Shown here: piece after piece, positions 1 through 64,000 of the stretch
How positions within the stretch are numbered: the first letter of the stretch is position 1
Layout: every line of letters starts with the position of its first letter
From: a virus
Taxonomy: Duplodnaviria > Heunggongvirae > Uroviricota > Caudoviricetes
Virus record (IMG/VR): IMGVR_UViG_3300028805_000044
Length of the DNA: 64,000 bases
Strand: one strand, 5' to 3'
Translations under genes and position numbers: made by a program
The notes under the pieces: generated by a model
The model's input: the letters and a program-made list of their open reading frames with translations, nothing else
The model's database searches: none
What the model was told of the DNA's origin: nothing

Positions 1-116
1 CAAATATAAAAAGAAATAAATTTATTTGTCGTCAATGTGATAATAATAAATGTAGGCATTACGATTGGTATGCAAAGAAATGTGTTCAATATGATGATTA
101 AATAAAATCAAATACT

Positions 117-542
117 ATGACAATTAAATCATACACAGACTTAGAACAGTCAAATAAGTTGGCTGAGATACTTCCAATTGAAAGTGCTGATATGTGTTAT
201 GAAGTAGGAGAAGATTTAGATGGGTATATAACAAAAACAATATATACACCATTGATGCATACGCCATATAATGATGACTATATTCCTTGTTGGAGTTTTG
301 CAGCATTGCTTGCTATATTACCTAATGAGATTATTACTGATAATAGGTTTGAATGCCACTATCAAATTGATATACGCAAATACGATGGAGGTGATAATAC
401 TACACTTTACCAAATCGCCTATGGCAATAATAGAGGTTCAAGTGGTTCTTGGCACGACATGATTAATACTGGAGAAAAAGAAAATCTTGTTGATTGTTGT
501 GTACAAATGATTTTGAAGTTACATGAATTTAAAATGTTGTGA
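117..542 (+). CDS. hypothetical early protein
   Basis: Intact 141-aa ORF with an A-rich start context. No motif recognised. Confidence 0.4.
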   Translation: MTIKSYTDLEQSNKLAEILPIESADMCYEVGEDLDGYITKTIYTPLMHTPYNDDYIPCWSFAALLAILPNEIITDNRFECHYQIDIRKYDGGDNTTLYQIAYGNNRGSSGSWHDMINTGEKENLVDCCVQMILKLHEFKML

Positions 543-823
543 TTATGGGTAAGTTTACTTTTGGAATGTATAAAGGGGAAGATATTGATACAATTATCAA
601 AGTAAATCCAAAATATGTGTTGTGGGCAGAACAAAATGTTTCTTATTTTTCCTTAACGCAAGAACAACACAATGCTTGTGTTTCAGCCATTAAACCAAAA
701 CCATCATACTTTGATAGAATGGAAATTAGAGAAAGGACATATAGTGATGATTACGATGATATTGATGGGTATTCTGCTGATTATGAAAATGATATGAGAA
801 GTTGTTTTGACCCTAATTATTAA
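539..823 (+). CDS. hypothetical early protein (acidic C-terminus)
   Basis: 94-aa ORF whose start overlaps the upstream stop (ATGA). No motif recognised. Confidence 0.4.
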   Translation: MIMGKFTFGMYKGEDIDTIIKVNPKYVLWAEQNVSYFSLTQEQHNACVSAIKPKPSYFDRMEIRERTYSDDYDDIDGYSADYENDMRSCFDPNY

Positions 824-914
824 CCATACACAAATTTAATTTGTTGTGATTATGGTATCAGTAGATTATTTTAGAGGCAAAGAATATTAAATTAAACTTA
901 TTATAATAAGGAAT

Positions 915-2453
915 ATGAATATACATGAAGAAACATTAAATATTGCTCGTTATCTTATAAAAAAACACCCAAGTCTTACAGATTGGGTAATTAGTAAATT
1001 TCCCGAACTCAAAGAGAGCGAGGATGAGAAGATAAGGAAAGAACTGATTTGTTATTTTGAAAAATATCCATCAATAGCTATTGGCCCTTTTAATACAAAG
1101 GAATGTATTGCTTGGCTTGAAAAGCAAGGAGAAGTTGTTGTTGACAAAGAGTTAAGTGATTTACTAAATAAGGTTATCTGTCATTTTATCAATGAACCAA
1201 ACATTCCTTATTCTGAAAGGGATGAGGTGTCAAAGAAGATTATACCATACGTTAAAGAACTTGAAAAGCAAGGCGAGCAGAAAACTACCATATCTGACGA
1301 AGCATTGCGTGAAGGTATCCTTAAATTTGGTATCACTCAATACCAAATAGATAACTGGTTAAAAAAGCATATCAACGTGGTTGAGCAGAAGCCTGCTGAT
1401 AAGGTTGAACCAAAGTTTCATGAAGGTGATTGGATTACTAATGGAGAATTTAGTACTCAAATTGTGGCTGTAGGAAGTGGACTCTATGTTATAAATAGAA
1501 AGGACATGTCAGAAGTATCACTTTCTATCAAGTATGTTGAAAAGTGGTATCATCTTTGGACTATCCAAGATGCAAAGGATGGTGATGTGCTTACATGGGA
1601 TAATGGACGATATATAATTTTGTTTAAAAAAGACAACATTGTTGCTCATTGCTCATACAACATCCATTCTAAGCACTTCGGTTTCTCTTCTAATTATGAT
1701 ACTCAATTTGACTGTATTTTTAATTTTACTCCAGCAACCAAAGAACAGCGTGACCTCCTATTCCAAAAGATGAAAGAAGTTGGATATGAGTGGGATGCTG
1801 AGAAGAGAGAGTTGAAGAAAATCGAGGATGAAGAATATAATGGAGAAGATTATGGGATTGACAGCCTTTACCATGCACAAAGAATCCTTGAAAAGACTCT
1901 TGGTAAAGTTGATGGCTATCAGACTGATGACGGCATCTTGGAGCATAAGTGTGCCATTAGTGCCGTAAAGAGTCTTTATGAGCAGAAGCCTGCTGATATA
2001 AATCCTTTATTATCTTGGAGTAGTGAAGAAGAAAAAATGCTTCAATGTCTTGAAGGTATTGTGAAAGATTATTGGGCAAAAGCAGAACAAGAGAAAAATG
2101 AAATTAAGATAAAAGAAGCAAGTAATGTTTCTTATTTTTTGAAAACCATACAAAAGTCACCACTTTGTTGGATTAAATGTTCTGATAGACTTCCAAATAG
2201 AGATGGTATATATCTTGTTGTAACAGATGGAAGATACAATGATGTTTATGACATAGCAAGGTACGACTCTATTGAGGGTTGGCATAAAGCCTCTGAAATA
2301 ATTTGTTGGATGCCGATACCCAAACTAAACAATAAAAGTATTATTAAGCAGAAGCCTGCAACGATGTCTCTTGATGAAGCTATTGAACATTGTAAGGAAA
2401 AGTCTTGCGGTAATAATGCTTGCGCTTTAGAACATAAGCAACTTGAAAGGTAG
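915..2453 (+). CDS. hypothetical protein with three internal EQKPAD/KQKPA repeats
   Basis: 512-aa ORF. The nt repeat gagcagaagcctgctgat occurs at about 1384 and 1981, with a variant at 2347. Ends on TAG, followed by an in-frame TAA 10 codons later. Confidence 0.5.
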   Translation: MNIHEETLNIARYLIKKHPSLTDWVISKFPELKESEDEKIRKELICYFEKYPSIAIGPFNTKECIAWLEKQGEVVVDKELSDLLNKVICHFINEPNIPYSERDEVSKKIIPYVKELEKQGEQKTTISDEALREGILKFGITQYQIDNWLKKHINVVEQKPADKVEPKFHEGDWITNGEFSTQIVAVGSGLYVINRKDMSEVSLSIKYVEKWYHLWTIQDAKDGDVLTWDNGRYIILFKKDNIVAHCSYNIHSKHFGFSSNYDTQFDCIFNFTPATKEQRDLLFQKMKEVGYEWDAEKRELKKIEDEEYNGEDYGIDSLYHAQRILEKTLGKVDGYQTDDGILEHKCAISAVKSLYEQKPADINPLLSWSSEEEKMLQCLEGIVKDYWAKAEQEKNEIKIKEASNVSYFLKTIQKSPLCWIKCSDRLPNRDGIYLVVTDGRYNDVYDIARYDSIEGWHKASEIICWMPIPKLNNKSIIKQKPATMSLDEAIEHCKEKSCGNNACALEHKQLER

Positions 2454-2669
2454 CTGACTGAATTAAAGGAACTAAAAGAATAAAGTTATGAAAACAAGAA
2501 AATGGTACTCTACTACTATTAAACCAGATAGAGCAAATGGCCTTATAATTATGACAGACATGGGATATGTTTTCCAAGCTATTTACGAGAATGGAAAATT
2601 TCTTGTGTCTATTGTCAAGAATTATAAAGTTTATTTTGAAAATTGGATTGAACAAGAAAATATCATTAA

Positions 2670-3062
2670 ATGGATGAAGATATGAAAGCAAACGAATTAA
2701 GTTGCAAAGACCTTATGGTTGGTGATTGGGTTAGGATTAAAATAACCCAACATAACACAACAGTAACTAATATAGATGCAAATAGTGTTTATACAGAAGC
2801 AGCATTTCCTATAAGATATGACGAAATAGAACCTATTTCTCTCACTCCAGAGATACTTGAAAAGAATGGATTTGAGTACTTTCATAAAAATTATTCTTCA
2901 CTAAGTTATGATCATCCATTTAAACTTAAAATGACAAATTGGCCAGATGAAAACGGGTTAGGTGGATTATGGACAATATCTAATATTATTGAAATCCGTT
3001 TTGTGCATCAACTCCAGCACGCTTTAAGACTTTGTGGAATTGAAAAAACTATTGAATTATGA
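2670..3062 (+). CDS. hypothetical protein
   Basis: 130-aa ORF in the tightly packed early region. Confidence 0.35.
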   Translation: MDEDMKANELSCKDLMVGDWVRIKITQHNTTVTNIDANSVYTEAAFPIRYDEIEPISLTPEILEKNGFEYFHKNYSSLSYDHPFKLKMTNWPDENGLGGLWTISNIIEIRFVHQLQHALRLCGIEKTIEL

Positions 3063-3313
3063 AAGCAAACGCACCAGAGAAGATTTATCTTTTTAAAAAT
3101 CCTATCACAGAAACACCTGACGATAGATGGTTGTCTAATAGAAGTGACGAGAACGACATCGAGTACACTCGCACTGATGCCTTTATTGAGAAAGCAGAGA
3201 AATATTTGGAAAGCCAATTTATTAAGGATGTTTCCGTTTTAGCTGCAGGCGCAGTTCACATAAACTTTTCAATAGCAATTAAAAATTTTGTAAACTATAT
3301 GAAGAGAGAGTAA
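3059..3313 (+). CDS. hypothetical protein, paralog of 3315..3635
   Basis: Shares the TDAFIEKA(E/C)..L motif with the following ORF, so this is a tandem duplication. Confidence 0.4.
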   Translation: MKANAPEKIYLFKNPITETPDDRWLSNRSDENDIEYTRTDAFIEKAEKYLESQFIKDVSVLAAGAVHINFSIAIKNFVNYMKRE

Positions 3314-3314
3314 T

Positions 3315-3635
3315 ATGAAACCGATAGACAAAGACGCTTTAGTAGCGAAGATAGAGAAACGTTTTGATGAATATTCAAGTAGTATTCTAAGACATTATGA
3401 TGCTTGTACTGAGGCAAGAGCATCTGAACTTGGTAAAATATTAGTGATTCTAAATACCCTTGAAGTGAAAGAGGTGGATTCTACTGATGCCTTCATTGAG
3501 AAGGCTTGTGAATGGTTGAATAAAGAATCCGAATCTTATGTGAAAACTGGGGGTGTAGGAGCTTGTGTGACTTACGAAGGATTAGATGTAAAAGAATTAG
3601 TTGAGGACTTTGAAAAATATATGAAAGGAGAGTAA
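3315..3635 (+). CDS. hypothetical protein, paralog of 3059..3313
   Basis: Carries the STDAFIEKACEWL motif shared with the upstream ORF. Confidence 0.4.
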   Translation: MKPIDKDALVAKIEKRFDEYSSSILRHYDACTEARASELGKILVILNTLEVKEVDSTDAFIEKACEWLNKESESYVKTGGVGACVTYEGLDVKELVEDFEKYMKGE

Positions 3636-4092
3636 GGTATGAAAGTAGGACGTGATTATGCGTGGTAGGTAAGTTATTCATGGACTTATTCTAGCTATTG
3701 TAGTAGGACTAGTAGAGTTGATAATCGATGGTATTATTTTAACAACTTATGAATAAACAATTAAGTTTATTTCCAGAGATGGCTATGAGGCTATCCAATA
3801 ACCTAGATGAAGAAGCACATATTTATGCTAAAGAAAATTTTCCATCACATGTATCTTTAGTTAAAGGTGCTATAGAACAAGCTTACAAAGATGGAGCAGG
3901 CATGGTCTTTGCAGAGATAATAGATTTACTTAAAAAGTATTTAGATTTACATGAATCCTAAAATTATTTAATTATGAAGTATAAAAAGAGACTAAAGAAT
4001 TTGGAAGCACGTATTAAGGCTTGGGAAGCTAGAGGAGGTAAGAACAAAGAAAGTGGACACTTACATAAGAAACCTGGCTCAAAAAATAAATA

Positions 4093-4527
4093 ATGGTAGA
4101 CCGAAGGCATAGTACTATTACTCCTGGATTTAGTAAGGATGATAGAAGTACATTTAAGTATTGGTTTGCACATTGGTGTGCTTTTCAGATGACTGCTCTT
4201 AATCTTGGAGTATGGAGGTTTAAATACCTTTTCCATGATTGGGAGAAACCTTGGATGCGTTTATTTTTACCTTATAATAAGGTACAGAAATGGCATCGTA
4301 CGCACAGGAGACACCATCCTGAGTATGGAGAAATTCATGGTTGGGACAAAGTAGATTGGGATGAAATGCTTATTGATTGGGAGTGCTGTCACTATACAAA
4401 AATAGCACAACCTCTTAATGCTTCTGAAACTCTTATAGAACTTTTTTCAGAGAAATCTTATTATTATATTATGCAACAACAAATTTTATCCAGACTAACA
4501 ATATTAATTAGTCATGAAAATTGTTAA
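4093..4527 (+). CDS. hypothetical His/Trp-rich protein
   Basis: 144-aa ORF with an HRTHRRHHPEYGEIHGW segment. Confidence 0.35.
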   Translation: MVDRRHSTITPGFSKDDRSTFKYWFAHWCAFQMTALNLGVWRFKYLFHDWEKPWMRLFLPYNKVQKWHRTHRRHHPEYGEIHGWDKVDWDEMLIDWECCHYTKIAQPLNASETLIELFSEKSYYYIMQQQILSRLTILISHENC

Positions 4528-4744
4528 AATAATTATTTTAGTATCAGCTATTTTTATGATGGCTTGTAGTTCTAGAGACGCTACAAATACTTGTAAGGAA
4601 GAAGCTGTAGAAAGTAGTAATTACTTAGAAGTAAAACCTCTTACTTATAAAGGGCATAGATATCTTTGGTTTAGAGCTAGTTCTCGTAAAGGATTTGGTG
4701 GTATTACTCACGATCCTAATTGTAAATGTTATTATCGAAAATGA
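4514..4744 (+). CDS. putative small lipoprotein
   Basis: N-terminus MKIVKIIILVSAIFMMACSS is a hydrophobic signal followed by Cys. Confidence 0.4.
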   Translation: MKIVKIIILVSAIFMMACSSRDATNTCKEEAVESSNYLEVKPLTYKGHRYLWFRASSRKGFGGITHDPNCKCYYRK

Positions 4745-4932
4745 ATTGGACAAAATCGTTTTGTATCCTTGTATGGATTATCTTAGTCATTCTTGGATCA
4801 GACTTAGCCTTTAGTTGGCTAAATTTGGCTAATACTGTAGCCAATATTGCTGGAGCATTCCTAGTATTATTTATAATTTTTATTTCAGTTAAAACAAAAG
4901 CATTTACTAATTTTAAATTTTGGAAAAAATGA
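4726..4932 (+). CDS. small membrane protein
   Basis: 68-aa ORF with two predicted TM segments. Confidence 0.35.
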   Translation: MLLSKMNWTKSFCILVWIILVILGSDLAFSWLNLANTVANIAGAFLVLFIIFISVKTKAFTNFKFWKK

Positions 4933-5502
4933 AAAAACTTTTAGGAATTTTGTTTGTTGTTATGCTTGCATTAGTAGGTATGACAAGTTGTGGTCTTGAG
5001 CGTGTGGACGCAGGTTGTGAAGGCATTGAAGTATCTCTGTATGGAGATGATCGAGGTGTTGGCGAAGTTAACTTGGTAACTGGCTGGGTAGTTTACAATC
5101 CCTGGACCAAGCAAATTTTTGAGTATCCAACTTACGTCCAAACCATTGATTACGAACCTTTTACCATCAATGCCAAGGATGGCCCTCTCTTTACCATTGA
5201 TCCTAATGTAAATATTAAGGTTGCTGATGGTAAAGCTCCCCAAGTATTTAAAAAGTACAGAAAGGATTTACAAGATGTAATAAATGGACCTGTGCTCAAA
5301 TATATTAAAGACGCTTGTCGTATTGAAATTAATAAGTTCACAACGGATGAAATTGTCTCTAACAGAGAAATGATTGAAAATGCTATTGAAAAGCGTTTGA
5401 AATTCAATCTTGCTAAAGAGGGCTTTGTTCTCGACAACTTTACTTCTGGTCTGAAATATCCTGAATCGATTGTCGAAGCAATTAATGCCAAGACCAAGGC
5501 TT
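4920..5502 (+). CDS. SPFH/band-7 (prohibitin/HflC-like) lipoprotein, exon 1; lipobox-type signal peptide
   Basis: N-terminus MEKMKKLLGILFVVMLALVGMTSC is followed by an SPFH core (VDAGCEGIEVSLYG...TIDPNVNIKVADG...ESIVEAINAKTKA). The SPFH fold stops abruptly at TAA 5502-5504. Boundary is ±1 nt. Confidence 0.7.
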
Positions 5503-6441
5503 AATATGTAGGGCCCCCTATGTAGTAATATATAGGGATAACTCCTCTAATTGCTGGAACCTCCATGTAAAATTAATTTTATATTTTTATTTTCATTCTC
5601 AACAATTATTTTTATTTTCATATATAGAAAATAAATAATAGCTATAGATAATGAAATTAATAAAAATTTAAATTTTAATTATTATGGAAAATCAGCAGCT
5701 AAAGACAAAAAATGCTCAAAAGTATTTTATCAAACCTGGATAGGTTTATGGTAATTTTAAAACTATTGAAGAAATAAAAATTCAAACTAGCAAGTGTGTA
5801 GAGACAAGGTGGAGATGTTTACATTTACCAACAGGACAAGAGAAACTAGAAAGAGCTTCATATCTTATAAAGTTTCCTACTCTTGAAGAAAAACAAGCAG
5901 AGCTTGATAAAATGGTAGAAGAAGATCGTCACCAACTTGGATTTCGTAATTATTTATTTAGAAATGCACAAAAAGGAGCTAAAGAAAGAAAACATGAATT
6001 TAACTTATCTTATGATGAATTTATAAGTATAATTAAAAAACCATGTTATTATTGCGGGGAAGCTCCAAGACCTGCAACTATGGATCAATTAAAAAAGAGG
6101 GGTAATACTCAAGAACCCACTTTTTATTATAATGGTATAGACAGAATAGATCCTAATGGTAATTATGATTTACATAATTGTGTACCTTGCTGTCCAGTAT
6201 GTAACTATATGAAACATACTTTAGCACAAAATGAATTTTATAAACATATTCTAAAAATAGTAGAGCATTTAAGTTTAAGTTCAACGACTATCTCGAAAGA
6301 GAGTACAGTACAAGCTAATGGTACTGGAAATGGGGAGGATCCAGAAATGGATCAAGATATAGTCTCATCTGCATGTATAAATAAAGATGCAGCGGTCTTA
6401 AATGACGGGGATGAGAGTTGCGTCTCATCTTGAAGATATTG
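5503..6441 (+). mobile_element. putative self-splicing (group I-like) intron carrying an HNH homing endonuclease, inserted in the SPFH gene
   Basis: A 0.94-kb interruption lies between the two halves of one SPFH protein. An in-frame stop sits right at the 5' junction. The upstream exon ends in U and the element ends in G. A possible P1 forms between exon GGCU and intron GGGCC at 5511-5515. Hairpins lie in the last 80 nt (ctgcat/atgcag and gatgaga/tctcatc). Confidence 0.55.
5912..6433 (+). CDS. HNH homing endonuclease (intron-encoded)
   Basis: Contains CYYCG ... GIDRIDPNGNYDLHNCVPCCPVCNYMKH, which is an HNH motif with a zinc-binding Cys pair. Confidence 0.75.
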   Translation: MVEEDRHQLGFRNYLFRNAQKGAKERKHEFNLSYDEFISIIKKPCYYCGEAPRPATMDQLKKRGNTQEPTFYYNGIDRIDPNGNYDLHNCVPCCPVCNYMKHTLAQNEFYKHILKIVEHLSLSSTTISKESTVQANGTGNGEDPEMDQDIVSSACINKDAAVLNDGDESCVSS

Positions 6442-6666
6442 GTACAGGAAGCTCAAAGAGTAGAAAACGAGTTAAAGATTGCTGAGGCTGAAGCACGTAA
6501 AAAGATTGTTGCAGCTGAAGCAGAAAAGCAAGCTAATGAACTTAGGACTCAAGCTTTAACTCCTGCTATTCTACAGCAAATGTGGATTGAGAAATGGGAT
6601 GGTACTTTGCCTCAGACTATGGCTGGAGGTGATTCTAAATTACTCTTAAACTTACCTTCTAAGTGA
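6442..6666 (+). CDS. SPFH/band-7 protein, exon 2 (C-terminal coiled-coil and KWDG region)
   Basis: VQEAQRVENELKIAEAEARKKIVAAEAEKQANELRTQALTPAILQQMWIEKWDGTLPQ is a typical prohibitin/HflC C-terminus. It joins exon 1 in frame as ...AINAKTKA|VQEAQR. Confidence 0.65.
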   Translation, partial: VQEAQRVENELKIAEAEARKKIVAAEAEKQANELRTQALTPAILQQMWIEKWDGTLPQTMAGGDSKLLLNLPSK

Positions 6667-6947
6667 ATATAGTTCTATTTTTAATAAGTACCTTTATATT
6701 CTTTAGTCTTTATAGAAATTTAGAATATAGGAGTAGCTATCGTGAAAACTGGAAAAATCTAAGCTTTCATTTATGGCAATGGATTGTAATTTGGATATGC
6801 CTACTTTTACCAATTATAAATATAATTGGAGTTATATTCTTTATAATTGGTGTGACATTGGAAGTAAACGGTTATAATCCAGATATGAGATTTAAGAAAA
6901 CAGGTTGGTTAAAAAGATTTTTAGATTTTATGAATAAAGAAATTTAG
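6663..6947 (+). CDS. small membrane protein (2 TM)
   Basis: 94-aa ORF with hydrophobic segments. Confidence 0.4.
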   Translation: MNIVLFLISTFIFFSLYRNLEYRSSYRENWKNLSFHLWQWIVIWICLLLPIINIIGVIFFIIGVTLEVNGYNPDMRFKKTGWLKRFLDFMNKEI

Positions 6948-6956
6948 TATATTTAA

Positions 6957-7193
6957 ATGTTAGGAATGCTAATAAGTATTATCGTTACTGCTTTGCTACT
7001 TTATGTAGCTTTCCATACAAAATTTGATGGAGATAAATTACCTAATTGGTGCTTCTATACTATAGCAGCATTGACTTTATGTAATTGGGAATCAGCACTT
7101 GTTATGTTGGCTCTGTCTGTATATTGTCTTTATAAAGGAATTAAGTCAGGAGAGATAAGTACATTAAAATGGATTGAAAATCTGATTAAATAA
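6957..7193 (+). CDS. small membrane protein (2 TM)
   Basis: 78-aa ORF with two hydrophobic segments. Confidence 0.4.
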   Translation: MLGMLISIIVTALLLYVAFHTKFDGDKLPNWCFYTIAALTLCNWESALVMLALSVYCLYKGIKSGEISTLKWIENLIK

Positions 7194-7630
7194 TGTCAGA
7201 CGATAGTTATCGAATTTTAGATTCTTCCGAAATTGAAGTTTACAAGAATAAGGATTGGTTCTATAAAGAATCATTTCTGGTTGTAAATAATCAATGGGCA
7301 GTACCAGAAAAGAGATTACTCAAAGAACTAGATAAGAAAAAGTTTTATCGGCAAAAATTACAAGAACTTATAGATGAGTTTGAGTTTTGGAAGGTAGAGA
7401 ATGTCATGGAAGTCTTAGAATGGACATGGGTTGACATTGGCGGCTATCCAAAAAAAGATGACATGATAAAGTTAGTTAAAAGTCTTTATGATAGCATTGA
7501 AAATAGAGTCCTAAAGGGAGAATACTGTTTTTGTGCTACAGGAGGATTTAAACTTACCTTTAATCCAGATGAAGACAATGAGTTAAATCTTGTATTTGAA
7601 GCAGAAAACTATTCTGTCTATGGTAATTGA
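7193..7630 (+). CDS. hypothetical protein
   Basis: 145-aa ORF whose start overlaps the upstream stop. Confidence 0.4.
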   Translation: MSDDSYRILDSSEIEVYKNKDWFYKESFLVVNNQWAVPEKRLLKELDKKKFYRQKLQELIDEFEFWKVENVMEVLEWTWVDIGGYPKKDDMIKLVKSLYDSIENRVLKGEYCFCATGGFKLTFNPDEDNELNLVFEAENYSVYGN

Positions 7631-7884
7631 AGAGAAAGACTTTCGAATGACTCAAATTAGTCAGAGTTCACCTTTCTGGGATTTAGAAGTCTTAAAGACT
7701 ATAAAACCTAAAGGTGGAGAATCTAGACAAGAGTTTACAAACGTTGGCTATGGCATGACGTTAGGACATTGTCTTAAATCTATAGTAAATTTTCGGCTTT
7801 CTAATAAACATCTTGAAGATGTTGTTTCAATGAAGCAATATTTAAAAGAGTATATAGCTGAAATAAAAGAAATTAAGAGTTATA

Positions 7885-8361
7885 TTGATGAGGCAATCTT
7901 GGAAGACCAAAAAATTGAAGATAGAGCTGAATAGGCTCTTTACTTTCTTAGACAAGAACTATAACATTAATTGGGGTGGTTGTTGTTGGCTTACATACTG
8001 CTTAGCTTATAACTTAGAAAGATTAAATATTCCCTACTCTCTTGTTATATATGATGGCGAAGGAGATTCAGAAGAGGCATATAACAATATAGTGGAAAGA
8101 TGGACACGTTTTCCTACAGGAGACGAGACTGCTTCCCATTATACTCTTAAAGCAAGAGGTCTTGGTATTCTTAATAAGAGTAAAGGAGATCCTTTTATAC
8201 TTGTTCATGATGTTGATTCTAAAGATATTCGCTGGATTTATGATGAAGGAAATTGGAATGAATGTTATAATTCTAGATTAAACGATGAAATTAAAAACTT
8301 AGTAGACACAGTTTTCAAAATTTATGAAAAAGAAATCTGTAAAACCTCAGAAACTGATTGA
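7885..8361 (+). CDS. hypothetical protein
   Basis: 158-aa ORF. Confidence 0.35.
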   Translation: MMRQSWKTKKLKIELNRLFTFLDKNYNINWGGCCWLTYCLAYNLERLNIPYSLVIYDGEGDSEEAYNNIVERWTRFPTGDETASHYTLKARGLGILNKSKGDPFILVHDVDSKDIRWIYDEGNWNECYNSRLNDEIKNLVDTVFKIYEKEICKTSETD

Positions 8362-8548
8362 TATTCAGTGCCCTAGATGTGGTCGAATAACACATCATTA
8401 CCTCAATGAGGAAACTGGCGAATACAAATGCGTAATCTGTCAGAGTATTAATAAGACAGTCAAAGTAGCACCCAAAATCGTTTTTGAAATGGACCCTGAA
8501 TTGGATGCTGCTCTTAATCCAGAGAGTGAACAACTTTCTAATGAGTAA
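8324..8548 (+). CDS. small zinc-ribbon protein
   Basis: CPRCG...CVICQ gives two CxxC pairs. Confidence 0.4.
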   Translation: MKKKSVKPQKLIDIQCPRCGRITHHYLNEETGEYKCVICQSINKTVKVAPKIVFEMDPELDAALNPESEQLSNE

Positions 8549-8570
8549 CTAGCTATAAATTTATTTACAA

Positions 8571-9047
8571 ATGAACAACTTACAGAACGATTCTCTTCTA
8601 GCTGAAAAAGCTAAGGAAGAGTGGGTGGATGTTCACGATCGTGAACTTATGATCTATCTAGGAATTCAACCTCCATATTATGAAGGAAGAGATCCTAGTG
8701 TGTGGGAGAAAACTAAGAAGGAAAAGGAGCTTCTTAAGACACTAAAGTCTAGATGCACCAATATCCTTCCTAGACAATGGCCTTATACAGAGCCACGTTC
8801 TTCTTTCTTCTCTAAATTAATTGTTAGAATTCGACCTAGCAATAAATTTAAATTTATAGACAAACGTGGAAATGAGCAGAAAAAAACTTATTTTGCTCAT
8901 AAAAATGTTTGTGAGTCGGATATTCCTAATATACTAGCTAAATACTATGTATGGAAGGATAAAGCACGTCAAACTTTGGTAATATCTTATGAGTGGAACG
9001 GCAAAACCTACTTCCCTAACGAGTTACCTAACATCAGACGGAAGTAG
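8571..9047 (+). CDS. hypothetical protein
   Basis: 158-aa ORF. Confidence 0.35.
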   Translation: MNNLQNDSLLAEKAKEEWVDVHDRELMIYLGIQPPYYEGRDPSVWEKTKKEKELLKTLKSRCTNILPRQWPYTEPRSSFFSKLIVRIRPSNKFKFIDKRGNEQKKTYFAHKNVCESDIPNILAKYYVWKDKARQTLVISYEWNGKTYFPNELPNIRRK

Positions 9048-9307
9048 AATTACTCCAGCTCCGTTCTTTCTTTATGAAGTAACTACTTATAAACTATATA
9101 ATAGTAAACAAGCAAGTCCTGCAAAAGGAAGAGCGGAGTTGATTAATTCAAAGTTTTTTAAAGCTTATAAGCCCTTGAAGACATTAGGGTACAAAGCTTT
9201 AAAAACTCCGGGGTATCTATTAGAAATGACAGTTTCTTGGTTAGGTGCTCCATTACAATATATTTTAGATAATAATTTACCTAATTACGATCCAAAAAAG
9301 AAGAAAA

Positions 9308-9871
9308 ATGAAAAAAGACGTAGTAATGTTCCGAAAAGGAAACATCGTTGATTTCCGGGGTGTTGAACACCCATTTATTGTATGTGCCCTTAGCACTAGT
9401 AATTTCCAGACTGAAGAGCATAAAGTAGAACTTAGTGTAAGAGATACTGATGCTTATATCGTTGACAGTATGGAATTTCCTCGTGCCGTCTTTATAGGTA
9501 TATCAGTTTGTAATCCTGAGGACAATTGGGATGAAGAGAAGGGTAAAATGATTGCTCTTGCTAAGGCTAAGGGATTTAATCCTTATAAGATTCAGAAATC
9601 TGCAGCTTTATTTGCTACTCGTTCTGGTCTTATTAGTGAACCTTTGGTTAATGCATTGCTGGATAAGGAAGTTCAGCATGTAATAGATGATCCAGAGTCT
9701 GTTATTAAGGGTTATAATAAAATGAAACTTCGCTATGAATCTGAACTTGAGAAAGCAAAATTCTTAGAGAAGTTACCTGAACCTCTTCTTGATCTAGCTG
9801 GTAAATTAGCTGCTTTAACTGCTAAAGAAACTGACCAAGTGATTACAGCAGCATTAATAAAGTCTGAATGA
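9308..9871 (+). CDS. hypothetical protein
   Basis: 187-aa ORF. Confidence 0.4.
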   Translation: MKKDVVMFRKGNIVDFRGVEHPFIVCALSTSNFQTEEHKVELSVRDTDAYIVDSMEFPRAVFIGISVCNPEDNWDEEKGKMIALAKAKGFNPYKIQKSAALFATRSGLISEPLVNALLDKEVQHVIDDPESVIKGYNKMKLRYESELEKAKFLEKLPEPLLDLAGKLAALTAKETDQVITAALIKSE

Positions 9872-10224
9872 GCAAGTCTTTCTGGGTATACGTAGTATTA
9901 ACACTTATTCTAATAGGATGTCTTTGTTATTGGGTAGTCAGCTTTACACCTAAGATAGTGACTCCAGAGGAGATACTTCTTAGAAAGGTTGACTCCCTTT
10001 CTACTAAAATTGACTCTATAAAAAGAGCAAATGATAGTATAAGAATAGTAATAGATACAACCCAAGTTGAAATTGAACATGTTTATGAAAAGTATATCCA
10101 AATTCACGATCGCATTGTTGCTCAGTCTGTTGATTCCGACTGTGTCTTTTTCTCAAACTATCTATCCAAAGATAGTAAACGATTCATTGATACTATTAAC
10201 TTCGAGCCAATTAAAGCATACTAA
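9868..10224 (+). CDS. hypothetical membrane-anchored protein
   Basis: Has an N-terminal TM segment (FWVYVVLTLILIGCLCYWVV). Confidence 0.35.
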   Translation: MSKSFWVYVVLTLILIGCLCYWVVSFTPKIVTPEEILLRKVDSLSTKIDSIKRANDSIRIVIDTTQVEIEHVYEKYIQIHDRIVAQSVDSDCVFFSNYLSKDSKRFIDTINFEPIKAY

Positions 10225-10492
10225 CCTTATCTTTGCTGAGCATAATATGCTGTTAAAAAAAGTTGACCTATTAGAAAGTCAAACTCGGCAATATAAGGAA
10301 CTCATAAGAAATTGTGAGTTAAATGATTCTTTGAACTCGGAGCTTTTAGAAGTCAATAAAACTTATTATCTTAGTAAGGTATCTCTCCTTAATGAAGAAC
10401 TAAAGAAAGAGACTAAAAAGCGCAAAATTTATCAACTTGGAACATTTGGATCGATAACTTTAGCTGTCTTAGCTATTATCTTTCTAAAATGA
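10067..10492 (+). CDS. secreted or membrane coiled-coil protein
   Basis: Signal-peptide-like N-terminus MKLNMFMKSISKFTIALLLSLLIPTVSFSQ plus a C-terminal TM segment. Confidence 0.35.
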   Translation: MKLNMFMKSISKFTIALLLSLLIPTVSFSQTIYPKIVNDSLILLTSSQLKHTNLIFAEHNMLLKKVDLLESQTRQYKELIRNCELNDSLNSELLEVNKTYYLSKVSLLNEELKKETKKRKIYQLGTFGSITLAVLAIIFLK

Positions 10493-10640
10493 AGTGCTTG
10501 AGGATTAATAAAGATTCTGAAGGAGTAAAATACAAGTATATTGATAGATCTTGTCAACAATGTAAGAGGTTTCCTTGTTTTGAAGGAATTGAGATTTGTA
10601 AAAGTGATTTCGCCAAGTATGGTTGTAAGCAGTATTTAGA

Positions 10641-10946
10641 ATGACTACTATTTTCTCTGTATTAAGAGCTAAACTAGATGAAGGTCTAGGTTATACCACT
10701 TATGTCTTTGAAAATCTTGAAGAACATAAATGGGATACTAAGTATAAAATGGTTACAAGGTGTCCTAATTGGGATCATAGAGCTATTAATGTAGGGGAAA
10801 AAGGATTTCTAACTTATGACGATCATGAAGCAGGCAAAAGTCAATGGTTTGATGGTAAAAACTTACAGTTTTATCGTTATACAATGTCTCAATTTATGAA
10901 ATTCATAACTAAACCTGATGAGATTACTACAGATTTTATTATGTAG
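10641..10946 (+). CDS. hypothetical protein
   Basis: 101-aa ORF. Confidence 0.35.
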   Translation: MTTIFSVLRAKLDEGLGYTTYVFENLEEHKWDTKYKMVTRCPNWDHRAINVGEKGFLTYDDHEAGKSQWFDGKNLQFYRYTMSQFMKFITKPDEITTDFIM

Positions 10947-10993
10947 AAGATATCTAGATTATGATTATTTACAAAGTAATACAATTATAATTA

Positions 10994-11887
10994 ATGGGAA
11001 TTTTAGGTGATAAATTAACAGCAGCACAAATCGCAAAGAGTAATGATATTAATACTTTCGTTTGGAAGGGTCCAAAGAAAGAAGTTAATGGTAAAATGGT
11101 GCAGGAAGAGGTGGCATTGAAAGATGCTACTGAAGAGCAACTGAAGAAGTTCCTTATGCACTGTAATTCTATGCTGTATAGTAAGGATAAAGATAATCCT
11201 GGCAGATATACTCTTCTTTCTATTATTAAAGAGCAGAGAGATAAGTGTAATGCAGAACTTTATGTTCGTTGGTTAGAGAACAAATATAAGAAGGATACTC
11301 CTAGTCCTCGAAAGGAATATCCTCGTTATCTATATCAACAGGATATCAGAACCATACTGACTAATAACCGTGAAACATTCGAGAAGGATAAGCTCGATCA
11401 GTATCCCATTGAGCAGATTACAAATGGAGTTCCTACAGAGTTCCGTGACGTAACAATTGCTCTAGCTCAAGATGCTTGTCTTGGAACTCTTGGAGATTTT
11501 AACAAGAAACATCTCTCACTTAACTTCATCACTAAGCTTGGACTCTGGTTTACTCCTGCAGAAATGAAGGATTTGACAGAGAAAGATGCTAATGGTAAGA
11601 CGAGAGATAGATTGGAAGTTATTCGTGAACGTCACGGATTGAAGCCTGTTATTCGTCTTTATATAAACCCAAAGGGTTTGAATTATACAGAGCTTCGTGC
11701 TATGTTGAATCTAAAGAGTAAGAGTCGCAAGTATTCTGATTTGACCACTGATCAGCTCGTAACACTTCGCGATCGTGTTCTATTCTTCTTCGAGGAGGAA
11801 GTTGAACAACACATTAAGCAGTGGGAAGAGCGTAAGAGTCAAATCCTGAAGGTTGCAGAACTCAAGGGTTTTGATTTGAATGCTTAA
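10994..11887 (+). CDS. hypothetical protein
   Basis: 297-aa ORF with no motif recognised. Confidence 0.4.
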   Translation: MGILGDKLTAAQIAKSNDINTFVWKGPKKEVNGKMVQEEVALKDATEEQLKKFLMHCNSMLYSKDKDNPGRYTLLSIIKEQRDKCNAELYVRWLENKYKKDTPSPRKEYPRYLYQQDIRTILTNNRETFEKDKLDQYPIEQITNGVPTEFRDVTIALAQDACLGTLGDFNKKHLSLNFITKLGLWFTPAEMKDLTEKDANGKTRDRLEVIRERHGLKPVIRLYINPKGLNYTELRAMLNLKSKSRKYSDLTTDQLVTLRDRVLFFFEEEVEQHIKQWEERKSQILKVAELKGFDLNA

Positions 11888-11976
11888 ACACATAATGGTA
11901 AAGTATGGGGAGAGGCTTAGCCTCTTCCCTTTGCCATTGGAAACTCTTACCTACATGATATGTGGGATAGTCGAAA

Positions 11977-13263
11977 ATGGCAGAGCAGCTGGAATTATTT
12001 AAAGCTGTTGATAGGACGGCAAGACAAGAAGAATGTAGAAGAAAATGGATTAAGAATAAATGTGTTGGAACAATAGTTGGCGCGACCGGCTTTGGTAAGA
12101 CCCGCATAGGACTTAACTGCGCTGAGACTATAGTTAAACATTATCCTAATTTTAGGATATTAGTTGTTGTTCCAACTGATACCCTGCAGAAACAATGGAA
12201 AAAGCAACTCGATGAAAGAGGGCTTGGACTTAATTGTGATGTAATGGTAATTAATACTGCTGTTAAACAGCAAAGACAGTACCATATGATTATATTAGAT
12301 GAAGTACATAGATATGCTTCAGATGTATTTTCATTAGTATTTAAGCAAGTAGGTTATAAGTATATACTTGGACTTACTGCTACATTTGAAAGATTAGACG
12401 GAAAGGAGATATTACTACAGAAATATGCTCCTGTTATAGATAAAATTACTCTAGAAGATTCCTTATTAAATGGATGGGTATCTCCATATATAGAGTATGA
12501 AGTTCTTATTAATGTTGATGATATAGCACAATATGAAGAAATGAATAGAGAATTCACTGAACACTTTGAATTCTTTAACTATGACTTTAATCTCGCTATG
12601 GAAATGGTTGGTAAGGATGGTTGGAAAAAGAGACAAGCCCTAAGAGATAGAATGTGTCCACAAGAAGCCTCATCATCGGTTCGAAAACAAATGCTATCTA
12701 ATATTACTTATCATGCTATGGGTTTTATGAGAGTAATTCAGTCCAGAAAGAAGTTTATAAATGAACATCCTAAAAAGATTGAACTAGCTCGTAAAATTAT
12801 AGAAGCACGTAAGGATAAAAAAATAGTAACTTTCTCTAAGAAAGTAGATGTTGCCGAACAAATTGGATATGGAGAAGTTTATACAGGAAAGACCTCTAAG
12901 AAAAGAAGTGCTACTATACTTGAAGATTTCAAGAACAAAAAAGTAGGGGTTCTTAATTCTTGTGAAAAGATAAATGAAGGTCTTGATGTTGGTGGATTGT
13001 CTGTAGCTATCATCTTAGGATTAGATTCTGCAAAATTAAAGGCAGTTCAACGAGTAGGAAGAGTAATTCGTTATGAACCAGGCAAGCAGGCGGAAATATT
13101 TAATCTTATTATTAACAACACTGTTGAGACCAAATGGTTCAGTACTGCCCATCCCGATGGGAATTTTAAAGTCATCGACGAAGAAGGTCTTGAAAAAGTG
13201 TTAAGAGGAGAAGATCCTGGAGAATATGTCAAACCAGCAGCAAAATTTGTATTCAGATTTTAA
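11977..13263 (+). CDS. SF2 DEAD/DEAH-box helicase
   Basis: Walker A GATGFGKT, DExH box ILDEVH, and LTAT (motif III). Confidence 0.7.
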   Translation: MAEQLELFKAVDRTARQEECRRKWIKNKCVGTIVGATGFGKTRIGLNCAETIVKHYPNFRILVVVPTDTLQKQWKKQLDERGLGLNCDVMVINTAVKQQRQYHMIILDEVHRYASDVFSLVFKQVGYKYILGLTATFERLDGKEILLQKYAPVIDKITLEDSLLNGWVSPYIEYEVLINVDDIAQYEEMNREFTEHFEFFNYDFNLAMEMVGKDGWKKRQALRDRMCPQEASSSVRKQMLSNITYHAMGFMRVIQSRKKFINEHPKKIELARKIIEARKDKKIVTFSKKVDVAEQIGYGEVYTGKTSKKRSATILEDFKNKKVGVLNSCEKINEGLDVGGLSVAIILGLDSAKLKAVQRVGRVIRYEPGKQAEIFNLIINNTVETKWFSTAHPDGNFKVIDEEGLEKVLRGEDPGEYVKPAAKFVFRF

Positions 13264-13633
13264 TACCTGTAGAATAGAATATGAAGATGATGGATGGGTT
13301 TGGATAACAATTAAAGGATCCTTATTACATACTAGTAATAGATATTTTAGGAACGCAGCAGATGCAGAACAAGATTTAATAACTTTCCTTAAGAATTATG
13401 AAAGGTTCAGAAATGGTTGAATTGCTCATACTTGAGCAGATAGTATCTACGTATCAGGATAAGAAATTTACAGATTTATATAATAGAACATACGATATGG
13501 AGAAGTTATTGAATAGATATATTGAGCTTTCTAAGCTCTTTATGGAACCATATGTAAAGAATCCCGACTCGGAAGAGTAATCCCTCTTTTACAGTAAGAG
13601 ATTAGACTGAAATAATTTTAATCCCTAACTGTT

Positions 13634-14251
13634 TTGAACAAGTATAATTTAAATATTGATGAGGAGATAGCAATGCTAGAGAAGTATCAGCTAACTCCTG
13701 ATGAACTTTTTATAGTTAGATTAATCTTTATTACAAAAGAAGGTTATCCAGAGAATTATCTATTTAAGTTTTTTCAAATTGGAGATAATAAATCCGGTTT
13801 TAGAGGGAACTTGGAATCTTTACAGAATAAAGGAGTAATTCTTAAGTCTTATAAGATTCCAGCTAAAGGAGAAAGATTTGACCCTGCAGCTATTCCTTTT
13901 AATAAGAACTTTGAAAATGCTTTGTATAGAAGTGCCTTTGATATGGGACAAGAACTTTATGAGGCATATCCAATGTTTGCAACAATTCAAGGAGCAACTG
14001 TTTCTATAAGAGGAGTATCTAAGAAGTTTAATACACTTGAAGATGCCTTTCGTTATTATGGTAAACAGATACGTTGGAATAATGAAACTCATAAACATAT
14101 TCTTGAACTACTGGATTGGGCACAAAATAATACTACATTTATAAACTTCTCTCTTGCTACGTTCCTTATAGATAGGAAGTGGGAAGAGATAGAGGCTTTA
14201 AAGAATGGAGAACTTTCTGATATTAACTATAACTCTATGCGCTCTATATGA
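13634..14251 (+). CDS. hypothetical protein
   Basis: 205-aa ORF. Confidence 0.35.
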   Translation: MNKYNLNIDEEIAMLEKYQLTPDELFIVRLIFITKEGYPENYLFKFFQIGDNKSGFRGNLESLQNKGVILKSYKIPAKGERFDPAAIPFNKNFENALYRSAFDMGQELYEAYPMFATIQGATVSIRGVSKKFNTLEDAFRYYGKQIRWNNETHKHILELLDWAQNNTTFINFSLATFLIDRKWEEIEALKNGELSDINYNSMRSI

Positions 14252-15336
14252 TTACTGAATCAGTATTGGAGCTTATTAAACGAGGTCGTGAAGGACATAA
14301 CCAAGGTATATCGATTGGTATGCCTAAACTAGAGAGTATAATAGATGGACTTACTCACTCTACTTATTATCTTCTATTCGGAGGTACTGGTAGTGGTAAG
14401 ACTACTTTTGCTCTTTATTCTTTTATCTATAAACCATTAGTACAACATCTAGACGACGACAACTTTCGAGTAATTTATTATTCATTGGAGATGTCTGCTG
14501 ATATGTTATTCTTAAAACTCCTATGTATGCATATATGGGATGAATATCATATAGAGGTATCTCCTAAGGAGTTAATGTCCCGTAAAAAGAACTATATTCT
14601 AGATGATGACCTTTATAAAATAGTACTAGAATGTCAACCTTGGCTTACTAAAATAGAACAGAAAATTACTGTCTATGATAGAGCATTAAATGCACAAGTT
14701 CTTTATGCTAATTTACATGCTGAGCTTGAAAAGGAAGGTGAATTTATAAATACTGATAAAAGAATACTATTTAAACCAAAGAATCCCGATAAAATCATTC
14801 TCGTTTGTATGGATCATATTGGATTGGTACGTCCAGGACAAGGTTCTACTCTTAAGAACGAAATTGATTTATGTAGTAAGTATCTTCTTACATTTAGAAA
14901 TATATGTGGAGTTAGTCCACTTGTTCTAATGCAGATAAATAGAGATAGTACTTCTACTGATAGAAGAAAGCTAGACATGATTGACCTAAAACTTAGTGAT
15001 ATCAAAGATAGTGGCAATCCATCACAGGATGCTGAGGTTATTCTTGGTATATTATCTCCTCATAGAGAACAGCTTAATAAGTATAAGAAATATGATATTT
15101 CTCAGCTTGAAGATAAGTTTAGAAGTATTTCTGTACTTAAATCTAGATATGGTGAATCTGAAATTCAAATAGGTTCTACATTCTATGGTAAAGCTGGACT
15201 ATTTAAGGAGTTACCAAAAGGTGATCAGATCACTTGTTATGATCCTTATATGGACGTTAGTTATATGTTGTCAGATGAAATAACTCAAAATGAAAGAATA
15301 GATGAAAACGTAGTTAATCTAAACTTTACAATGTAA
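14248..15336 (+). CDS. DnaB-like replicative helicase (RecA-fold C-terminal domain)
   Basis: Walker A FGGTGSGKTT, DnaB H1a motif YYSLEMS, and Walker-B-like ILVCMDHIGL. Confidence 0.65.
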   Translation: MITESVLELIKRGREGHNQGISIGMPKLESIIDGLTHSTYYLLFGGTGSGKTTFALYSFIYKPLVQHLDDDNFRVIYYSLEMSADMLFLKLLCMHIWDEYHIEVSPKELMSRKKNYILDDDLYKIVLECQPWLTKIEQKITVYDRALNAQVLYANLHAELEKEGEFINTDKRILFKPKNPDKIILVCMDHIGLVRPGQGSTLKNEIDLCSKYLLTFRNICGVSPLVLMQINRDSTSTDRRKLDMIDLKLSDIKDSGNPSQDAEVILGILSPHREQLNKYKKYDISQLEDKFRSISVLKSRYGESEIQIGSTFYGKAGLFKELPKGDQITCYDPYMDVSYMLSDEITQNERIDENVVNLNFTM

Positions 15337-15613
15337 ATGGCTGAACTAATCGCTATTGTTGGTGAATCTGGGTCTGGTAAGACCACATCTATTAGAAACT
15401 TAAATCCGAAAGAAACATTTATTATATCTACTACAGGTAAGAGACCAGGAATTAAGGGTGCTAAAAAGAAGTATCCTGATTTCAAGGTCAATAAGGAAAC
15501 AAAGGAGATGACAGGTAATTTCTATACTTCTTCTAACATCGACTCTATAAAGCAGATGATGAAGATAGTAAACTTGAAAATGCCAAACGTTAAAGTACTG
15601 ATTATTGATGATT
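15337..15613 (+). CDS. P-loop ATPase (Sak4/AAA_24-like), exon 1
   Basis: Walker A IVGESGSGKTT. The ORF ends at Walker B VLIIDD and is immediately followed by TAA. Exon 1 ends in U. Confidence 0.55.
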
Positions 15614-16698
15614 AACTTAAATTAACATTTAAAAGTTTGAATATATTTTCAAAAATTCGTAAGTATTAATATATTTGAGTAGTAACTTAAATATTTAATC
15701 TTATGAATTTAAAATATAATGAATCACAAATTATTGAGCTGTATAATCAAGGATTATCAGATAAAGAAATTTCTGAGATACTTGGTGTAACTGAGACAGC
15801 TTTTTCTTGTAAAAGAAGGAAAATGGGCTTAAAGGCTCATACTAAAGCAAAAAGAGAAGATTATATTCCAAATGAAAAAGAAATAGCTATTATAGTAGGA
15901 ACTCTGTTAGGAGATAGTACAATAAGATATGTACATGAAAAATGTAAATATCCAAACTTAACCTTTGTACATTCACCAAAACAGGAAGAATACTTTAACT
16001 ATTTGTCCGAAGAATTAAAAAACTTTAGGGCTTCATCTGGAAGATATGTAGACCATAATAAGTTAAATAAATATGGCTACAAACTTGTATATACTGGAAG
16101 AAACATGAAATGTTTGAAAACTATAAGAGATAGATTTTATTCAAATGGTAAGAAAATAATACCCCCATTTATCATAAGAAAATATTTTACAGAATTAAGT
16201 CTGTACTATATGTTTATGGATAATGGTAGTTATGATAAAACAGGTAATAGTTATATTATAAATACTCAATGTTTTACCATAGAAGAGCTTACTGAATTCT
16301 GTGATATTATGGAAGAAAAATTTGGACTTTCTTTTAATATAAAGAAAGATCATACCTTGTATTTAAAACATGAATGTAATTCTATTATGTATAATATCTT
16401 ATCTAAAAACAATAAATGTGATTCTATGACTTATAAATGTGGAAAGTCATCGTTAAACTCCGTTAAACAGGGAAACTCCTTAAAGGACAATCCTGTGCTA
16501 AACCCTCAAGAAATTGAGGAAAATGCCGAACGACTAGAAGTGATGCCTAACGAGAAAGACGAGGCTATAAGTTCTTCCACGAAAGCGGGGCACTGTTCAG
16601 AGTAAGGTCCGTGAGGATATAAAATGAATCAAAGATATAGTCTGACCAATGCAGTAATGTATTGATGTAGGAGATAAAGAACTCTTACGATAACAACG
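15614..16698 (+). mobile_element. putative group I-like intron carrying a LAGLIDADG homing endonuclease, inserted in the P-loop ATPase gene
   Basis: A 1.08-kb interruption exactly at the Walker B motif. The flanking exon ends in U and the element ends in G (16698). Exon 2 continues in frame as ...LIIDD-L-FQYLQAF. Confidence 0.5.
15703..16605 (+). CDS. double-motif LAGLIDADG homing endonuclease with N-terminal HTH
   Basis: Two LAGLIDADG-type motifs (IIVGTLLGDSTI and YYMFMDNGSY) plus an HTH (LSDKEISEILGVTETA). Confidence 0.7.
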   Translation: MNLKYNESQIIELYNQGLSDKEISEILGVTETAFSCKRRKMGLKAHTKAKREDYIPNEKEIAIIVGTLLGDSTIRYVHEKCKYPNLTFVHSPKQEEYFNYLSEELKNFRASSGRYVDHNKLNKYGYKLVYTGRNMKCLKTIRDRFYSNGKKIIPPFIIRKYFTELSLYYMFMDNGSYDKTGNSYIINTQCFTIEELTEFCDIMEEKFGLSFNIKKDHTLYLKHECNSIMYNILSKNNKCDSMTYKCGKSSLNSVKQGNSLKDNPVLNPQEIEENAERLEVMPNEKDEAISSSTKAGHCSE

Positions 16699-17123
16699 TG
16701 TTTCAGTATCTCCAGGCGTTCGAGAACATGAATCGTGTTGATGAGAAGGGATATAATAAGTTTACAGATATCGCTAAGCATGCATATGAGGCTTTGAGGA
16801 CTGGTATGGACATGCGTGACGATTTATTTGTAATAGTAATGACTCATAGTGAAAATACTGGAGATAATCTCAATCCTTACTGGAAAATCAAGACAATTGG
16901 TAAAATGTTAGATAGTGTTATTACACTTGAAGGATTATTTACCTATGTGTTCTTTACTCGTGTACTTAATGATGAATCTGACGGAGTAAAATATAAGTTC
17001 CTAACCAACTCAGATGGAACCTGTACAGCTAAATCCCCAATGGGACTATTTGAAGATTTACTTATAGACAATGACTTAGATTATGTTATTAAGAAAATCA
17101 CCGAATATAACGAAGGAGAATGA
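16699..17123 (+). CDS. P-loop ATPase, exon 2
   Basis: In-frame continuation after the insert (FQYLQAFENMNRVDEKGY...). The upstream in-frame stop is at 16692. Confidence 0.5.
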
Positions 17124-17707
17124 TTCAGCGATTTAAGGTGCTCTTTACTTATGAGCAAGACGATGAAACCGGAGAGGTGAAAGTAATTAATAGGGAGGTA
17201 GTCAACGGCGATCTTCCTAAAGCAAAGAAGACCAGCTCTACTAAGAAGAGCAAAGCAGATGAAAACCCAGAACCAGAACTTATTCTCGAAGATAACAAAT
17301 ACAGCCTCAACACTGCAGCTGTAGAGTTATTAGGTGTCGAAGCTGATGATAGAGTAGACATCAAGTTCGAGAAGAGGGATAAGGTAAGAGTTCCAGTTAT
17401 AGGTTGTAATACAGCTTTTGGAACACAGGGAGGTAATAGATTAACCAAGTCCAATACAGTAAGTTATAGAGGTAAGAATCATGACTTGCTTGAGGAGTAT
17501 GGAACTGTATTCTCATTTAAAGAAACAGATAAAGAAGGAATCTTCGAATTAGTAGGAGATAAACCTATTCCAGAACAGAAAGAAGATGAAAATGTCAAAA
17601 TTGTAGATGAAGAGGTAGAGGAAATCGGACGTCCAGAAGACCTAGTAGGTATTATGGAAGGAGATGCTACTGAAATAAATACAGATGATCTTGATTTCAA
17701 TTTCTAA
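17120..17707 (+). CDS. acidic protein with SSB-tail-like C-terminus (DDLDFNF)
   Basis: 195-aa highly acidic ORF sitting in the replication gene neighbourhood. Confidence 0.35.
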   Translation: MIQRFKVLFTYEQDDETGEVKVINREVVNGDLPKAKKTSSTKKSKADENPEPELILEDNKYSLNTAAVELLGVEADDRVDIKFEKRDKVRVPVIGCNTAFGTQGGNRLTKSNTVSYRGKNHDLLEEYGTVFSFKETDKEGIFELVGDKPIPEQKEDENVKIVDEEVEEIGRPEDLVGIMEGDATEINTDDLDFNF

Positions 17708-17720
17708 AATGGTTTAATTT

Positions 17721-18455
17721 ATGGCAGGATTTGTTTTTGGTCCAATTGATAAAGTACAAGCAACAGCTGGTGGTAATCGTCGTCTTCGTCCTTGGGACAT
17801 TTATGAAGTAAAGTTTGTAGAAGCTAAGTATGAGACATTTGAGGGTAAAAAAGAAGAGAATAAAGGTCAGATTTATGAGGCATTAACCGTACGTTTTGAA
17901 AACGAAGATGGTTATTATGAGGAGAGAGTCTTCAATCCTGGTGAAAAAGGTAATGAGAGATTCAAGAACAAGAATGCTGAGGGTCATGAATATGAGTCTG
18001 CATCTCCAATGGAGAAGCTTCGTATTTTTATTGCTCAGATGCTGACTGTTCTCGCTCCTGAGAAGATGCCTAAGATGGTTGAATTAGCTCCGAAAGTTAC
18101 AAGCTTTAAGCAATTAGTAGAGGTATTCTCTAAGTTGCTGGAAGGAGCTAAGGGTAAGACCACTCATCTAAAGCTGGCTGGTAAGGTCGATTCTAAAACC
18201 AATAGAATTGTTCCTTGTCTTCCTAAGTTCGCAGGTGTCAATAAACAGGGAGAACTATTCACTGCTGATAACTTTATCGGTGATAAATTATTCTTCTCTC
18301 CTTATGAGGAAGGAAAGCAGAAGGAGTATCGTGAAGCTAAGCCAACCGATATGGAGAAGAAGGAGAATCCCGTAGAGGCTTCTGTGGATGATCTTCCTAA
18401 TACTGAGGCTCCTCAGGAGGAGATCGATGATTTTGAAGGTCTTCTGAATCAGTAA
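17721..18455 (+). CDS. hypothetical replication-module protein (possible ssDNA-binding or annealing protein)
   Basis: 244-aa ORF with an acidic C-terminal tip EEIDDFEGLLNQ, located between the ATPase and the primase. Confidence 0.3.
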   Translation: MAGFVFGPIDKVQATAGGNRRLRPWDIYEVKFVEAKYETFEGKKEENKGQIYEALTVRFENEDGYYEERVFNPGEKGNERFKNKNAEGHEYESASPMEKLRIFIAQMLTVLAPEKMPKMVELAPKVTSFKQLVEVFSKLLEGAKGKTTHLKLAGKVDSKTNRIVPCLPKFAGVNKQGELFTADNFIGDKLFFSPYEEGKQKEYREAKPTDMEKKENPVEASVDDLPNTEAPQEEIDDFEGLLNQ

Positions 18456-18532
18456 TATGTTTTTATCTGGCGGAGGGGTTCTCTAACCTCTCTGCCTTTC
18501 ATTTTATAAAAAGAATCCTTATATTTAGGTTC

Positions 18533-19540
18533 TTGATGGAAAATTTCAGCTTTTATATTGAACCGAAAATCACTAAGGATTTTCTACTTTCTTATAATAA
18601 TGAAGAGACCTACATGTCTTTTTATTTAGGAATTCCAATTAAAAAGGGTTTATTTTGCTCTCCTCTTCGAAGGGATAATACACCTACTTGTTCTTTCTAT
18701 AGAAATAAACAAGGCGACCTCATATTTAAGGACTTTAATGGTTCTTTTTATGGTAACTTTATTTCTGTAGTTATGTATAAGTATGGTCTTCGCTATGGAG
18801 AAGCTTTAAAAACTATAGCCAACGATTTTAATCTTATTAAGACTCCAGGTTATAAAAAACATCAAGGAATTATACGTGAAAATATTCCAAAATTTGAGGC
18901 ACCTGAAACCTCTTTAATAAGAGTGGAAGTTCAAGATTTCCTACCTAAAGAAATGGAATGGTGGTCCAGTTTTGGTATAACTGAAAAAATTCTTAGAAAG
19001 TACCACGTATATTCTTGTAAGAATATCTTTTTAAATGGAACATATTTTATGGCTTCCTCAGAAAGCTGTCCAGCTTTTGGCTACTATGGAGGTAAAGAAG
19101 ATAATGTAGAACTTTGGAGAATTTATTTTCCAAAGAAAAAGCAATATAGATTTCTCACTAATTGGAAAGCTAAACAAGTACAGGGATATAATCAGTTACC
19201 CAAGGAAGGAAAGTTATTAGTTATCACTAAATCTATGAAAGATGTGATGTGTCTATATAGCCTAGGCATTAAAGCTATTGCACCTAATAGTGAGAATTTA
19301 TTTCTAACAGAGAAAATGTTAGAAGAGTTAAAAAAGCGTTTTACACATATAGTAGTGTTTTATGATAATGATTTACCTGGAATATCAAATATGTGTAAGA
19401 TTAAAAAAGAGCATCCAGAACTTATATATTTATGGATTCCTAGAAAATATGAAACTAAAGATATTTCAGATTTTAGAAAGAAATATGGAGAGAAAAGAAC
19501 AAGGCAATTTATTAAGGATTTAATTCTTAAATATAAATGA
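18533..19540 (+). CDS. DNA primase (Toprim domain, DnaG-like)
   Basis: Toprim motif VVFYDNDLPG with an N-terminal Cys-rich segment. Sits in the replication module. Confidence 0.55.
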   Translation: MMENFSFYIEPKITKDFLLSYNNEETYMSFYLGIPIKKGLFCSPLRRDNTPTCSFYRNKQGDLIFKDFNGSFYGNFISVVMYKYGLRYGEALKTIANDFNLIKTPGYKKHQGIIRENIPKFEAPETSLIRVEVQDFLPKEMEWWSSFGITEKILRKYHVYSCKNIFLNGTYFMASSESCPAFGYYGGKEDNVELWRIYFPKKKQYRFLTNWKAKQVQGYNQLPKEGKLLVITKSMKDVMCLYSLGIKAIAPNSENLFLTEKMLEELKKRFTHIVVFYDNDLPGISNMCKIKKEHPELIYLWIPRKYETKDISDFRKKYGEKRTRQFIKDLILKYK

Positions 19541-19554
19541 AGAAGAGTTAGGAA

Positions 19555-20091
19555 TTGAACACTTCGTGTAAAGCTATTTTTAAAGATGGCAGTACTAAAG
19601 AATTTGCTTCCATCGAGGAAGCATCAAAAGAAACAGGCATTACAGTTGCTGCAATTAAAATCAGATGCAATAAAGCTGGATGTGGAGGAAAAGAAAAAAT
19701 CTGTTTCGAATGGTTAGATGAACATACAAAACGTTCTTATCAAGCAAAAAAATCTAGAAGTAAAGGAGCTTCTTGGGAACGTGAAGTCATTAATAAGTTA
19801 AAAGAGATAGGATTTACTGGCTGTGTTACTTCTAGAGGAGAATCTAAAAAAGTAGATAATAATAAAATTGATATTATAGATACTGAAGGAAAGTTACCTA
19901 TTAATATTCAATGTAAACAATATCAAAATACTCCATCTTATTTTACTATTAGAGATGCATGCACTGATAAAAGCAAACCTTTTGCTGTATTTTGGAAGAA
20001 ATCTCCTGAAGGAGGAGAAAATAGTAAAGGCTCTATAGTAATGATAGATACAGAATATTTCCTAAAGCTTTTAGCTTTAACTTTAAAATGA
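19555..20091 (+). CDS. putative PD-(D/E)xK nuclease with N-terminal NUMOD1-like HTH
   Basis: HTH segment EFASIEEASKETGITVAAIKIRC, then GES..D..KIDIID..E...QCK. Non-ATG (TTG) start. Confidence 0.35.
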   Translation: MNTSCKAIFKDGSTKEFASIEEASKETGITVAAIKIRCNKAGCGGKEKICFEWLDEHTKRSYQAKKSRSKGASWEREVINKLKEIGFTGCVTSRGESKKVDNNKIDIIDTEGKLPINIQCKQYQNTPSYFTIRDACTDKSKPFAVFWKKSPEGGENSKGSIVMIDTEYFLKLLALTLK

Positions 20092-20586
20092 CCACATATA
20101 TATACGCTGTTTGTGATGATGCTGGCAATCATCTAAAGACTGTTAATGCTGTGTCTATGAATGCAGCTAAAGAAAAAATAATAGAAAGATTTAGAGATTT
20201 ACTAGAATTAGATGAAGAATTTTATAATTGGAATGACTTTATTGATTTTATGAAAAATCATGATATAGTCATATCTAAGTGTATACAAGACATAGAAGCT
20301 TTATGAAAATATATAAAGTAGTTAAAAGAGAGGAAAATCCTACCATTTCACTTAGTAAGGTGAGTATGGAAGATGGGTTCTTAATTGTTATATCCAATGG
20401 TGAAGCAATTGGAATAATTGTTCACGATGATTGTAAAGAACAATACATAATGATTACATACTTTAATGATAGCTTCGAAAGTGGAATTAATGCTGATTAT
20501 TATGATGAGAATCTTGAGAAACTAATAGAAGAAATCAGAAAGGATTATACAGAACCTGTTGAACTTAACTTTGTAAGAATCACACA

Positions 20587-21102
20587 ATGAGAATAGGACT
20601 TGACCTCGATGGAACTGTAGATGACTTTATGAATCCCTATTTAGAAAGATTTGGACATCCAAAGAAAGATTCTGAGATAACGAAAAATGTTCAACGTGTA
20701 CTTAGTAAAGATAGAGATTTTTGGCTTAATTTGCCTGTACTTAGATATATAGATTTTACACCAGAGTTGTATTGTACTAAACGAGTAAATCCAAAACAAT
20801 GGACTCGTAAATGGTTAATAGAGAATGGTTTTCCAAATCGTCCTATTTATCAGATGTACTATCAACATGGAAATAAAGCTACTATGATTAAAGGAAGAGT
20901 TGATGTATTTGTTGACGATTCCATCTCTAACTTTATAAAATTGAACTTATCTGGAGTTCCATGTCTTCTTATAGACCAGCCTGATAATCAAGAGTGGGGA
21001 CCTATAGGAAGAATCTTTACCCTTAATAAAGAGGAAATAGTAGATGCATATAACTTACTCATAGATACTGGAATGTTTGATAACTTTAAGAATCTCTTAT
21101 GA
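20587..21102 (+). CDS. HAD-family 5'(3')-deoxyribonucleotidase
   Basis: DxDGT motif IGLDLDGTVDDF at the N-terminus. Confidence 0.6.
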   Translation: MRIGLDLDGTVDDFMNPYLERFGHPKKDSEITKNVQRVLSKDRDFWLNLPVLRYIDFTPELYCTKRVNPKQWTRKWLIENGFPNRPIYQMYYQHGNKATMIKGRVDVFVDDSISNFIKLNLSGVPCLLIDQPDNQEWGPIGRIFTLNKEEIVDAYNLLIDTGMFDNFKNLL

Positions 21103-22172
21103 TTGATATCTATAAGATAGTCACTTTAAAGCCCCTAACAGACACTATCAAGGTAGAGGATATATCAGACACAGTTTATTTCTCTAAAGCTTATAGTAAG
21201 TATATAAGTAATTCTCGTTTAAAACTTATAAATCCTGACGAAGGTGGCAGTCCATCTAAATTCTTTGCTGGACTAAACAATAATAAAATATACTCAGATG
21301 CACTTATTTTTGGAAGTGCAGTACATGAACTCACATTACAACCTAATGATTTTGTCCTTACTAATGTAGATCGACCTACAGCAAAAGCTGGATTTATGGC
21401 GGACTATATATGGGACAACTTCTTAGAAGGTACAGAAGGAGATAATATAGGGGAAACAATAGCTGCTCTTGAAGATACTTGCTTTATAGAAGCATCTGAT
21501 GAGATTGACTATTATAAAGGAAAGATGAATGAGGACAAAATAAATGCTCTAAAAGAGAAGTGTGAACAATACTGGATTGATAGAGCATATTATGAAGCTA
21601 AGCATAAAGACGGTCCTACTCCTATTTATTTACCTTCCAAGATGAGAGAACAATTAAGTGAAGTTCTTGTAGCATTTAATAAAAATAATAAGTTCTTAGA
21701 CTTGCTAAATCCAAAGGGACTTTTAGAAGATCCAATTTCTAAGAATGAAACTACTATTCTTATGGATATGGAATATACTGTCGATCTACCAGAAGGTAAA
21801 GTAGATGGTATTCTTCATTTAAAGTCTAAATTAGATAACTTTACAATCGATAATGAAAATAACACTATAACTGTGAATGATGTTAAAACTACAGGTAAAT
21901 ATGTAACAGAGTTTGCTACCGGAGCTTTTAACTTCTTCCATTATTATAGAGAACTTGGTATGTATACATGGTTGCTGAGACATGCTGCTGCTAAGTTCTG
22001 GGATATCCATAATCCTACTATAAAAAGCAATTGTCTTGTAGTAGAAACTTTCCCAGGTTATTTCACAAAAACCTATGAACTCACTAAACTGGACCTTCTA
22101 AAAGGTATGCAGGAGTTCGGATGGTTACTAAGACAAGTAGCTTACTATGAAGCTAAGTTACAAAGAGCTTGA
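21099..22172 (+). CDS. hypothetical protein (possible nuclease)
   Basis: 357-aa ORF. Only a weak D...DGILHLKS pattern is seen. Confidence 0.3.
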   Translation: MIDIYKIVTLKPLTDTIKVEDISDTVYFSKAYSKYISNSRLKLINPDEGGSPSKFFAGLNNNKIYSDALIFGSAVHELTLQPNDFVLTNVDRPTAKAGFMADYIWDNFLEGTEGDNIGETIAALEDTCFIEASDEIDYYKGKMNEDKINALKEKCEQYWIDRAYYEAKHKDGPTPIYLPSKMREQLSEVLVAFNKNNKFLDLLNPKGLLEDPISKNETTILMDMEYTVDLPEGKVDGILHLKSKLDNFTIDNENNTITVNDVKTTGKYVTEFATGAFNFFHYYRELGMYTWLLRHAAAKFWDIHNPTIKSNCLVVETFPGYFTKTYELTKLDLLKGMQEFGWLLRQVAYYEAKLQRA

Positions 22173-22479
22173 AGCAATTTTTGCTCAATATTTCAGCTTA
22201 GGCAATTTAAATATCAATATTAATAACAAGTTTGCACTTATATCTTTAATATGTTATATTACAACTTCTATGCAAAAGAAACAGCCAGATGTTACTTATT
22301 ATCAAGTAGTATATAAAATCTGTGATAAATTAGGTATGGAAGAAGATTTTATAAAGGGATTAGCTGTTATGTGTGAAAGTTTTGGATATGGCTGCAAAGA
22401 ATTTCCAACTTTTAATATAGCACCTAAAGATATGGTTAAAACTTGTCGTGATATATTGGAAACTTATATGCCTTTTTAA
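22147..22479 (+). CDS. hypothetical protein
   Basis: 110-aa ORF. Confidence 0.35.
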   Translation: MKLSYKELEAIFAQYFSLGNLNININNKFALISLICYITTSMQKKQPDVTYYQVVYKICDKLGMEEDFIKGLAVMCESFGYGCKEFPTFNIAPKDMVKTCRDILETYMPF

Positions 22480-22623
22480 AGTTCAAACGGACTGTTAAAA
22501 ATTGTAAAATTTTGATAATTCGTTTGTTTTAGATTGACGAAGTTATTAGATTTGTTTCAGTTCCGTTCAAGAAAACGGAGTTCAGATTATTTGAGACTTT
22601 TAGATTATTTAACATTCATTTAG

Positions 22624-22654
22624 TTGTCCGAAAGGATAAGCAAATGTATATTTG
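22624..22654 (+). promoter_or_regulatory. Bacteroidota sigma-A type promoter (TTG-N20-TATATTTG)
   Basis: TTG at 22624-22626 and TAnnTTTG at 22647-22654 with a 20-nt spacer, about 50 nt upstream of ATG 22704. A 220-nt intergenic region with inverted repeats precedes it. Confidence 0.45.
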
Positions 22655-22703
22655 ATTAGATGAAGATGAATAATACGAAAAAATGTTAAAAACTATTTGA
22701 ATT

Positions 22704-23252
22704 ATGGAAACAAAAATTATTAATTTCAAGAAATTAGAAGTTACAGGTGCTACTAAAGAAGAGGCTCTAGCAAAGGCTCCATTCCAGATTATCGGTGATG
22801 CTACTCAGGCTTTCAAGAATTGGAAGAAAAAGCAAATTGATGGCGTAACAGATGCTAAGATTAAAGAGTTCGCTCTTGAATACATTCAGAGAAAGGCTAA
22901 GTCAGCCGCAGGTGTAGGTTTTTCAGTAACTGTTGATCCAGCAGTAGCTGATACAAGAGAGCGTCCTTATAAGATTAACGATGTTAAGAATGAGAAGGGA
23001 AAGAGAAAGTACGTTACTACATACGAGCTTGTTGATGAAACAACTGGCGAGGTAGTAGGTATGACTCAGGAGACTAAGGCTGTGGCTAAGGAGATGGCTA
23101 AAGAACTTTATAAGAATGGATTTAAACATCCTATTACTTGTAAGTACACTAAGCAAGTACTTGATGGAGAGCCAATTGCTTTCACAGCAGAGTATACTCC
23201 TTCAAAGAGTTCTAAGGTAGGTACCTATATGGTATTTGGTGTGGAGGCTTAA
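22704..23252 (+). CDS. hypothetical protein, probably highly expressed (own promoter and strong terminator)
   Basis: 182-aa Lys/Ala-rich ORF bracketed by the promoter-like element and a perfect hairpin plus T10. Confidence 0.45.
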   Translation: METKIINFKKLEVTGATKEEALAKAPFQIIGDATQAFKNWKKKQIDGVTDAKIKEFALEYIQRKAKSAAGVGFSVTVDPAVADTRERPYKINDVKNEKGKRKYVTTYELVDETTGEVVGMTQETKAVAKEMAKELYKNGFKHPITCKYTKQVLDGEPIAFTAEYTPSKSSKVGTYMVFGVEA

Positions 23253-23289
23253 TCTGCACTAGTAACTTCTAACATATGAGTTTTCAGTT

Positions 23290-23331
23290 GGGAGTTCGGG
23301 CTTTAACGGTTCGAACTCCCATTTTTTTTTT
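23290..23331 (+). terminator. rho-independent terminator
   Basis: GGGAGTTCG-(12 nt)-CGAACTCCC 9-bp perfect stem followed by T10. Confidence 0.7.
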
Positions 23332-23357
23332 CTATTCCAACAGTGGAAACTGTATAA

Positions 23358-23930
23358 ATGAAAAATAAATTTATTCCTGTTAGTGGTCTGGAAATACTAG
23401 ACCAAATATATGATGAAGAACATAATGACTTTGAATTGGAAGAGGTCATAGAGGATGTATATAAGATGATGACTTATAAAGCTAGTAATATGCAAGTCCT
23501 TACTGTAAAGAGAGGATTCTATAAGTCTAAAGAAAAGACTGATGGTTATATGACTTTCTCTATAGATGGAAATGAAAAGTTTTATGGAATCCAGGAAGTA
23601 AAGAGAAAGGTATGTAATTCAATTAATCAGTACAAAAAACAATTATTACAAGCTCTTAGATATTTATGGTTATATAAAAATGAACCATCTGTAAAAGTAT
23701 TCGTACTTAATTCAGAGAAATTTTATGTATATGTACTTAGAGAAGATATAGAAGACTTAATAAGTACTTTATCTCCTCTATTCTCTAAATCTGATAAATC
23801 TGCTTGTAAATCTTGGGATGACTTTGATTTAAGGAGGACTATTCAGAGTTATAATATTAATTTTCATACCACCTTATTAAGGGATTTGGAATTAAATAAA
23901 ACTCTCGAAGAAATTTATAAACTAGTATGA
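23358..23930 (+). CDS. hypothetical protein
   Basis: 190-aa ORF. Confidence 0.4.
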   Translation: MKNKFIPVSGLEILDQIYDEEHNDFELEEVIEDVYKMMTYKASNMQVLTVKRGFYKSKEKTDGYMTFSIDGNEKFYGIQEVKRKVCNSINQYKKQLLQALRYLWLYKNEPSVKVFVLNSEKFYVYVLREDIEDLISTLSPLFSKSDKSACKSWDDFDLRRTIQSYNINFHTTLLRDLELNKTLEEIYKLV

Positions 23931-24574
23931 CTAGAAGAGACGTACTTGAGAAAGCATCTTTAGAATGCTTAAAAGAACTTTATAGTAAGGTTCAACCCGC
24001 TGTTGATTGGGATGACTTTATGCAGCAAAATAAAGACTACTCTAAGAAGTATAAAGAATGGGAAGAGAGAAGAAGAAAGGGAGAAATTCTCCCTATCGAA
24101 GAATTCTGTGGACCTCGTCCTTATGAATTTTATTATCTTCCTAAAGATATTATGAAAGAAATTATAGATTCCTATGTAAAGGCATATAATATAGATGCAC
24201 ATCAGGAATTACTAGATATTATAGATACACTTAAAAATTATTGTAAAAAACCAATAGTTGATAAATATATTGAAGGAAAAGATGATGAACCAGGACATAA
24301 AGGCTATGACCATCCTGATAATTTAGAAAAAGAATTAGAGAAAATATTACACAATACTTCTACTACAAGATTAATTCAAGATAAATTTTTTGAATTTCTT
24401 GATATGGCAGGAAATTTCTTTAATTGGAATGGAGATTTAAATTCTTTTAATACGACTGTTTATCTAGGACCAAGTCCTTGTTCTAATAAGGAAACAGTTA
24501 TAAAGAATTGGAAGTTATATAGAGATAAGACCATTCTTATTGATGAATCCGTTTATATAGAAGACGAAGAATGA
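23927..24574 (+). CDS. hypothetical protein
   Basis: 215-aa ORF whose start overlaps the upstream stop. Confidence 0.4.
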   Translation: MTRRDVLEKASLECLKELYSKVQPAVDWDDFMQQNKDYSKKYKEWEERRRKGEILPIEEFCGPRPYEFYYLPKDIMKEIIDSYVKAYNIDAHQELLDIIDTLKNYCKKPIVDKYIEGKDDEPGHKGYDHPDNLEKELEKILHNTSTTRLIQDKFFEFLDMAGNFFNWNGDLNSFNTTVYLGPSPCSNKETVIKNWKLYRDKTILIDESVYIEDEE

Positions 24575-24909
24575 TTACTTTAGAAAACATTATAGACTTT
24601 TTTGATAAATGTATTGAAAATAATGTATCAATACTTATTTATGGTAATTATAATATAAGTGTTTGTGAAAAAACTCCAACTAAATGTGAAGGAATAGATC
24701 AATGGTATTACAAAAATCTTGAATTTTATCATCGTATAAACAGTTCAGGAGAGTTAGAAATAAATATAGATCGCAGTGAGGATGCTTATTTATTTATTAA
24801 AACTAAGGAAGATAAAGATAAAGCTCTCTGGACTCTTTGTCTAGATAAAATAAATAATTATGTTAAGCTAAGAGCAGAACAAAAATTTAACTCTTTTAAA
24901 TGGAAGTAA
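24571..24909 (+). CDS. hypothetical protein
   Basis: 112-aa ORF. Confidence 0.35.
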   Translation: MITLENIIDFFDKCIENNVSILIYGNYNISVCEKTPTKCEGIDQWYYKNLEFYHRINSSGELEINIDRSEDAYLFIKTKEDKDKALWTLCLDKINNYVKLRAEQKFNSFKWK

Positions 24910-25679
24910 CACTTGAACAACTGTTAGCAGGTAAAGGAACCCTGATAAAGAATAAAGAATATTGGCCAACTGAAGCCTATGTATCTCCCTTTATAAAGAG
25001 ACTAGAAACTGTAGTAGAGAGATTTGAAATTAAAGTAGAAACTCCATCTCAAATTACTCTTACTAAAGATGGCACTATAAATACTCAAGATATTACTTAT
25101 AATAGAGTCTGGATTCAAGGAGTACTTCCACAAGAATATCGTGTTGATAATCATGACGATGTAATTGGAATGGTGTATGGGCTTGATGTACGTAAACCAA
25201 TTGTAAAGTTCTATAGAGGTGGACTTAATAGAGCTTGTACTAACCTATGTGTGTTTAGTCCAGACTCTCTTAGTGCTAAAGAACTTAATCCAGAAGAAGC
25301 TATCGACTATCGTCCTTTAGATACAATGATTAAGCAAGCTAACACTATAAAAGAATTCCTACAGAAACTCCATGCTACACAATTCTCCCGTACAGCCCAA
25401 AATCTTAATGAACATTTAGGTATGTGGATGAGACGTTCCTGGGCTATGGAGTATGATAATGGAGTTACTAAAGCATCTATAGCAGCAAGTGTTGTAGAAG
25501 GTGCTTTCAAACTTTTATTTGAAAAGGAAAGTTCTTCTTATTTTGTTCCTCGTGACCAAAATACTGATATGTTCAATGTGTATAATGCATTTACTGAACT
25601 TATCTCTAATGATAAGGATAAAGATATAATGAATAAAGTAGAAAAAACTTTATTACTTAAACGCATCTTAGACGTATGA
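24900..25679 (+). CDS. hypothetical protein
   Basis: 259-aa ORF. Confidence 0.4.
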   Translation: MEVTLEQLLAGKGTLIKNKEYWPTEAYVSPFIKRLETVVERFEIKVETPSQITLTKDGTINTQDITYNRVWIQGVLPQEYRVDNHDDVIGMVYGLDVRKPIVKFYRGGLNRACTNLCVFSPDSLSAKELNPEEAIDYRPLDTMIKQANTIKEFLQKLHATQFSRTAQNLNEHLGMWMRRSWAMEYDNGVTKASIAASVVEGAFKLLFEKESSSYFVPRDQNTDMFNVYNAFTELISNDKDKDIMNKVEKTLLLKRILDV

Positions 25680-25926
25680 AGATAAGAATTAAGGAAACCT
25701 TTGAATACGATATAGAACTTCCTGATAACCTTAATGATACTCAAATAATTAAAAAAATTTGGAGGATTAGGGACACTTTAGATTGTGTAGCAGATATGCC
25801 AACTCCATTTTGGGATGGTTATCCTTGCCCAGAGATGATATCTGAGTCTATGACATGGAAGAAGGTTGAAGACCCCTCTTTGTAGATTACTAAAATATTT
25901 ACTATATTTAAAATTCATGCTTAAAT

Positions 25927-28086
25927 ATGGAAATAATGAAAGTAACTAATCGAGACGGAATTTTAGTAGAGTTTAACTCTGAAAAAGTAAAAGCAGCTAT
26001 AGAGGCTGCATTTAAAGAAGCAGATGAAGAAATTAATAAACTTACAATAGGAAAGATTTATAGTGCTATATCTTTCTGGAATGAAATGAATATTGAAGAT
26101 ATTCAGGACCAGATTGTTGAAGTTTTAACTGATTGGGGATATGATAATGTAGCAAGAGAGTTTCTGTTCTATAGATGGAGTCATGAAAAAGCAAGAGAAC
26201 TTGCACGTTCTAAGCAAGATTTTATAAACAGATATAAAAATTCTTCTAATACTGCTAATGCAACTATTGATGACAATAGTAATGTAGGTACAAAAAACAT
26301 TGGAGTACTTAATGCTGAAGGACATAAACAGGAAAATATTCTTGTTAGTCGAGTAATGATAAAAGACAAGCTAAAAGAACTTTATCCAGATTTTGATGCT
26401 AAACAATATGTAAGAGACTTGAAAAGTCATATTATATATAAGCATGATGAATCTGGATTCATGGGTGCTATAGCTCCTTATTGTTGTTCTATAAGTATGT
26501 ATCCATTCTTACAAGGAGGTATTAAAGGTATTGGTGGTTTATCTGCTAAACCTGAAAATATTGACAGTTATTGTGGAATGTATATTAATCTTATCTTTGC
26601 TGTTTCTTCTCAATTTGCTGGTGCTGTTGCTACTCCAGAGTTCTTGCTTTATTTTGACTATTTTGCCCGTAAACAATGGAAGGATGACTATTATCTACAT
26701 CCAGATGCTGTTACTACTACTGATATAGTAGCAAGAAAGATGACTATACGTAAGCAAATTCATCAGTATTTCCAACAGGTTATCTATAGTATTAATCAGC
26801 CTGCAGCTGCGAGAGGAATGCAGTCCGCTTTTGTCAATTTTGCTTATTTTGATAAACCTTTCTTTGAATCTATGTTTAATAACTTTATGTTTCCAGATAT
26901 GAGCACTCCTAAATGGGAAAGTCTTAACTGGTTACAAAAAGAATTTATGCAATGGTTTAATAAGGAAAGAGAACGTACAATAATGGCGTTTCCTGTAGAA
27001 TCGTTTGCTTTAATTTATAAAGACGGAGAATTTGTTGATAAAGAAAATGCTGAATTTGTTGCTCAGGAGTATGCGAGGGGCCATAGCTTCTTTACTTACA
27101 TCTCAGATACTGCGGACAGTCTCTCATCATGCTGTAGACTTAAGAATAAGGTGGATACTAAGGAGTTCAATTTCACTAATGGAAACATGGGTGTGGAAAC
27201 AGGCTCAAAGAGTGTTATCACGCTTAACTTAAATAGAATTATTCAAGATTGGTGTAAGTCTATAGGAGGAGTTCCTAAAGTAGGTAATCAGTATGATAGC
27301 CTACGCTTATATATAAGAGAAATACTACAAAGAGTATATAAATATCATATAGCATATAATGAATGTCTATGGGATATGTATGAGGCTAAATTACTCCCAG
27401 TTTATTCCAATGGATTTATCTCTTTAAATAAGCAATATCTAACTATTGGTCTTAATGGTCTTAATCAAGCTGCTGAATTTCTAGGAATAACTTGTAATGT
27501 TAATCAAGAATATCAAGATTTCTGTCAAGCTATCTTTGGTATTATAAAGGAATCTAACACAGAAAACAATGGTAAGTATTTTGACCATAAGGTTACTTTC
27601 AATACCGAGTGTGTACCTGCAGAGTCTCTTGCGGCTAAGAACTATAATTGGGATAAGGAAGATGGATATTGGGTGCCCGATGATACTAATCTGTATGCAT
27701 CTTATATATTCAAACCAAATGATAAATATGTGTCTATTCTAGACAAATTTGTATTACATGGTAAGAATTATATAGGAGATTATCTAGACGGAGGTAGTGC
27801 AGCTCATATTAATCTTGCTGATCATCCTAGTTATGAACAGTGTAAGAAATTAATGAAGTTTGCTGCTGAAGAAGGATGTCAATATTTTACCTTTAATATT
27901 CCTAATTCTGAATGTCAAGACTGTGGATGGATCGGTAAGCGTCCCGTAGATGCTTGTCCACGTTGTGGAAGCCATCATATAGATTTGTATGATAGAATTA
28001 TAGGATATTTAACTAGAATACGTAACTGGGCAGATCCTAGAAAGATTGAACAAACTAAAAGAGTATATAGTAAGGTCGGTGTGTAA
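25927..28086 (+). CDS. nrdD: anaerobic ribonucleoside-triphosphate reductase (class III)
   Basis: 719 aa. Has the C-terminal Zn ribbon CQDCGW...CPRCGS and the glycyl-radical motif RIIGYLTRI. Confidence 0.8.
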   Translation: MEIMKVTNRDGILVEFNSEKVKAAIEAAFKEADEEINKLTIGKIYSAISFWNEMNIEDIQDQIVEVLTDWGYDNVAREFLFYRWSHEKARELARSKQDFINRYKNSSNTANATIDDNSNVGTKNIGVLNAEGHKQENILVSRVMIKDKLKELYPDFDAKQYVRDLKSHIIYKHDESGFMGAIAPYCCSISMYPFLQGGIKGIGGLSAKPENIDSYCGMYINLIFAVSSQFAGAVATPEFLLYFDYFARKQWKDDYYLHPDAVTTTDIVARKMTIRKQIHQYFQQVIYSINQPAAARGMQSAFVNFAYFDKPFFESMFNNFMFPDMSTPKWESLNWLQKEFMQWFNKERERTIMAFPVESFALIYKDGEFVDKENAEFVAQEYARGHSFFTYISDTADSLSSCCRLKNKVDTKEFNFTNGNMGVETGSKSVITLNLNRIIQDWCKSIGGVPKVGNQYDSLRLYIREILQRVYKYHIAYNECLWDMYEAKLLPVYSNGFISLNKQYLTIGLNGLNQAAEFLGITCNVNQEYQDFCQAIFGIIKESNTENNGKYFDHKVTFNTECVPAESLAAKNYNWDKEDGYWVPDDTNLYASYIFKPNDKYVSILDKFVLHGKNYIGDYLDGGSAAHINLADHPSYEQCKKLMKFAAEEGCQYFTFNIPNSECQDCGWIGKRPVDACPRCGSHHIDLYDRIIGYLTRIRNWADPRKIEQTKRVYSKVGV

Positions 28087-28353
28087 CCGGCCTTTTTTCA
28101 TTATGTTAAGTGCAAAAGAGGCTAATAAAATAGCAAACAGTGATTTGCTTCAATTAATGGACTTAATTCGTGAATCTGCTTATAGAGGAGGATTAAGTTT
28201 AACTTTAGACTATATCGTAAGAGATGGAGCTATTAAAGTATTAAGAGACTTCGGATATGATGTACAGGTAGAAAAACTTCCTATATACTATGAATATCCC
28301 TATGGTAAAGTAGATGAATCTCCGTCGGGGTATAAAAATCAAACAATAATAAG

Positions 28354-29085
28354 TTGGAAATGAAAATACTAATAATTCCAGATGTACATGGTAGGGCTTT
28401 TTGGAGAAAACCTTGTAAAGGTGAATGGGATAAAATAGTTTTCCTTGGAGATTATGTAGATCCTTATTCTGGAGAAGCAGAACAATCTGATGTAATGTTT
28501 GAGCTTATAGATATAGTAGAATTTAAAAGGCAAAATCCAGATAAAGTAACTCTCTTATGGGGAAATCATGATTGTTTTTATTGGTGTGAACCTTATAGAA
28601 AACAATTAGATTATTGGAGTAGACATGATAATCTAAGACATGAAGATATACAAGCTTTCTTTAGAGAAAACTTAGATAAATTTCAATGGGCATATGAGCA
28701 AGATGGATTTTTATTTACACATGCTGGAGTTAATAATTCTATGGGTAAATTATTCATAGAAGAATATGATAAACTTAATGCGGATGTAATAAATGACTTC
28801 TTTAATAAAGAACAAAATCAAATGCTCCTTGCTATGGTATCTTATTATAGAGGAGGTCCAGATAGCTTTAGTAGTATTATATGGGCAGATGTAAGAGAAC
28901 ATTATGGAAAAATGCCTATAGATGCTCTAAAGAAATATTATCAAATATTTGGGCATACCTATCTAACTAGAAATATAGTAACTAAATGGTTTGCTATGTT
29001 AGATACTGGAGGAGGATGGAACTATATAGAAGATGGAATACTTAAAGATCCGAATGGTAATGAACTTAAAATTGAAAAAATATGA
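28354..29085 (+). CDS. calcineurin-like metallophosphoesterase (Ser/Thr phosphatase-like)
   Basis: Motifs PDVHG, GDYVD and GNHD. Confidence 0.6.
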   Translation: MEMKILIIPDVHGRAFWRKPCKGEWDKIVFLGDYVDPYSGEAEQSDVMFELIDIVEFKRQNPDKVTLLWGNHDCFYWCEPYRKQLDYWSRHDNLRHEDIQAFFRENLDKFQWAYEQDGFLFTHAGVNNSMGKLFIEEYDKLNADVINDFFNKEQNQMLLAMVSYYRGGPDSFSSIIWADVREHYGKMPIDALKKYYQIFGHTYLTRNIVTKWFAMLDTGGGWNYIEDGILKDPNGNELKIEKI

Positions 29086-29453
29086 TTAAAGGAATTGAAA
29101 ATTTTGAATCTAACCTACAGAAATCCATTTTAGAATTTATAGCTGCTAATGTAGATATGTCTGAAGACATAGAAGTTCTTGAGATAAATAAACATGTAAT
29201 TAGTATAAATGATGTAAAATTTTATGTAACTACAGATGCAGAAGAAAGAGGTATTCTAGCTAGATATAATAAAGAAAAATTTGATAATTTCTTTGATAAT
29301 CTTGATACTCGACAACTTCAATATATAAATGAAGATTTATGGGATGAGGATTATGCCATTACCGATTTCAGAGATTGGTTAGAAGAAGAAACACACTGGA
29401 ATGTAGATGATAAAGACTATTATGGTAATTATAATTTCTATGAAGTTCACTGA
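29082..29453 (+). CDS. hypothetical acidic protein
   Basis: 123-aa ORF. Confidence 0.35.
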   Translation: MIKGIENFESNLQKSILEFIAANVDMSEDIEVLEINKHVISINDVKFYVTTDAEERGILARYNKEKFDNFFDNLDTRQLQYINEDLWDEDYAITDFRDWLEEETHWNVDDKDYYGNYNFYEVH

Positions 29454-29907
29454 TTATGAAGTTGTTTTAGCCGAAATACCTGATGAAATAACTTTAGCCA
29501 TAAATATAAGTAATTGTCCTTATCACTGTAAAGGATGTCATAGTCCACATTTATGGAAAGATGTTGGAATAGAATTAACTGCTCCTCTTCTTTATCAAAT
29601 GATACAGAGAAATAAGGGAATTACTTGTGTTGCCTTTATGGGAGGTCCTTTCGAAGAAATACAGGCTTGGTCTTTATGGATACATATATGGTTTCCAGAA
29701 TTAAAAACTGCTTGGTATACTGGGTTCTCTGCATTACCTATATATGAAAATACCCTTGATTATATAAAAACAGGAAAGTATATAGAAGAATTAGGTCCTC
29801 TCAATAATCCTAATACTAATCAAAGACTATATAAGATAGATAAACTTGAAAAAGGATTTAAAGGTGTACAAAATATAACTCCAAAATTATGGAAAAACCT
29901 GAAATAA
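29407..29907 (+). CDS. nrdG: anaerobic RNR activating protein (radical SAM)
   Basis: CPYHCKGC (Cx3Cx2C) near the N-terminus, small size, and adjacent to nrdD. Confidence 0.65.
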   Translation: MIKTIMVIIISMKFTDYEVVLAEIPDEITLAINISNCPYHCKGCHSPHLWKDVGIELTAPLLYQMIQRNKGITCVAFMGGPFEEIQAWSLWIHIWFPELKTAWYTGFSALPIYENTLDYIKTGKYIEELGPLNNPNTNQRLYKIDKLEKGFKGVQNITPKLWKNLK

Positions 29908-30212
29908 TTAACCCAGTATATCTAGATGGCAGATATGGACCTCATATGCTTATTCCATTTAAGAATAGATGGGATGGGCTAGGAGATGAGCCATTACGTC
30001 CAGAACAACAAGAATTTATGCTTCCAGAATCTTATTATAGAGCTATAGGAAATGACTTTACATTTCCTGAAATAATAGATCCTGACGGAGGTCCATATAT
30101 GCCTATAGGATTTGAATTTCAGAATTATTTTGGAAGTGATAAATATAGAATAGATAAGTTTGATTGTCGTGGTAAATATCCAATACTAATATGCAGCAAA
30201 TTATCATCTTAG
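29889..30212 (+). CDS. hypothetical protein
   Basis: 107-aa ORF. Confidence 0.35.
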   Translation: MEKPEIINPVYLDGRYGPHMLIPFKNRWDGLGDEPLRPEQQEFMLPESYYRAIGNDFTFPEIIDPDGGPYMPIGFEFQNYFGSDKYRIDKFDCRGKYPILICSKLSS

Positions 30213-30353
30213 ACTACAGTGTAGGAAGAGTTGATATTTACACCTTAGACTCCTCAGAAGATCCTGAAGAGTTTATTGTAAATACATTAGGATTAAACTT
30301 AGGTGATGTTAGCTGGATGAGTAAGGATGATATAATTCCAATAGAAATACATT

Positions 30354-31763
30354 GTGATTGACTTCCTAAAATTAGCAGAAGAAATAAAGAAACCCAAAAA
30401 GAGAGAATTTGAGCTTGGAGAGGAACAACTCCAAGCTCTTTCTCTTATTAAAGACTTTATAAAGAATAGTAAAGAAACTGCTTTCTCTTTATGTGGTTCT
30501 GCTGGTACTGGTAAGACCACGTTAGAGAAAGAAATTATAGATTATCTAAATGAAGAGTGGATTAATTACTCTCTATGTGCTCCAACTCATAAGGCAGCAC
30601 TAGTTATGCGTCAGACTACCAGGGAAGATGCCATTACTTTACATAAGTTACTATCTCTATCTCCCAATGTTGAAATCTTAGATTTAGATTTTAGAGAATT
30701 AGAATTTAAAACTTCTAGGGTTGTAAATGCTATTATTCCAAAAAGTGTCATTATTTGTGATGAAGCATCTATGATAAATGACGATTTATTTGATCTTCTT
30801 ATTAAGAAATGTCAAGATAAGAAAGCTAAGATAATCTTTCTAAGTGATAGTAAACAACTTAATCCTGTAAAAAGTAGAAGGTGTTCAAAGGTGTATGATT
30901 TACCGAACCAGTTTGAGCTGACTCATATATATAGACAAAGCCAAGAAAGTGCCCTTACAGACATCTTACAGGCTCTTAGACAACATAAACTTGGTCACTT
31001 GGATAGTAAGTTTGCTGAGGACGGAAGTCTTATTGTGACGTCCGACATGCATGAATTTTTAGATGCAGCTAAAGTCCAATTTCTACAGGCTATAGACAAG
31101 AGGAATATTTTGCAGACTAAGATTGCCGCTTATACAAATACTCGAGTAGCACTTTTTAATCAAGCAATGAGAAAATTCTTATGGAAAGATAATGCACCTT
31201 ATCATAAAGGAGAGTTCTTAACTTCTTATGAAAATGCAGATTTTGAGGGAACAATGTTCTATAATTCAATGGATTATATAATTGACAATGAACCAGAGGA
31301 ATCTGAGTTTGATTTACCTCATTTCTGCTGTACAGTGAAGGGTTATCTTCTAGACTTGTATGACTCATATGATAAATATTCTAAAGAAGTGATGATACTC
31401 TCTCAAAATAATTCTGAAGAGATATTTGAAAATTTAGCTGGAACATTAGAAGCAATTCGTTTTAGAGCTATAGAAGCTAAAGAACATAGCAGTTTTAAAG
31501 CCTCTTTATATTGGAAACAATATTATGAATTATTGCATAGTTTTGTTACTCCTAAGGCTCTTATATACGACGATAGAGTAGTAAGAAAAAAATCTTTTGA
31601 CTATGGATATGCTTCTACATCTCATAAATTACAAGGAAGTTCATATGAAAATATCTTTGTAGACTTACGTAATATAAATACTTGTTCTGATGAAATTGTC
31701 AAAAGGCAACTACAATATGTAGCATTATCTAGGACAAGACATGATGCATTTATTTTACAATGA
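30354..31763 (+). CDS. Dda/RecD-like SF1B DNA helicase
   Basis: Walker A GSAGTGKTT, motif Ia CAPTHKAA, and C-terminal motif VALSRTRH. Confidence 0.7.
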   Translation: MIDFLKLAEEIKKPKKREFELGEEQLQALSLIKDFIKNSKETAFSLCGSAGTGKTTLEKEIIDYLNEEWINYSLCAPTHKAALVMRQTTREDAITLHKLLSLSPNVEILDLDFRELEFKTSRVVNAIIPKSVIICDEASMINDDLFDLLIKKCQDKKAKIIFLSDSKQLNPVKSRRCSKVYDLPNQFELTHIYRQSQESALTDILQALRQHKLGHLDSKFAEDGSLIVTSDMHEFLDAAKVQFLQAIDKRNILQTKIAAYTNTRVALFNQAMRKFLWKDNAPYHKGEFLTSYENADFEGTMFYNSMDYIIDNEPEESEFDLPHFCCTVKGYLLDLYDSYDKYSKEVMILSQNNSEEIFENLAGTLEAIRFRAIEAKEHSSFKASLYWKQYYELLHSFVTPKALIYDDRVVRKKSFDYGYASTSHKLQGSSYENIFVDLRNINTCSDEIVKRQLQYVALSRTRHDAFILQ

Positions 31764-32169
31764 TTAAATTATTTGCTCTTAACGTAAGTGAAAATATTCT
31801 AAATAAATTTAAAGATATTGAGATTCACGCATATAAAGACGATATTTATATACCAGTAGCTTTTATATATGAAGATGATGAATTAAAATGTGAAATAATA
31901 AATGCTAATTATGGTAGAATTAATGCTTGTATCCTCGAACTTAGAAGATGAGAAAAAAGTTCTTAACTCAGATATAATAGATAGGTTTTACTTTTCTTTT
32001 ATAGATTCTAATAGTGTCTATACAAAGAAAGAAGCTTATACATTAAAATCTGAATGGGGCGCTAAAAAAGAACCATTTGCTTTAGTTAAGTATAGAGATA
32101 AAGTTCTTAGATGTTTCTATTCTGAGAGTAGTAATAAAGTATTAGATGAAGCTTTAGAATTTATTAAAA

Positions 32170-32619
32170 GTGCACAAGAAACTTATGGTTAATGTAAAAA
32201 TTAAGCGTACTATTGAGCCAACTCCTATGTGGCCTAAGTATGAGACTCCACAAAGTGCTGGAGCCGATGTAAGAAGTAAGATCAGTACAGTTGTACCTGC
32301 TCATGGGAGAGTACTTGTCCCAACGGGAATGTTTGTTGCTATTCCAGAAGGTTATGAAATTCAGGTAAGACCTCGTTCTGGACTTGCTCTAAAGAAAGGA
32401 ATTACGGTACTTAACACACCTGGTACCATAGATGCTGATTATAGAAAAGAAATAGGAGTGATTCTATTTAATACTTCTGACGAGGATTTCCCTATAGAAA
32501 TGGGAGATAGAATAGCTCAGATAGTACTTAATAAAGTAGAACAAATTAATTGGGTAGAAGTAGATGAATTAGACGAAACAGCTAGAACAAATGGCTTCGG
32601 ACATACCGGAGTAAAATAA
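32170..32619 (+). CDS. dut: dUTP diphosphatase
   Basis: All five dUTPase motifs: [27 protein letters not shown] and C-terminal TNGFGHTG. Confidence 0.85.
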
Positions 32620-32960
32620 ACCTATTTAAATACTACAATTATGAAAAAGTTTCAAGAATTAATTTCGGATAATACAAGTGCTTCTTTGAAGCGCCGTGCT
32701 GCTCAAATTTCAACAAGTGCTGAAATTGCACAACAAAACTTAGTTAATGCTCTTAAACAAGAAAAGACTAATATTGAATTAAAGATTGCTGGTCTTACCG
32801 ATCTTTCCCCAGATTCAACTGATTCTTTACGTCCTGGTTCAAAGGATTGGGATGCAGTAGAATGGGTAAAGAATTTACAAAATGCTAAACAAGAACTTTA
32901 CCAAGTTAATATTCAGTTAAAACTTGCTCAAGAGACCTTTGATGAATACTTTACCGAAGG

Positions 32961-33389
32961 ATGATTGCTGTTTCATGTAAAGAAGAACTTATAACTGAAC
33001 GTTATAATGATCTTCGTTCGAGAATGGCTCCCGATGCTCACTTTGCTATATTTAACATAAGTAGTTGGATGGAGCCTTGGGGTTTTGGAAGAGAGCATAA
33101 AGGAATTGCTACCAAGATCTATAATGAAGCATTAGAAGCTCTCGGATGGGATACTGTGACAAGTATCTCTGATGATGAATATGCAGACTATATAATTATA
33201 GCTCTTAAATCCCAGAATGAAATAGGAATTGTATATATAGCAGAAGATAATTCAATACTTAAGGAGTATACAGAAGATCTTCTTAATTATATATCAGTAA
33301 GAAAGGTTCCTGTAGTATATGTACCTAAAATTCCAGAACCAAAGAAACCAGATAATCTTGTAATCAACAAATTGAATCTATTTAAATGA
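32961..33389 (+). CDS. hypothetical protein
   Basis: 142-aa ORF. Confidence 0.35.
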   Translation: MIAVSCKEELITERYNDLRSRMAPDAHFAIFNISSWMEPWGFGREHKGIATKIYNEALEALGWDTVTSISDDEYADYIIIALKSQNEIGIVYIAEDNSILKEYTEDLLNYISVRKVPVVYVPKIPEPKKPDNLVINKLNLFK

Positions 33390-34014
33390 ATACAAACGAA
33401 TTTATAAGCTATATTAAAGACTATATAGAAGGAATTGAATTTCTAAAAAATATGTATGATGTTGGTCTAGATTTCTATGAGACCCCTCTATGTAAAAGTG
33501 CAGACTCAATATTTCAAGCTTGGCTTGATCAAATAACTAATGAAGAGGGACAAGACCTTATTTATTGGTGGTTATTTGAAGACGTGGATAAAGTAATAAC
33601 AGAAGATGGAAAGGAGATTAATGTAGAAGATATTGAAGAATTTGCTAAATATTTAAAAGAGCATGGATATTTCTAAACTAAAAGAGTTACATTCACAAAT
33701 TTTAGAGTTAAAAAAGAAAGCAGAAGCTACTGATTCTAAAAGAGAAACTCGTTTAATAGAAAGAGAAATTAATACTGTAGAATTAGATTTCTATGATGAG
33801 TTATATAAGCTCATTGATGAAATTCCAGACAAGATTGAACTTAGAATTAAAGTTGATAAAGTTGTATCTTTCGAAACTTATGATTTCACATCTTGGATTG
33901 AAAATGATCTTTTAGAAAGAGAAAGTCTTGATAATCTTAATATAATAGAGGAATTAAAAATTGCAATTGATGAAGATTTTGATCCTTTGTATGAGATTGA
34001 TAATAATGATGTAA

Positions 34015-34524
34015 GTGTTGAATTTAAAGATGATAGATATAAGTAGACTTTTCGTGAACCTTGATGTGGTCCTCTCTAAGAGGACTACACTTGGTCAAAT
34101 TCTCGCTCCATACGAGATAAATAATATAGTATCTAGAGCAAAAAAGAATAATTGGTCAGACGAAGCAATTATTGGATATGTATATAGATATTTAAAGGAA
34201 AATATATCTGATCTTGTAGATAATTCTGACTTCCTAGATGCCAATGTTATAGTAGAGTCTGATCCAGATATAACTAAGGCAATGCAATTAATGGATCAAT
34301 CTCAGCAAGATGCAGAGAAACTTATCCTTGATAAAGAGTATAAGTATCCTGGATGCTGGGTAACTGATATTGCCAATGCTCTTAAAAAGTTAGAATGTCC
34401 AGAGTATTCTAGAGAACCTCTTATATGGGATGCTTACTATAATACTAACTGGGAAAGCAATGCTGATATTCCTGGATGGGCTAATCTAGCAGAGACTCTT
34501 GAAAATTATTACAATACATTATGA
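34015..34524 (+). CDS. hypothetical protein
   Basis: 169-aa ORF. Confidence 0.35.
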   Translation: MLNLKMIDISRLFVNLDVVLSKRTTLGQILAPYEINNIVSRAKKNNWSDEAIIGYVYRYLKENISDLVDNSDFLDANVIVESDPDITKAMQLMDQSQQDAEKLILDKEYKYPGCWVTDIANALKKLECPEYSREPLIWDAYYNTNWESNADIPGWANLAETLENYYNTL

Positions 34525-35729
34525 CCTTAGTAACTAGAGATAGTAAAGGAAAAATAAGAGTCGTAGATCTCTGGTCTGAATATGACGAGGAATCCTATAC
34601 TATATGTAGAGAAACTTATCAGTTAGGGGGTAAACATACTAGACAGCCAGATATCTATATAGAAGAGGGAAAGGCTGGACGTAACTTTATAGCTCAAGGA
34701 GAATTGCAGTTTATGTCCAAGCTAAAAGAGTATAAAGATAAAGGCTACAAAGAATTAGAAAAGAAACTTGAAGAATATACAGAACAGGAACTTAATGAAA
34801 TAGTTGGAGAAGATATAACTAATCAGCATGGTGTACTTAAGCCTATGTTAGCTAAGCAAGCTGATAAAGTATCTCAGAAAGCTATAGACAAGGTTCCTTA
34901 TTGGTATGCAAGTAGAAAAATAGATGGAGTGCGCTGTTCTTTCTACTATGATGGTAAGGAAATACATACTTCTAGTAGGGGAGGAGAGCATTATGACTTT
35001 GCTTGTTATCATTTTATAAATAATGAAAAACTTAATTTATTCTTCCAACGGCATCCTGGAGTAGTGCTAGACGGTGAATTATATAAACACGGACGAAGTC
35101 TTCAACAAATCTCAGGTGCTGCACGTCTTGAGAAAAATGCTGTCGACTGTGATTGGTTAGAATATTACATATATGATGTCGTAGACACTACTAGAACGTT
35201 TGAAGAACGACTCAAGATACTAGCTGCAATTAAACACGAACTAGGACTAGGTTTTAACCCAGAAAGAGAATGGGAAAAAGGAGAACTACAATTCCAAATG
35301 GTTCCACAGCAGAAGGTGTCGGGTTACAAGAATATAAATATACTTCACGATATTTATGTATCAGAAGGATGGGAAGGTGTCGTAATACGAGACCCATCTA
35401 AAGTGTATAGACCTAATGGGCGTACTAATGATATGATAAAGATTAAGAAGTATAAGGATGCCGAATTTATAGTCATAGATTATGAATTAGGACTTAGAGG
35501 TACAGAGGATATGACATTTACTTGTACCACTCCTGCAGGTCTAGAATTCAAAGCTAAGCCTTGGGGAGATAGAGCAATTAAAGAGGAATATGTTCGAAAC
35601 TTTAAGACTAAATATCAATATAAAATGGCTAAGATTAAATTCTTTTATTACTCTAATGGAAATGATGAGAAGACTGGAGTACCCCTGCAACCTTCTTTGA
35701 TATGCTTTAGAGATAAATCTGATATGTAA
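34521..35729 (+). CDS. ATP-dependent DNA ligase
   Basis: Motif I RKIDGVR, motif IV EGVVIRD, motif V MIKIKK. Confidence 0.8.
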   Translation: MTLVTRDSKGKIRVVDLWSEYDEESYTICRETYQLGGKHTRQPDIYIEEGKAGRNFIAQGELQFMSKLKEYKDKGYKELEKKLEEYTEQELNEIVGEDITNQHGVLKPMLAKQADKVSQKAIDKVPYWYASRKIDGVRCSFYYDGKEIHTSSRGGEHYDFACYHFINNEKLNLFFQRHPGVVLDGELYKHGRSLQQISGAARLEKNAVDCDWLEYYIYDVVDTTRTFEERLKILAAIKHELGLGFNPEREWEKGELQFQMVPQQKVSGYKNINILHDIYVSEGWEGVVIRDPSKVYRPNGRTNDMIKIKKYKDAEFIVIDYELGLRGTEDMTFTCTTPAGLEFKAKPWGDRAIKEEYVRNFKTKYQYKMAKIKFFYYSNGNDEKTGVPLQPSLICFRDKSDM

Positions 35730-35730
35730 T

Positions 35731-36012
35731 ATGCAAATACCATCGTATTTTAAGATTGGAGGACAAGAGTATAATGTAGAAATAGTAGATAAATTAGATG
35801 ATGACATATATGGTGATTATAGCTATACTCCTGCTAAGATAAGAATAGCAGAAACAACTGCTGGAGAAATAATACCTCAAAAACAAAGAGAAGCTACATT
35901 TTGGCATGAATTATTTCATGCTTTTCAGTATATGTTTGATTGTACTACAGATGAAGCACAAGTTCAATGCTTTTCCAATTTTATGATGGAATTCTTAGAA
36001 TCTAAGAAATGA
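35731..36012 (+). CDS. small HExxH-motif protein (putative metallopeptidase-like)
   Basis: Contains WHELFHAF. Confidence 0.35.
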   Translation: MQIPSYFKIGGQEYNVEIVDKLDDDIYGDYSYTPAKIRIAETTAGEIIPQKQREATFWHELFHAFQYMFDCTTDEAQVQCFSNFMMEFLESKK

Positions 36013-37406
36013 AGCTACAAATAAGTAAAAACGCTAATATAAACTACCTATCTAAAGTGGTAGATATTCAGGAATTTGTAAAGCATCCTGATCCTAAAGT
36101 AGAAAGAATAAAGTGTGCTGTAGTAGATGGATTTATAATTACTGTGGGAATAGATAGTGAGCCTGGACTGTATATATATTTTCCAGTGTTGTCTCAGATA
36201 AATCCACAACTATTACAATATCTTAATTTATATAGAAATAAAGAAAAAAATAAAGATCCAGAGAAAACTGGATACTTTGAAGATAAGGGTATTGTTAAGG
36301 CTATTAATTTAAGAGGAGTAAAGTCTGAGGGATTTTTAATGCCCATGTCAGATCTACAGAACTTTATAGTAGATTCCGTAAATGCAGAATTAAAAGATAT
36401 TACTCCTAACACGGAATTTGATGAGGTTGAACATAATGGTAAAACCTTCTGGATTTCTAAGAAATATATAGCTCCTGTTCAGAAACTTCCCGGAACCTCA
36501 AGTTCTCCTAAGGAGAGAAAGAAAAAGAAAGGACTTGATAAAATTATTGATGAACAATTCCGATTCCATTATGATACAACCCTTATCAAAAAGTGTCCTC
36601 ACGTTATCAAGCCTGATGATATTATCCATATATCTTCTAAGTGGCATGGTACGTCTGGTATATCTGCTTATGTGCTATGTCATAGAAAGCTTAATTGGAA
36701 AGAAAAGATTGCTAAGTGGCTCACAAAGAATCCTTTTGATACATATGATTATATCTATTCGTCTCGCACTGTTATAAAAAACAGATATTATAATCAAGGA
36801 GTAACAGACGGTTATTATGGATGTGACGTATGGAAGTATGCTGATGATTTCATAAAGCCTTTCCTTATTAAAGGTATGACTATTTATTATGAGATAGTAG
36901 GTTATCTTCCAAATGGAGGTTGGATCCAAAAGAATTATGACTATGGATGTGAACCTCCTACTCAAGTTACAGATCCAGCTACAGGAGAAACCGTAGTACA
37001 ATATAAGCAAGGAAAGCATTTTAAAGTACTTGTATATCGTATTACTCTTACTAATGTAGATGGACAAGTACATGAGTTCTCTGCACACGAAGTACAAACT
37101 TGGTGTAGAAATAGAAGTTTACTTTGTGCTCTTGAATATTACTATGGATATGCTTGTGACTTATATTCAGATATTCCTAGGGACGAACATTGGAATGAGA
37201 ACTTCTTACAAAGATTAGCAAATGATAAAGGCTTTAATATGGAGCAGAATTCTCCAGAATGTAATAATCCAGTTCCACATGAAGGTCTTGTTATCAAGAT
37301 AGAGAATATGAAGAGTGAAGCTTTCAAATTGAAATGTTTCAAATTCTTAGGTTTAGAACAAGATGCAGCCCTTGCTGGTGAAGCAAATATTGAGGACAAC
37401 TCGTGA
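36009..37406 (+). CDS. RNA ligase (Rnl2-like nucleotidyltransferase) with N-terminal extension
   Basis: Motif I SKWHGTS, motif IV EGLVIKIE, motif V FKLKCFK. Confidence 0.6.
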   Translation: MKLQISKNANINYLSKVVDIQEFVKHPDPKVERIKCAVVDGFIITVGIDSEPGLYIYFPVLSQINPQLLQYLNLYRNKEKNKDPEKTGYFEDKGIVKAINLRGVKSEGFLMPMSDLQNFIVDSVNAELKDITPNTEFDEVEHNGKTFWISKKYIAPVQKLPGTSSSPKERKKKKGLDKIIDEQFRFHYDTTLIKKCPHVIKPDDIIHISSKWHGTSGISAYVLCHRKLNWKEKIAKWLTKNPFDTYDYIYSSRTVIKNRYYNQGVTDGYYGCDVWKYADDFIKPFLIKGMTIYYEIVGYLPNGGWIQKNYDYGCEPPTQVTDPATGETVVQYKQGKHFKVLVYRITLTNVDGQVHEFSAHEVQTWCRNRSLLCALEYYYGYACDLYSDIPRDEHWNENFLQRLANDKGFNMEQNSPECNNPVPHEGLVIKIENMKSEAFKLKCFKFLGLEQDAALAGEANIEDNS

Positions 37407-38248
37407 AAGCATTTACAATTAAACAAAGTATAACTAATAGAGATAGAGATTCAGTAAATCTTTATCTTAAGGATATTAGTCATATTAAAATGCTGACAGC
37501 TGAAGAGGAAAAGGAAATAGCTATAAAAGCAAAGGAAGGTGATAAAAGAGCCAAGGACAGACTTATCTCTGCTAATACAAGATTTGTAGTTTCTGTAGCT
37601 AAACAATATCAAGGACAAGGTCTTGATCTTGAAGACTTAATAGCAGAAGGAAATATAGGTCTTATTAAAGCAGCAGAAAAGTTTGATCCAGACAAAGGCT
37701 TTAAGTTCATCTCTTATGCAGTTTGGTGGATTAGACAGTCTATTTTACAAGCTCTTTCTGATAAGTCTAGAACTATTAGACTTCCTCTTAATCAAGTTAC
37801 CTTATTAAATAAGATACGTAAGGCTACAGCAGAATTTGCAGGTAAAAATGAAAGAGATCCTTCTCTTAAAGAATTGGAAGAAATTACAGGTATACCTTCT
37901 GATAAAGTCTATGCAATTCTAAATATGTCTGCTAAACTTATATCTGTTGATTCTCCATTTAAAGATGAAGAAGAAGGTACTTATATTGATATAATTCCAA
38001 ATCAAAATAGTCCAAAAGCTGATGCTGGACTTATGAAAGAGTCTAAAGAGGTAGCTATTGCTAAAGTACTATCCCCTCTCGGTCCACGTTCTCATGATAT
38101 AATAAGAATGTATTTCGGACTTGGAACAAGAGAAATGACTCTTACAGAAATTAGTGAAAAGTTTGGAGTTACTAGTGAGAGAATAAGACAAATAAAAGAG
38201 AAGGCTTTAGATATTATAAAGGATAATGTAAGAATGTATCTTAAATAA
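37403..38248 (+). CDS. sigma-70 family RNA polymerase sigma factor (sigma-A-like, 281 aa)
   Basis: Region 2 DLIAEGNIGLIKAAEKFDP...FISYAVWWIRQSI and region 4.2 LTEISEKFGVTSERIRQIKEKAL. Confidence 0.8.
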   Translation: MKAFTIKQSITNRDRDSVNLYLKDISHIKMLTAEEEKEIAIKAKEGDKRAKDRLISANTRFVVSVAKQYQGQGLDLEDLIAEGNIGLIKAAEKFDPDKGFKFISYAVWWIRQSILQALSDKSRTIRLPLNQVTLLNKIRKATAEFAGKNERDPSLKELEEITGIPSDKVYAILNMSAKLISVDSPFKDEEEGTYIDIIPNQNSPKADAGLMKESKEVAIAKVLSPLGPRSHDIIRMYFGLGTREMTLTEISEKFGVTSERIRQIKEKALDIIKDNVRMYLK

Positions 38249-38251
38249 AAT

Positions 38252-38599
38252 TTGAAGTATATGATAAAACAATGGTTAATAACTGCTGAAGCTCCATTAT
38301 GTGGGACAGAAACACATTACATCGCTTATTCTAAGGAAGATCCATTAAACCAATCTGAAGTGGAAGAAGGAATAATTCAAGATTTATGGGATAATTATTC
38401 TTATCTTTTACATATAGATGATGAAGAGTTTGACTCTGAGGAAGAAAGAGATGAAGCATGGGATCAAGCCTGGGAAGATTGGAGATGTGATTGTAATATT
38501 TATGCAGAAGAAGCAACTGATGAAGAGATAGAAATGAATGCTCCAGGAGGAGATGTTAATTGTTTGGAAATTGTTTACGACGAAAGAAATGAAGAGTAA
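38252..38599 (+). CDS. highly acidic small protein (DNA-mimic or anti-sigma candidate)
   Basis: 115 aa, very Asp/Glu rich (DDEEFDSEEERDEAWDQAWEDW). Confidence 0.4.
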   Translation: MKYMIKQWLITAEAPLCGTETHYIAYSKEDPLNQSEVEEGIIQDLWDNYSYLLHIDDEEFDSEEERDEAWDQAWEDWRCDCNIYAEEATDEEIEMNAPGGDVNCLEIVYDERNEE

Positions 38600-39269
38600 T
38601 TTTATTCATGTTTGTTTTATTATTGATGAAAGTTCATCAATGTGGACATCTGTTACGGATGTAAAAGAAGGATTTCAGAAAATTATAGAAGAACAAAAAG
38701 CTAATAAAGAAGGAACTTGTGCTATCTCTATATTTAGATTTGCTACTACTCCAAAAGAAGCAGACTTTGTAATGAAGGATATAAGAGAAGTAGAAGACGC
38801 TCTTAATTATAATCCATCTGGATGTACAGCAATGTATGATGGAATAGGTAAGGCTATAGATGAAATAGGTGAAAGACTTGCTGCTATGCCTGAAGAAGAA
38901 CGTCCTGAGAAGAACCTTATTGTTATTATGACAGACGGAGAAGAAAATTCTTCACATAATTACCAACCATCTAAGGTTCGTGAAATGATTAAACATCAGG
39001 AAGACAAATATTCTTGGACATTCCTTTATATAGGAACTGATATCTCTAATACTAGAGATGCAGATAGAGTTGGAGTAGGATATAAGTTTGCTACTACTCG
39101 TGGTAAGATGTATAAAGGTTATGATACTATTAATAGTGTTGTATCTTGTTATAGAAATACTTTAGGAAATGCACATACTAAGGGTGTTGCAATGTTTAAT
39201 GCTTTAGAAGCTGAGATTACTACTAATAATGCAGAATATTTAGCTGATACTGGTGTAAAGATTGACTAA
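38538..39269 (+). CDS. von Willebrand factor A (vWA) domain protein
   Basis: MIDAS motif IIDESSSM and a later VIMTDGEEN segment. Confidence 0.65.
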   Translation: MLQEEMLIVWKLFTTKEMKSNFIHVCFIIDESSSMWTSVTDVKEGFQKIIEEQKANKEGTCAISIFRFATTPKEADFVMKDIREVEDALNYNPSGCTAMYDGIGKAIDEIGERLAAMPEEERPEKNLIVIMTDGEENSSHNYQPSKVREMIKHQEDKYSWTFLYIGTDISNTRDADRVGVGYKFATTRGKMYKGYDTINSVVSCYRNTLGNAHTKGVAMFNALEAEITTNNAEYLADTGVKID

Positions 39270-39597
39270 TATGAAATACTATCTAGTAACATATGATGGC
39301 AATTATGCCGATGAATTTGATGTATACTTCCATGATGTAATGTCAGAGGAAGAATTGGAAGATGCAAAAAGACTAATAGGCAAAACAGAATGGATTGAAA
39401 GAGAGTTCTGGTTTGGAACCAATGAGAATATCGATGTTAATACAGCAGAACTTATGGAATGTTTAAACGAGTCCAGGGAACTTACTGAAGAGCAACTCAA
39501 AGTTCTACAAGAATTAGGACTTACACATATAAGTTTTGGAGATGGACTCAATTGGGACCATATTATTGATGACGCTTACGATTGGGTAAATGGGTAA
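39262..39597 (+). CDS. hypothetical acidic protein
   Basis: 111-aa ORF. Confidence 0.35.
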   Translation: MTNMKYYLVTYDGNYADEFDVYFHDVMSEEELEDAKRLIGKTEWIEREFWFGTNENIDVNTAELMECLNESRELTEEQLKVLQELGLTHISFGDGLNWDHIIDDAYDWVNG

Positions 39598-40486
39598 ATT
39601 AATTTTATGTCAAGGTATACAAGGCTCAGGTAAATCTACTTGGGCCAAAGCCTGGGCTAAAGAAGACCCAGAACATAGAGTAAGATTAAACTACGATGAT
39701 CTTCGTAATATGATGGGAGAGTACTGGGTTCCTTCTAGAGAAGGAATGCTCAAAGAAATGGAACAAGCCTTTCTACTTAAAGCAACTCAAAAAGACTATG
39801 ATATTGTTATCGACAATATGAATCTTAATCCAAAGACTATAGCTAAATATGAAGAATGGGCCGCACAGAATAACTATGAGATTCAGAAGGTACTATTTGA
39901 CACTCCAGTGGATGAGTGTATTCGGAGGGATCATTTACGTGAAAATCCTATTGGAGAAGTTATAATTAAACGTACTTGGAATACTTATAGAAACTATATT
40001 ATAGGAGAAAGTATAAAGAAGATGAAAGCTAAGGAACTTAAACAGAATCCTAATCTTCCTCATTGTATTCTTGTAGATATGGATGCTACTTTATTCTTAA
40101 ATACAAATGGAAGACCTTTCTATGGTGATGATTTAGAACCTACTGATATTCTAAAGGATGAACCTATATTATCGACTATTACTTTGGTTAAGGCTTACCA
40201 AAATACTGGCAATTTGGTTATTGGTCTTAGTGGAAGAGAAGATAAACCACAAATACGAGCTTGTACAATTAAACAATGTGAGAATCAGGGTATACATTTA
40301 GATGCTTTAATTCTTAGACCTATGGGCTCTCGCAAGAGAGGTGATGCTTCTAAGAAGGAACTCTTTGAAGAGCATATAAAAGGTAAGTATTATGTAGACT
40401 TTGTACTTGATGACTCTACTAAAGTAGTTAAGATGTATAGAGATCTAGGTCTTACTTGTTTACAACCAAATGATGGAAAATTCTAA
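39590..40486 (+). CDS. polynucleotide 5'-kinase/3'-phosphatase (T4 PseT-like)
   Basis: N-terminal kinase P-loop GIQGSGKST and C-terminal HAD phosphatase motif LVDMDATLF. Confidence 0.65.
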   Translation: MGKLILCQGIQGSGKSTWAKAWAKEDPEHRVRLNYDDLRNMMGEYWVPSREGMLKEMEQAFLLKATQKDYDIVIDNMNLNPKTIAKYEEWAAQNNYEIQKVLFDTPVDECIRRDHLRENPIGEVIIKRTWNTYRNYIIGESIKKMKAKELKQNPNLPHCILVDMDATLFLNTNGRPFYGDDLEPTDILKDEPILSTITLVKAYQNTGNLVIGLSGREDKPQIRACTIKQCENQGIHLDALILRPMGSRKRGDASKKELFEEHIKGKYYVDFVLDDSTKVVKMYRDLGLTCLQPNDGKF

Positions 40487-40591
40487 TGAAGATGAGAAAT
40501 TGTTTTGGATGTGGATACCATAAAATGGAAAAGGACTCTAAAGGAGTACCATATCACTATTGTTCTGATAGGGATTGTAGAGTAGATCCAC

Positions 40592-40960
40592 ATGAACCTG
40601 AATGTAATTATGACTGAACAAGAATTTTTACAAAAAAGAAAACCAGTATTTGTGGATCCTGATTCTGGGCTTGCTACAATAGTTTCAAATCAAAATATAA
40701 AAGATAAAAACTTTGCAGAAATACTTTCTAATCTAAAGATTTATTGGTTAAATACTATTAGAGGTTATATATGGGAAGATCATCTAATGTTATATATAAA
40801 TGATTATGAAATTCCCAATTTTGCTATAGGCACTTGTATATATTTCTTTAATTTCTTTCCCGAAATAAAATGGATAGGACTTGGATGTAACAAGGGTTGT
40901 ATAGGAGAAATATGGCCTCCAAAGCTAAAAATCTTTAAGTGTGATATATGTAATAACTAA
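40592..40960 (+). CDS. hypothetical protein
   Basis: 122-aa ORF. Confidence 0.35.
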   Translation: MNLNVIMTEQEFLQKRKPVFVDPDSGLATIVSNQNIKDKNFAEILSNLKIYWLNTIRGYIWEDHLMLYINDYEIPNFAIGTCIYFFNFFPEIKWIGLGCNKGCIGEIWPPKLKIFKCDICNN

Positions 40961-43214
40961 TCAAACAACATTCTTTTCCAAGTTTCCTAGAGTTAGTGTT
41001 AAAGAGTCTCTTGATATTATAGAGACTTGGGCTAGTGTGCAGTTTGACTCTGAAACTCTCGGAAAAGATGCACACGTTGGAAAACCTTTATCTGCTCAGT
41101 TTGGTGCTCCAGACAAGAGTGTACAATTTGTTGTTGACTGGACTACTGTTGATATAAGACTTTATAAAGATGTACTGGAAAATAAATTAATTGTAGGTCA
41201 GAATTTAAAGTTTGATTTACAATGGTTATTTAACTATGGTATAGTTCCTTTAAAAGTCTATGATACTATGATAGCAGAGCAACTTATATATTTAGGATTT
41301 CCTCCAGCTGGTAAGCCAGGAGGAATTTCCTATGCTCTTAATGAGATTGCTATGCGTTATCTTGGTAAGTATATTGATAAGACTGTCCGAGGACAAATTC
41401 AGTATAAAGGTCTTGATGATGATGTGATTGAGTATGCAGCTAATGATGTTGTAGACTTAGTAGATATAGCTAAGAAGCAAATTGAAATTTGTAAGAAACG
41501 TAATTGTATGCGTGCCTTACAGATTGAGATGGACTTCGTTCCAGTTATTGCTTATCTAGAATGGTGTGGAATCAAGCTAGATATTAATAAGTGGAAGGCT
41601 AAAATGACTAAAGATGAAAACAATAGAAGAGAAAGACTTGAAAAATTGAATGATTTCCTTATTAAATGGTATAGAGATAGAAATGGTAAGGACAATATGG
41701 TAGGAGTTCCATATGTAATATCCTCCTTTATAAAGAGTAATATACAAGAGCCTCCTTCATCTGCTAAGCCTATGTCTCGTCCATATAAAAAGGAAGGAAA
41801 TGTAGACGACTTGTTCCAAGACTTTTCTATTCCATTCTATATTACGAATAAGAGTGGAAAGATAATTCCCTTTATAAAGATAGACTTACAAGGGGACTTA
41901 TTCTCTGGATTTAATACCGATCCTCAGTGTGTTCTTAACTGGGATAGTTCTGATCAAGTTATTTATTTCTGTCAGTTACTTGGTTTTAATACTAAAGTAG
42001 AAGACAAAGCTACAGGAGAAGATAAAGATTCTGTAGTGGAAAAAGCACTTAAAGTTCAAAAAGGAATTAATGATGAATTCTTAAAGTTGTATTTCGATTA
42101 TAAGGAAGCATCTAAAGTTTGTAGTACTTATGGACAGACGTATCTTAACGCTATTAATCCTAATACTGGCAGAATACATACTAACTTTAAGCAACTTGGT
42201 GCATCTTCTGGTAGAATGGCTTGTGGTAGTAAACAAAATAATGATGATCTCGCTAAGTTAAAACATACAGAACTTTCTAAACTTCCAGCTAAACTAAGGA
42301 AATGTGGTTATCCACAATTGCAGAATTTGCCGGCAGACCATGATACTAGAGGTGCATTTGTTCCTGAGAAAGGAAATATAATGTGTTCTTGTGATTATTC
42401 TGCTCTAGAAAGTAGGCTTGGTGCCGATATTTATAACGAACAATCAATGATTGATGAGTATTTATATGGCACTGGAGATATTCATAGTCTTACTGCTAAA
42501 CATTGTTTTCCTGTAGAACTTGCAGGTATAGAGGTTAAAGATATTAAAGAGAAGAGACCTGATTTAAGAAGTCGTGCTAAACCTGTAGAGTTTAGTCAAC
42601 AATTTGGAGGAAGTGCTAAAGCAATACAAAATGCTCTTGCCTGTACTAAAGAAGAAGCAGAAGCGATTGCTAAGGCATATAATGAAGGTTTCGCTGGTAT
42701 TGCTCGTTTTAAAGAAATAGGTTTCAAGAAAGTATGTCAAACTGGTTATGTACTGATTTGTCAGTATACTGGACATAGAACCTATATGCCAGATTGGAAA
42801 GAGTGGAGAGAAGCTATGGATGATGAAAATTTTTGGACAAGGTATGATTATCTACATGACACTATGCCTTATAAAGAGTTTATTCATACATATGAATATC
42901 ATAAAGCTTCTGAACTTCGTAAAACTTCTTCTAAGTGGTCTAGACTAGCTCTTAATTCTCCAACTCAAGGTAGTGGTATTATAATTCTTAAGTATGCTAT
43001 GGCTAAGTTCTTTAAATGGATAGTAGAGAATAAATTATTCGGAATAGTAAAGATTTGTGATTTAGTTCATGATGAGGCTGTTATAGAATATCCAGAAACA
43101 ATGCCAGAGGTGTCTACAATACTTAAAAAGTTTATGGAAGAAGCATCTGCTAAATTCTGTAAGAAATTACCCATACCAGCAGTACCTGAGTGTGGTGACC
43201 ATTGGATTCATTGA
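40941..43214 (+). CDS. family A DNA polymerase with 3'-5' exonuclease domain
   Basis: Exo I FDSET, motif A CDYSALESRL, motif C LVHDEAVIEY. Confidence 0.8.
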   Translation: MIYVITNQTTFFSKFPRVSVKESLDIIETWASVQFDSETLGKDAHVGKPLSAQFGAPDKSVQFVVDWTTVDIRLYKDVLENKLIVGQNLKFDLQWLFNYGIVPLKVYDTMIAEQLIYLGFPPAGKPGGISYALNEIAMRYLGKYIDKTVRGQIQYKGLDDDVIEYAANDVVDLVDIAKKQIEICKKRNCMRALQIEMDFVPVIAYLEWCGIKLDINKWKAKMTKDENNRRERLEKLNDFLIKWYRDRNGKDNMVGVPYVISSFIKSNIQEPPSSAKPMSRPYKKEGNVDDLFQDFSIPFYITNKSGKIIPFIKIDLQGDLFSGFNTDPQCVLNWDSSDQVIYFCQLLGFNTKVEDKATGEDKDSVVEKALKVQKGINDEFLKLYFDYKEASKVCSTYGQTYLNAINPNTGRIHTNFKQLGASSGRMACGSKQNNDDLAKLKHTELSKLPAKLRKCGYPQLQNLPADHDTRGAFVPEKGNIMCSCDYSALESRLGADIYNEQSMIDEYLYGTGDIHSLTAKHCFPVELAGIEVKDIKEKRPDLRSRAKPVEFSQQFGGSAKAIQNALACTKEEAEAIAKAYNEGFAGIARFKEIGFKKVCQTGYVLICQYTGHRTYMPDWKEWREAMDDENFWTRYDYLHDTMPYKEFIHTYEYHKASELRKTSSKWSRLALNSPTQGSGIIILKYAMAKFFKWIVENKLFGIVKICDLVHDEAVIEYPETMPEVSTILKKFMEEASAKFCKKLPIPAVPECGDHWIH

Positions 43215-43286
43215 TTATGAATATAATAGTTTTATGTATAATTGGCTTCTTTATAGGAGCCATTTTAGGTTCTAATTCTTAAAATT

Positions 43287-43880
43287 ATGAATAAAAGATG
43301 TAGATTATTACTAACAACTAAGTGTCCAAATGATTGTCCACTATGTTGTAACAAACAGTTCAATCTTATGAACGATGTTCCAGTTATAGATCGTTGGGAT
43401 TATGACGAATTCATTTTAACTGGAGGTGAACCTTTATTCCCAAATGCTGAAAAACTCTGTGAATTCTTAGACATATTTAAGAAATTCCAGAGTTTAATGG
43501 GAAGAAATCCTCTTATCTATTTATATACTTCGATTTGTCATCCTCAAAGATGGAATGATATTATCTGTACTTTAGATGGAATAACGTATACTGTACATAC
43601 ACAGGATAATGCAAGAGAATTAATCCAACTTTTACATGTAGTTAAGAACGTAAATAATGGATATGATCAAATATTCCCTAATTTATCTTGTTTTCCATCT
43701 AAATCATTATGGTTAAATCTGTTTCCTGAAGGTAAAACTTTTATAGAATCAGAACTTGCCAAATCTCCATATAAATGGGATGATATTTCTAGTATATTTA
43801 GAATAAAACAAATGGAATGGAAAGAGAATTGTCCAGTTCCAGAGGGTGAAGATTTTAGACGTATCAATAATCTTTGGTAA
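43287..43880 (+). CDS. radical SAM domain protein (second small activase/QueE-like)
   Basis: CPNDCPLC (Cx3Cx2C) and TGGEPL SAM-binding motif. Confidence 0.5.
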   Translation: MNKRCRLLLTTKCPNDCPLCCNKQFNLMNDVPVIDRWDYDEFILTGGEPLFPNAEKLCEFLDIFKKFQSLMGRNPLIYLYTSICHPQRWNDIICTLDGITYTVHTQDNARELIQLLHVVKNVNNGYDQIFPNLSCFPSKSLWLNLFPEGKTFIESELAKSPYKWDDISSIFRIKQMEWKENCPVPEGEDFRRINNLW

Positions 43881-44448
43881 TATGTGGGTAACAACTGATA
43901 CTTACGGTGATAAACTTATCTGGGAGAAGAAGCCTGAAAGAGCTAAGAATGGAAAAGAATGGATAAATGGTGGTGCAGTCGGTAGGTTGGGAGAATTCCC
44001 ACTTACCGATATCCCATCTTTTATTCAAGCTCAAGAATGGAAAGACGTTCCTATTCAAGTTAAATTTGAAATTAAGAAGAAATGACAGTACAGATTATTG
44101 TTAGTAAAGATTTAGATTTTGATCAAGAAGAACTTGCTCGATATCTAAATAATGGAATTTTAGATTATGCTACCAGAGATAATTGGATTATAGATAATAT
44201 TAGTTTTATAAAATGAATATTTTATTAGCAATATTAGGTATATGGTGTGTATTAGGCCTTATAGTCTTTGCTTGGAGTATTTATAAAGCACCTCTAGTGA
44301 AAATGAAAACTTATTATTTTAGACTTTTTCAATGTGGTGATGAAGATGGAGATACTATCTTCGTAACAGCAGCATCTTGGCCACAAGCTGAAGAAATGGT
44401 ATACCAAGATTATCACTCTATTGATAGACTTGATCGTTTATATTGTAA

Positions 44449-45423
44449 ATGAAATTTATTGAACCTTCTGTAGAAATCATCCAGCAAGAACCTGGAATTG
44501 ACGGAATGATGAAGATGATAGAAATGGCTGGACGTACAGCATATAAATCAGAAGATCATATAACAGAAGATTCAGCAAAGAAATTTGTAAAGATGCTTAA
44601 GAATAGAAATCATGGTGCTGCATTAGAGCATGGTACTTGCTATCTTGCTATTCCACGTGAAGTTTGGAATGAAATTGTAGATAATCATGATTTTAACTTT
44701 ATGGATTGTCCATATCAATGGTATGGCTTCGATTATAGAGGAGGAATTGATGGACAAGACCATATTTATCTTACTACCAACTATAGAGTTCTTGTAGAAC
44801 ATAGATATGAACAACTCCTAGATTACATGGTAACTCCTACTGAAGATGAGTTCCAAAGTAATGACTCTTATCAACATTTTCATCGTCGTATTACTGTAAA
44901 GTTTATTTGCGACAGGGGAGTAAGCCACGAATTCTGCCGTCATCGCGTTTTCAGTTTCCTTATGGAATCGACACGCTATTGTAATTATGGTAAGGACAAG
45001 TTTGGTAATCAAATTACCTTTATAATTCCAAGATGGATTCATGATATTCAAGAGAATATAGCATCAACAATTGAACCTACTACTGGTTTTACAAGGGAAT
45101 ATTTTAGAGACTATGAAACTAATGTTCTAATGGTTAATCTTACTACTGTAGATAGAACAGTTTCTCAATATGTAGATACTCTACAGATTATTGAAGACTG
45201 CTATCTAGATATGTTGACACTTGATGATGGAACTAAACTAATTCCTCAGCAAGCTAGACAAATACTTCCAAATGCTCTTAAGACTGAACTAGTAATGACT
45301 GGTACAATAGAGCAGTGGAAACACTTCTTTGATCTTAGATGTGCTGTTTCTGCACATCCCGATGCAAGATATCTTGCTGTACAATTAAAAGAACAATTCC
45401 TTAATAAGGGTTATCTAAAATAA
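44449..45423 (+). CDS. thyX: flavin-dependent thymidylate synthase
   Basis: ThyX signature RHRVFSFLMES (RHR-x7-S). Confidence 0.85.
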   Translation: MKFIEPSVEIIQQEPGIDGMMKMIEMAGRTAYKSEDHITEDSAKKFVKMLKNRNHGAALEHGTCYLAIPREVWNEIVDNHDFNFMDCPYQWYGFDYRGGIDGQDHIYLTTNYRVLVEHRYEQLLDYMVTPTEDEFQSNDSYQHFHRRITVKFICDRGVSHEFCRHRVFSFLMESTRYCNYGKDKFGNQITFIIPRWIHDIQENIASTIEPTTGFTREYFRDYETNVLMVNLTTVDRTVSQYVDTLQIIEDCYLDMLTLDDGTKLIPQQARQILPNALKTELVMTGTIEQWKHFFDLRCAVSAHPDARYLAVQLKEQFLNKGYLK

Positions 45424-45429
45424 TTATTT

Positions 45430-45666
45430 ATGTTCAAATTTATTCTTAAACTGATTTTTGGCGATTATAATCGTCGTATTGCTAGGTCTATGTCTGCCTT
45501 TACTAAGATTATCGAGAAGTGTCAGAAACTCAATGAGGAAATGCACTCCGATATTCAAAAGAAAAATGAGAAGATTAATGATCTTAATTCACAAATTGGA
45601 GATATAGAGAAAAGTATCTCCAGAAACGAGAAGTTCATTTCTAATGTTCAGAAACTTACGGAGTAA
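45430..45666 (+). CDS. small coiled-coil protein
   Basis: 78-aa ORF. Confidence 0.35.
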   Translation: MFKFILKLIFGDYNRRIARSMSAFTKIIEKCQKLNEEMHSDIQKKNEKINDLNSQIGDIEKSISRNEKFISNVQKLTE

Positions 45667-45948
45667 AACTAAAAAAGCCCTGACGAAAGTTGGGGCTTTA
45701 CTCGAAGCATTTGCAGAAGCTGTAGGAGACTTAGTTGATGATAATTTGGACTTCGATTAAAAGATGGTGGAAGAATCACCGCTGGGTAGATGTAAGAAAT
45801 AATTACATTATTCCTCATAAGAATACAACATTCTGGCTTACCGATTATTCAGTCGAAGAAGAAAGAAAATTTAAGAAAGAACATGCATCTAGATTTTATC
45901 AATATTGTTTCACTCCAGGTCCAATAGGTACCTGTATAAAAATTAAAG

Positions 45949-46287
45949 GTGGGGATGCCGAACAGGACATTACCGATTACGGATCTTGGTAAGAAATGGC
46001 TAGAATACTTTAAAAGTATTGATTGTAAGTATGTAGTCATTAACCTTAAAGATATGGTAGCTGCTCTCACTGAAGAAGAACTTAATGATTTCAATTGGTT
46101 CTTAATGAAGTATAATGATTGGAGAGCAGAAGTAAAATGTAAAGATACAGAAACTCTTGATAGGTATTTCTGTGTAAAGAGAGATGATTTTCCAGTATTT
46201 AAAGATAATGCATTAGGTTTTTGGAAGTGGGTACACGAAGTTTATAATTACGTTTATGGAAACAATGACAAAACAACAGAAGCTTGA
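45949..46287 (+). CDS. hypothetical protein
   Basis: 112-aa ORF. Confidence 0.35.
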   Translation: MGMPNRTLPITDLGKKWLEYFKSIDCKYVVINLKDMVAALTEEELNDFNWFLMKYNDWRAEVKCKDTETLDRYFCVKRDDFPVFKDNALGFWKWVHEVYNYVYGNNDKTTEA

Positions 46288-46498
46288 AGGATTCAAGGGA
46301 ATACTAGAAAACGAAGATTTTAGAAGAATGTGGATGAAAATGCATACTCCTTGGGTACGTAGACATAAAAAAATTGGTCGTAATGAAATATGTCCATTCT
46401 GTGATTCTGGTTTAAAGTATAAACAGTGTGAATGTTATGAAAAACGTTTCAATGGAAAGTATGTATTAGATGAAAAGCATACAAAAGGATGGAAATAA
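46256..46498 (+). CDS. small SEC-C-like zinc-binding protein
   Basis: CPFCDSGLKYKQCEC. Confidence 0.4.
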   Translation: METMTKQQKLEGFKGILENEDFRRMWMKMHTPWVRRHKKIGRNEICPFCDSGLKYKQCECYEKRFNGKYVLDEKHTKGWK

Positions 46499-47094
46499 TT
46501 ACTAAATATGATGTAAATACTCCTATATTCTTCACATCAGATACTCATTTTTGTCATGCTAATATAATTAAGTTTTGTGGACGTCCATTTAAGGATACAG
46601 CTGAAATGAATAATGCTTTAATAGAGAACTGGAATAAAGTAGTAGGTCCAACTGATATAATATATCACCTCGGAGACTTTTGTTTTGCCGGTTCTGTAGA
46701 TTGGCATTCTATTCTTGGACAATTAAATGGAAGAATTCATCTTATATTAGGTAATCATGATGAAAAAAACTTAAGACAAGGATATATGAACTTATTTGAA
46801 AGTGTTAGTTATCAACAACATATAGTTATTGGCCCTGATAATTTTTATTTAAATCATTATCCTTACTTATGTTATCCTGGACATCATTCACATACTTATC
46901 AGTTATTTGGACATATACATAGCAGTCCTTATATATTTGATGGTACTGACGCAGGAAAAGCAAAGAAAATGCTTACTCCAACTCAGTATGATGTAGGAGT
47001 AGATTGGAATAATTTCACTCCAATCAGCTATGATTGTGTAATAAAGAAGTTGCAGAAACAGGTTTATGAAAATAAAAATATGTTTGAGATATAA
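46489..47094 (+). CDS. calcineurin-like metallophosphoesterase
   Basis: Motifs SDTHF, GDF, GNHD. Confidence 0.6.
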   Translation: MEIITKYDVNTPIFFTSDTHFCHANIIKFCGRPFKDTAEMNNALIENWNKVVGPTDIIYHLGDFCFAGSVDWHSILGQLNGRIHLILGNHDEKNLRQGYMNLFESVSYQQHIVIGPDNFYLNHYPYLCYPGHHSHTYQLFGHIHSSPYIFDGTDAGKAKKMLTPTQYDVGVDWNNFTPISYDCVIKKLQKQVYENKNMFEI

Positions 47095-47349
47095 AAATAT
47101 TATGTATTTTGGCAGCAATTCTTATAGTTTCCTCCACAATAGTAAAGTCTGTTATTGAAGAAGATTATGAATATGCTTTACAATTTATCTTAGGAGTAGG
47201 ATTTACTTTATTAATATGGATAACAATATAAACGAAGACTTTAAAAAAGGTTATATGAGAGCTCTTAGAGATGTATTCTCGGTATTAATTGAGAATATGG
47301 ACGATGAAGTTAGAGAAGAATTATTTAAAGAACTTAAAATTCAAAAAGT

Positions 47350-47925
47350 ATGAATAGAACTTTAATTATTGTTGATGGTCAGTATGACTTTATTGAAGGT
47401 GGTAAATTAGCAGTACAAGGAGGTAAACAAGCTCTAGATAATATAGTAGAATACCTGAACTCTGGAGAAATTTCTATGGTAATTACTACTCAAGACTGGC
47501 ATAATGGTAAGCATTGTTCTTTTAAAGAGCAAGGTGGAGATTTCCCAGAGCATTGTGTAGAAGGAACCTATGGAGCAGATCTATATGCACCAATCGTAGA
47601 AGCCATCAAGAAAAATAATATACTTTGGTTCAATCTTAAGAAAGGACAGTATATAGAAGAATTTACTGCTTTTACTCATAAGACGGAGGAGTATGCTCAT
47701 TGGAAAGAATTCGGAACTACTGATGATCATAATCCTTACTTTCAGTTTCACGAAGATGAGATTATTGAAATCTGTGGTTTAGCAGGAGATATTTGTGTAA
47801 TGAATACAGCAATAGCTCTAAAAGAGTTAAAGCCTGTAATCATTTATAATCTTACTGCATCTTTAGATGATGGTAATTTCAGAGCCCTTGCCAGTCAGCA
47901 CGGTATTACTTTGGTGGAGGTATGA
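47350..47925 (+). CDS. pncA: nicotinamidase (isochorismatase family)
   Basis: LIIVDGQYDF, metal site QDWH...H, catalytic Cys CGLAGDICV. Confidence 0.75.
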   Translation: MNRTLIIVDGQYDFIEGGKLAVQGGKQALDNIVEYLNSGEISMVITTQDWHNGKHCSFKEQGGDFPEHCVEGTYGADLYAPIVEAIKKNNILWFNLKKGQYIEEFTAFTHKTEEYAHWKEFGTTDDHNPYFQFHEDEIIEICGLAGDICVMNTAIALKELKPVIIYNLTASLDDGNFRALASQHGITLVEV

Positions 47926-48719
47926 TAAAGAATCCAGTTTTAGGAGCAATCGCAGGGGACATGATAGGTGTTCCCTACGAGTTCCTTCGTCATGGAGTTG
48001 TAGTATCTCCAGAATTTCCTTTATGGTCGGACAATTCCACATTTTCTGACGACTCTGTAATGACTTTAGCTGTAGCTAAATGGTTACTAGAAGACGATAG
48101 TTATTCTGTTCAGAATCTTATAGATTGTATGGTAACTCTTGGGCGTAAATATCGTAACAGGGGTTATGGTGGTAATTTTGGAGCTTGGCTAGATAGTAAA
48201 TATCCTCAACCATACAATTCTTGGGGTAACGGTTCAGCTATGAGGGTTAGTCCTTGTGCTTGTGTTTTAGATTCACTGTCTGGAACTCTTGCCCTTGCTG
48301 AAAAATCTGCATCTGTAAGTCACAATCATCTAGAGGGAATAAAAGGTGCACAATGTGTTGCTGAATATATATGGTATGCACTTAGAAAAGAACGTCCAAT
48401 AATTAGAGGATATGATTATAATCTTGATAGAACTCCGCAGCAAATTAGAGATTCTGGATATACATTTAAAGTAAGTTGTCAAGAATCTGTACCAGAAGCT
48501 ATATGTTGTTTCTTAAATAGTAATTCCTATGAACAAACTATAAGAGAAGCAGTACTTCTAAGAGGTGATACTGATACACAAGCCTGTATGGCTGGCGCTA
48601 TTGCTGCGGCATATTGGGGAATGCCTGAAGATATAGCAGAAGAAGCTAAAAGCAGGCTACCTCAAGATCTATATGTGATTTTATCTAAGTTTAGTAAAAA
48701 GTTTAATTTACCGTTATGA
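47922..48719 (+). CDS. ADP-ribosylglycohydrolase family protein
   Basis: N-terminal GAIAGDMIGVPYEF and C-terminal GDTDTQACMAGAIAAAYWG. Confidence 0.75.
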   Translation: MIKNPVLGAIAGDMIGVPYEFLRHGVVVSPEFPLWSDNSTFSDDSVMTLAVAKWLLEDDSYSVQNLIDCMVTLGRKYRNRGYGGNFGAWLDSKYPQPYNSWGNGSAMRVSPCACVLDSLSGTLALAEKSASVSHNHLEGIKGAQCVAEYIWYALRKERPIIRGYDYNLDRTPQQIRDSGYTFKVSCQESVPEAICCFLNSNSYEQTIREAVLLRGDTDTQACMAGAIAAAYWGMPEDIAEEAKSRLPQDLYVILSKFSKKFNLPL

Positions 48720-49891
48720 TTTTAAGTATTTTAGACACTGATTTATATAAGTTTACTACATCGTATGCTTATATGAAACTATACCCTAATGCAATAGGTA
48801 TGTTTGAATATGTAGACAGGAATAATACTGTTTATGATGAATCTTTCTTAACTTATCTACAAAGTCAAATTGACAAGTTAGATGAAGTTAAATTAACTGA
48901 GCAAGAGTTTATTCAAATATTGTCTAATAAATGGTTAATGCGTTTTATTCCCTTTATATATTGGGAGTGGCTTAAAGGCTTTACATTTAAACCATTAAAG
49001 ATAAATATTTGGCTTGATACTGAAGGACATTTACATATTAGAGTAACTGATTATCTTTATAAAGTAACACTTTATGAAGTGCCTATTCTTTACACTGTTT
49101 CTGAATGTTACTATAAGTTCTTTAATATTAATGCAAATATAAATTTAATGTATAAGAACTTAAAAGAGAAGATAGATTATGCTAACGAAAATAATCTTAT
49201 ATTCTCAGAGTTTGGTACAAGAAGAAGATATTCATCAAATATACATGAGTTAGTAATTCAATATATAAAAGAATATTCTAAGACTTGTGTAGGTACTTCA
49301 AATGTTTACTTTGCTCTTAAGTATAATATGATGCCTTGTGGTACATTTCCACATGAGTGGGTTATGTTCCATGGAGCAATATGGGGATATCAACAAGCAA
49401 ACGAACTTGCAATGCGAGACTGGGTACGCTGTTATGATGGTGACCTAGGAACAGTTCTTGTTGATACTTACACTACAAAGTTCTTTATAAATCAGTTCTC
49501 TCGTAAGTATAGTAAACTGTTTGATGGTCCAAGACTAGATTCAGGAGATGAACGAGAATTAGGAGATTTATTTATTGAACATTATAAATCAATGAATATT
49601 AATCCTATGACTAAAACTCTTGTAATGAGTAATGCTCTTGATTTTCCAAAGTTTAAGACTATTAGAGATTACTTTTTAGGTAGAATAAATGTTGTAGCTG
49701 GTATAGGTACTAATCTTACAAATGACTGTGGAGTAACTCCTCTTAACGAAGTAATGAAACTTATAGAAGTACAACAACATTCCAACGCTCCAAAACTTGC
49801 TTGTATTAAACGTTCAGATGATGTGGGTAAGAGATTAGGAGATCCAGTTCAACAGCAAATACTTGATTGTGTATTAGAAAATGCCGCGTAA
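48716..49891 (+). CDS. pncB: nicotinate phosphoribosyltransferase
   Basis: LDTDLYKFT at the N-terminus, FGTRRR, and about 390 aa. Confidence 0.75.
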   Translation: MILSILDTDLYKFTTSYAYMKLYPNAIGMFEYVDRNNTVYDESFLTYLQSQIDKLDEVKLTEQEFIQILSNKWLMRFIPFIYWEWLKGFTFKPLKINIWLDTEGHLHIRVTDYLYKVTLYEVPILYTVSECYYKFFNINANINLMYKNLKEKIDYANENNLIFSEFGTRRRYSSNIHELVIQYIKEYSKTCVGTSNVYFALKYNMMPCGTFPHEWVMFHGAIWGYQQANELAMRDWVRCYDGDLGTVLVDTYTTKFFINQFSRKYSKLFDGPRLDSGDERELGDLFIEHYKSMNINPMTKTLVMSNALDFPKFKTIRDYFLGRINVVAGIGTNLTNDCGVTPLNEVMKLIEVQQHSNAPKLACIKRSDDVGKRLGDPVQQQILDCVLENAA

Positions 49892-50162
49892 AAAGACGAC
49901 TAAAACGGTGGAGACAAAGGAAAAACTTCCCTTGTTTCCACCTAAACCACGAGAAAAACTAACTTCTGGACAAGAACTTTATTGTTATTACCCTCCTGAT
50001 GATACATATCATAAAAGAGTGTATATAAAGGATGGAAAGGATCCCGATTGGGTAGTAACAAAAGATGAGAAAGGTCAGAATTGGTTAGTAAATATAGAAC
50101 ATTTACATGATACTATTTTAACAAAAGAAGAATATGAAAAATTGGGACAAATGGATAAATGA
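49881..50162 (+). CDS. hypothetical protein
   Basis: 93-aa ORF inside the NAD cluster. Confidence 0.35.
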   Translation: MPRKKTTKTVETKEKLPLFPPKPREKLTSGQELYCYYPPDDTYHKRVYIKDGKDPDWVVTKDEKGQNWLVNIEHLHDTILTKEEYEKLGQMDK

Positions 50163-50967
50163 TGCCGTAGAATCCTTAGAGGGATATATAAAGTACTATA
50201 AATTAAAAAGTGTAGTACTTGGTCTTAGTGGTGGAATAGACAGCACTGTTTCTGCAGTAATATGCCACTTAGCTACTAAAAATACACCCGGTGTTACATT
50301 TATTGGGAGAAGCCTTCCTATTAAAAATGCTGGAGATGATACCTCTATAGCAAAGAAACTTGGAGAGAAACTTTGTGATGATTTTGTAGAAGTTAACATG
50401 CTTCCATTCTATAATAACTTTAGAGAACAATTCTACAATGAAGAAGAGGAATCTAAAGCCTCTGTAATAGCAGACGGTAATATTATGGCTAGACTTCGTA
50501 TGATTTATCTTTATCAACTTGCTAATCATTATAAAGGAATAGTTATTGATACAGATAATGCTACTGAGCATGAACTGGGTTTCTATACTGTACATGGTGA
50601 CGTAGGAGATTATAATGTAGGTATTCGTTACTTATGGAAACATGAAATCTGGGAACTTGCAGAAGTTCTTAAGAATTATGCCCCAGAAGCAGCAGATATT
50701 ATACAAGAATCAATAAATCTACAGCCTACCGACGGAAACACTGGAGGTACTGATATAGACCAGATTGCTCCAAGTGCAACATACGGAGATGTAGATTTTA
50801 TTCTTAACTCTCTTACTGATAGATTTAGTTATAGAAAAGCTATTGATGTGTGTGGTCTAGAATTAGTAGAAAGAATTGATGATAGAGTAGCAGCAAATTA
50901 CTATAAACATTATCTTCCTGTTACATTAAAGACTATGCAAAATTGGTTTAATAAAGAAAATATTTAA
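50134..50967 (+). CDS. nadE: NH3-dependent NAD+ synthetase
   Basis: PP-loop LSGGIDS, about 277 aa. Confidence 0.8.
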   Translation: MKNWDKWINDAVESLEGYIKYYKLKSVVLGLSGGIDSTVSAVICHLATKNTPGVTFIGRSLPIKNAGDDTSIAKKLGEKLCDDFVEVNMLPFYNNFREQFYNEEEESKASVIADGNIMARLRMIYLYQLANHYKGIVIDTDNATEHELGFYTVHGDVGDYNVGIRYLWKHEIWELAEVLKNYAPEAADIIQESINLQPTDGNTGGTDIDQIAPSATYGDVDFILNSLTDRFSYRKAIDVCGLELVERIDDRVAANYYKHYLPVTLKTMQNWFNKENI

Positions 50968-51073
50968 TATGGATGAGATAACTCCATTATAGCGGAAAGA
51001 ATACAATAGAAGTATCTTTTAATTTAGAAGGAGAAGAAATTTCTAAAGACTTTATACATTATCGTATTAAACA

Positions 51074-51598
51074 ATGAAAGTAGCCTTTTATTTAGGGAGT
51101 TTTAATCCTCCACATTATGGACATCTTACTGTTATAAATGATGGACTTCAACAATTTGAGATGGATAAAATAATAGTGGTTCCTGCTATGCATAATCCAA
51201 CTAAACAGGAGAAGCCTGCGCCATTCGATATAAGATGTTCGTGGATGGAAAAACTTAGTGCTCAATTTCAGGGCTATGTAGAAGTGGATAGAATCGAGGA
51301 ATTAATGATTCCTCCTTTCTATTCATATGCTACATTACATGCTCTTCGAACTAAGCATTGTAATGATGAAACATACCTACTTGTTGGAGAAGATTTAGTC
51401 GACGAAATAAATGATTGGATGAATGGAGGACAAATACTAAAAGATTGGGACCTATTAGTTGTGGATAGACCACAAGGAGATTTGTCTTCAAGTTTATATA
51501 GAAAATGTCCTATTTTATTTAATTCTTTTATTCCAGAAATTATTAGAGAAGAAGTTTATTATTATTTTAGTGAACATGGAGAAAATAACACTAACTAA
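51074..51598 (+). CDS. nadD: nicotinate/nicotinamide mononucleotide adenylyltransferase
   Basis: GSFNPPHYGHL nucleotidyltransferase (H/T)xGH motif. Confidence 0.7.
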   Translation: MKVAFYLGSFNPPHYGHLTVINDGLQQFEMDKIIVVPAMHNPTKQEKPAPFDIRCSWMEKLSAQFQGYVEVDRIEELMIPPFYSYATLHALRTKHCNDETYLLVGEDLVDEINDWMNGGQILKDWDLLVVDRPQGDLSSSLYRKCPILFNSFIPEIIREEVYYYFSEHGENNTN

Positions 51599-51911
51599 TT
51601 TATGTAATTATATATATGATTGCATAAACAACAATAAAGGTATTTATAGAAATAGTTATGGAGGATTTTTTCTTATAGGTGAAATATCAGTAATGGCTTG
51701 TAATTATTCTAATTTAAAAGAGATTGTTGTTAAGCCTTATACCTATAATCATAATGTAAGAGAAAAGGATCCAATAATCATTTTAAAAATAACTGAATTC
51801 ACAGAAGAAGAATGGTTAGAGTATCAAAAAGCATTACTTGCCATACAGCGTCATAATGAAGATGTAATAATTAAAGCTATTAAGAAGAATGGAAAAGAAT
51901 TGGAGTTATAA
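51459..51911 (+). CDS. hypothetical protein
   Basis: 150-aa ORF overlapping the nadD 3' end in another frame. Confidence 0.3.
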   Translation: MWIDHKEICLQVYIENVLFYLILLFQKLLEKKFIIILVNMEKITLTNLCNYIYDCINNNKGIYRNSYGGFFLIGEISVMACNYSNLKEIVVKPYTYNHNVREKDPIIILKITEFTEEEWLEYQKALLAIQRHNEDVIIKAIKKNGKELEL

Positions 51912-52527
51912 AATTCTTGATGGACCTCACACAGGCAAGACTTTATGGAGTGGAAGATACTGTGCCGTAGCAGCATTTGTATTTAGACGTATAGAGGGCA
52001 TATGGTCAGTTCTAGCCAATCTTCGTGGTCCTGGTACACCAGACTTCCAAGGGTGTTGGAACGCAGTGTGCGGCTTCCTAGAGGCCAATGAGAGTGCTGA
52101 ACAGGGTTGTTCACGAGAAATTTTTGAGGAAACTGGGTATGAGATAAAACCAGAAAAATTTCTGCAAGTATTTACTCACACCGATCCAGAGACTTCAAAT
52201 AATGCTAACGTTACTATAAGACATCTTGCAATATTCTTTGAACACGAATTAGGTCCTAGACAAACACCTAATGGAGGAGAAGACCAGGAAGTCGACGCAG
52301 TAAGTTGGATTGCTATTGATGAAATAGATAATTATAAATGGGCATTTGATCATGAAAAGATTATAAAGGACTTATTCTATAATTATATCTACCCACTTAC
52401 AGAATATTCTCCATTATCTCCTGGTGATTACTTTATGCTTGGTAATAGAAAATGGTTACAGAAGAATCCTTTAGTGAAGAAGATACTTAAAACTAAGGTA
52501 CTTGGAACATTTGAATTATATGATTAA
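51889..52527 (+). CDS. Nudix hydrolase
   Basis: Nudix box GFLEANESAEQGCSREIFEETGY. Confidence 0.75.
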   Translation: MEKNWSYKILDGPHTGKTLWSGRYCAVAAFVFRRIEGIWSVLANLRGPGTPDFQGCWNAVCGFLEANESAEQGCSREIFEETGYEIKPEKFLQVFTHTDPETSNNANVTIRHLAIFFEHELGPRQTPNGGEDQEVDAVSWIAIDEIDNYKWAFDHEKIIKDLFYNYIYPLTEYSPLSPGDYFMLGNRKWLQKNPLVKKILKTKVLGTFELYD

Positions 52528-52957
52528 TATTGATAACTTAATAGCAGAAGCACGTAAAGAGCAAAATCCAATTAAATTAGAAGCATATAAACAAGTTAAG
52601 CAAGAATTCTTACTTAGAAAAACTAAGGGAGAAGATATTAATACAAATACTGAAGTTGCTGTACTTAAGAAACTTGTTGGGCATTATACAGATCAAGCTC
52701 AGATGTACCAAATAAATGGAAGAGAAGAAATAGCAAATGAATATACAGCATATGCTAATGAACTCAAAAAGCTTCTTCCAGAAATGATGTCTGCTTCAGA
52801 AATTGAAGAGAAAGTAAATTATATAATTGAACATAATTTTGATGGAATGCCTACTAAAAAGGACATGGGTAAAATTATCAAAATGTTCAAGGATAGTTAT
52901 TCCAATGCAGATGGTGCAGTACTAGCTAATATAGTCAAAGCAAAGATATTTGTATGA
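52502..52957 (+). CDS. YqeY/GatB C-terminal domain protein
   Basis: 151 aa with a typical YqeY helical pattern, ending DGAVLANIVKAKI. Confidence 0.5.
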   Translation: MEHLNYMINIDNLIAEARKEQNPIKLEAYKQVKQEFLLRKTKGEDINTNTEVAVLKKLVGHYTDQAQMYQINGREEIANEYTAYANELKKLLPEMMSASEIEEKVNYIIEHNFDGMPTKKDMGKIIKMFKDSYSNADGAVLANIVKAKIFV

Positions 52958-53523
52958 TTATAGGTATAGCAGGTAAAGCACAAGCAGGTAAGGATACTAC
53001 TGCTAAAATGTTAGCTTGCTTACTTTCTAATCCTAACTTAACATGGCAAATGTATTGGGAATCTGATATAGTATTTCCACAACAACATTTCGTTGTACAT
53101 TATGCTGACTTATTGAAGGAAATTTCTGGACCAATGCTTAATATGCCTTTTGAGAATTTTAATGATCAAGAGGTAAAACAACGTTATATTCCTTGGCTTG
53201 ACATGACTGTAAGAGAATTCTTACAAAGGTTAGGAACAGGAGTAAGAGTAGCAATTGATTCAGAATTTTGGGTAAAAGCACTATTTAATACTTATGATAA
53301 GAATATCATAGTAGCAGATGTGCGTTTCCCGAATGAAGCAGAAGCTATAAAAGAAAGAGGTGGAAAATTGATTAGAATAGAACGTCCTGGAGCTGGAGCA
53401 GGCAATCACATCAGTGAAACTGCTCTAGACGATTATAAAAGATGGGATATTGTAATTGACAATGTTGGTACACTTGAAGACTTATTTAATGTAGTAAAAT
53501 TTCATGTACAAAACAGTTTATAA
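52954..53523 (+). CDS. phage-type deoxynucleoside monophosphate kinase (P-loop)
   Basis: IIGIAGKAQAGKDT P-loop and DVRFPNEAEAIKERGGKLIRIERPG. Confidence 0.55.
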   Translation: MIIGIAGKAQAGKDTTAKMLACLLSNPNLTWQMYWESDIVFPQQHFVVHYADLLKEISGPMLNMPFENFNDQEVKQRYIPWLDMTVREFLQRLGTGVRVAIDSEFWVKALFNTYDKNIIVADVRFPNEAEAIKERGGKLIRIERPGAGAGNHISETALDDYKRWDIVIDNVGTLEDLFNVVKFHVQNSL

Positions 53524-53530
53524 AAAGAAT

Positions 53531-53566
53531 GGGGAGTCCGGTTATCGGGCTCCCCTCTTTTTTTTT
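53531..53566. terminator. bidirectional (convergent) hairpin terminator between early plus block and late minus block
   Basis: GGGGAGTCCG-loop-CGGGCTCCCC followed by T9 on the plus strand. The minus strand has the same hairpin followed by ATTCTTTTTAT. Confidence 0.65.
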
Positions 53567-56500
53567 ACTACTGGGCTTTCTTCCAAGCAGCATATGTATC
53601 TTTACCAGCACGTGCAACAGCAAAATTGCCCATAAATGCATCAGATACAGACTTACGACCTGTTACAACTTTAAGTCCATCTTGCATAACTTTAAGATTT
53701 ACTTCATACATTGGAGAAGCAGTATTATCTCCAAGCCAATCTTTAAAATTTAGAGGACCTCTAAATGAATCGTAAGAACGTCCTCCAGCTTTATAAAGTA
53801 TTTCGGTTGCTAAGTTAGCGATTACTGGATTATCTTTCATTACTTTCTTATAATCCTTATAAGCAGGATCGAGAGCAAATTTAAATATACTAAACAATAG
53901 AAGAGTTACAAACATGTCACTAAGTAACTTAGCGAGACTAGCTCTAACGGTTGGGTTAGCTCTTATATAATCTTTCATTGCTTGTAAACCTCCATCCTTA
54001 GTAATATAGTATATGTCTCTTAATGTGTAAGCAATACCTTGTACAATAGTTGGAACATTATGATATAGAGGCATTCCAGTATCCATTGTAGTAATTCCTC
54101 CATCTTCATCCAAGAATAATGGATTACCAGCCTCGTCAGTCTGTTGTTCAACATTAGAACGATTGGCACTATACTTACCAGGTTTCATAAAATAATTATT
54201 CCAAATACCATTCATCCAAGTAGTATACATACCAAAGAACCACATGAGTGTAGTATGTTCTCCCATAGACTTAAGAGACTTATCGTATGCACCATATATA
54301 TTATCAGCTACTTCCTTTACAGCAAGTATTTCTTTATCAGAATATGGAGCAGGTAAGAAAGTTTCTGCAGTCTCTGGATTAAGATCAATCTATTGTTCAG
54401 GATGTTCAGCATTCCATTCTCTTGCTTTAGACATATAAAGAGCTTTAGCCTATTTATATTCAGTAGAGTCCTTTGGAGTTCCATCTACTAGAGCCTTAAA
54501 TCTCTTATCCTTCTTCCAGTTGTATACAAGAATATCATCCTAAATTTCCCAACCTTCCCAACATCCATCTTTCATACAGCGTGCTACAAAAAGAGTCATT
54601 CTGTTGAGGAAATCAGGTCTACGAAGAGTAGCATATGCCCAGTTTCTATAATTGGTTATACCTCCTCTTCCTACTTTAAGAGATTCTGTACTAGCGAGGT
54701 CTATGTTAGATAGTCTGTAACGAGTTTGTAACTTACTAAGTAAACTAATATTCATAGTATTAGTCATACTGTGAGTAACTACATAAGCATAAGCCTCACT
54801 AAGAGTCTTAGCATCTATATCAGTATTTAATTTAGTTACAGTTCTCATAAAGTTTTCTTCAAATCCCTGGAATACATCACGGAAGAATGAAATCATATTA
54901 CCTCCAAGATTCATAAGAGTTACTTGACTGCGCACTCCAGCAAGAGCACCTGTAAGAACACGTCCAGTCTCACTCTTGATAGTAGTATTAAATACATTAA
55001 CTTTTAAGAAATCTCTAATATATTTTATTTCTCTTTCCATTATTTCTGAATTACCAGATTCTTCTCCCATAAGAGTAAGTTGGAAAAGAAGAGAACGTGT
55101 ACCAATCATAAAGTCTTTAAGTTTGGTGCATTCTACCTATTTAGATAGATATTCAACAAGAATATTTTCGATATTAGTTTCAAAGAAATCTACTCCTTGA
55201 GCATCTATAAATTCTTGTCTAGTTCCTGCTCTGTCCATCTCATCTCCTATATCAAACATATTATGAACATATCCAAGTTTTTCCTTGTCAGCTTCAAGAC
55301 CTTGTTTTATAAGGCTTCTTTCTTGTTCTGTAAGTTTTTCAACCTGTTCATCATAGTATTGTTCTGGATTCTTTATTACATTCCAAACTCTCCTAGCTCT
55401 ACCTTTCCAAGTACTTGCATCTAGATTCTACATAACACGTGTAGAATTAGAAGCTCTCATAAGAGGACACCATAAATATTTAAATCCACCAGCACTTTCG
55501 GCAATAAATTTAGGTATAGCTGGACTATCATAACTTCCAAAGCCGTGCACATCAGTACCTTTATTTCTAATTAAATAGAATTGATAAAGTGCCTGTTTTA
55601 AGAACTTAGCCTCTTCAGGTCTAAGACTACCATCGGTCCAAGGATTCTTAAAGCGCATAGTTTTATTGTTCTATTCATCTCTTTCAAACATATTATCAAA
55701 GAGAGATGCTTCGTTACCGAGAGTAGCATTTTGAGCAAGTCCATAACCTTTAGCCTTTAAGAATTCCATGATGAATCCTCTCATATTCTTAGCATGATAC
55801 TGTTCTACTTCAGTAGCAATACTATTGTATGTAGCAGCTAAGTTATCAGTTACTATACGAATATTCTAATTAGGGATGTGGTTTGTAGTAGACATATGTC
55901 TATATATATCAGTAAGTTCCATCTCATAGTTAAGACGTTCTCCTGTATAATGATGATAGGCATCAGATATTACTCTATAAAGTCTACATAATTTCTATTC
56001 ATTACCATGTCCCATTTGTCCGTTAGCATATCTAGCTATTTCGTCAAATTTCTTAGTTGGAAGTTTTAGATATAAACTATTAAGAAGTTCTTTAAGAATC
56101 ACCGTCTTTTTATAATCTTCATCACTTCCTACAAGATCTGCTAAAGCTTGAAATTTATCTGGAGAATATTCCATCATCTGTCCTTCTCCTTTAGCCTATG
56201 TAAGTAAAGCAAACTCATATAGTACAGCGTCAAGAGGATCGACAAATTGTTCTTTCTTAAGATTTCTAAAGTTATTAGGGAATTCTATATCAGATTCTTT
56301 AGATACAGTATCGATTATCTCTGGAAGATAATTCTTTGTAATGTCACCAATAGCATAGTTTCTTGAGTTACCATTATGACTAAGTACTTTGACTCTTCCA
56401 AGTTTTATGTTTTCCATATCCATAGTTGGAAGAACCTAGTTAAGAAGGATGATAGCACGAATTACTTCTGCATTACCATAATCGCCTCTCAATGTGTTTG

Positions 56501-58223
56501 TTTGTACATCAGTCTTAAATGCACCTAGAAGAGTATGTCTTCCTTTACCAAATGGTATTTCAGCATTACAATCAAAAGAACTAAGGGATATAATATCAAG
56601 TTGTCCTGTTTCCTTGTTCTCCATTAAAATGACATTGTAATCAAGAAGTTCATCGCGTAACTTCCATCTATAAGTCATAGAGCGTTTTCCTGTTCTAGGA
56701 TCTGCAGGTCCCCATTCTATATCATTAAAATAAACATCAAGCATAGTTTTAATAAATCCTCTAGAACTAGATAATCCTTTTAGCTTATCTATAATATCAG
56801 ACTCTGGAACATACACTCCATGTTCTGTTACTTGATTCATTTTACGTATAGCTTCTTTAAGAGTATGTACTGTCTATAAAGTATCATCCTCTATTTCATT
56901 AAGATTATCAACTACTATATCAAGGATATCCTAATTTATATTTTTATTTTTATTAGATTTAGGTCTGTAAGATTTTCCTCCTATAATAACCTCCCATCTA
57001 CCTTTTTCATCATTTACCTCTCTAATAACAAGAGGTTCTGCTTCACCAGCTTCTGGTGCATGTTTAATAAGTTCAATAGCAGAACGGTGAATTCCTTCAC
57101 TTCTCATATTAAGAATTGGGAAGGTATTTTGAAATAATTCATCAGCTTTATCAAAGGTTTCTATAGATACTTTAGGAATTGATACATTACTTGGAATAAA
57201 ATGTCTAGCATGTTTATCGTACTGTCCAAGCATATAATCACCAGTCCTATTTACAGAGATGTTTTGTGGAGCTCCTATTGTTACTTTTTCTAAGTCTCCA
57301 TCTTCGCCGTAAGTCATATGAACAGGAACTATATTAAGTTCTATGTTTTTAACTGGAATTCCATTATAAGCAAGCATCTATTTAAGGAAAGCCATACCAT
57401 AATTATATTTCTTCCACTTATCCTTAGACCAATTATTCATGGTCTATTGAGAAGCTTTAAAATTATAAATATGTAATGTTCCAGATGAATCTACTGATAA
57501 ATAGTCTACGTGACCAACAAGTTCTTTTCCAAGAGCCTCTATTTTAGCTTTAAGCCCTACGTTGCCTATAATAACTGGACCAACTTGTGTGTGATAAATA
57601 TACTGATTTACAAAGTTTTCCATTTGACTCTTTATACCTTCTAACATTGATGTCTTTCCTTCAAATGGAGTCCCATCAACTACTTCAGATACAGCTCTTA
57701 CATAATCAGAAGATTTAGTTTTTGTAGAAATAACTCCAAAACCGTCTATTATTTTGTGGAAAACTACAGAATCCTTCTTAAATTGGTCCATATTTTCAAG
57801 ATGTGTATCTACTTCTTTAGTAGCTGCTTCTTCTGTATATCCTTTATCATGTACAAGACTATCAATTTCTCTCTTTCTAAATTCTTCTTTGTTATAAGGA
57901 CGAACAAGAGGAACTCCATCTATAAGGCAAGCTGGATCCTCAATAAATTCTTGATAAGAAAGAATAGAACCGTCTCCTCCAAGTTCATCATCATATGTTG
58001 AGGCTACTCTAGAAGTAGTCATTATATAGTCATGCTTTACTTCTCCAATTCTAGTTATTATAGAATCTTTATAAGGATCTTTAGAATATACTATATCACT
58101 TATTTTAGATATAGTTTTTGTATCTAAAACTTTTGCGAACTACTCGTCTACGTACTACAATAGTTCTATAAAGGATATATCTTTCTATCCTGTGCTTAGT
58201 ACATCATAAGTACATTCTTTCAT
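53565..58223 (-). CDS. giant late protein A (about 1552 codons), TAG-recoded; virion/ejected-protein candidate
   Basis: One frame (coordinate mod 3 = 0) runs from ATG 58221-58223 to TAA 53565-53567. It is interrupted only by in-frame TAG at 17 positions (58185, 58155, 58140, 57444, 56931, 56436, 56196, 55995, 55866, 55671, 55428, 55137, 54540, 53568 and others in 54267-54539). The start overlaps the gene B stop (TAATG). Confidence 0.7.
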
Positions 58224-60736
58224 TAGTCACACTTTTCTATAATGTCTTTACCTATTTGCTCGCTTATCCAGTTAGCCTTCTATCTTTGAACTTGTATATT
58301 TTTATCTTTAAGAAAACTTATATTATCACTAACGTGTTTAGCTATGTTTGAATTGAATCTCTTCCAAATACCATCAAGAGAACCATCGAAGTCACGTATT
58401 GATTTACCTCTATCTTTTCTATCAAAGATAGTATCCACCATTGCTTTTATTTTGTCATTAGTTGCAAATAAAGAACTTAGATCATAAGGAAGGTTATCTT
58501 CCATAAATTCTCCATATAAATCAGCAACTACTTCTTCTGCTAAGTCCATTCTACTTACATTTGGAAAGTTTTTCATTTTCTTAGCTAAAGCTCTCTATCC
58601 TCTTTCAGTACTGAGAATTTTGTCTATAAGTTCTATGTAGCTCTCCCTAAGTTCTGGATCAGCTTTCATTGCTCCTAAGAACAAGTGTGCATATTCATGA
58701 AATGCATCTGAACCTTTAGCTATAGCCCTATTTATATAGATTTCTCCATTACGAATAAAGGCTCTTACAAGGTTCAAGTCTTCAATTCCCATTTCTGTAA
58801 GTTCTTCTTCTCCTACAATATTTACTGGAACTCCGAATTTTTCTTTCATTTCTACAGCTATACTATTCAATAGCTATATAACTGGAGTTCTCTTTTGAGC
58901 TCTTTTTGTAGTTACAGCAGTTTCATCTGTAGGAATATAGTGTATACGATAACGTCCTTCGTCAACTTTAAATGCTTTACTTACATAATAGAATGAAGGT
59001 TTCTTTGTATCTATGTTAGTAAGTATTTCATTTATTTTCTTTTCATTGGTTCTTGGATATGTAGTTTGTCCTTCTTCTGTAATATTGAGTTCTCTATTTA
59101 TTTCACTTATAAAAATAACAGCTTTTTCTGCTGTATTTATTTTCTGTTTTATAGATTCTTTGGTAGCAGTAGTTATATCTGTCCAAGTATCTATATAGTT
59201 ATAGAAATCTTGAAGAGTTTTGTCCAACAACAAATACTCTTCATCAAACATACTAGTAGCTCTTACATCTAAAGGTATATCTAACATAGAAAATACAGTA
59301 CCTTCAGGTATAAATCTTGGGCTAGCAAAAGTTCTACCTCCTCTTTCCTTTATATCATTACCAATAAAACTTTCTTTAAGATCAATAAAACCATCTTTTC
59401 TGAGATTTCTTGTTAAATAATGATTATCAATCCATTCTTGAGCTTCAATAAGACTAGCAAATCTTATAGCTTGTAAATTTTCATTTATAAAGTAAGGAGT
59501 AACAAAATAATAAGTTTGAGTTTTATCTCCAACTTCTTTTGTTTGACTATAAATATGGTATCCATTTCTAGTTTCTTCCTTTGTAAATGAGGCTACAGTA
59601 TCGTAAGAAAATCCATATAAAGAATGTAAAGTTGGGAATTTATTTTCTAATATAAGACTCTTGCTATTCATACTTACGGGTTTTAGAGATAAAGGATTTT
59701 CATTAGGTTCTAAGAAAGTATTAATAGCATTAAATAGAGTAGTCATTCCCCATTGATCGGAATCATCATCGACATGTCTTGCAAGATAGGCATCTCTTTC
59801 TCTTGTTAGAGCTTCTAAGAATTTCTTTTCTTCGTCATTAAGTCCAGTAATAGCAGATATATGTTCTATTACTTGACCAGCTTTCTTAGAAAATAATTCC
59901 TTAAGAACTTTCTAAGCTGTAAATATATGCGGATAGCGAACTTGTAATTGTTTAGCAAACTCACTCAAATCAAGAGTAAAATCTCCATTTGTACGTCCCT
60001 TTAGACGTTGATTAAACTCATTGAGTATAGGATTTTTATATTGTTTCTTAGATGGAACATCCCTAATAATATTTCCAACTAAATTAAGTATTACATAGGC
60101 AGATCTTCCATTTACTACAGTTTTAGAACTTCTTATTTTACTTTTATCATTTAAAAATGATAACATTAATTCTTCAGGACTCATTTTTTCTTTATCAGCA
60201 ATCTCTTGTAAGTCCTTAGCAAGATCTTCTTCTAATCCTTTTAACCATTCTCCATTTAATACTTTATCTCTAATCTTTAAGTAAGAAGCAAGTTGTACGA
60301 GAGAATCTTTGTCTCCTCTCACTACAAATATTTCTCTTCCACTTTTATCTAGAACTCTTCCGGATACCGGAAATTTAGAATTAAGATCGAGATTATCAAG
60401 TAATAATATAGGAACATTTGTATCTGGAAATTCAATTTCTGGATAAGTGTCCTATATATATTTAGCATTTACATTTGGAACAAGTCCTTCCTTTCCACTA
60501 ATCTTTGAATATGTAACAGCATAAGAAACAGCACTATTATCTTTTAAGTTCTACATAATATCGGACTTAATGCTATTCCATTGATTTTTATGTTTGGCTA
60601 TTATTGCTGCTAATCTTTGTTGGAAGACATCTGCGGGGAGGGAATGTTCTCCCTCCTATCCGTAGATTTCTTCTTCAGGGACTGTAATCCTATGTTCATA
60701 GTCCCCGAACTTAAAAGTTATAGTACAATTCTTCAT
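58223..60736 (-). CDS. large late protein B (about 837 codons), TAG-recoded, contains HExxH zincin motif
   Basis: One frame (mod 3 = 2) runs from ATG 60734-60736 to TAA 58223-58225, with in-frame TAG at 60656, 60551, 60452, 59912, 58874, 58595, 58280. FHEYAHLF lies in the 58595-58870 segment. Start ATG overlaps the gene C stop (ATGA). Confidence 0.65.
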
Positions 60737-63700
60737 GCACAAATTACGTCTAATAATAATTTACTTGATCTCATTAGATTAGCTATTGCTTCTATAGGAG
60801 AATCATCTAATAAGTTCTACGTCTTAACTAGGATGTCTGAATAAGGTTTACCAAGTACAAAGTAAGCACGTTGTAGATAGAATCTATGAAGCATTTGTTC
60901 AACACTTTCTCCAGTTACTGGTGGAAGTATATCATCCATAGGCTTATAGTTAAATCCATCACGTTTATAATACTTAGGTACTTTATCCTCATACATTATA
61001 ACTACTGGATCTGTTTGTCCCTCAAGACTGGTTACTATTCTAGCTTGAGAAATAAATAAGTCCATAGCAGTAAAGTTCATCATATCGTCAATACTGCCAT
61101 TCTTGTAGTCATATTCTCCTACATATTTCAAATATCTATTTATTAAGTTATCGCCTTTACTATCAAATTCCTTTACGAAATTCTCAAATATCTTTGTTAG
61201 ACGATCAGAACCATACTAGTTCTTATTAACTATCAAATTATATAGAGCGAACCAATCAGCTAAAGAATATTCTCCAATCTTAAAGTTTTGTAATTGGTTA
61301 AGTCCTTTACTAAACTTAGATAATTGTATTCTTGTATATGCTGAATCCGAAGAGATATTAACATTGGTCTTCCAAACAGGAACATCTCTATCATTACCTC
61401 TCATAAGAGACATAATAAATGGGTTGTAACGGATAGTTTCTTTGTCTTGGTCAGACCACTCTCCATAAGTTCCTGCCTTTAATCCAGGAATAACTACATT
61501 TTCAAAGTAATATTTAAATGAAGCAATTCCTTCTTCAGTACTTAAATTAATAAGTCCATCTTTAACTATTGAAATAGTTCTATTACTGTTAATAACAGAA
61601 CCGCTAACAGGGAATCTAAAATTACCATCTACAACAAATTGCTGCATCATTAGATTAGAAGCAAATCCTAGTATTCTAGAATAATACTTGTCATCTATAT
61701 ACATTGTAGGACATTCTTTATTTATTTTTTCAAGACAAGCATTTAATATACGGCTCTTAACAGCAAATTGGTTTACTGTACATTCACCTCCAAGTAATTT
61801 GAACATACTCTTAAAGTGTGGTAATGTAGTAGCTATAGCAAATATATTAAGGCTCACCTTTATCTAGTTGTAATATTCAGCAACTCTCCTTTGATATTCT
61901 TCATCCTATAACCATCTAACTGGATCAAATCTTCCTCCCATTATATCAGCATAACGTTCAGGATTCTTTATTTCATTATCAGGTATAAGATTACCTTTAT
62001 TATCTAAGACTCCTACTTCTTTTTCTCTTCCAGTAATAATCTTCTTAATGTTACTTAGATAACCTACCAAGTCCTCTGCCTTACCTGGAAGACCTTGGTT
62101 AATACTAAGAAGACGTCCGAAGGTACTGAACTCATCAGCTCCAGCTTGTACAGTCTTAAATTCAGCTATATCAGCAAGTGCTTCTTGTACTTGTACAGCA
62201 GTCAAATTAGATGGAACTATACTTTTTATAAGTGCTAATTTCTTTCTAGAACCTGGAACTTCTCCATTTTCATCTTCGAAATGGTCAGCATCCTTATTAA
62301 TTGCATAATTCTTCAAGTAATTTTCTATCTCCGTTATAGCTTCATCGACTCTTAAATCTTGTCCTAAGAATATATTAGGATCAGAAAGAGCATCTATCCA
62401 AGAAACTGCATTACTAGTCATAAACTTAACTATATCGTTAATATCATATCCCATAGTCATTAGGAATAGATAGCACTTAGCTAACTTACTACCAGCATTA
62501 ATCTTAGCAAGAATAAGTTCTTTAGCATTATCAGTAGCTGCAGAAATCATCTGGCTAATAATAATATCAACGGGAATCTTAGATTTTAACTTTCCATTCT
62601 ATATAAGTTGTACAAGGTTAGGATCTACTATACCTTCTGTATTTATATCAGGGAGTATTGAAGTAGATACTTGTCTCATCATTGGTTTACCATTAGTATC
62701 TTTAATACTTCTACCAGCAATACGGCTTGTAGAGAAATTAAATCTTGCATAATCCAAATCAGAGAAAGGAGTAGGAATTACTTCTCCATTTTCAACTCTG
62801 TAATCAAGTCCTAATTTAGCATTTTTATATGTATCATTCAAGTAGAACATCCACATAAATGCTCCTTTCTGACCTGTAGCTGAAATAGCAATAACATTCT
62901 TACCAGTCATATTCTAATACTGCATAGTATATACAGAAAGTGGATTCATAAGAGTTATTTCCAATGATTCAGCTCCTTTAGGAGAGTCATCTGCTGCATC
63001 TCTAAGGTCGTTCATATCTACAGGAACGTAAGAATCAGCAGCATTTCTAACATGCTATATAGTATTTTGAATATGCACAGAAATAAAGTTTCTAAGAGCT
63101 TGTGCTTTTATTTCTGCAGGAAGTTTAGTTGCATTATGTTGGTTAAGAGTCTTTATTATTTCTTCTGAAGCTCCTTTAACTTTAGTACCATCTTCTAATT
63201 TATTAAAAATACTAACATATGCGAGTATTCTATTTGTCTTATATTGACTTATTAATTTAGAATCTGAAATACCCTATTTAAGTGCAGCATCAGCCTCTGT
63301 GATTATTTTAGCTTCTTCAGAAACATCAATTCCATCTTGTGCTTCCTCTATAACTACTCCATTCTTTGGAAGAGGTAAATATTCAGAAGCCTTTATAGTT
63401 TCTAGATCATTATAGTCAAAGAGACTAGACCAACCTATATATTGTCCATTATCATCAAATGCAAGTCCCATTATATAAGCCTTATCAATATCATAGTCAG
63501 AACCTTGAAGCCAGGTCTACCAATGGCTTACATAGGCTAAGTTACTTCCTTCAGCAGTATAAGCAACCTGTCTCATATTCATAAATGACTATAATGTCTA
63601 AGCAGGAATACGAGAAGCTGTATAATACTGAGACCTTAAGAATGAATAATATTTCTTATAGTTTAGACCATTCTTAGCAGCTACAGTTCTGTCATCTATT

Positions 63701-64000
63701 ATTTTAGCAATAGATCCAGGCTCTTTAGCCTTTATAAAGAATATAGCTCCAGATTCAGCATCATACTATAAGTCAGGACGTATAAAATTCTTAGTATTAG
63801 GTATTTTACTAACTTGTTCAGATATTGATTCTAAATACTTAGAAAGCTATGGATTATAACTAAATCCTTCTTCATCAGCTTTTGCATATTTTTCAAGTAT
63901 TCTCTGAACTTTACCTAGATTAGAAAGTCTTAACTGTTGATTATTTATTGTTAATAATTCATAAGAATCAGCTTCATACATTTCCTTTATAAGTCCCTAT
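60733..64000 (-). CDS. giant late protein C (more than 1089 codons, 5' end beyond window), TAG-recoded
   Basis: One frame (mod 3 = 1) ends at TGA 60733-60735. In-frame TAG at 60817, 61216, 61906, 62599, 62914, 63055, 63274 and upstream. No TAA/TGA in the translated stretches. Confidence 0.65.

Follow-up and report, generated by a model that had tools for sequence, protein, structure and literature searches.

Does the TAA codon that closes the first half of an SPFH/Band_7 gene in this phage mark a broken gene, or does it open an intron that is removed from the transcript? The question is raised by a window of 64,000 nt (the whole stretch of DNA that was analysed, IMG/VR record IMGVR_UViG_3300028805_000044, Caudoviricetes), in which a sequence-only reading had placed open reading frames at 4920..5504, 5912..6433 and 6442..6666 and had taken the middle one for an HNH endonuclease carried by a probable group I intron. 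All three frames exist at these positions, the second of them under the standard code. The data described below make it very probable that a mobile group I intron of the T4 td type occupies 5502..6441, between two codons of an SPFH/Band_7 lipoprotein gene in a TAG-recoded crAss-like gut phage (Table 1).

Table 1. Coordinates of the interrupted SPFH gene, its intron and the intron-borne endonuclease gene.
Feature	Position	Strand	Evidence or remark
SPFH/Band_7 putative lipoprotein gene, exon 1	4929..5501	+	ATG 4929, last base U5501; Pfam Band_7 E 3.8e-17
Group I intron, td-like, IA2-type architecture	5502..6441 (940 nt)	+	Gapless junctions, td-intron similarity, covariation
P1	5498-5501 with 5512-5515	+	U5501-G5512 wobble at 5' splice site; base-by-base check
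P10 guide	5507-5510 with exon 2 6443-6446	+	Base-by-base check
P2 hairpin	5516-5522 / 5531-5537	+	Base-by-base check; compensatory changes in sister introns L196 and L200
P3, 5' strand	5542-5547, pairs with 6332-6337	+	Then J3/4 UAA
P4, 5' strand	5551-5557, pairs with 5692-5698	+	Base-by-base check
P5	5562-5566 / 5684-5688	+	Inverted repeat; AT-rich 117-nt hairpin extension 5567-5683
Homing endonuclease ORF, PacI-like HNH fold (predicted)	5684..6433 (249 codons)	+	In-frame TAG 5741-5743 (codon 20), terminator TGA 6431-6433
P4, 3' strand	5692-5698	+	
P6, 5' strand	5699-5700	+	
P6a, 5' strands	5703-5706, 5710-5717	+	
P6a'	6263-6270, 6273-6276	+	3' core
P6'	6278-6279	+	3' core; J6/7 UUCAAC
P7	6286-6290 with 6360-6364	+	Base-by-base check
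P7.1	6291-6302	+	
P7.2	6306-6326	+	
P3'	6332-6337	+	
P8	6338-6353	+	J8/7 AAGAUA
P9	6369-6374 / 6387-6392	+	
P9.1	6395-6397 / 6404-6406	+	
P9.2	6409-6416 / 6423-6430	+	
SPFH gene, exon 2	6442..6666	+	VQEAQRVENEL..., stop TGA 6664-6666; encodes SPFH C-terminus

Boundaries of the insert and the joined SPFH product

The gene had been proposed to be split at 5501/5502 and 6441/6442, and the comparison with intron-less homologs, which had been recommended for placing the insertion site, confirmed both junctions as exact. The joined protein is gap-free across ...NAKTKA/VQEAQRVE... (a slash marks the junction here and below) against uninterrupted crAss-like homologs, and at the DNA level the spliced 120-mer aligns gaplessly with six intron-less genes. 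The predicted ligated-exon junction reads ...CCAAGGCU/GUACAGGAAG..., and the intron-less L006 is identical to the spliced sequence around this point (AAGACCAAGGCT/GTACA), its empty site reading AAGACCAAGGCTGTACAAGACGC. Since no other boundary pair yields the intron-less sequence, the insert is exactly 5502..6441, and the insertion point lies between the codons for A (GCU) and V (GUA).

Empty sites were found in L005-L007, and the closest SPFH homologs, 85-88% identical at the protein level, are intron-less. Seven intron copies occupy the same codon boundary, each behind a Band_7 exon 1, in SPFH genes that range from ~81% identical down to highly divergent, whereas closer relatives lack the intron. 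The endonuclease gene is thus part of a mobile element that occurs at a single target site, and empty alleles lack it. Purifying selection persists on both exons across the intron-bearing copies, with identities of 0.73-0.83, 0.87-0.94 and 0.50-0.57 at the first, second and third codon positions, respectively. At third positions the endonuclease is more similar than the exons, with an identity of 0.71, which likewise speaks for mobility.

The frame of exon 1 can open at TTG 4920 as well as at ATG 4929 downstream of it, and it closes with the TAA at 5502-5504. Exon 1 alone reaches only profile position 161 of 176 of Pfam Band_7 (63.3 bits), whereas the joined protein covers positions 20-176 of 176 (PF01145, 72.7 bits; gathering score 23.6) and matches PHROG 200 (E 2.7e-63). 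Its N-terminus (MKKLL...MTSC), in which Ser-Cys is invariant in two homologs, contains a putative lipobox cysteine and lipoprotein signal peptide (MKKLLGILFVVMLALVGMTSC), as read from the sequence only. The view that an SPFH protein is unusual in a phage had to be abandoned, given the PHROG 200 match and a homolog encoded in 806 phage records. In annotation, the SPFH gene should be described as intact after splicing, not as truncated.

Structure and conservation of the intron core

The 3' 165 nt of the intron are ~75% identical to the td intron of Dickeya phage JA29, with the likeness ending at 6441, and the td-type introns of many phages match the same 165 nt. The intron family comprises at least 120 members in IMG/VR, and all family-invariant positions are kept in the window intron. 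Its core from P1 to P9.2 is complete, including the P3/P7 pseudoknot, and a base-by-base check confirmed every helix. The first intron codon is a UAA in frame with exon 1, and the 3' tail ...GAAGAUAUUG closes with omega-G 6441; the family alignment has GAAnAUAnnG as a common 3' end, and the sister copies share the terminal omega-G and the U-G pair in P1. The P5 extension folds at -24.7 kcal/mol (z -4.2), which was equalled in 0 of 200 shuffles.

The pairing of the core is also conserved among relatives. In 27 relatives, 97.4% of the cells of the core are paired, whereas shuffling gave 72% and sliding the register 34-45%; 26 of 37 core pairs show double-sided changes, and none of 500 shuffles reached the observed pairing. 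Such double-sided changes were found in P3, P4, P5, P6, P7.1 and P8. The paired fractions were 98.8% for P3, 99.5% for P4, 94.8% for P5 and 100% for P6, the last with CG/UA/GC exchanges, and in the 3' domain 96-98% for P7.1, 97-99% for P7.2, 90-92% for P8 and 97% for P9.1, which also covaries. P9.2 pairs perfectly in the window, although it is only 43% paired in the MAFFT columns, with the signal at +1, because the alignment is offset by 1 nt between loop subtypes. These data, together with the td-type homology, support the original group I assignment. A group II intron and an intein were both rejected, since the internal ORF does not share the frame of the exons and encodes no Hint or RT domain.

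A search with the Rfam group I model, also recommended beforehand, gave a divided answer. Seven compact ORF-less relatives scored 71-104 bits on RF00028 (threshold 50), whereas the window itself yielded a weak Intron_gpI match of 20.1 bits at 6240-6386 and no match at the gathering threshold over its whole length. The ORF-bearing sister introns also fall below the threshold, as would be expected if the model cannot bridge the large P5 and P6a insertions. This low score, the large insertions themselves and the short P1 (only 4 bp, with P10 shifted by one base) might be taken as signs of a decayed intron remnant that no longer splices and leaves an SPFH pseudogene or only a 191-aa N-terminal fragment. 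Such decay is very unlikely in our estimation: an ORF inserted in P6a is nothing unusual in a td-type intron, all core helices pair in the window, every family-invariant nucleotide is kept, the sister introns carry compensatory rather than random changes in P2, P7.1 and P7.2, and both exons remain under purifying selection.

Another explanation, already raised by the sequence-only reading, is that a free-standing endonuclease gene splits the SPFH gene without any splicing, the two halves being translated separately and reassembling, or exon 2 remaining silent. An in-frame TTG at 6418 could indeed begin an 82-aa product, but exon 2 itself contains no ATG start, and the sequence upstream of it forms the P9.2 hairpin. 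Because this explanation also leaves unaccounted for the complete covarying group I core around the ORF, the U and G at the boundaries, and the identical codon-boundary insertion in seven diverged genes, we regard it as extremely improbable and retain the td-type intron in what follows.

The intron-borne endonuclease

The ORF at 5912..6433 exists under the standard code, but it is only part of a longer gene that begins at 5684 and reads through an in-frame TAG; the sequence ahead of ATG 5912 is matched by homologs, and the stretch between 5744 and 5911 holds no in-frame ATG, GTG or TTG. Standard-code gene callers wrongly reduce the endonuclease to a 173-aa fragment. With the start at 5684, only 182 nt at the 5' end of the intron are truly non-coding, and the 407 nt proposed earlier holds only under the standard code. 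Neither is the ORF free-standing, as had been described: it is nested in P6a and overlaps the ribozyme core on both sides, covering P5', P4', P6 and P6a as well as P6a'-P9.2, with its start codon (AUG 5684-5686) contained in the closing helix of P5. This near-total overlap of ORF and ribozyme core usefully illustrates how one sequence can encode both RNA and protein.

The structure predicted from the exact translation of 5744-6430, downstream of the TAG, is a confident PacI-like fold. Codons 21-76 are predicted to form a confident beta domain (pLDDT 93-96), and their conservation by codon position (2>1>3) is that of coding sequence. Purifying selection on the endonuclease is evident. Its tail, predicted to be disordered, is the translation of the ribozyme core; likewise, the conserved peptides MENQQ... 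and ...SSTTI..ST.QANG.GNGE, both predicted to be disordered, are translations of P4'/P6 and P7-P3', respectively.

The assignment as an HNH endonuclease holds for the fold type and the sequence family, but the motif lacks its canonical first His. The position reads D-R (GIDRID), which does not vary in an alignment of 17 sequences and varies little or not at all in one of 60, and the Pfam HNH match is sub-threshold. Because of this replacement, the enzyme is filed as PacI-like rather than as canonical HNH; PacI is likewise an atypical HNH enzyme. A sequence search of the PDB with the endonuclease returned noise only.

Recoding of TAG

Among five copies of the endonuclease gene, TAG occurs at six different codons, every one of them facing Gln in a homolog, and the terminators are always TAA or TGA, as in code 15 (TAG read as Gln). 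Because the sister TAGs align with Gln at six codons, the endonuclease needs amber suppression, although the codon-20 TAG that the window has in common with L200 and L196 may reflect common ancestry alone. The SPFH host gene, unlike the endonuclease, needs none. Of the plus-strand genes in the window that reach 100 codons, the endonuclease alone contains an internal TAG. On the minus strand, three frames of 845-1553 codons lack TAA and TGA but hold 7-18 TAGs each; the genome clearly reads TAG as sense in this minus-strand late block. Read with TAG as Gln, these late frames gave no PHROG match and almost no tblastn match in the phage collection, and as the homology searches were nearly empty, their reality rests on the statistic of internal stop codons and on the literature.

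It has to be considered whether the TAG at 5741 is plain nonsense, so that the endonuclease is degenerating and yields only the 173-aa product from ATG 5912, or none, in an intron that may still splice. Homing endonucleases commonly decay once fixed, the window copy contains a single TAG, the gene callers gave a 176-aa shortened form in L200, and neither the 64-kb window nor the sister fragments yielded a suppressor tRNA. Against this, nonsense mutation would not account for six TAG positions in five copies that all face Gln and never involve TAA or TGA, for the coding-type conservation and the confidently predicted beta domain of codons 21-76, for the missing alternative start codon between 5744 and 5911, or for the sense reading of TAG in the late block. 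We therefore consider plain nonsense improbable and treat codon 20 as recoded.

Comparison with known systems

The window intron resembles the T4 td intron with I-TevI (IA2) in its core architecture, in P7.1/P7.2 and P9.1/P9.2, in the ORF placed in the P6a loop, in the in-frame UAA as the first intron codon, and in the J8/7-P7 sequence GAUAUAGUC. The two differ in the host gene (thymidylate synthase in T4, SPFH here) and in the endonuclease (GIY-YIG versus PacI-like HNH). Unlike that of td, the ORF in the window is not confined to the loop but extends from P5' across P6a'-P9.2, and the window intron has an additional 117-nt P5 hairpin. Expression of the T4 endonuclease is delayed; it is gated by a late promoter and an RBS hairpin, whereas that of the window enzyme is apparently gated by the recoded TAG. 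As for the enzyme, the HNH restriction endonuclease PacI (PDB 3LDY/3M7K) is 17-19% identical to the window protein and is not intron-encoded, and the window protein has an additional N-terminal beta domain and a disordered tail.

According to Yutin et al. (2021, PMC7886860), crAss-like phages of the Delta and Zeta groups, of the same order as the window phage, have group I introns in conserved genes, the intron ORFs being of LAGLIDADG or HNH type, and stop-codon recoding occurs in the same genomes. In the passages considered, those introns were identified by protein domains, without RNA structure analysis. The window has a second intron, in a P-loop ATPase gene, which those authors list among the typical hosts. 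The DnaB-like helicase was rejected as its host, since the helicase gene is complete and it is the gene next to it that the intron interrupts; a permissive Rfam scan of 14-21.5 kb did not detect it.

The same logic is found in the TGA-recoded Agate phages, where an early standard-code gene has a group I intron whose endonuclease contains a recoded stop, proposed by Borges et al. (bioRxiv 10.1101/2021.08.26.457843) to delay the endonuclease until late. The Agate phages are of another clade, read TGA as Trp rather than TAG as Gln and, as far as stated, have a different host gene. For crAss-like phages, the same authors reported preferential recoding in lysis and tail families and one unknown family only.

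Proposed mechanism and significance

From the sequence and the anatomy of the intron, we infer the following course of splicing, cleavage and their timing. The SPFH gene would be transcribed within the plus-strand, non-recoded block, and ribosomes on exon 1 would halt at the UAA. The RNA would fold into the P1-P9.2 core, a guanosine cofactor would attack after U5501 paired with G5512, and the freed exon 1 would attack after omega-G 6441, ligating GCU to GUA to give a putative 265-aa SPFH lipoprotein. The intron would also supply the 249-codon PacI-like endonuclease, with its start codon base-paired in P5 and, because codon 20 is TAG, in full length only when TAG is read as Gln, presumably by a suppressor tRNA encoded outside the window. 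The enzyme would cut the intron-less SPFH alleles of co-infecting relatives near AAGGCT/GTACAG, and repair would copy the intron in, which amounts to homing. An internal promoter in the AT-rich P5 extension was dropped as a candidate, with 4 promoter-like sites versus 11 expected.

The amber codon close to the start of the endonuclease ORF may tentatively be viewed as a regulatory device, although we consider this rather doubtful; a selfish element in crAss-like phages would then have its developmental timing set by the genetic-code switch of the phage. About 80% of the intron is ORF, its frame crossing P7, P3', P8 and P9, and as it spans most of the core, translation and ribozyme folding should exclude each other. 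As a timer, the codon would cause ribosomes that enter at AUG 5684 early in infection to drop off at TAG 5741, upstream of the 3' core, and therefore splicing and SPFH production would proceed early; once a suppressor tRNA is present, readthrough would make the endonuclease and may unfold the core. If this is true, the locus would cease to serve the host gene and turn to propagating the intron.

Earlier publications describe both group I introns in crAss-like phages and intron endonucleases with recoded stops in early genes, and the window intron is a further example rather than a new kind of element, leaving current understanding unchanged. It provides a well-bounded test case for two published ideas, namely that group I introns are abundant in crAss-like phages and that recoded stops delay homing endonucleases, as its splice sites and empty target site are defined and TAG varies naturally at six of its codons.

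Insertion Site in the SPFH Gene

The SPFH gene of this phage is split at 5501/5502 and 6441/6442, as the sequence-only reading had placed the boundaries, and gapless protein and DNA alignments to uninterrupted genes support this division. Exon 1 alone reached position 161 of the 176-position Pfam Band_7 profile, and the joined protein covered positions 20–176 with a higher score. The joined protein showed no gap over ...NAKTKA/VQEAQRVE... (slash, exon junction) against the uninterrupted genes of the crAss-like phages cr85_1 and PhiCrAssBcn2 (62–64% identity), and the gene is also uninterrupted in three closer IMG/VR relatives (85–88% identity). The spliced 120-mer aligned without gaps to six intron-less genes, among which L006, one of the closer relatives, was identical at the junction, AAGACCAAGGCT/GTACA. 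Since a one-base shift of either boundary destroyed the match to the intron-less gene, the insert is defined exactly; the base 5' of it is U5501 and its last base is G6441. SPFH genes proved common in phages (806 records with a homolog), so the earlier view that such a protein is unusual in a phage does not hold.

Coordinates of the intron, its host gene and related features (window positions unless a locus is named)
Feature	Position	Detail
SPFH exon 1 ORF	4920/4929..5504	closed by TAA 5502-5504
Group I intron	5502..6441	940 nt
Endonuclease ORF	5684..6433	ATG 5684; in-frame TAG 5741
Conserved C-terminal peptide	6283-6433	SSTTI-x3-ST-x-QANG-x-GNGE...DIVS; translated P7, P7.1, P7.2, P3', J8/7, P7'
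SPFH exon 2	6442..6666	frame runs to TGA
Second group I intron	15613-16700 (within 15337-17125)	1088 nt; follows U15612; last base G16700
LAGLIDADG_2 ORF	15703-16605	zero in-frame TAG
AAGATATAGTC in second intron	16632-16642	
P-loop ATPase exon 2	from 16701	begins FQYLQAF
Endonuclease-like ORF	19555-20088	weak I-HmuI NUMOD-like and PDDEXK matches
J8/7-P7 near-match TGATATAGTC	20261-20270	
Minus-strand block	53565-64000	three frames, 1553/845/1088 codons; 18/7/14 in-frame TAGs; zero TAA or TGA
HNH-SPFH reading frame, L201	1428-2471	
HNH-SPFH reading frame, L202	765-1808	
cr50_1 split P-loop protein	1327-1803 and 2833-3078	flanks HNH gene 1937-2731

Group I Intron Core

Rfam gave a weak Intron_gpI match in the window, scoring 20.1 bits where the threshold is 50, which spans the hallmark J8/7-P7 sequence AAGAUAUAGUC. 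As seven compact ORF-less relatives exceeded the curated threshold (71–104 bits) while every ORF-bearing copy, the window's included, fell below it, the low score probably reflects two large insertions and not an absent core. By blastn, the introns of many phages resembled the last ~165 nt of the insert; the intron in the thymidylate synthase gene of Dickeya phage JA29, with its GIY-YIG ORF, was ~75% identical, and that alignment stopped exactly at 6441. In IMG/VR, a pattern drawn from this 3' region matched at least 120 members of the family.

To evaluate covariation, 35 diverse 3' domains were aligned with MAFFT, and helices taken from the window were scored on the alignment. Pairing reached 97.7% in P7.1, 98.6% in P7.2, 89.7% in P8 and 97.1% in P9.1, and double-sided changes were frequent; no shuffle out of 500 matched these values, and slid registers gave 30–47%. 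The 5' domain is homologous to that of compact ORF-less relatives (CUCUAAUUGCUGGAA...AAUCAGCAGCUAAAG), and when the window's core was projected onto 27 aligned mini-introns (5' core joined to 3' core), the whole core was 97.4% paired, compared with 72% in shuffles and 34–45% in slid registers. P3 (98.8%) showed double changes at five of its six pairs, P4 and P5 were 99.5% and 94.8% paired, P6 was fully paired with CG/UA/GC exchanges, and P7 was invariant. All helices of the window were confirmed base by base.

P1 is short (GGCU/GGCC, with a U5501-G5512 wobble), and P10 comprises 4 bp with a one-base offset. The first intron codon is UAA in frame with exon 1, and the T4 td intron likewise begins with an in-frame UAA. 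The P5 extension (117 nt, AT-rich) folds into a single hairpin (z = -4.2; repeat I2), and promoter-like sites were not enriched within it. These comparisons identify the insert as a group I intron with a complete covarying core, which would be predicted to self-splice.

Endonuclease and Its TAG Codons

The sequence-only reading had placed the endonuclease at 5912..6433, preceded by 407 non-coding nt. That interval is indeed open under the standard code; the true start, ATG 5684, lies further upstream, and the non-coding 5' part amounts to 182 nt. The frame 5' of ATG 5912 is open for 56 codons back to the TAG and lacks ATG, GTG and TTG, and ATG 5684 lies ahead of the TAG in the same frame. The TAG-bridged 249-aa query retrieved 461 homologs, many of them 216–240 aa long, beginning M(E/D)NQQ... 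and spanning ~90% of the query.

Among seven copies compared at the DNA level, in-frame TAGs occur at codon 20 in the window, 20 and 34 in L200, 12, 20 and 180 in L196, 12 and 65 in L203, and 72 in L204, and there are none in L205 and L201. Each of these six positions lies opposite Gln in at least one homolog, and the genuine terminators are TAA or TGA throughout. Codon-position identity followed 2>1>3, codons 21–76 included, indicating purifying selection. A suppressor tRNA of the phage may read TAG as Gln, which would delay endonuclease synthesis. The idea of delay is not new, as Borges et al. (bioRxiv 10.1101/2021.08.26.457843) proposed it for a TGA-recoded intron endonuclease that lies within an early gene of Agate phages.

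An AlphaFold2 model of the translation of 5744-6430 was confident over residues 1–175 (156 residues with pLDDT of at least 90; 91–98 per 10-residue block up to residue 150), including the beta domain encoded 5' of ATG 5912. The Pfam HNH match is sub-threshold, and an invariant D-R replaces the first His of the motif. The ORF starts within the P5 3' strand (AUGGA pairs with UCCAU), passes through P4', P6, P6a and the loop, continues from P6a' to P9.2, and ends 8 nt 5' of the 3' splice site. Because it reads through core helices, the ribozyme sequence dictates the conserved ends of the peptide, MENQQ... and ...SSTTI..ST.QANG.GNGE.... The final ~48 residues, the translation of P7-P9.2, had pLDDT below about 50; the C-terminal peptide is thus predicted to be disordered, and its protein-level "conservation" is really RNA conservation.

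Distribution and Probable Mobility

All seven intron copies occupy the homologous codon boundary of the Band_7 gene, including that of L201, whose highly divergent SPFH gene shares ~51% DNA identity with the window in each exon, and the window's nearest SPFH relatives have empty sites. Third-position identity to L200 or L196 was 0.71 for the endonuclease (loop part only) against 0.57 or 0.50 for the exons, which suggests that the intron arrived after its host genes had diverged. This is the pattern that homing predicts, although as evidence it is indirect, with the endonuclease presumably cutting the empty site.

In L201 and L202, which represent a divergent relative with the standard code, the ORF of the endonuclease continues in frame past the 3' splice site into SPFH exon 2, and RNA left unspliced would encode a 347-aa fusion of HNH and the SPFH C-terminus. 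In phage cr50_1 (L004, NC_055868.1), a nucleotide-binding/P-loop protein is annotated in two pieces flanking an HNH gene, whose product shares 44% identity with the window's endonuclease over 125 residues, core-encoded SSTTI...ANG tail included; the interruption within 1327-3078 is probably an unannotated intron of this family in a different host gene.

Genome Context

Judged by its best DNA and protein matches, the window comes from a crAss-like phage (Crassvirales). Its GC content is 33%, and among the genes on its plus strand are PolA, NrdD, a DnaB-like helicase and a primase-like gene. Since the three long minus-strand frames are TAG-rich and free of TAA and TGA, TAG is read as sense in late genes, as already published for crAss-like phages (PMC7886860; bioRxiv 10.1101/2021.08.26.457843). 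Translated with TAG as Gln, these frames gave no PHROG match and almost none in the phage database. No tRNA of any kind was found within the 64-kb window, and no suppressor tRNA in related fragments. In the plus block (1-53500), TAG is depleted as a terminator (6 TAG, 32 TAA and 32 TGA among the 70 ORFs with 100 codons or more), and read-through past these six would add merely 5–22 codons.

The second group I intron, undetected by the Rfam scan, splits a P-loop ATPase gene (AAA_22/AAA_24, ATP_43b-like) after ...VLIIDD; the intron begins with a TAA codon in frame, and the joined 232-aa protein aligns whole to uninterrupted homologs. As its LAGLIDADG ORF is free of TAG, a TAG-bearing intron ORF is not general even in this genome. 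The matches at 19555-20270 could represent a free-standing homing-endonuclease-like gene, or chance.

Implications

The main proposal, an SPFH gene interrupted by an HNH-bearing group I intron, is upheld by the boundaries, the covarying core, Rfam-positive homologs, the selected endonuclease gene and the patchy, site-specific distribution. Literature searching that combined group I introns, phages and SPFH returned nothing relevant. For crAss-like phages, both homing-endonuclease-bearing group I introns and the recoding of stop codons, intron ORFs included, are documented in the part of PMC7886860 available, where SPFH goes unmentioned. Very probably, the element is a group I intron of the td-like kind, and the HNH-type homing endonuclease that it carries looks functional and is TAG-dependent, with splicing and cleavage predicted from its sequence, and it is a further example of the documented crAss-like phage introns, with a specific and tidy anatomy.

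Follow-up and report, generated by a model that had tools for sequence, protein, structure and literature searches.

The window analysed here is a 64,000-nucleotide stretch of phage DNA. Judged by its sequence, the host is a crAss-like phage: the best matches of its PolA are Crassvirales, and the source contig measures 192,637 nt. In the replication module of this large phage lies the gene of a P-loop ATPase, interrupted by an insert that carries an open reading frame for a LAGLIDADG endonuclease. The main features of the locus are the following.

15337..15612, + strand: ATPase exon 1, 92 codons, with Walker A (GESGSGKTT) and, at its end, Walker B (VLIIDD); positions 1-82 of PHROG 2872
15613..16700, + strand: predicted group I intron, 1,088 nt, opening with UAA and closing with omega-G16700
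15703..16605, + strand: endonuclease gene, 300 aa, I-SceI-like monomeric double-LAGLIDADG protein; Pfam PF03161, PHROG 11023
16442..16605, + strand: dual-use stretch of ORF and ribozyme, 164 nt; the last ~54 codons also form the guide and P3 through the 5' strand of P8
16603-16605, + strand: stop codon (TAA) of the endonuclease, inside the internal loop of P8
16701..17123, + strand: ATPase exon 2, 140 codons and a stop, first bases UUUCAG (FQ...); positions 83-212 of PHROG 2872

The ATPase and its splice junctions

The open reading frame 15337..15615 is as the initial annotation had described it, with GESGSGKTT as Walker A and VLIIDD followed by TAA; the UAA at 15613-15615 is the in-frame stop of exon 1. 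The interruption falls immediately behind the codon for the second Asp of Walker B. When the two parts are fused, the product matches PHROG 2872 ('Sak4-like ssDNA annealing protein') with an E value of 1.2e-56, residues 1-231 aligning with positions 1-212 of 219, and the two halves adjoin on this one profile (1-82, then 83-212). The fused protein also aligns as one unbroken piece in 168 phage records. The alignment that had been proposed earlier as a check was thus carried out and gave a single, contiguous ATPase domain. Of the Sak4/AAA_24 identity suggested at the same time, the Sak4 part stands by the PHROG match, whereas Pfam AAA_24 (PF13479) is a borderline miss, with 26.0 bits against a cut-off of 27 (residues 5-196 on positions 5-185 of 195). 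A sequence search of the spliced ATPase against the PDB returned P-loop matches only and no further solved-structure relative. We regard the protein as a probable Sak4-like P-loop ATPase with a RecA fold, for which the family annotation suggests a putative function in ssDNA annealing.

The splice junctions were taken from intron-less alleles, which place the 5' splice-site U at U15612 and the start of exon 2 at 16701. Two contigs, each of which may stem from a DNA allele or from spliced RNA, lack exactly 15613..16700. In the first (L016), the flanks are 100% identical over 2,607 nt and the junction reads ...ATTATTGATGAT joined directly to TTTCAGTATCTC...; the second (L115) shows 99% identity. 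About 20 further, more distant alleles (65-91% identity) likewise join 15612 to 16701, some of them on genomic contigs of 45-195 kb. JGI sample 3300024486 contains both intron-plus and intron-minus contigs, with the same start base and identical exons, and the intron-plus arrangement is reproduced at 100% in the independent assemblies SRR9006654 and SRR9006655. Megablast comparison of the locus with 50,697 phage records gave no match, and no mention of the sample identifiers 3300024486, 3300034645 and Ga0371491 was found in the literature.

With these alleles the boundaries could be corrected. The junction proposed before, between U15613 and G16698 with an extra Leu, misses by 1 nt on the 5' side and by 2 nt on the 3' side, and no residue is expected to be added: the spliced ATPase would be a protein of 232 aa in which ...LIIDD runs directly into FQYL.... 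The downstream frame does resume as FQYLQAF..., as had been read, but not at 16699, the Phe codon being 16701-16703. A stop codon directly at the 5' junction was correctly recognized here (UAA), but it is not a rule of the family, in which L028 and L084 stop 3-4 codons into the intron.

Guide sequence, ribozyme core and intron family

In a search of a 1.3-kb subsequence, the group I model of Rfam (RF00028) matches 16410..16664 with 64.4 bits and an E value of 9.9e-16. The covariance-model search recommended in the initial annotation is thereby positive, with a score above the gathering cut-off of 50 bits. The group I match region is the 3' 259 nt of the intron. Whole-window Rfam scans, run at the gathering threshold and at E ≤ 0.001, missed the intron, which reflects loss in the filters and not absence but shows that the match depends on search settings. 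The ribozyme elements are listed below.

15606-15612, + strand: 5' strand of P1 (UGAUGAU), the last 7 nt of exon 1
15613..16441, + strand: P1 loop (L1), made up of the 90-nt leader and the body of the endonuclease ORF
16442..16452, + strand: internal guide sequence GAAA-GUCAUCG, supported by complementarity and covariation
16442-45, + strand: P10, GAAA pairing with UUUC, the first 4 nt of exon 2
16446-52, + strand: 3' strand of P1, GUCAUCG pairing with UGAUGAU of exon 1; G16446-U15612 is the wobble at the splice site
16458..16700, + strand: ribozyme core, P3-P9.1 with no P2, from RF00028 and covariation
16458-63 / 16585-90, + strand: P3
16467-72 / 16491-96, + strand: P4
16477-80 / 16484-87, + strand: P5
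16497-98 / 16525-26, + strand: P6
16504-09 / 16514-19, + strand: P6a
16532-36 / 16638-42, + strand: P7
16537-40 / 16574-77, + strand: P7.1, with an inner helix 16545-48 / 16562-65
16595-99 / 16625-29, + strand: P8
16607-10 / 16615-18, + strand: P8a
16647-53 / 16658-64, + strand: P9, with a GUAA loop
16667-73 / 16682-88, + strand: P9.1

The guide sequence immediately precedes P3 and is 833 nt beyond the 5' splice site. Because of this distance and because P2 is missing, the endonuclease ORF is located in the P1 loop, from which it continues across the guide and two thirds of the core to its stop in P8. A guide sequence within the 90-nt 5' leader was rejected, as no candidate there showed consistent pairing across the relatives. 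The placement of P1 and P2 inside the ORF (16410-16445) by Rfam is an alignment artefact; the true partner of P1 is exon 1. A hairpin at 16537-16577, placed after P7 and before the 3' strand of P3, consists of an outer helix, in which three of the four pairs show double changes, and inner helices. It is an extension of the P7.1 type, as is usual in subgroup IA, and the intron belongs to this subgroup, with the class assigned at the IA level only.

A 17-mer from the core is common to 30 viral contigs. In an alignment of the core from 21 sequences, 96.6% of the cells are paired, and compensatory (double) changes occur in 35 of the 62 pairs. None of 500 shuffles gave pairing as high, and slid controls reached 34-47%. 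The helices P3, P6 and P7 are invariant in the family; they are paired but, since they never vary, uninformative as to covariation.

Pairing of the guide with the exons was compared in 12 family members. P1 comprises 6-8 bp in these introns, which occur in two genes, and shows compensatory changes (exon/guide pairs GAUGAU/GUCAUC, GACGAU/GUCGUC and GAUCAGU/GCUGAUC); cognate combinations give 6.9 bp versus 3.45 bp for non-cognate ones. P10 is mostly 4-7 bp long (UUUC/GAAA, UAUCA/UGAUA and GGCGU/ACGCU), with 3.9 bp in cognate versus 0.69 bp in non-cognate combinations, but it reaches no more than 1-2 bp in L086, L098 and L108. All 12 introns end in G. Automatic splice-site calling, based on guide pairing and an open frame, was rejected because it produced many false candidates in AT-rich DNA; the final junctions in the relatives were set by protein continuity. 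Homologous introns occupy the same codon boundary in eight other distinct alleles. Relatives of 278-285 nt that have no ORF keep the core, with only 29-40 nt between the 5' splice site and the guide; one of these (L112) matches RF00028 with 60.9 bits, the model skipping P2.

Endonuclease, splicing and mobility

The 300-aa ORF matches LAGLIDADG_2 (PF03161) with an E value of 5.5e-29 and 101.7 bits, the cut-off being 25 bits, and its residues 65-246 align with the I-SceI structure 3oor in the PDB (E 3e-10). The double-motif LAGLIDADG endonuclease recognized earlier at 15703..16605 is thus confirmed, whereas the helix-turn-helix reported with it corresponds to a weak N-terminal match to HTH_23 (aa ~6-39, E 0.0032, below the Pfam cut-off). 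Homologues vary in length from 247 to 305 aa, with their stops in variable loops. In LAGLIDADG enzymes, every motif supplies a single catalytic residue, and the two strands are cut by one domain each (PMC3017599). Motif 1 (...GTLLGD71S) has its catalytic acid, D71. Motif 2 (...YMFMD173N174GS) has N174 (codon AAT, 16222-16224) at the catalytic position, where 90 of 93 homologues have Asp. Within its own cluster at the level of at least 90%, Asp is present in 11 of the 12 full-length members. The relative P0001 (97% identical) also has Asp and is eight substitutions apart with no frameshift or stop; a second lineage, P0004, likewise has Asn. From these alignments, the present copy is a family member by descent, minus one catalytic residue. 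The N174 enzyme is probably impaired, either a nickase or inactive, which may be an early step in the usual decay of homing endonucleases.

The earlier proposal that a LAGLIDADG group I intron interrupts Walker B of a P-loop ATPase is upheld by the Rfam match, the covariation, the intron-less alleles and the contiguous fused protein. We consider it highly probable that a mobile group I intron occupies 15613..16700, within the Sak4-like ATPase gene of a crAss-like phage, and splicing is predicted. External guanosine would attack after U15612, after which exon 1 would attack after G16700, and the ligated mRNA would encode the 232-aa ATPase. Ribosomes on exon 1 would halt at the UAA with which the intron begins. 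Those that translate the tail of the endonuclease would unfold the ribozyme core, so that endonuclease translation and splicing would be mutually exclusive for each RNA molecule. In a mixed infection, the endonuclease would cut alleles that lack the intron, at the conserved Walker B sequence, and the intron would be copied in during repair.

The chance that splicing is kept and mobility has been lost comes close to even without reaching it. The N174 endonuclease would then be dead and the intron inherited only vertically in this lineage. Such an element departs from the mobile intron on mobility alone. That Asn replaces a residue so widely conserved among the 93 homologues, in P0001 and in its own cluster argues for inactivation. 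LAGLIDADG enzymes moreover have their two active sites side by side, often with a metal ion in common, and a single substitution can thus affect the cutting of both strands (PMC3017599). However, the ORF is otherwise intact, the differences from P0001 having introduced neither a frameshift nor a stop, and Asn also occurs in P0004. Nicking enzymes can still drive recombination (PMC3017599), and the two forms with identical exons in sample 3300024486 could mean recent gain or loss of the intron.

It appears unlikely that the 164-nt overlap serves as a switch, in which a ribosome that completes the endonuclease unfolds the core and prevents splicing of that RNA molecule, and that at the same time the intact N174 protein has been retained as a maturase or nicking enzyme and is not a decaying endonuclease. 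If both were true, the element would be a regulated, partly domesticated part of crAss-like phage gene expression. We also find it rather improbable that the N174 protein acts as a maturase that aids folding of the long-range P1 (833 nt) and the core, and not as a DNA endonuclease. Such a role would fit an ORF that is intact though a catalytic residue is lost. LAGLIDADG maturases are known, one of them from a 23S intron of bacteria (PMC3984707), the maturase and endonuclease activities can be uncoupled by single substitutions (PMC3943268), and Yutin et al. labelled the crAss LAGLIDADG protein 'endonuclease maturase' (PMC7886860). On the other hand, the core has no obvious need for a protein, since relatives without an ORF, 278-285 nt long, retain the same core, and the Asn is confined to one recent lineage instead of being fixed in the family.

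There is very little chance that the insert is a free-standing homing endonuclease gene that splits the ATPase into two separately translated halves without splicing, as in some split genes of T4-like phages. Exon 1 has its own stop codon, and in principle translation of the second half could begin at the GTG at 16698, but the ribozyme is complete and co-varying, the guide tracks the flanking exons in every relative, and the U and omega-G boundaries enclose exactly the bases that intron-less alleles lack. An intein or an assembly chimera is refuted: nothing apart from the LAGLIDADG domain, which inteins can also carry, favours the former, the TAA at the junction, the different frame of the endonuclease and the absence of a Hint/intein domain in Pfam speak against it, and the arrangement is 100% identical in the independent SRR9006654, SRR9006655 and JGI 3300024486 assemblies.

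Relation to known introns

Dense group I introns have been described in crAss-like Delta and Zeta phages, with ATP_43b among their targets (Yutin et al., 2021, PMC7886860); we infer that ATP_43b is the ATPase of this locus. The present phage is of the same type, as PolA points to Crassvirales and its 192.6 kb compares with 145-192 kb for Zeta; the same conserved replication genes are affected, including ATP_43b, a LAGLIDADG intron protein was annotated, and genomes carry several introns, with at least one and probably two in our window (PMC7886860). Unlike here, those introns were found by protein-domain signatures and no RNA structure was given (PMC7886860). Our analysis adds the exact junctions, the guide, a covarying core without P2, the position of the ORF in the P1 loop, the overlap of ORF and core, and the Asp-to-Asn change. 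A literature search pairing group I introns with Sak4 found nothing relevant.

The td, nrdB and nrdD (sunY) introns of phage T4 belong to subgroup IA2 and encode GIY-YIG or HNH endonucleases. They have a P2, and their ORFs are in P6 or P9 loops. Our intron differs from them in having no P2, an ORF in the P1 loop that overlaps the core, and a LAGLIDADG enzyme. The T4 introns share with it P7.1/P7.2-type extensions and an exon 1 whose translation ends at or near the 5' junction. Homing of T4 introns through double-strand-break repair in mixed infections (PMC3943268, PMC3984707) is similar in kind to what would be expected here.

LAGLIDADG enzymes are outside the families most often encoded by phage introns (PMC3984707). 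The best solved-structure match, I-SceI from the omega intron of yeast mitochondrial 21S rRNA, is likewise a monomer with two motifs (LILGDA there versus LLGDS here, and WFMDDGG versus MFMDNGS). Our protein differs in having an additional HTH-like region at its N terminus and a tail at its C terminus that the ribozyme sequence encodes, and in the Asn aligned with the catalytic Asp of the second motif; its host gene is a protein-coding gene of a phage, whereas that of I-SceI is an organellar rRNA gene. A phage group I intron with a loop ORF of PHROG 11023 and LAGLIDADG_2 is also known from the DNA polymerase gene of Bastillevirinae (Nitunavirus), as a single case among many HNH-carrying introns (PMC11878797). 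That intron is from a Bacillus phage and has a different target gene; the comparison covers its host gene and ORF family.

The locus is a well-supported but largely expected case of the intron load already described for crAss-like phages, and it leaves the current understanding of group I introns unchanged. Since that load is known mainly from protein signatures, the locus provides an RNA-level example with exact splice sites. For annotation, the ATPase should be given as one 232-aa protein and not as a 92-aa fragment and a 141-aa ORF, and the 300-aa ORF as an intron passenger, the last ~54 residues of which are a translation of the ribozyme. This arrangement escapes gene callers as well as whole-genome Rfam scans. 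The family of at least 30 related introns in several replication genes could improve gene models of abundant gut phages, and the endonuclease family, with the highly conserved Walker B coding sequence as its predicted target, could yield new meganuclease specificities.

Elsewhere in the window, a third motif resembling J8/7 at 20260 was discarded as a chance match, because it falls within a small ORF and Rfam gives no signal there. The initial annotation had counted two homing-endonuclease introns. The LAGLIDADG intron is borne out as one of them, and the HNH element at 5502..6432 is a plausible second one: the two SPFH halves flanking it are contiguous in phrog_200, but the RNA match is weak (20.1 bits).

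The interrupted ATPase gene and its junctions

The Sak4-like ATPase gene is split between two open reading frames around an insert with the following features.

15337..15615: ORF of 92 residues with Walker A GESGSGKTT and C-terminal end VLIIDD, immediately followed by TAA
15613..16700: insert of 1,088 nt, with last base G16700; the last base of exon 1 is U15612
15703..16605: LAGLIDADG endonuclease ORF of 300 aa (Pfam LAGLIDADG_2, E 5.5e-29, 101.7 bits, cut-off 25)
16442-16452: guide sequence GAAA-GUCAUCG, directly upstream of P3
ending at 17123: ORF with the C-terminal part of the ATPase, where reading resumes at FQYLQAF

The first ORF, with Walker A and a stop directly after Walker B, is present as the initial annotation described it, and the expectation that the fused product forms one contiguous domain was borne out. 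The two halves adjoin on a single profile, PHROG 2872 'Sak4-like' (positions 1-82 and 83-212), which the fused protein matches with E 1.2e-56, and the fusion gives a single unbroken alignment in 168 phage records. The proposed Sak4/AAA_24 family membership thus held for the Sak4-like profile, whereas Pfam AAA_24 scored 26.0 against residues 5-196, slightly under its cut-off of 27.

The junctions follow from uninterrupted ATPase alleles, many of which were found by a scan of viral contigs. All read [IV][IV]DD followed directly by [FYM]QY, with zero added residues. Contig L016 joins 15612 straight to 16701 and is 100% identical to the window across all 2,607 nt. The same join occurs at 99% identity in contig L115, which comes from a different sample (JGI 3300034645) and encodes the exact predicted 232-aa spliced product. 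The insert therefore spans 15613..16700, and the junction first proposed (U15613/G16698 with an extra Leu) was wrong by 1 and 2 nt. In JGI sample 3300024486, contig L118 runs from 122 nt of exon 1 through the entire intron and 11 nt into exon 2; L016 has the identical 122 nt fused to exon 2. Both start at window position 15491, each is 100% identical to the window, and their exons are identical. The pair looks like an assembly-graph branch at the 5' splice site. It represents either precursor RNA together with its spliced form, or DNA from a population that is polymorphic for the intron, and it supports the derived boundaries under both readings.

TAA opens the intron in the window copy and in contigs L024, L086, L095 and L110, whereas in L028, L084/L101, L098 and L113 its first bases are AAA. 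In L028 and L084, the only two of the latter with the stop located, the exon-frame stop lies 3-4 codons further in. A stop exactly at the 5' junction is thus frequent yet not conserved among the homologous leaders (window 15613..15702).

Ribozyme core, guide sequence and intron family

The covariance-model search proposed in the initial annotation, applied to the local 1.3 kb, gave an Rfam group I match at 16410..16664 (64.4 bits, E 9.9e-16, cut-off 50). Rfam scans of the entire window, at the gathering score and at E<=0.001, returned zero matches despite this 64-bit match. The speed filters drop it at 64 kb, so genome-scale Rfam scans under-count such introns.

Helices P3, P4, P5, P6/6a, P7, P7.1, P8/8a, P9 and P9.1 were derived on the window copy, and their pairing was counted across 21 distinct cores aligned with MAFFT. 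Standard pairs occupied 96.6% of cells, as compared to 34-47% with partners slid by 1-3 columns. Both sides had changed in 35 of 62 pairs (168 cells), and 0 of 500 shuffles matched any observed covariation measure; P3, P6 and P7 are paired but invariant across the cores and hence uninformative. The P7.1 hairpin, which separates P7 from the P3 3' strand, points to subgroup IA. P2 is absent from the window intron and was likewise skipped in the Rfam alignment of the ORF-less relative L112 (60.9 bits); its absence is a documented group I variation (PMC3984707).

No guide sequence consistent across relatives was found in the 90-nt leader. Instead, within GAAA-GUCAUCG at 16442-16452, GUCAUCG pairs with exon 1 UGAUGAU to form P1, with G16446-U15612 at the splice site, and GAAA pairs with exon 2 UUUC to form P10. 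Both helices co-vary with the exons in 12 family members from two genes: P1 as GAUGAU/GUCAUC, GACGAU/GUCGUC or GUUGUC, and GAUCAGU/GCUGAUC, and P10 as UUUC/GAAA, UAUCA/UGAUA, AUGC/GUAU, UGGC/GCCA and GGCGU/ACGCU. Mean pairing was 6.9 bp for cognate and 3.45 bp for non-cognate P1, and 3.9 versus 0.69 bp for P10.

On these sequence comparisons, the insert is confirmed as a group I intron carrying a LAGLIDADG homing endonuclease gene, and the initial annotation, junction offsets aside, had recognised it rightly: the Rfam score, the covariation and the intron-less alleles all agree. The co-variation of ribozyme and guide sequence contradicts the alternative in which a free-standing endonuclease gene divides the ATPase and no splicing takes place. 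The stop codon, the change of frame and the absent Hint domain exclude an intein, and independent assemblies exclude an assembly artefact.

A homologous insert occupies the same codon boundary in four further contig copies (L024 and L025, which are near-identical, L028 and L084). The invariant core 17-mer CCACGAAAGCGGGGCAC is present in 30 viral contigs, mostly from records of 80-280 kb, whose cores clearly form one family with sites in the Sak4-like ATPase, a DnaB-like helicase and at least one further gene. The helicase site, near a DAEIVL motif, is occupied in L088, L092, L102, L105 and L107, and another gene in L096, L112 and L114. In the window itself the DnaB-like gene (14248..15336) has no interruption. 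ORF-less members measure 278-285 nt.

The endonuclease

In ORF-less members the splice site lies 29-40 nt from the guide sequence, as compared to 833 nt in the window, which places the endonuclease gene in the P1 loop. The I-SceI-like domain ends at residue 246, where the guide sequence starts. The last ~54 codons traverse the guide sequence, P3, P4-P6, P7, P7.1 and the P3 3' strand, and the TAA stop lies inside the P8 internal loop. Since stop positions vary among homologues (247-305 aa) and most carry ribozyme-encoded peptides, this tail looks like read-through under RNA-level constraint. Intron ORFs reaching into the core have precedents, with expression described as being under tight control (PMC3984707). 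Two database proteins, P0094 and P0096, match this tail alone (76% identity, 17-21% of the query), and P0094 (328 aa) carries a Pfam DnaB_C domain; such entries look like gene calls running from exon into intron core, which would make them an annotation artefact of the intron family.

The LAGLIDADG assignment stood firm, but for the helix-turn-helix also claimed there were only weak N-terminal matches under cut-off. The closest solved structure is I-SceI (3oor, E 3e-10). The acidic residue of motif 1 is retained (D71). In motif 2, N174 (codon AAT, 16222-16224) aligns with the catalytic Asp of I-SceI. Of 93 aligned homologues, 90 have Asp in this column, the 97%-identical database protein P0001 among them, as do 11 of the 12 full-length proteins in the >=90% cluster to which the window protein belongs. 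N174 is not a read error, because independent assemblies that match the window at 100% contain exactly this sequence. LAGLIDADG enzymes use one catalytic residue per motif and cut one strand per domain (PMC3017599), so the window copy is probably a nickase or inactive.

Host phage, known relatives and further interruptions

The window encodes a replication module (SNF2-type helicase, DnaB-like helicase, Sak4-like ATPase, primase, DNA and RNA ligases, PolA and thymidylate synthase), and its PolA best matches Crassvirales at 35-50% identity. The contig from which the window derives is 192,637 nt long. Among crAss-like phages, Zeta-group genomes measure 145-192 kb and contain as many as 14 introns; for the Delta group, the core genes listed as having group I introns include the ATPase 'ATP_43b', and a LAGLIDADG intron protein has been annotated as well (Yutin et al., 2021, PMC7886860). 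Commoner phage-intron enzymes are GIY-YIG, HNH, PD-(D/E)xK and EDxHD (PMC3984707). A LAGLIDADG protein of PHROG 11023, like that of the window intron, is encoded in one intron from Bastillevirinae (PMC11878797). From these published cases the kind of element is already known; the junctions, the RNA architecture, the family definition and the Asp-to-Asn change are new.

A second gene is split at 4920..6666. A SPFH/Band_7 lipoprotein-like ORF (4920..5504, stop TAA 5502-04) resumes with its C-terminal part at 6433..6666, the halves covering phrog_200 positions 78-272 and 274-358. Between them, an HNH/EndoVII-like ORF (5912..6433) reaches the putative 3' splice site G6432. This insert scored only 20.1 bits with Rfam group I (E 0.028) but has a J8/7-P7 motif, AAGAUAUAGUCU, at 6354-6365. 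The segment 5502..6432 probably constitutes another group I intron, whose core belongs to a different family from that of the ATPase intron.

A stretch of ~340 nt at ~20243..20583, with a small ORF (20279..20590), is missing from the related contigs L002 and L008; no group I signal was found there, and the difference looks like an ordinary indel of a small gene. Directly after the primase gene lies a 178-aa ORF (19555..20091), also present in L002 and L008, in which the N-terminal stretch FASIEEASKETGITVAAIKIRCNK resembles the small modules with which free-standing homing endonucleases bind DNA.

Follow-up and report, generated by a model that had tools for sequence, protein, structure and literature searches.

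A phage gene cluster encoding the four Preiss-Handler enzymes, with linked Nudix and ADP-ribosylglycohydrolase genes, as a candidate pathway for sustaining NAD+

The 64,000-nt stretch of DNA analysed here (the window; IMG/VR virus record IMGVR_UViG_3300028805_000044) comes from a large gut phage, crAss-like in appearance, with a genome of about 190 kb and TAG recoding in its late genes; a 192,637-bp contig carries an ADP-ribosylglycohydrolase (ARH) identical to the one in the window. A set of NAD genes sits in a block of this phage that uses the standard code and serves replication and nucleotide metabolism, between ThyX (44449-45423) and a deoxynucleotide monophosphate (dNMP) kinase, and NrdD and a dUTPase are also encoded within the window. 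The interval 47350-52527 holds eight ORFs on the + strand (PncA, ARH, PncB, orf93, NadE, NadD, orf111 and Nudix), given here with their neighbours:

46489..47094, + strand, metallophosphoesterase (Metallophos_2-like; PF12850 at 24.7 bits against a cut-off of 27)
47350..47925, + strand, PncA-like nicotinamidase (nicotinamide to nicotinate and NH3; Pfam Isochorismatase, 31.9 bits)
47922..48719, + strand, ADP-ribosylglycohydrolase, ARH3/MJ1187 type (PF03747, 128.8 bits)
48716..49891, + strand, PncB nicotinate phosphoribosyltransferase (nicotinate and PRPP to NaMN; TIGR01514)
49881..50162, + strand, orf93, small conserved protein of 93 aa
50134..50967, + strand, NadE NH3-dependent NAD+ synthetase (NaAD, ATP and NH3 to NAD+; TIGR00552)
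51074..51598, + strand, NadD nicotinate-mononucleotide adenylyltransferase (NaMN and ATP to NaAD; TIGR00482, CTP_transf_like)
51576..51911, + strand, orf111, genome-specific insertion of 111 aa
51889..52527, + strand, Nudix hydrolase, ADP-ribose-binding NrtR/NadM-Nudix clade (PF00293, 59 bits)
52520..52957, + strand, YqeY-domain protein (PF09424, 59 bits)
52954..53523, + strand, dNMP kinase (PF21448, 67 bits; PHROG 139, 2.4e-43)
53531..53555, + strand, strong intrinsic-terminator-like hairpin (11-bp stem with 8 G-C pairs, then a T run)

A first-pass annotation had described six adjacent, co-oriented enzyme genes in this interval. All six ORFs are present on the + strand and the block is co-oriented, but it is not strictly contiguous: orf93 lies between PncB and NadE, overlapping both, and orf111 between NadD and Nudix. 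From PncA through ARH, PncB and orf93 to NadE, successive genes share 4-29 nt, ARH overlapping both of its neighbours by 4 nt. Inside the cluster we found no hairpin comparable to that at 53531..53555, which closes the + strand block behind its final gene, the dNMP kinase, and no strong terminator upstream of 53531; the cluster genes are probably co-transcribed. Every one of them is under purifying selection, with dN/dS of 0.10-0.22. The metallophosphoesterase gene (dN/dS = 0.12) is a conserved upstream neighbour whose membership of the NAD module is uncertain; most related loci have it upstream of PncA, and in the huge phage LR756500 it adjoins PncB. The YqeY-domain gene, its start at 52520 taken from an outside gene call, is the conserved downstream neighbour and adjoins the module in each of the two main gene orders.

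Which enzymes do these genes encode? The six assignments made at first pass are borne out, family or equivalog matches agreeing with PDB relatives; every motif then quoted is found in the translations with its catalytic residues intact, and all four enzymes of the deamidated Preiss-Handler route are accounted for. PncB passes the NAPRTase equivalog TIGR01514 (346 bits; cut-off 269.6) and carries LDTDLYKFT and FGTRRR, with TRRR and H213 kept in 83/83 loci. NadE passes TIGR00552 (121.7 bits; cut-off 63.65), has single-domain NH3-dependent enzymes as its top PDB matches and contains SGGIDS (SGGxDS in 70 of 71 loci). PncA and NadD both fall under their NCBIfam equivalog cut-offs, which counts against the pathway proposed below. 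NadD is slightly under that of TIGR00482 (100.7 against 112.45 bits) and clears Pfam CTP_transf_like; its top PDB match is B. subtilis NaMNAT (1kam, 4e-14), its GSFNPPHYGHL motif is present, HxGH recurs in 64/64 loci, and SSSxYR is conserved within the window's clade. PncA clears Pfam Isochorismatase narrowly (cut-off 27), and its top PDB matches are nicotinamidases (3r2j, 5.5e-20; P. horikoshii PncA, 1ilw); QDWH at residues 48-51 and CGLAGDICV at 142-150 accompany an intact triad (D9/K98/C149) and metal ligands (D49/H51/H68), and G[LIV]AGDxCV occurs in 73 of 77 relatives.

Of 83 related phage loci, 61 carry the five-gene core of PncA, PncB, NadE, NadD and Nudix on a single strand and in a span of 3.7-7.4 kb. 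The order is ABEDN in 55 loci, ANBED in 3 and NABED in 3, where A, B, E, D and N denote the five genes as just listed. Five relatives with amino-acid identities of 60-87% share the window's own gene order; the distant loci L009-L083 are only 25-60% identical to the window. Such an arrangement is not due to chance. Some of the surveyed loci belong to genomes above 200 kb (L009, L070, L073, L074, L079 and L080), and a relative of PncB is encoded in 412 IMG/VR stretches. The first-pass annotation had proposed checking the six-gene block in related phages, and what is conserved is this core without ARH. Apart from the window's own clade, ARH turns up in one place, beside PncB in LR756500, a phage unrelated to that of the window. 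L002 and L006 lack it, as do most of the distant modules, and about 55 complete modules besides L002 are without it; ARH is an accessory of the window's clade, outside the core.

Two small ORFs are interleaved with the enzyme genes. The orf93 product is likewise an accessory specific to the window's clade: it is present in 5/5 close relatives and evolves at dN/dS = 0.22, and the protein collection contains only 28 homologs, each 63-85% identical. Its AF2 model (pLDDT 65) combines a disordered basic N-terminus with a small SH3/Tudor-like barrel, and a fold search of the model gave no significant match. No match to orf111 was found by tblastn against L001-L005, where NadD abuts Nudix, or in Pfam, and on contig L084, which is identical, an outside gene caller also calls it, at 111 aa.

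The two remaining enzymes belong to families that act on ADP-ribose derivatives. ARH carries the motif GDTDTQACMAGAIAAAYWG, ranks ARH3 (7e-24) and MJ1187 first in a profile search of the PDB, and conserves E20, D43-D44 and D216/D218/T219. The Nudix protein has a canonical box, GFLEANESAEQGCSREIFEETGY, as do 66 of 67 loci. Its AF2 model (pLDDT 89) finds as top Foldseek PDB matches the NrtR Nudix domain with ADPR (3gz8, 5.5e-10), 2fml and the NadM-Nudix ADPRase (2r5w/2qjt), and the profile search returns 2fml (2.9e-12), 3gz8 (4.6e-9) and 2qjt (5e-7); by fold and by sequence profile, its nearest solved relatives are thus ADP-ribose-bound NrtR and the NadM-Nudix ADPRase. We predict an ADP-ribose pyrophosphatase, although a Nudix sequence does not disclose its substrate: structures of generic Nudix, NudJ and MutT-like proteins score worse by a factor of only about 100, and the source annotations of homologs switch between MutT and ADPRase. 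Because it stays on one strand with the NAD genes through all three gene orders, the Nudix gene is part of the module, as had been supposed.

From these identities we infer the enzyme activities, the substrates of Nudix and ARH, and the purpose of the module. The reading we prefer, with a probability of roughly 0.55, is a self-sufficient phage pathway from nicotinamide to NAD+ by the deamidated Preiss-Handler route, coupled to ADP-ribose recycling, that sustains NAD+ against depleting defences. PncA would deamidate nicotinamide to nicotinate and NH3, PncB would join nicotinate to PRPP to give NaMN, NadD would adenylate NaMN to NaAD, and the NH3-dependent NadE would amidate NaAD to NAD+. The predicted reaction of Nudix cleaves ADP-ribose to AMP and ribose-5-phosphate, both of which the host could return to ATP and PRPP. 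The window's clade adds the ARH3-like glycohydrolase, which would release ADP-ribose from conjugates or derivatives with an O- or alpha-linkage. Searches of the window turned up no phage PRPP synthetase, leaving the route reliant on PRPP from the host. The most likely purpose would be to keep NAD+ available while SIR2, TIR and similar defences cleave it to nicotinamide and ADP-ribose.

Might the cluster instead be a general auxiliary metabolic module, enlarging the NAD(P) pool for replication in a nutrient-limited anaerobe without any specific link to NAD+-depletion immunity, for example to supply reducing power to the neighbouring flavin-dependent ThyX and to other steps of nucleotide metabolism? 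We regard this as possible, if doubtful. It is a live rival because the module is embedded in a conserved nucleotide-metabolism backbone (ThyX, phosphoesterase ... YqeY, dNMP kinase), alongside NrdD and dUTPase, and its syntenic position is constant in about 55 loci; the module appears to have been inherited vertically in the lineage and not to sit in a variable anti-defence island, which counts against the counter-defence reading. The paper on similar clusters in jumbo phages takes them to boost the supply of NAD+ and to complement pathways of the host (PMC11662467). However, the constant link with an ADP-ribose-clade Nudix, here joined by ARH, suggests the handling of NADase products beyond imported niacin; PncA is required only for nicotinamide, itself an NAD+ cleavage product; and all three phage NAD+ pathways tested to date are counter-defence systems.

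An unlikely alternative is that ARH, perhaps together with Nudix, has a function separate from NAD+ salvage and shares only expression timing with the NAD genes. ARH would then undo ADP-ribosylation that ART-type defences or toxins of the host place on macromolecules of either partner, phage or host, and Nudix would serve in MutT-like nucleotide sanitising or NAD-RNA decapping. The module dispenses with ARH in most loci, the homolog annotations of Nudix vary, and Iyer et al. 2022 (PMC9503650) contend that phage ARG domains favour macromolecular ADP-ribose adducts. Bacterial relatives of the window's ARH lie beside NAD genes in 1 of 80 loci and often beside a Macro-domain protein, a pairing that also points to genuine ADP-ribose processing, in favour of the preferred reading. 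Against independence stand the survival of the Nudix linkage through rearrangement, the translational coupling of ARH between PncA and PncB and its recurrence beside PncB in an unrelated huge phage, and the window itself, in which no ART, SIR2 or Macro genes were detected. That Nudix is an NrtR-like ADP-ribose sensor regulating phage NAD gene expression is highly improbable, since despite NrtR-family nearest relatives (2fml, 3gz8/3gz5) and a C-terminal extension, helical and about 55 residues long, past the Nudix fold in the AF2 model, its REx2EE catalytic residues are intact while the box of the aligned S. oneidensis NrtR is degenerate, many homologs of 160-190 aa lack the extension, and Pfam and NCBIfam equivalog family searches detected no winged-helix domain.

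Bacterial Preiss-Handler salvage under NrtR control uses the same four families and chemistry, and there too NAD salvage genes have a genomic link to an ADP-ribose-binding protein of the Nudix family. Bacterial genomes usually have the four genes scattered, and their NrtR, which carries a winged-helix domain, acts as a repressor, whereas here all genes lie within about 5 kb of phage genome and the Nudix catalytic box is intact.

Among phages, pncB-nadD-nadE clusters are already known, by sequence analysis only, from gut jumbo phages with predicted Bacteroidota hosts (Microbiome 2024, PMC11662467). Those 'NAD-jumbo phages' resemble the present case in clustering the three genes in gut phages, and both accounts are sequence-based; they are limited to three genes and to genomes >200 kb, whereas the core here adds PncA and the ADP-ribose-clade Nudix, the clade further adds ARH and orf93, and the genome is smaller. 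The novelty of the module is therefore weaker than the first-pass annotation stated. Its claimed distinctness from NARP1, NARP2 and NadV/NatV does hold, and extends to NARP3. NARP2 of Vibrio phage KVP40 (NadV/Nampt plus the NatV NMNAT-Nudix fusion; Osterman et al., bioRxiv 10.1101/2024.02.11.579819) likewise leads from nicotinamide to NAD+ using PRPP and ATP, and likewise pairs an adenylyltransferase with a NadM-Nudix/ADPRase-clade Nudix, fused there and mirrored here by the order of the neighbouring NadD and Nudix genes; but its two proteins follow the amidated route via NMN, where the present route is deamidated (NA, NaMN, NaAD) and needs four enzymes, and the phosphoribosyltransferase passes the NAPRTase and not the Nampt model. 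NARP1 (Adps and Namat) is also aimed at NAD+ cleavage products and can gain an accessory ADPR-1''-phosphate phosphatase, the Macro protein Adpp of NARP1-AP (bioRxiv 10.64898/2026.01.28.702374), paralleled here by ARH and Nudix; it re-ligates ADP-ribose to nicotinamide via ADPR-PP, whereas here ADP-ribose would be degraded, not reused intact, and Prs-like Adps and Namat are absent from the cluster. NARP3 (the PnuC transporter and NadR; PMC13464706) also restores NAD+, by importing nicotinamide riboside, then phosphorylating and adenylating it; the present cluster has neither gene.

NAD+ rebuilding as counter-defence has been demonstrated experimentally for NARP1 and NARP2 (bioRxiv 10.1101/2024.02.11.579819) and for NARP3 (PMC13464706). 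By analogy with these systems, and from its context, the module described here plausibly has an anti-defence role; it probably sustains NAD+ during infection and counters NAD+-depleting defences.

We read the gene block at 47350-52527 on the + strand as one that would rebuild NAD+ and recycle ADP-ribose, and we favour, at a probability of roughly 0.55, the countering of NAD+ depletion as its purpose. The observation behind this reading, made in the first-pass annotation, is confirmed: all six ORFs that it named are present, the motif quoted for each was found, and its family assignments are upheld by Pfam and NCBIfam profile searches and by solved relatives, although its interpretation as a whole is supported only in part. 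The genes do form a co-oriented block but are not the six adjacent genes first described, as the interval holds eight ORFs, in the order PncA, ARH, PncB, orf93, NadE, NadD, a 111-aa ORF and Nudix, two of which are interleaved among the enzymes:

49881-50162, + strand: orf93, overlapping PncB and NadE and kept in all close relatives
51576-51911, + strand: 111-aa ORF between NadD and Nudix, found in this genome only

Overlaps of 4-29 nt among PncA, ARH, PncB, orf93 and NadE, together with a sole strong terminator-like hairpin at 53531-53555, beyond the YqeY and dNMP-kinase genes downstream of Nudix, suggest that the block and its downstream neighbours are probably one transcription unit, and ARH appears to be translationally coupled within the NAD block. 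All cluster genes stop at TAA or TGA. A sigma-70 promoter scan was uninformative, with 35 hits against the 40.6 expected from shuffled sequence; Bacteroidota-type and phage-RNAP promoters fall outside its model. For orf93 we found 28 homologs at 63-85% identity, only in the window's clade, with a dN/dS of 0.22; its predicted structure, of low confidence (pLDDT 65), combines a basic disordered N-terminus with an SH3/Tudor-like barrel, its Tudor/SH3-like fold matches are not significant, and it has no family hit. The 111-aa ORF has no family match either, and none of the five close relatives has it. Bacterial contamination can be dismissed, as can a recent insert from the host: GC content is uniform across the window at about 0.32 (range 0.31-0.35), the block has phage replication genes on either side, and the module is kept in dozens of viral contigs, with identity to the window proteins of only 25-60% in the distant loci (L009-L083).

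The profile scores of the four salvage enzymes differ. PncB passes the TIGR01514 NAPRTase equivalog (346.2 bits, cut-off 269.55), contains both NAPRTase domains (PF17767 and PF04095), and has H213 (in GTFPHEW) and TRRR (T168-R171) invariant in 83/83 loci; we take H213 to be the His conserved at the ATP-coupled (phosphohistidine) site, and TRRR to be the phosphate-binding motif. NadE passes TIGR00552 (121.7 bits, cut-off 63.65) and is a 277-aa protein whose only domain is NAD_synthase, a glutaminase (CN hydrolase) domain being absent; in the PDB it is matched best by NH3-dependent enzymes, and its PP-loop SGGIDS occupies residues 32-37, with SGGxDS kept in 70 of 71 loci. NadD falls narrowly below the TIGR00482 equivalog cut-off (100.7 bits vs 112.45). 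It carries HYGH at 14-17 and SSSLYRK, corresponding to the nucleotidyltransferase motifs (H/T)xGH and SxxxxR, the HxGH being present in all 64 loci; its best PDB match is the B. subtilis NaMN adenylyltransferase 1kam, and we predict that NaMN is its substrate.

The PncA-like protein is, judged by sequence, the most divergent of the six enzymes. It passes Pfam Isochorismatase (31.9 bits, cut-off 27) and scores below threshold on the PncA equivalog NF008623 (52.7 bits vs 174), and its best PDB matches are nicotinamidases. Its metal site (D49, H51, H68) aligns with D52, H54 and H71 of P. horikoshii PncA and is conserved in all 77 loci, while its triad (D9, K98 and C149, the last in GLAGDIC149V) aligns with D8, K96 and C138 of Mtb PncA, the Cys motif being kept in 73/77 relatives. 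C142 was considered as the nucleophile and rejected, as the Mtb alignment gives C149 in GLAGDICV; the landmark residues of the Mtb sequence in that alignment checked out.

What would accompany NAD+ synthesis is suggested by the two remaining enzymes. The Nudix protein matches PF00293 at 59 bits, reaches the cut-off of none of the NCBIfam models, and has a structure model with pLDDT 89. Its top PDB fold match is the Shewanella NrtR Nudix domain with bound ADP-ribose (3gz8, 5.5e-10), followed by the NrtR-like 2fml and by 2r5w and 2qjt (25% identity), the Francisella bifunctional NMN adenylyltransferase/ADP-ribose pyrophosphatase; generic Nudix enzymes and NudC rank next, at about 1e-7. A sequence profile search of the PDB gave the same ranking (2fml 2.9e-12, 3gz8 4.6e-9, 2qjt 5e-7). 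The Nudix box (Gx5Ex7REUxEExGU; G62...E68...R76 E77..E80 E81.G83) is kept in 66/67 loci, and because it is intact, unlike that of the aligned NrtR, the protein reads as a predicted ADP-ribose pyrophosphatase of the NadM-Nudix clade, with other Nudix classes scoring closely behind. The same difference in the catalytic box speaks against an NrtR-like sensor, which we regard as a minor alternative.

ARH (PF03747, 128.8 bits) has ARH3 and MJ1187 as its nearer relatives, at about 1e-23, with DraG or ARH1 only at about 1e-9. In alignment with ARH3, its residues D43-D44 fall on the DD motif and D216, D218 and T219 on the DxDT motif, and the metal-site residues are conserved in all five phage copies. 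The nearest cellular relatives come from rumen and gut Firmicutes MAGs (43-49% identity), and there a tie to NAD genes was looked for and not found, adjacency occurring in 1/80 genome loci. In these bacterial loci (L086-L165) the subfamily instead has a Macro-domain protein (about 350 aa) as its neighbour in 26/80 cases and, less often, SIMPL or vWA proteins; the recurrent Macro-ARH gene pair of rumen and gut Firmicutes is without a stated function. Since the bacterial relatives pair with a Macro-domain protein and rarely with NAD genes, we predict that ARH is a genuine ADP-ribose-processing enzyme. Its link to NAD salvage is phage-specific, and LR756500, an unrelated phage of 462 kb, likewise has ARH beside PncB.

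With all activities assigned by homology, the block would follow the deamidated Preiss-Handler route. PncA would convert nicotinamide to nicotinate and NH3, PncB would join nicotinate and PRPP to give NaMN, NadD would use ATP to form NaAD, and NadE would complete NAD+ from NaAD, ATP and NH3, the NH3 freed by the first enzyme being that required by the last. Nudix would split ADP-ribose, the other NADase product, into AMP and ribose-5-phosphate, from which the host could regenerate ATP and PRPP. ARH might free ADP-ribose from O- or alpha-linked conjugates or derivatives, and would thereby either feed the same recycling or reverse defensive ADP-ribosylation. Among window ORFs of at least 120 aa, Pfam searches found no PRPP synthetase and no ART, SIR2, Macro or NAD-dependent ligase, the ligase present being ATP-dependent.

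How widely is this arrangement kept? Five IMG/VR contigs (53-195 kb) share, at 60-87% amino-acid identity, the order phosphoesterase, PncA, ARH, PncB, orf93, NadE, NadD, Nudix, YqeY and dNMP kinase, with one close relative (L002) retaining this order but no ARH; one 192,637-bp contig encodes an identical ARH, and the cluster recurs, again identical, on a 103-kb ENA contig. A megablast search of the block against INPHARED phages gave no match, relatives being found by protein-level searches only. A search with the PncB alignment found relatives encoded in 412 IMG/VR stretches, and the best 80 of these, mostly on contigs of 95-190 kb and in a few cases of 200-413 kb, were examined together with three INPHARED records. 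The five-gene core of PncA, PncB, NadE, NadD and Nudix lies on one strand within 3.7-7.4 kb in 61 of these 83 loci, one of them in the human-gut phage MT835470; in this order the core occurs in 55 of the complete loci, with Nudix between PncA and PncB in three and ahead of PncA in three. Several of the incomplete loci stop at contig ends. Of the six genes first described, conservation thus extends to five, with ARH confined mainly to the window's clade. We count Nudix in the core because it remains with the NAD genes through rearrangements. The core module appears to be five genes and old within the phage lineage, with ARH and orf93 as probable later additions in the window's clade, where all genes, these two among them, have dN/dS values of 0.10-0.22, approximate because dS is near saturation. 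In some relatives the module is eroded or missing.

Several further observations concern these loci. One distant locus (L055) has PncA and PncB only, another (L022) is without Nudix, and MT835492 (MT835492.1), a relative by PolA and the RNAP-like ORF, is without PncB; such natural variants are useful controls for how the module is gained and lost. A metallophosphoesterase gene (46489-47094, +; in locus L008, 8951-9334) precedes PncA in almost all related loci, and one adjoins PncB in LR756500; it could be another enzyme processing ADP-ribose or nucleotide derivatives. A YqeY-domain gene (52520-52957, +) keeps its place beside the NAD genes in either of the main gene orders, an observation listed for the window and for the related phage loci L010, L012, L013 and L023; it follows Nudix in most loci but comes immediately ahead of PncA in L012, L013 and L023, and may be functionally linked to the NAD genes.

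From 1 to 53.5 kb all genes lie on the + strand, among them replication genes (helicases, a DnaB-like protein, a primase-like Toprim, an ATP-dependent ligase and PolA) and nucleotide-metabolism genes (NrdD, dUTPase, ThyX and dNMP kinase). Further features of the window are:

4920-5504 and 38538-39269, + strand: SPFH/Band-7 domain protein and von Willebrand factor A domain protein, among early/middle genes
15703-16605, + strand: LAGLIDADG homing endonuclease, just downstream of the DnaB-like helicase gene (14248-15336)
36009-37406 and 39590-40486, + strand: RNA ligase (PHROG 968) and polynucleotide kinase/phosphatase (PNKP) pair
37403-38248, + strand: full-length sigma-70-type factor with regions 1.2, 2, 3 and 4 (PHROG 351, 1.4e-75)
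53565-63999, - strand: three giant ORFs of 1089+, 846 and 1554 aa, open only with TAG read as a sense codon

The homing endonuclease may belong to a mobile intron or be a free-standing homing element. The RNA ligase and PNKP look like an RNA (tRNA) repair pair, possibly a counter to anticodon-nuclease defences, and the sigma factor is unexpected in a phage that seemingly has its own giant RNAP-like block. The giant ORFs (- strand, about 53.6-64.0 kb) form a convergent block and contain 39 in-frame TAG codons, and TAG serves as stop in only 3/57 + strand ORFs of at least 120 codons; we read the - strand region 53565-63999 as late-gene TAG recoding, and no tRNA was found in the window. The position of the NAD genes in the standard-code region fits expression ahead of the recoded late genes. 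Crass-like phages, especially the large-genome Zeta group, are described as having late-gene TAG recoding and a giant transcription block (PMC7886860), a pattern that the recoded giant ORFs match. A DxDxD-like motif, SDYDID, is present in one of them, and PolA is closest to Crassvirales polymerases (Kolpuevirus 50%, others 35-37%). The signature genes TerL and MCP lie outside the window, and in PHROG and tblastn searches the giant ORFs hit no PHROG and matched only MT835470 and MT835492, both unannotated gut phages; the crAss-like membership of the phage is therefore putative.

Three phage NAD+ restoration pathways are supported by experiment, NARP1 and NARP2 (bioRxiv 10.1101/2024.02.11.579819) and NARP3 (PMC13464706), and the difference from NARP1, NARP2 and NadV claimed in the first-pass annotation stands, profile scans having found the defining features of neither NARP1 nor NARP2. 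The cluster holds neither component of NARP1, the PRPP-synthetase-like Adps or the Nampt-like Namat, and the window has no Prs-like protein; the sole phosphoribosyltransferase of the cluster is a NAPRTase equivalog. Whereas NARP2 combines NadV/Nampt with the NMNAT-Nudix fusion NatV, here the NAPRTase, NadD and Nudix are each encoded by a gene of their own; the cluster reaches no more than 15-22 bits on bifunctional NMNAT/Nudix models, and the fusion has an unfused counterpart in the NadD-then-Nudix gene order. Neither PnuC nor the NadR kinase/adenylyltransferase of NARP3 was found in the cluster by Pfam or NCBIfam, the nadR_NMN_Atrans model reaching 27.6 bits vs a cut-off of 341. The claim of a distinct module needs narrowing, however, as pncB-nadD-nadE clusters, with pncA also mentioned, are already reported from gut jumbo phages of >200 kb with Bacteroidota hosts (Microbiome 2024, PMC11662467). 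Phage Preiss-Handler clusters are thus not new as an observation. What appears undescribed in the literature checked is the conserved five-gene core with PncA and an ADP-ribose-clade Nudix, its wide spread in 95-190-kb phages that look crAss-like, the translational coupling of ARH inside the block, and the small orf93. In the main text of Yutin 2021 (PMC7886860) the terms NAD, nicotin-, ADP-ribos- and Nudix do not occur; a text search of the Iyer 2022 survey (PMC9503650), which describes ARG domains as rare in phages, returned neither nicotinamidase nor NadE. Searches for crAss-like phages with NAPRTase, for NARP4, and for phage nicotinamidase with Thoeris found nothing relevant, and the literature checked (these two papers and targeted searches) holds no experiment on any phage Preiss-Handler pathway.

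Why would a phage carry the whole route? We favour counter-defence because the nicotinamide input and the attached ADP-ribose enzymes match both products of SIR2- and TIR-type NADases, because every phage NAD+ pathway so far tested (NARP1, NARP2 and NARP3) works in this way, and because NARP1 is known to gain accessory enzymes for ADP-ribose derivatives. Only tentatively would we go on to suggest that the five-gene core might be a fourth, mechanistically distinct NAD+ reconstitution pathway serving counter-defence in a large crAss-like lineage. Such a pathway would take nicotinamide back to NAD+ along the deamidated route and at the same time recycle ADP-ribose to AMP and ribose-5-phosphate. 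ARH would extend it in the window's clade, as the Macro phosphatase widens NARP1, to ADP-ribose conjugates or to non-canonical products of NAD+ breakdown or signalling. The main rival reading, that the block simply enlarges the NAD(P) pool for replication, seems to us rather unlikely, although the module does lie in a syntenic nucleotide-metabolism block beside ThyX and the jumbo-phage study interprets such clusters so (PMC11662467); the two readings are compatible and not mutually exclusive.

Countering NAD+ depletion, as we favour for this block, would not overturn current thinking, the concept being established and similar clusters having been listed already for jumbo phages. NAD+ depletion is among the commonest bacterial anti-phage strategies, and known crAss-like phages infect Bacteroidota. 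The three pathways shown by experiment to rebuild NAD+ all come from phages of Proteobacteria or Firmicutes. If our reading is true, the attachment of an ADP-ribose-clade Nudix would be explained, and a compact enzyme set would be ready for testing. Moreover, a large lineage of abundant gut phages would rely on another solution, combining the complete bacterial Preiss-Handler route with ADP-ribose breakdown, and the NAD+ arms race would reach phages that look crAss-like.

Follow-up and report, generated by a model that had tools for sequence, protein, structure and literature searches.

CrAss-like phages of groups Beta, Delta and Zeta have been described as reading TAG as glutamine (Gln) in late genes, and their genomes carry suppressor tRNAs and dense introns; recoding and detectable suppressors are not always found together (Yutin et al. 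2021, PMC7886860). Echekviridae has been proposed as the family for the Zeta group (Babkin et al. 2025, PMC12386605). The same recoding pattern was described by Borges et al. (10.1101/2021.08.26.457843), and peptide evidence for code 15 was provided by Peters et al. 2022 (PMC9523058). For gut phages, stop-codon recoding has also been considered as a gate on lytic or late genes (Borges et al. 2021/2022; Ivanova et al. 2014).

The window, our term for the whole 64,000-nucleotide stretch of DNA that was analysed, was compared with these systems together with the contigs of related phages. Likeness to the Zeta genomes, as judged from published descriptions, was detected in the organization of the genes into two opposed blocks, the forward one having PolA, NrdD and helicases together with homing endonucleases and, in collinear relatives, a tRNA array, and in the reassignment of TAG in the virion/late block only, with TAA and TGA retained as terminators. 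Further points of agreement were a tRNA(CUA) gene in a syntenic relative, group I introns that contain LAGLIDADG ORFs (among them, in relatives, introns at the DxDxD motif of the RNA polymerase gene), a G+C content of ~33% and a low number of sequence matches to known phages. The contigs of relatives spanned 141-194 kb, compared to a published range of 145-192 kb for the Zeta group. The recoding is real and matches the published descriptions of crAss-like phages, especially those of the Zeta group, for which it is a well-documented habit. The features of the window were as follows.

1-53523, plus strand: early and middle gene block, in the standard code
53520-53566, between the strands' converging early and late blocks: region with a G+C-rich hairpin (53531-55) flanked by an A-run and, on the opposite side, a T-run (read from the sequence)
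53565-58223, minus strand: gene A, 1,552 codons plus TAA, with 18 in-frame TAG codons (stop map and translation)
58223-60736, minus strand: gene B, 837 codons plus TAA, with 7 in-frame TAG codons (stop map and translation)
60733-64000, minus strand: 3' part of gene C (C-terminal 1,088 codons), with 14 in-frame TAG codons, open at the window edge
63484-63498, minus strand: DYDID (DxDxD) motif of gene C (translation)

Using the standard code, the minus strand of 53565-64000 was divided into exactly 17 ORF fragments of 60 to 290 amino acids, the number counted in the initial annotation, with 8 (53568 to 57444), 4 (58280 to 59912) and 5 (60817 to 63274) fragments in the respective frames. Re-translation merged these fragments into three long ORFs, as had been predicted. 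The stop map detected 18 TAG codons in frame A (53565-58226), which terminates with TAA at 53567-53565, 7 in frame B (58223-60760), which terminates with TAA at 58225-58223, and 14 in frame C (60733-63999), which terminates with TGA at 60735-60733 and is open at the window edge. The initial annotation had read 28 of 28 fragment boundaries as TAG, and this observation was extended to the full set of in-frame stop codons, all 39 of which were TAG. The three ends that it had proposed as genuine (TAA 53565, TAA 58223 and TGA 60733) were found at these positions with no earlier in-frame TAA or TGA. Frames A, B and C therefore contained 39 TAG codons and no TAA or TGA codon in 3,477 codons. The remaining two frames of this strand contained 152 and 228 TAA and TGA codons (~5.5% of codons), and by arithmetic from these counts the chance of obtaining neither codon in 3,477 codons was ~10^-85. 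TAG made up 1.1% of the codons of the recoded genes and 39 of the 133 Gln codons of the late block. The junctions between these genes were compact, with the ATG of gene B at 60736 overlapping the stop codon of gene C as ATGA and the ATG of gene A at 58223 overlapping that of gene B as TAATG. In gene A, the last TAG immediately preceded the TAA terminator.

Relatives keep the same genes, in the same order and with the same sizes. The syntenic GenBank record MT835470.1 (L001), which uses the standard code, had ORFs of 2282, 992, 810 and 1530 codons, all free of in-frame TAG. That standard-code relatives have these genes intact, with matching sizes and order, supported the proposal of the initial annotation that TAG is a sense codon here and that TAA and TGA are terminators. 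Overall, these results indicated that TAG acts as a sense codon in the late genes and that these genes are intact.

Full-length homologues of gene A (1,530 to 1,552 amino acids) and homologues of gene B at the equivalent position (810 to 980 amino acids) were detected in L001, L002, L003, L006 and L243. Gene A was present at 75 IMG/VR loci, 56 of which were in the standard code and had no internal stops. The expectation that the late genes would encode crAss-like virion proteins was supported for gene C, through a fold match to the phi14:2 RNA polymerase. Sequence searches of Pfam, PHROG and PDB for gene A and of families, PHROG and PDB for gene B found no match. Gene A encodes a large protein without an assigned function in a crAss-type 'transcription/virion' gene block. 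Gene B contains an HExxH motif (HEYAH), read from the sequence, close to the C-terminus, and any function drawn from this motif would be putative.

An AlphaFold2 model of the gene C product, covering the part encoded in the window, had a mean pLDDT of 80.9; the N-terminal two-thirds of the protein, with the first beta-barrel, lie outside the window. A Foldseek search of the PDB with this model produced a single significant match, 6vr4_A, the virion RNA polymerase of phi14:2 (E = 2e-6, probability 1.0, 969 aligned columns). Gene C and the virion-packaged gp66 of this crAss-like Cellulophaga phage (PDB 6VR4) share the DxDxD motif and a position among giant genes that lie downstream of the structural ones. 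They differ in that sequence identity was 12%, TM-scores were low (0.31 and 0.18) and gp66 has 2,166 residues compared to ~3,290 for the full protein here; sequence searches found no match between the two. The spliced orthologue of L003 was 3,293 amino acids in length, and an intron-less protein of 3,293 amino acids fell in the same 90% cluster. On the basis of the predicted fold, gene C encodes the C-terminal portion of a crAss-like virion RNA polymerase of ~3,290 residues. Relatives carried introns in this gene. BLAST breakpoints placed a group I intron inside the DxDxD motif of L003 and L002, between window positions 63493 and 63492; the L003 intron matched Rfam RF00028 (60.2 bits) and the L002 insert was 1,039 nt with a LAGLIDADG ORF. 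The window allele was intron-free at this site.

The late block is crAss-like, and the replication genes of the window are those conserved in crAss-like phages, with a DnaG-type primase, DnaB and SNF2 helicases and an AAA ATPase. In MT835470.1, the gene order was TerL and portal with MCP further on, and TerL matched crAss-like phages only, with ~30% identity. The closest GenBank phage records had 24% to 30% identity in genes A and C. The contigs of relatives (141.5, 163.3, 176.6, 184.3 and 194.5 kb), their introns and tRNA array and the RNA polymerase indicated that the phage is probably a large crAss-like phage of the Zeta type. The phage would be one of the gut or rumen.

The plus strand had been described as using the standard code, and standard-code ORFs did cover 95.7% of 1-53523. 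The associated statement that TAG is almost absent as a stop on this strand was too strong, as 8 of 93 greedy ORFs ended in TAG (TGA, 44; TAA, 41). An in-frame TAA or TGA followed each of these TAG stops, 2 to 22 codons on. These results indicated that the early block is compatible with the standard code. Genes for replication and nucleotide metabolism on this strand encoded SNF2 and DnaB helicases, a Toprim primase, an AAA ATPase, NrdD, ligase, PolA, ThyX and dUTPase, and other genes encoded a sigma-70-type factor, PNKP, an NAD-salvage cluster, YqeY and a dNMP kinase, the last of which was named after the Pfam tag that its homologue in L002 carries. The Pfam scan covered 49 plus-strand proteins (48 ORFs of at least 140 amino acids and the spliced ATPase); matches included Toprim_2, DnaB_C and ResIII/SWI2_SNF2, with AAA_22/AAA_24 on the spliced gene. 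No release factor or aminoacyl-tRNA synthetase gene was detected by Pfam among these 49 proteins. The window contained a single clear group I intron plus another intervening sequence. The hairpin at 53531-55, from its composition and flanking runs, is probably a bidirectional intrinsic terminator.

We consider it very probable that the window derives from a large crAss-like phage with a standard-code early block, a late block in which TAG encodes Gln and a putative phage amber suppressor encoded outside the left edge. The two converging blocks would separate plus-strand replication and metabolism genes from minus-strand genes for giant virion-associated proteins, namely the virion RNA polymerase (3' end of its gene) and the products of two more large genes. 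As the plus-strand block is in the standard code, it would be translatable by an unmodified host. An amber suppressor tRNA (CUA) would be encoded in an array heading the early block, just beyond the left edge of the window, and would be made during infection; if charged with Gln, as is assumed, by the host glutaminyl-tRNA synthetase, it would then allow ribosomes to read through TAG. Since read-through needs the suppressor, the late proteins would be made only once it is present. The presence of the suppressor in this genome, its timing or gating role and the charging enzyme are inferred.

A similar arrangement is found in the recoding gate of gut phages (Borges et al.), with standard-code early genes, TAG-rich late genes read as Gln, a host presumed to use the standard code and a suppressor tRNA, here known from a relative, in the standard-code part of the genome. 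The window differed in having no RF2, aminoacyl-tRNA synthetase or 'code-change module' within its limits, and across the family no enrichment of TAG was seen near the 5' ends of gene A. The lysis genes emphasized by Borges et al. lie outside the window.

No tRNA genes were detected in the 64,000-nt window. The early regions of L117/L036, L040, L014 and L115 were collinear with the window (72% to 82% nucleotide identity), and a tRNA array was located immediately upstream of the equivalent of the window start in L117/L036, L040 and L115. In L117 (IMGVR_UViG_3300012016_000001, 194.5 kb), this array contained a tRNA(CUA) (ARAGORN; Rfam tRNA 60.2 bits, E = 6e-13), and genes A, B and C of the same contig had 30, 10 and 9 in-frame TAG codons, respectively, and no TAA or TGA. 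The label 'Pyl' that ARAGORN assigns signifies a CTA anticodon and nothing more. The slot of the L117 CUA tRNA was occupied by a CCA anticodon in L040, the closest relative with most of the array recovered (~78% nucleotide identity).

Decoding of TAG could instead depend on a suppressor encoded by the host, or on host release factor 1 or host tRNAs altered by the phage, in a genome with no tRNA(CUA) of its own. Consistent with this alternative were the lack of a suppressor within the window, the lack of a CUA tRNA in the 19 kb recovered from L040, the occurrence of the exact L117 suppressor signature in one IMG/VR contig only and the report of recoded Zeta genomes in which no suppressor could be detected (Yutin et al. 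2021, PMC7886860). However, the syntenic and recoded L117 encodes a tRNA(CUA) in an array that, by synteny, adjoins the left edge of the window. Furthermore, 18 TAG codons in one gene demand efficient suppression, and a bacterial host in which TAG is read as Gln is not known (Borges et al.). Decoding with no phage suppressor was therefore judged unlikely, and a suppressor tRNA encoded by the window's own genome, as suggested by synteny with L117, is plausible.

The residue specified by TAG was examined by codon alignment with L003 (93% nucleotide identity) and by a profile test on standard-code homologues, and both supported the earlier suggestion of Gln. TAG was exchanged with CAA or CAG in 16 of the 17 codon differences that involved TAG. 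The 33 window TAG codons that aligned in L003 were opposite TAG (n = 23), CAA (n = 6) or CAG (n = 4), while TAG codons of L003 were opposite three CAA codons, three CAG codons and one GAG codon in the window. Many TAG positions were conserved between independent assemblies, and the positions that differed were Gln codons. The profile test comprised 358 TAG-by-column observations from 17 recoded gene A sequences compared to 20 standard-code homologues; Gln was the best fit, with the runners-up, Glu and Arg, worse by 22 log-likelihood units. These results indicated that TAG corresponds to Gln. Pyrrolysine was rejected, as no Pyl-related Pfam family was detected in the 49 scanned proteins and TAG was frequent and interchanged with Gln codons.

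A reading of TAG as Trp, alone or mixed with Gln, was suggested by the relationships of the L117 suppressor, which could be a variant form of a tRNA whose anticodon is CCA (Trp). The sole clear relative of this tRNA(CUA) among 449 tRNAs was the tRNA(CCA) in the equivalent slot of the collinear L040 array, and the anticodon arms of the two were nearly identical. Against this reading, TAG and TGG were not exchanged at any codon that differed from L003 or L002, and Trp was outside the eight best residues of a profile test in which Gln was clearly best. In addition, su+7, an amber suppressor of E. coli, is a tRNA-Trp with the anticodon CUA and is charged mainly with Gln. Glutaminylation of TAG suppressors was also cited by Borges et al. 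(10.1101/2021.08.26.457843). Decoding as Trp, alone or in part, was considered very improbable. The possibility of decaying pseudogenes or of assembly or sequencing artefacts, prompted by the 17 short standard-code fragments and by the lack of known-family matches for genes A and B, was effectively refuted by the restriction of all 39 interruptions to TAG with no frameshift, TAA or TGA, by the conservation of many TAG sites across independent assemblies with Gln codons as the variants, by widespread intact full-length homologues and by preservation of the ATGA and TAATG junctions.

With Gln as the preferred reading, an origin of the suppressor can be put forward tentatively, as a possibility that we regard as somewhat doubtful. 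In this lineage, the amber suppressor may descend from a tRNA-Trp-type gene present in the array as a second, atypical copy, through a single CCA-to-CUA change in its anticodon, with charging by the host GlnRS, as for su+7. This copy has G33, a G1-U72 wobble pair, G2:C71, G3:C70 and G73. The likeness to su+7 lies in a single array slot with CCA in L040 and CUA in L117 and in the behaviour of the codon as Gln. The phage tRNAs differ from su+7 in that, outside the L117/L040 orthologous pair, the tRNA body resembles canonical tRNA-Trp weakly, and in the unusual G at position 33 of the L117 tRNA(CUA). A conserved YqeY-like phage protein, encoded beside the recoded block, might help. If this origin is true, the code switch would exploit a known weakness in tRNA identity and not the capture of a tRNA-Gln.

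The standard code divided the minus-strand late block (53565-64000) of the window (64 kb; G+C content, 32.6%) into 17 open reading frame (ORF) fragments of 60 to 290 aa, arranged in runs of 8, 4 and 5. All stop codons were mapped in the three minus-strand frames, and a stop-to-stop scan was performed with TAG as a sense codon. Three merged frames were detected:

53565-58226, minus strand, frame A, 18 TAG codons, ending with TAA at 53567-53565
58223-60760, minus strand, frame B, 7 TAG codons, ending with TAA at 58225-58223
60733-63999, minus strand, frame C, 14 TAG codons, ending with TGA at 60735-60733 and open at the window edge

Over their 3,477 codons, these frames contained 39 TAG codons, whereas TAA and TGA were absent. 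The two other frames of the same strand had 152 and 228 TAA and TGA codons, and hence simple arithmetic put the chance of such an absence at ~10^-85. The start of B overlapped the stop of C (ATGA) and the start of A overlapped the stop of B (TAATG), as is typical of a compact operon, and a G+C-rich hairpin with flanking A and T runs was located between the converging early and late blocks. These results confirmed the observation of the initial annotation, namely, 17 fragments in three frames interrupted by TAG alone, with true ends at TAA 53565, TAA 58223 and TGA 60733, and supported its interpretation of TAG as a sense codon.

A translation of C with TAG as glutamine was then used as a query, and 234 homologues were obtained, many of which were ~900 to 980 aa in length and uninterrupted over the last 84% of C. 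Gene order was constant across the fetched contigs of these homologues:

First gene, ~2,900 aa, AAA_30 helicase domain present
Second gene, about 2,300 to 2,370 aa
Third gene, ~910 to 990 aa, matching most of C
Fourth gene, ~810 to 860 aa, matching B
Fifth gene, ~1,530 to 1,550 aa, matching A and followed by the converging early genes

In MT835470.1, a standard-code GenBank relative with 24 to 29% identity to the window in A and C, the same block consisted of uninterrupted ORFs of 2,789+, 2,282, 992, 810 and 1,530 codons, and in-frame TAG was absent. This comparison was decisive in establishing that the merged frames are real genes. Among 75 IMG/VR loci with a homologue of gene A, 56 had no internal stop, 18 had TAG alone in frame (6 to 37 each) and 1 had two TGA codons; the family therefore holds both standard-code and TAG-recoded members. 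Every homologue in this set with >30% identity to the window's A was TAG recoded. The TGA-containing locus (L191; IMGVR_UViG_3300045988_109388) had no in-frame TAG, which suggests an opal-recoded branch inside this protein family. A megablast search of the late region against GenBank phages produced no match and tblastn detected just three records, all distant and unannotated; the nearest relatives of the window were metagenome assemblies, and a close match was absent from the GenBank phage records.

The identity of the inserted amino acid, which the initial annotation had given as probably Gln, was examined by codon alignment with L003, an independent assembly of a relative with ~93% DNA identity. 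Of 33 aligned TAG codons of the window, 23 were TAG, 6 were CAA and 4 were CAG in L003, while the L003 TAG codons that differed in the window were 3 CAA, 3 CAG and 1 GAG. Apart from those codons, no exchange of TAG with TGG, TAT/TAC or another single-step neighbour was detected in this alignment. From 17 recoded A sequences, 358 TAG-by-column observations were taken for a substitution-profile test and scored against the residues found in 20 standard-code homologues. The best fit was Gln, Glu and Arg were 22 log-likelihood units behind and Trp was outside the top eight. The two independent sequence comparisons agreed in indicating that TAG stands for Gln, and the original assignment was thus borne out. 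When TAG was included, Gln accounted for 3.8% of late-block codons versus 3.2% in the early block, with TAG providing 39 of the 133 late-block Gln codons. Recoding has been proposed as a gate on late/lytic genes (Borges et al.; 10.1101/2021.08.26.457843). Clustering of TAG in the first 50 codons was considered as a translational gate and rejected, as enrichment was not significant in 11 full-length recoded A homologues (Fisher p = 0.21); in the window's own gene A, Gln occurred three times within this stretch, each time as TAG.

No tRNA was detected in the window by ARAGORN and no Rfam family reached the gathering threshold. Four IMG/VR contigs were collinear with the early block (plus strand, 1-53523) at a DNA identity of 72 to 82%:

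3300012016_000001, 194.5 kb, loci L036, L117 and L243
3300033463_000772, loci L015 and L040
3300028591_000289, loci L014, L107 and L116
3300028833_006018, locus L115

A large tRNA array was present directly upstream of the window's start point in all three contigs with a recovered upstream region (3300028591_000289 not being among them), with 22 tRNAs in L117 and 24 in L040. Going by the synteny of these relatives, the window would have missed the array by a few kilobases; a metagenome scan for its left flank matched short or distant contigs only. Two of the three collinear arrays had a tmRNA gene (L117, 8017-8376; L115, 2064-2435), and tmRNA genes were also observed inside tRNA arrays elsewhere (L017, L019, L022, L023 and others), including those of ~95-kb phage contigs.

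The array of L117 contained a tRNA with a CUA anticodon at 4541-4614 (ARAGORN; Rfam tRNA model, 60.2 bits, E = 6e-13). On this same 194.5-kb contig, 50 to 70 kb further on, in-frame TAG codons numbered 30 in gene A, 10 in gene B and at least 9 in gene C, and TAA and TGA were absent. In this syntenic relative, the standard-code part of the genome therefore encodes an amber suppressor on which the late block depends, as in the phage suppressor tRNA arrangement proposed in the initial annotation. By extension from the relatives, the window's own genome would carry its suppressor tRNA in the array to the left of the window start.

In L040, which is closer to the window, the slot (11683-11756) orthologous to the L117 tRNA(CUA) had a CCA anticodon, and no CUA tRNA was found within the 19 kb recovered. 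Two L040 tRNA-like genes with odd anticodon loops of 6 or 9 nt were rejected as hidden suppressors, as neither had CUA and one resembled tRNA-Leu(UAA). The L117 suppressor was also rejected as a shared marker of recoded relatives, its exact anticodon-arm and T-arm signature being found in one IMG/VR contig only. The L117 tRNA(CUA) had an unusual G at position 33. When 449 tRNAs collected across all fetched loci were compared, its sole clear relative was the tRNA(CCA) that occupies this array slot in L040; phage tRNA-Gln(UUG) genes were unrelated to it. This pattern suggests a switch between CCA and CUA anticodons within one tRNA gene lineage, with a codon that acts as Gln. Such a switch with Gln decoding would resemble the classical su+7 case of E. 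coli.

Standard-code ORFs covered 95.7% of the early block, supporting the earlier assignment of the plus-strand genes to the standard code. The accompanying statement that TAG was almost absent as a plus-strand stop did not hold, as 8 of 93 plus-strand ORFs ended in TAG:

915-2453, plus strand, TAG-ending ORF
6663-6947, plus strand, TAG-ending ORF
7590-7934, plus strand, TAG-ending ORF
8571-9047, plus strand, TAG-ending ORF
10641-10946, plus strand, TAG-ending ORF
25676-25885, plus strand, TAG-ending ORF
29889-30212, plus strand, TAG-ending ORF
33663-34046, plus strand, TAG-ending ORF

Each had an in-frame TAA or TGA backup 2 to 22 codons further on, and the eight products would receive short C-terminal extensions if the suppressor were active. 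Not all of the small ORFs are necessarily genes.

Pfam searches of the early block detected replication proteins (SNF2/ResIII and DnaB helicases, Toprim primase, AAA ATPase, AAA_30 helicase, ATP-dependent ligase and family A DNA polymerase) and enzymes of nucleotide metabolism (NrdD, dUTPase, ThyX and polynucleotide kinase-phosphatase); neither a release factor nor an aminoacyl-tRNA synthetase was detected among the 49 early-block proteins scanned. Further features were as follows:

5502-6441, 940-nt intervening sequence interrupting an SPFH/Band_7 gene, absent from four relatives
15614-16700, group I intron (Rfam RF00028, 64.4 bits at 16410-16664) with a LAGLIDADG homing-endonuclease ORF at 15703-16605
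37403-38248, complete sigma-70-type factor (regions 1.2, 2, 3 and 4; Pfam), centrally located within the early block
47350-52527, NAD-related cluster (Pfam) of an ADP-ribosylglycohydrolase and NAD-salvage proteins, namely, an isochorismatase-family protein, NAPRTase, NAD synthase, cytidylyltransferase-like (NMNAT-type) enzyme and NUDIX hydrolase
52502-52957, YqeY-like (GatB-related) protein, encoded at a distance of two genes to the recoded block; conserved in L002 (20554-20991)

The group I intron, which the whole-window Rfam scan at the gathering threshold had overlooked, split the AAA ATPase gene right after the Walker B motif (LIIDD) and was absent from relatives. Excision of 5502-6441 restored a continuous SPFH/Band_7 ORF of 268 codons; the group I intron signal of this insert was weak (20.1 bits, E = 0.017) and its internal ORF (5912-6433) had no Pfam match. 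The YqeY domain of Deinococcus GlnRS raises tRNA-Gln affinity in cis only (PMC1865053), and on this ground enhancement of GlnRS by a free YqeY was rejected; a role for the phage protein in TAG-to-Gln decoding is pure speculation.

Sequence searches of proteins A, B and C against PHROGs, Pfam and PDB detected nothing significant. An AlphaFold2 model of C (82 sequences; mean pLDDT, 80.9) was good from residue 180 on, and its single significant PDB match was 6vr4_A (E = 2e-6, probability 1.0; next match, E = 0.58), the RNA polymerase packaged in virions of crAss-like phage phi14:2. The expectation of crAss-like virion proteins was supported by structure for C; B has an HExxH motif, as read from sequence alone. 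The sigma-70-type factor coexists in this phage with what appears to be its own virion RNA polymerase.

A DYDID motif of C (63484-63498) represents the DxDxD catalytic signature. Exactly within this motif, L003 had a 336-nt group I intron (9644-9979; Rfam RF00028, 60.2 bits), and at the same site (window 63492/63493) L002 had an insert of 1,039 nt (8941-9979) that bears a LAGLIDADG ORF. A different insert with another ORF was located a few codons upstream of the site in L006 (~3310-4670). The group I introns inside or beside this motif thus varied among relatives, some having a homing-endonuclease ORF and others none. The window allele is intron-less at 63492/63493, and hence C runs on upstream past 64000. 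Splicing of L003 produced a protein of 3,293 aa, and an intron-less 3,293-aa protein was present in the same 90% cluster.

The TerL of MT835470.1 matched crAss-like phages only, at ~30% identity, including cr-series exemplars, Bacteroides crAss-like phages, Azobacteroides phage ProJPt-Bp1, IAS virus and Flavobacterium phages; in this record, TerL was followed by the portal gene and, at a greater distance, by the major capsid protein gene. Yutin et al. described TAG-to-Gln reassignment in late genes of Beta, Delta and Zeta crAss-like phages, suppressor tRNAs, Zeta genomes of 145 to 192 kb in which group I introns and inteins are exceptionally dense, and LAGLIDADG-bearing introns in the DxDxD-carrying transcription gene block of Zeta phages (PMC7886860). 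Babkin et al. (2025) reported 43 Zeta genomes of 156 to 189 kb with 4 to 34 tRNAs, polA or polB and amber or opal suppression, organised in two blocks, the forward one with tRNA-metabolism genes and homing endonucleases (PMC12386605); this two-block layout is shared by the window. Code 15 in crAss-like phages has been backed by peptides (Peters et al., 2022; PMC9523058). All of our findings fit this published crAss-like/Zeta picture, and the window's phage probably belongs to the Zeta group.

Published work already accounts well for the phenomenon, and knowledge of it is unchanged by the window; the sole possibly new angle is the origin and charging of the relative's suppressor tRNA. The finding is real and relevant to correct annotation. 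Without table 15 (TAG = Gln), the phage RNA polymerase gene and two further giant virion genes go unrecognised and appear as 17 fragments, and annotation must also allow for introns. The window represents one more crAss-like lineage whose late genes use a code unreadable by the host.
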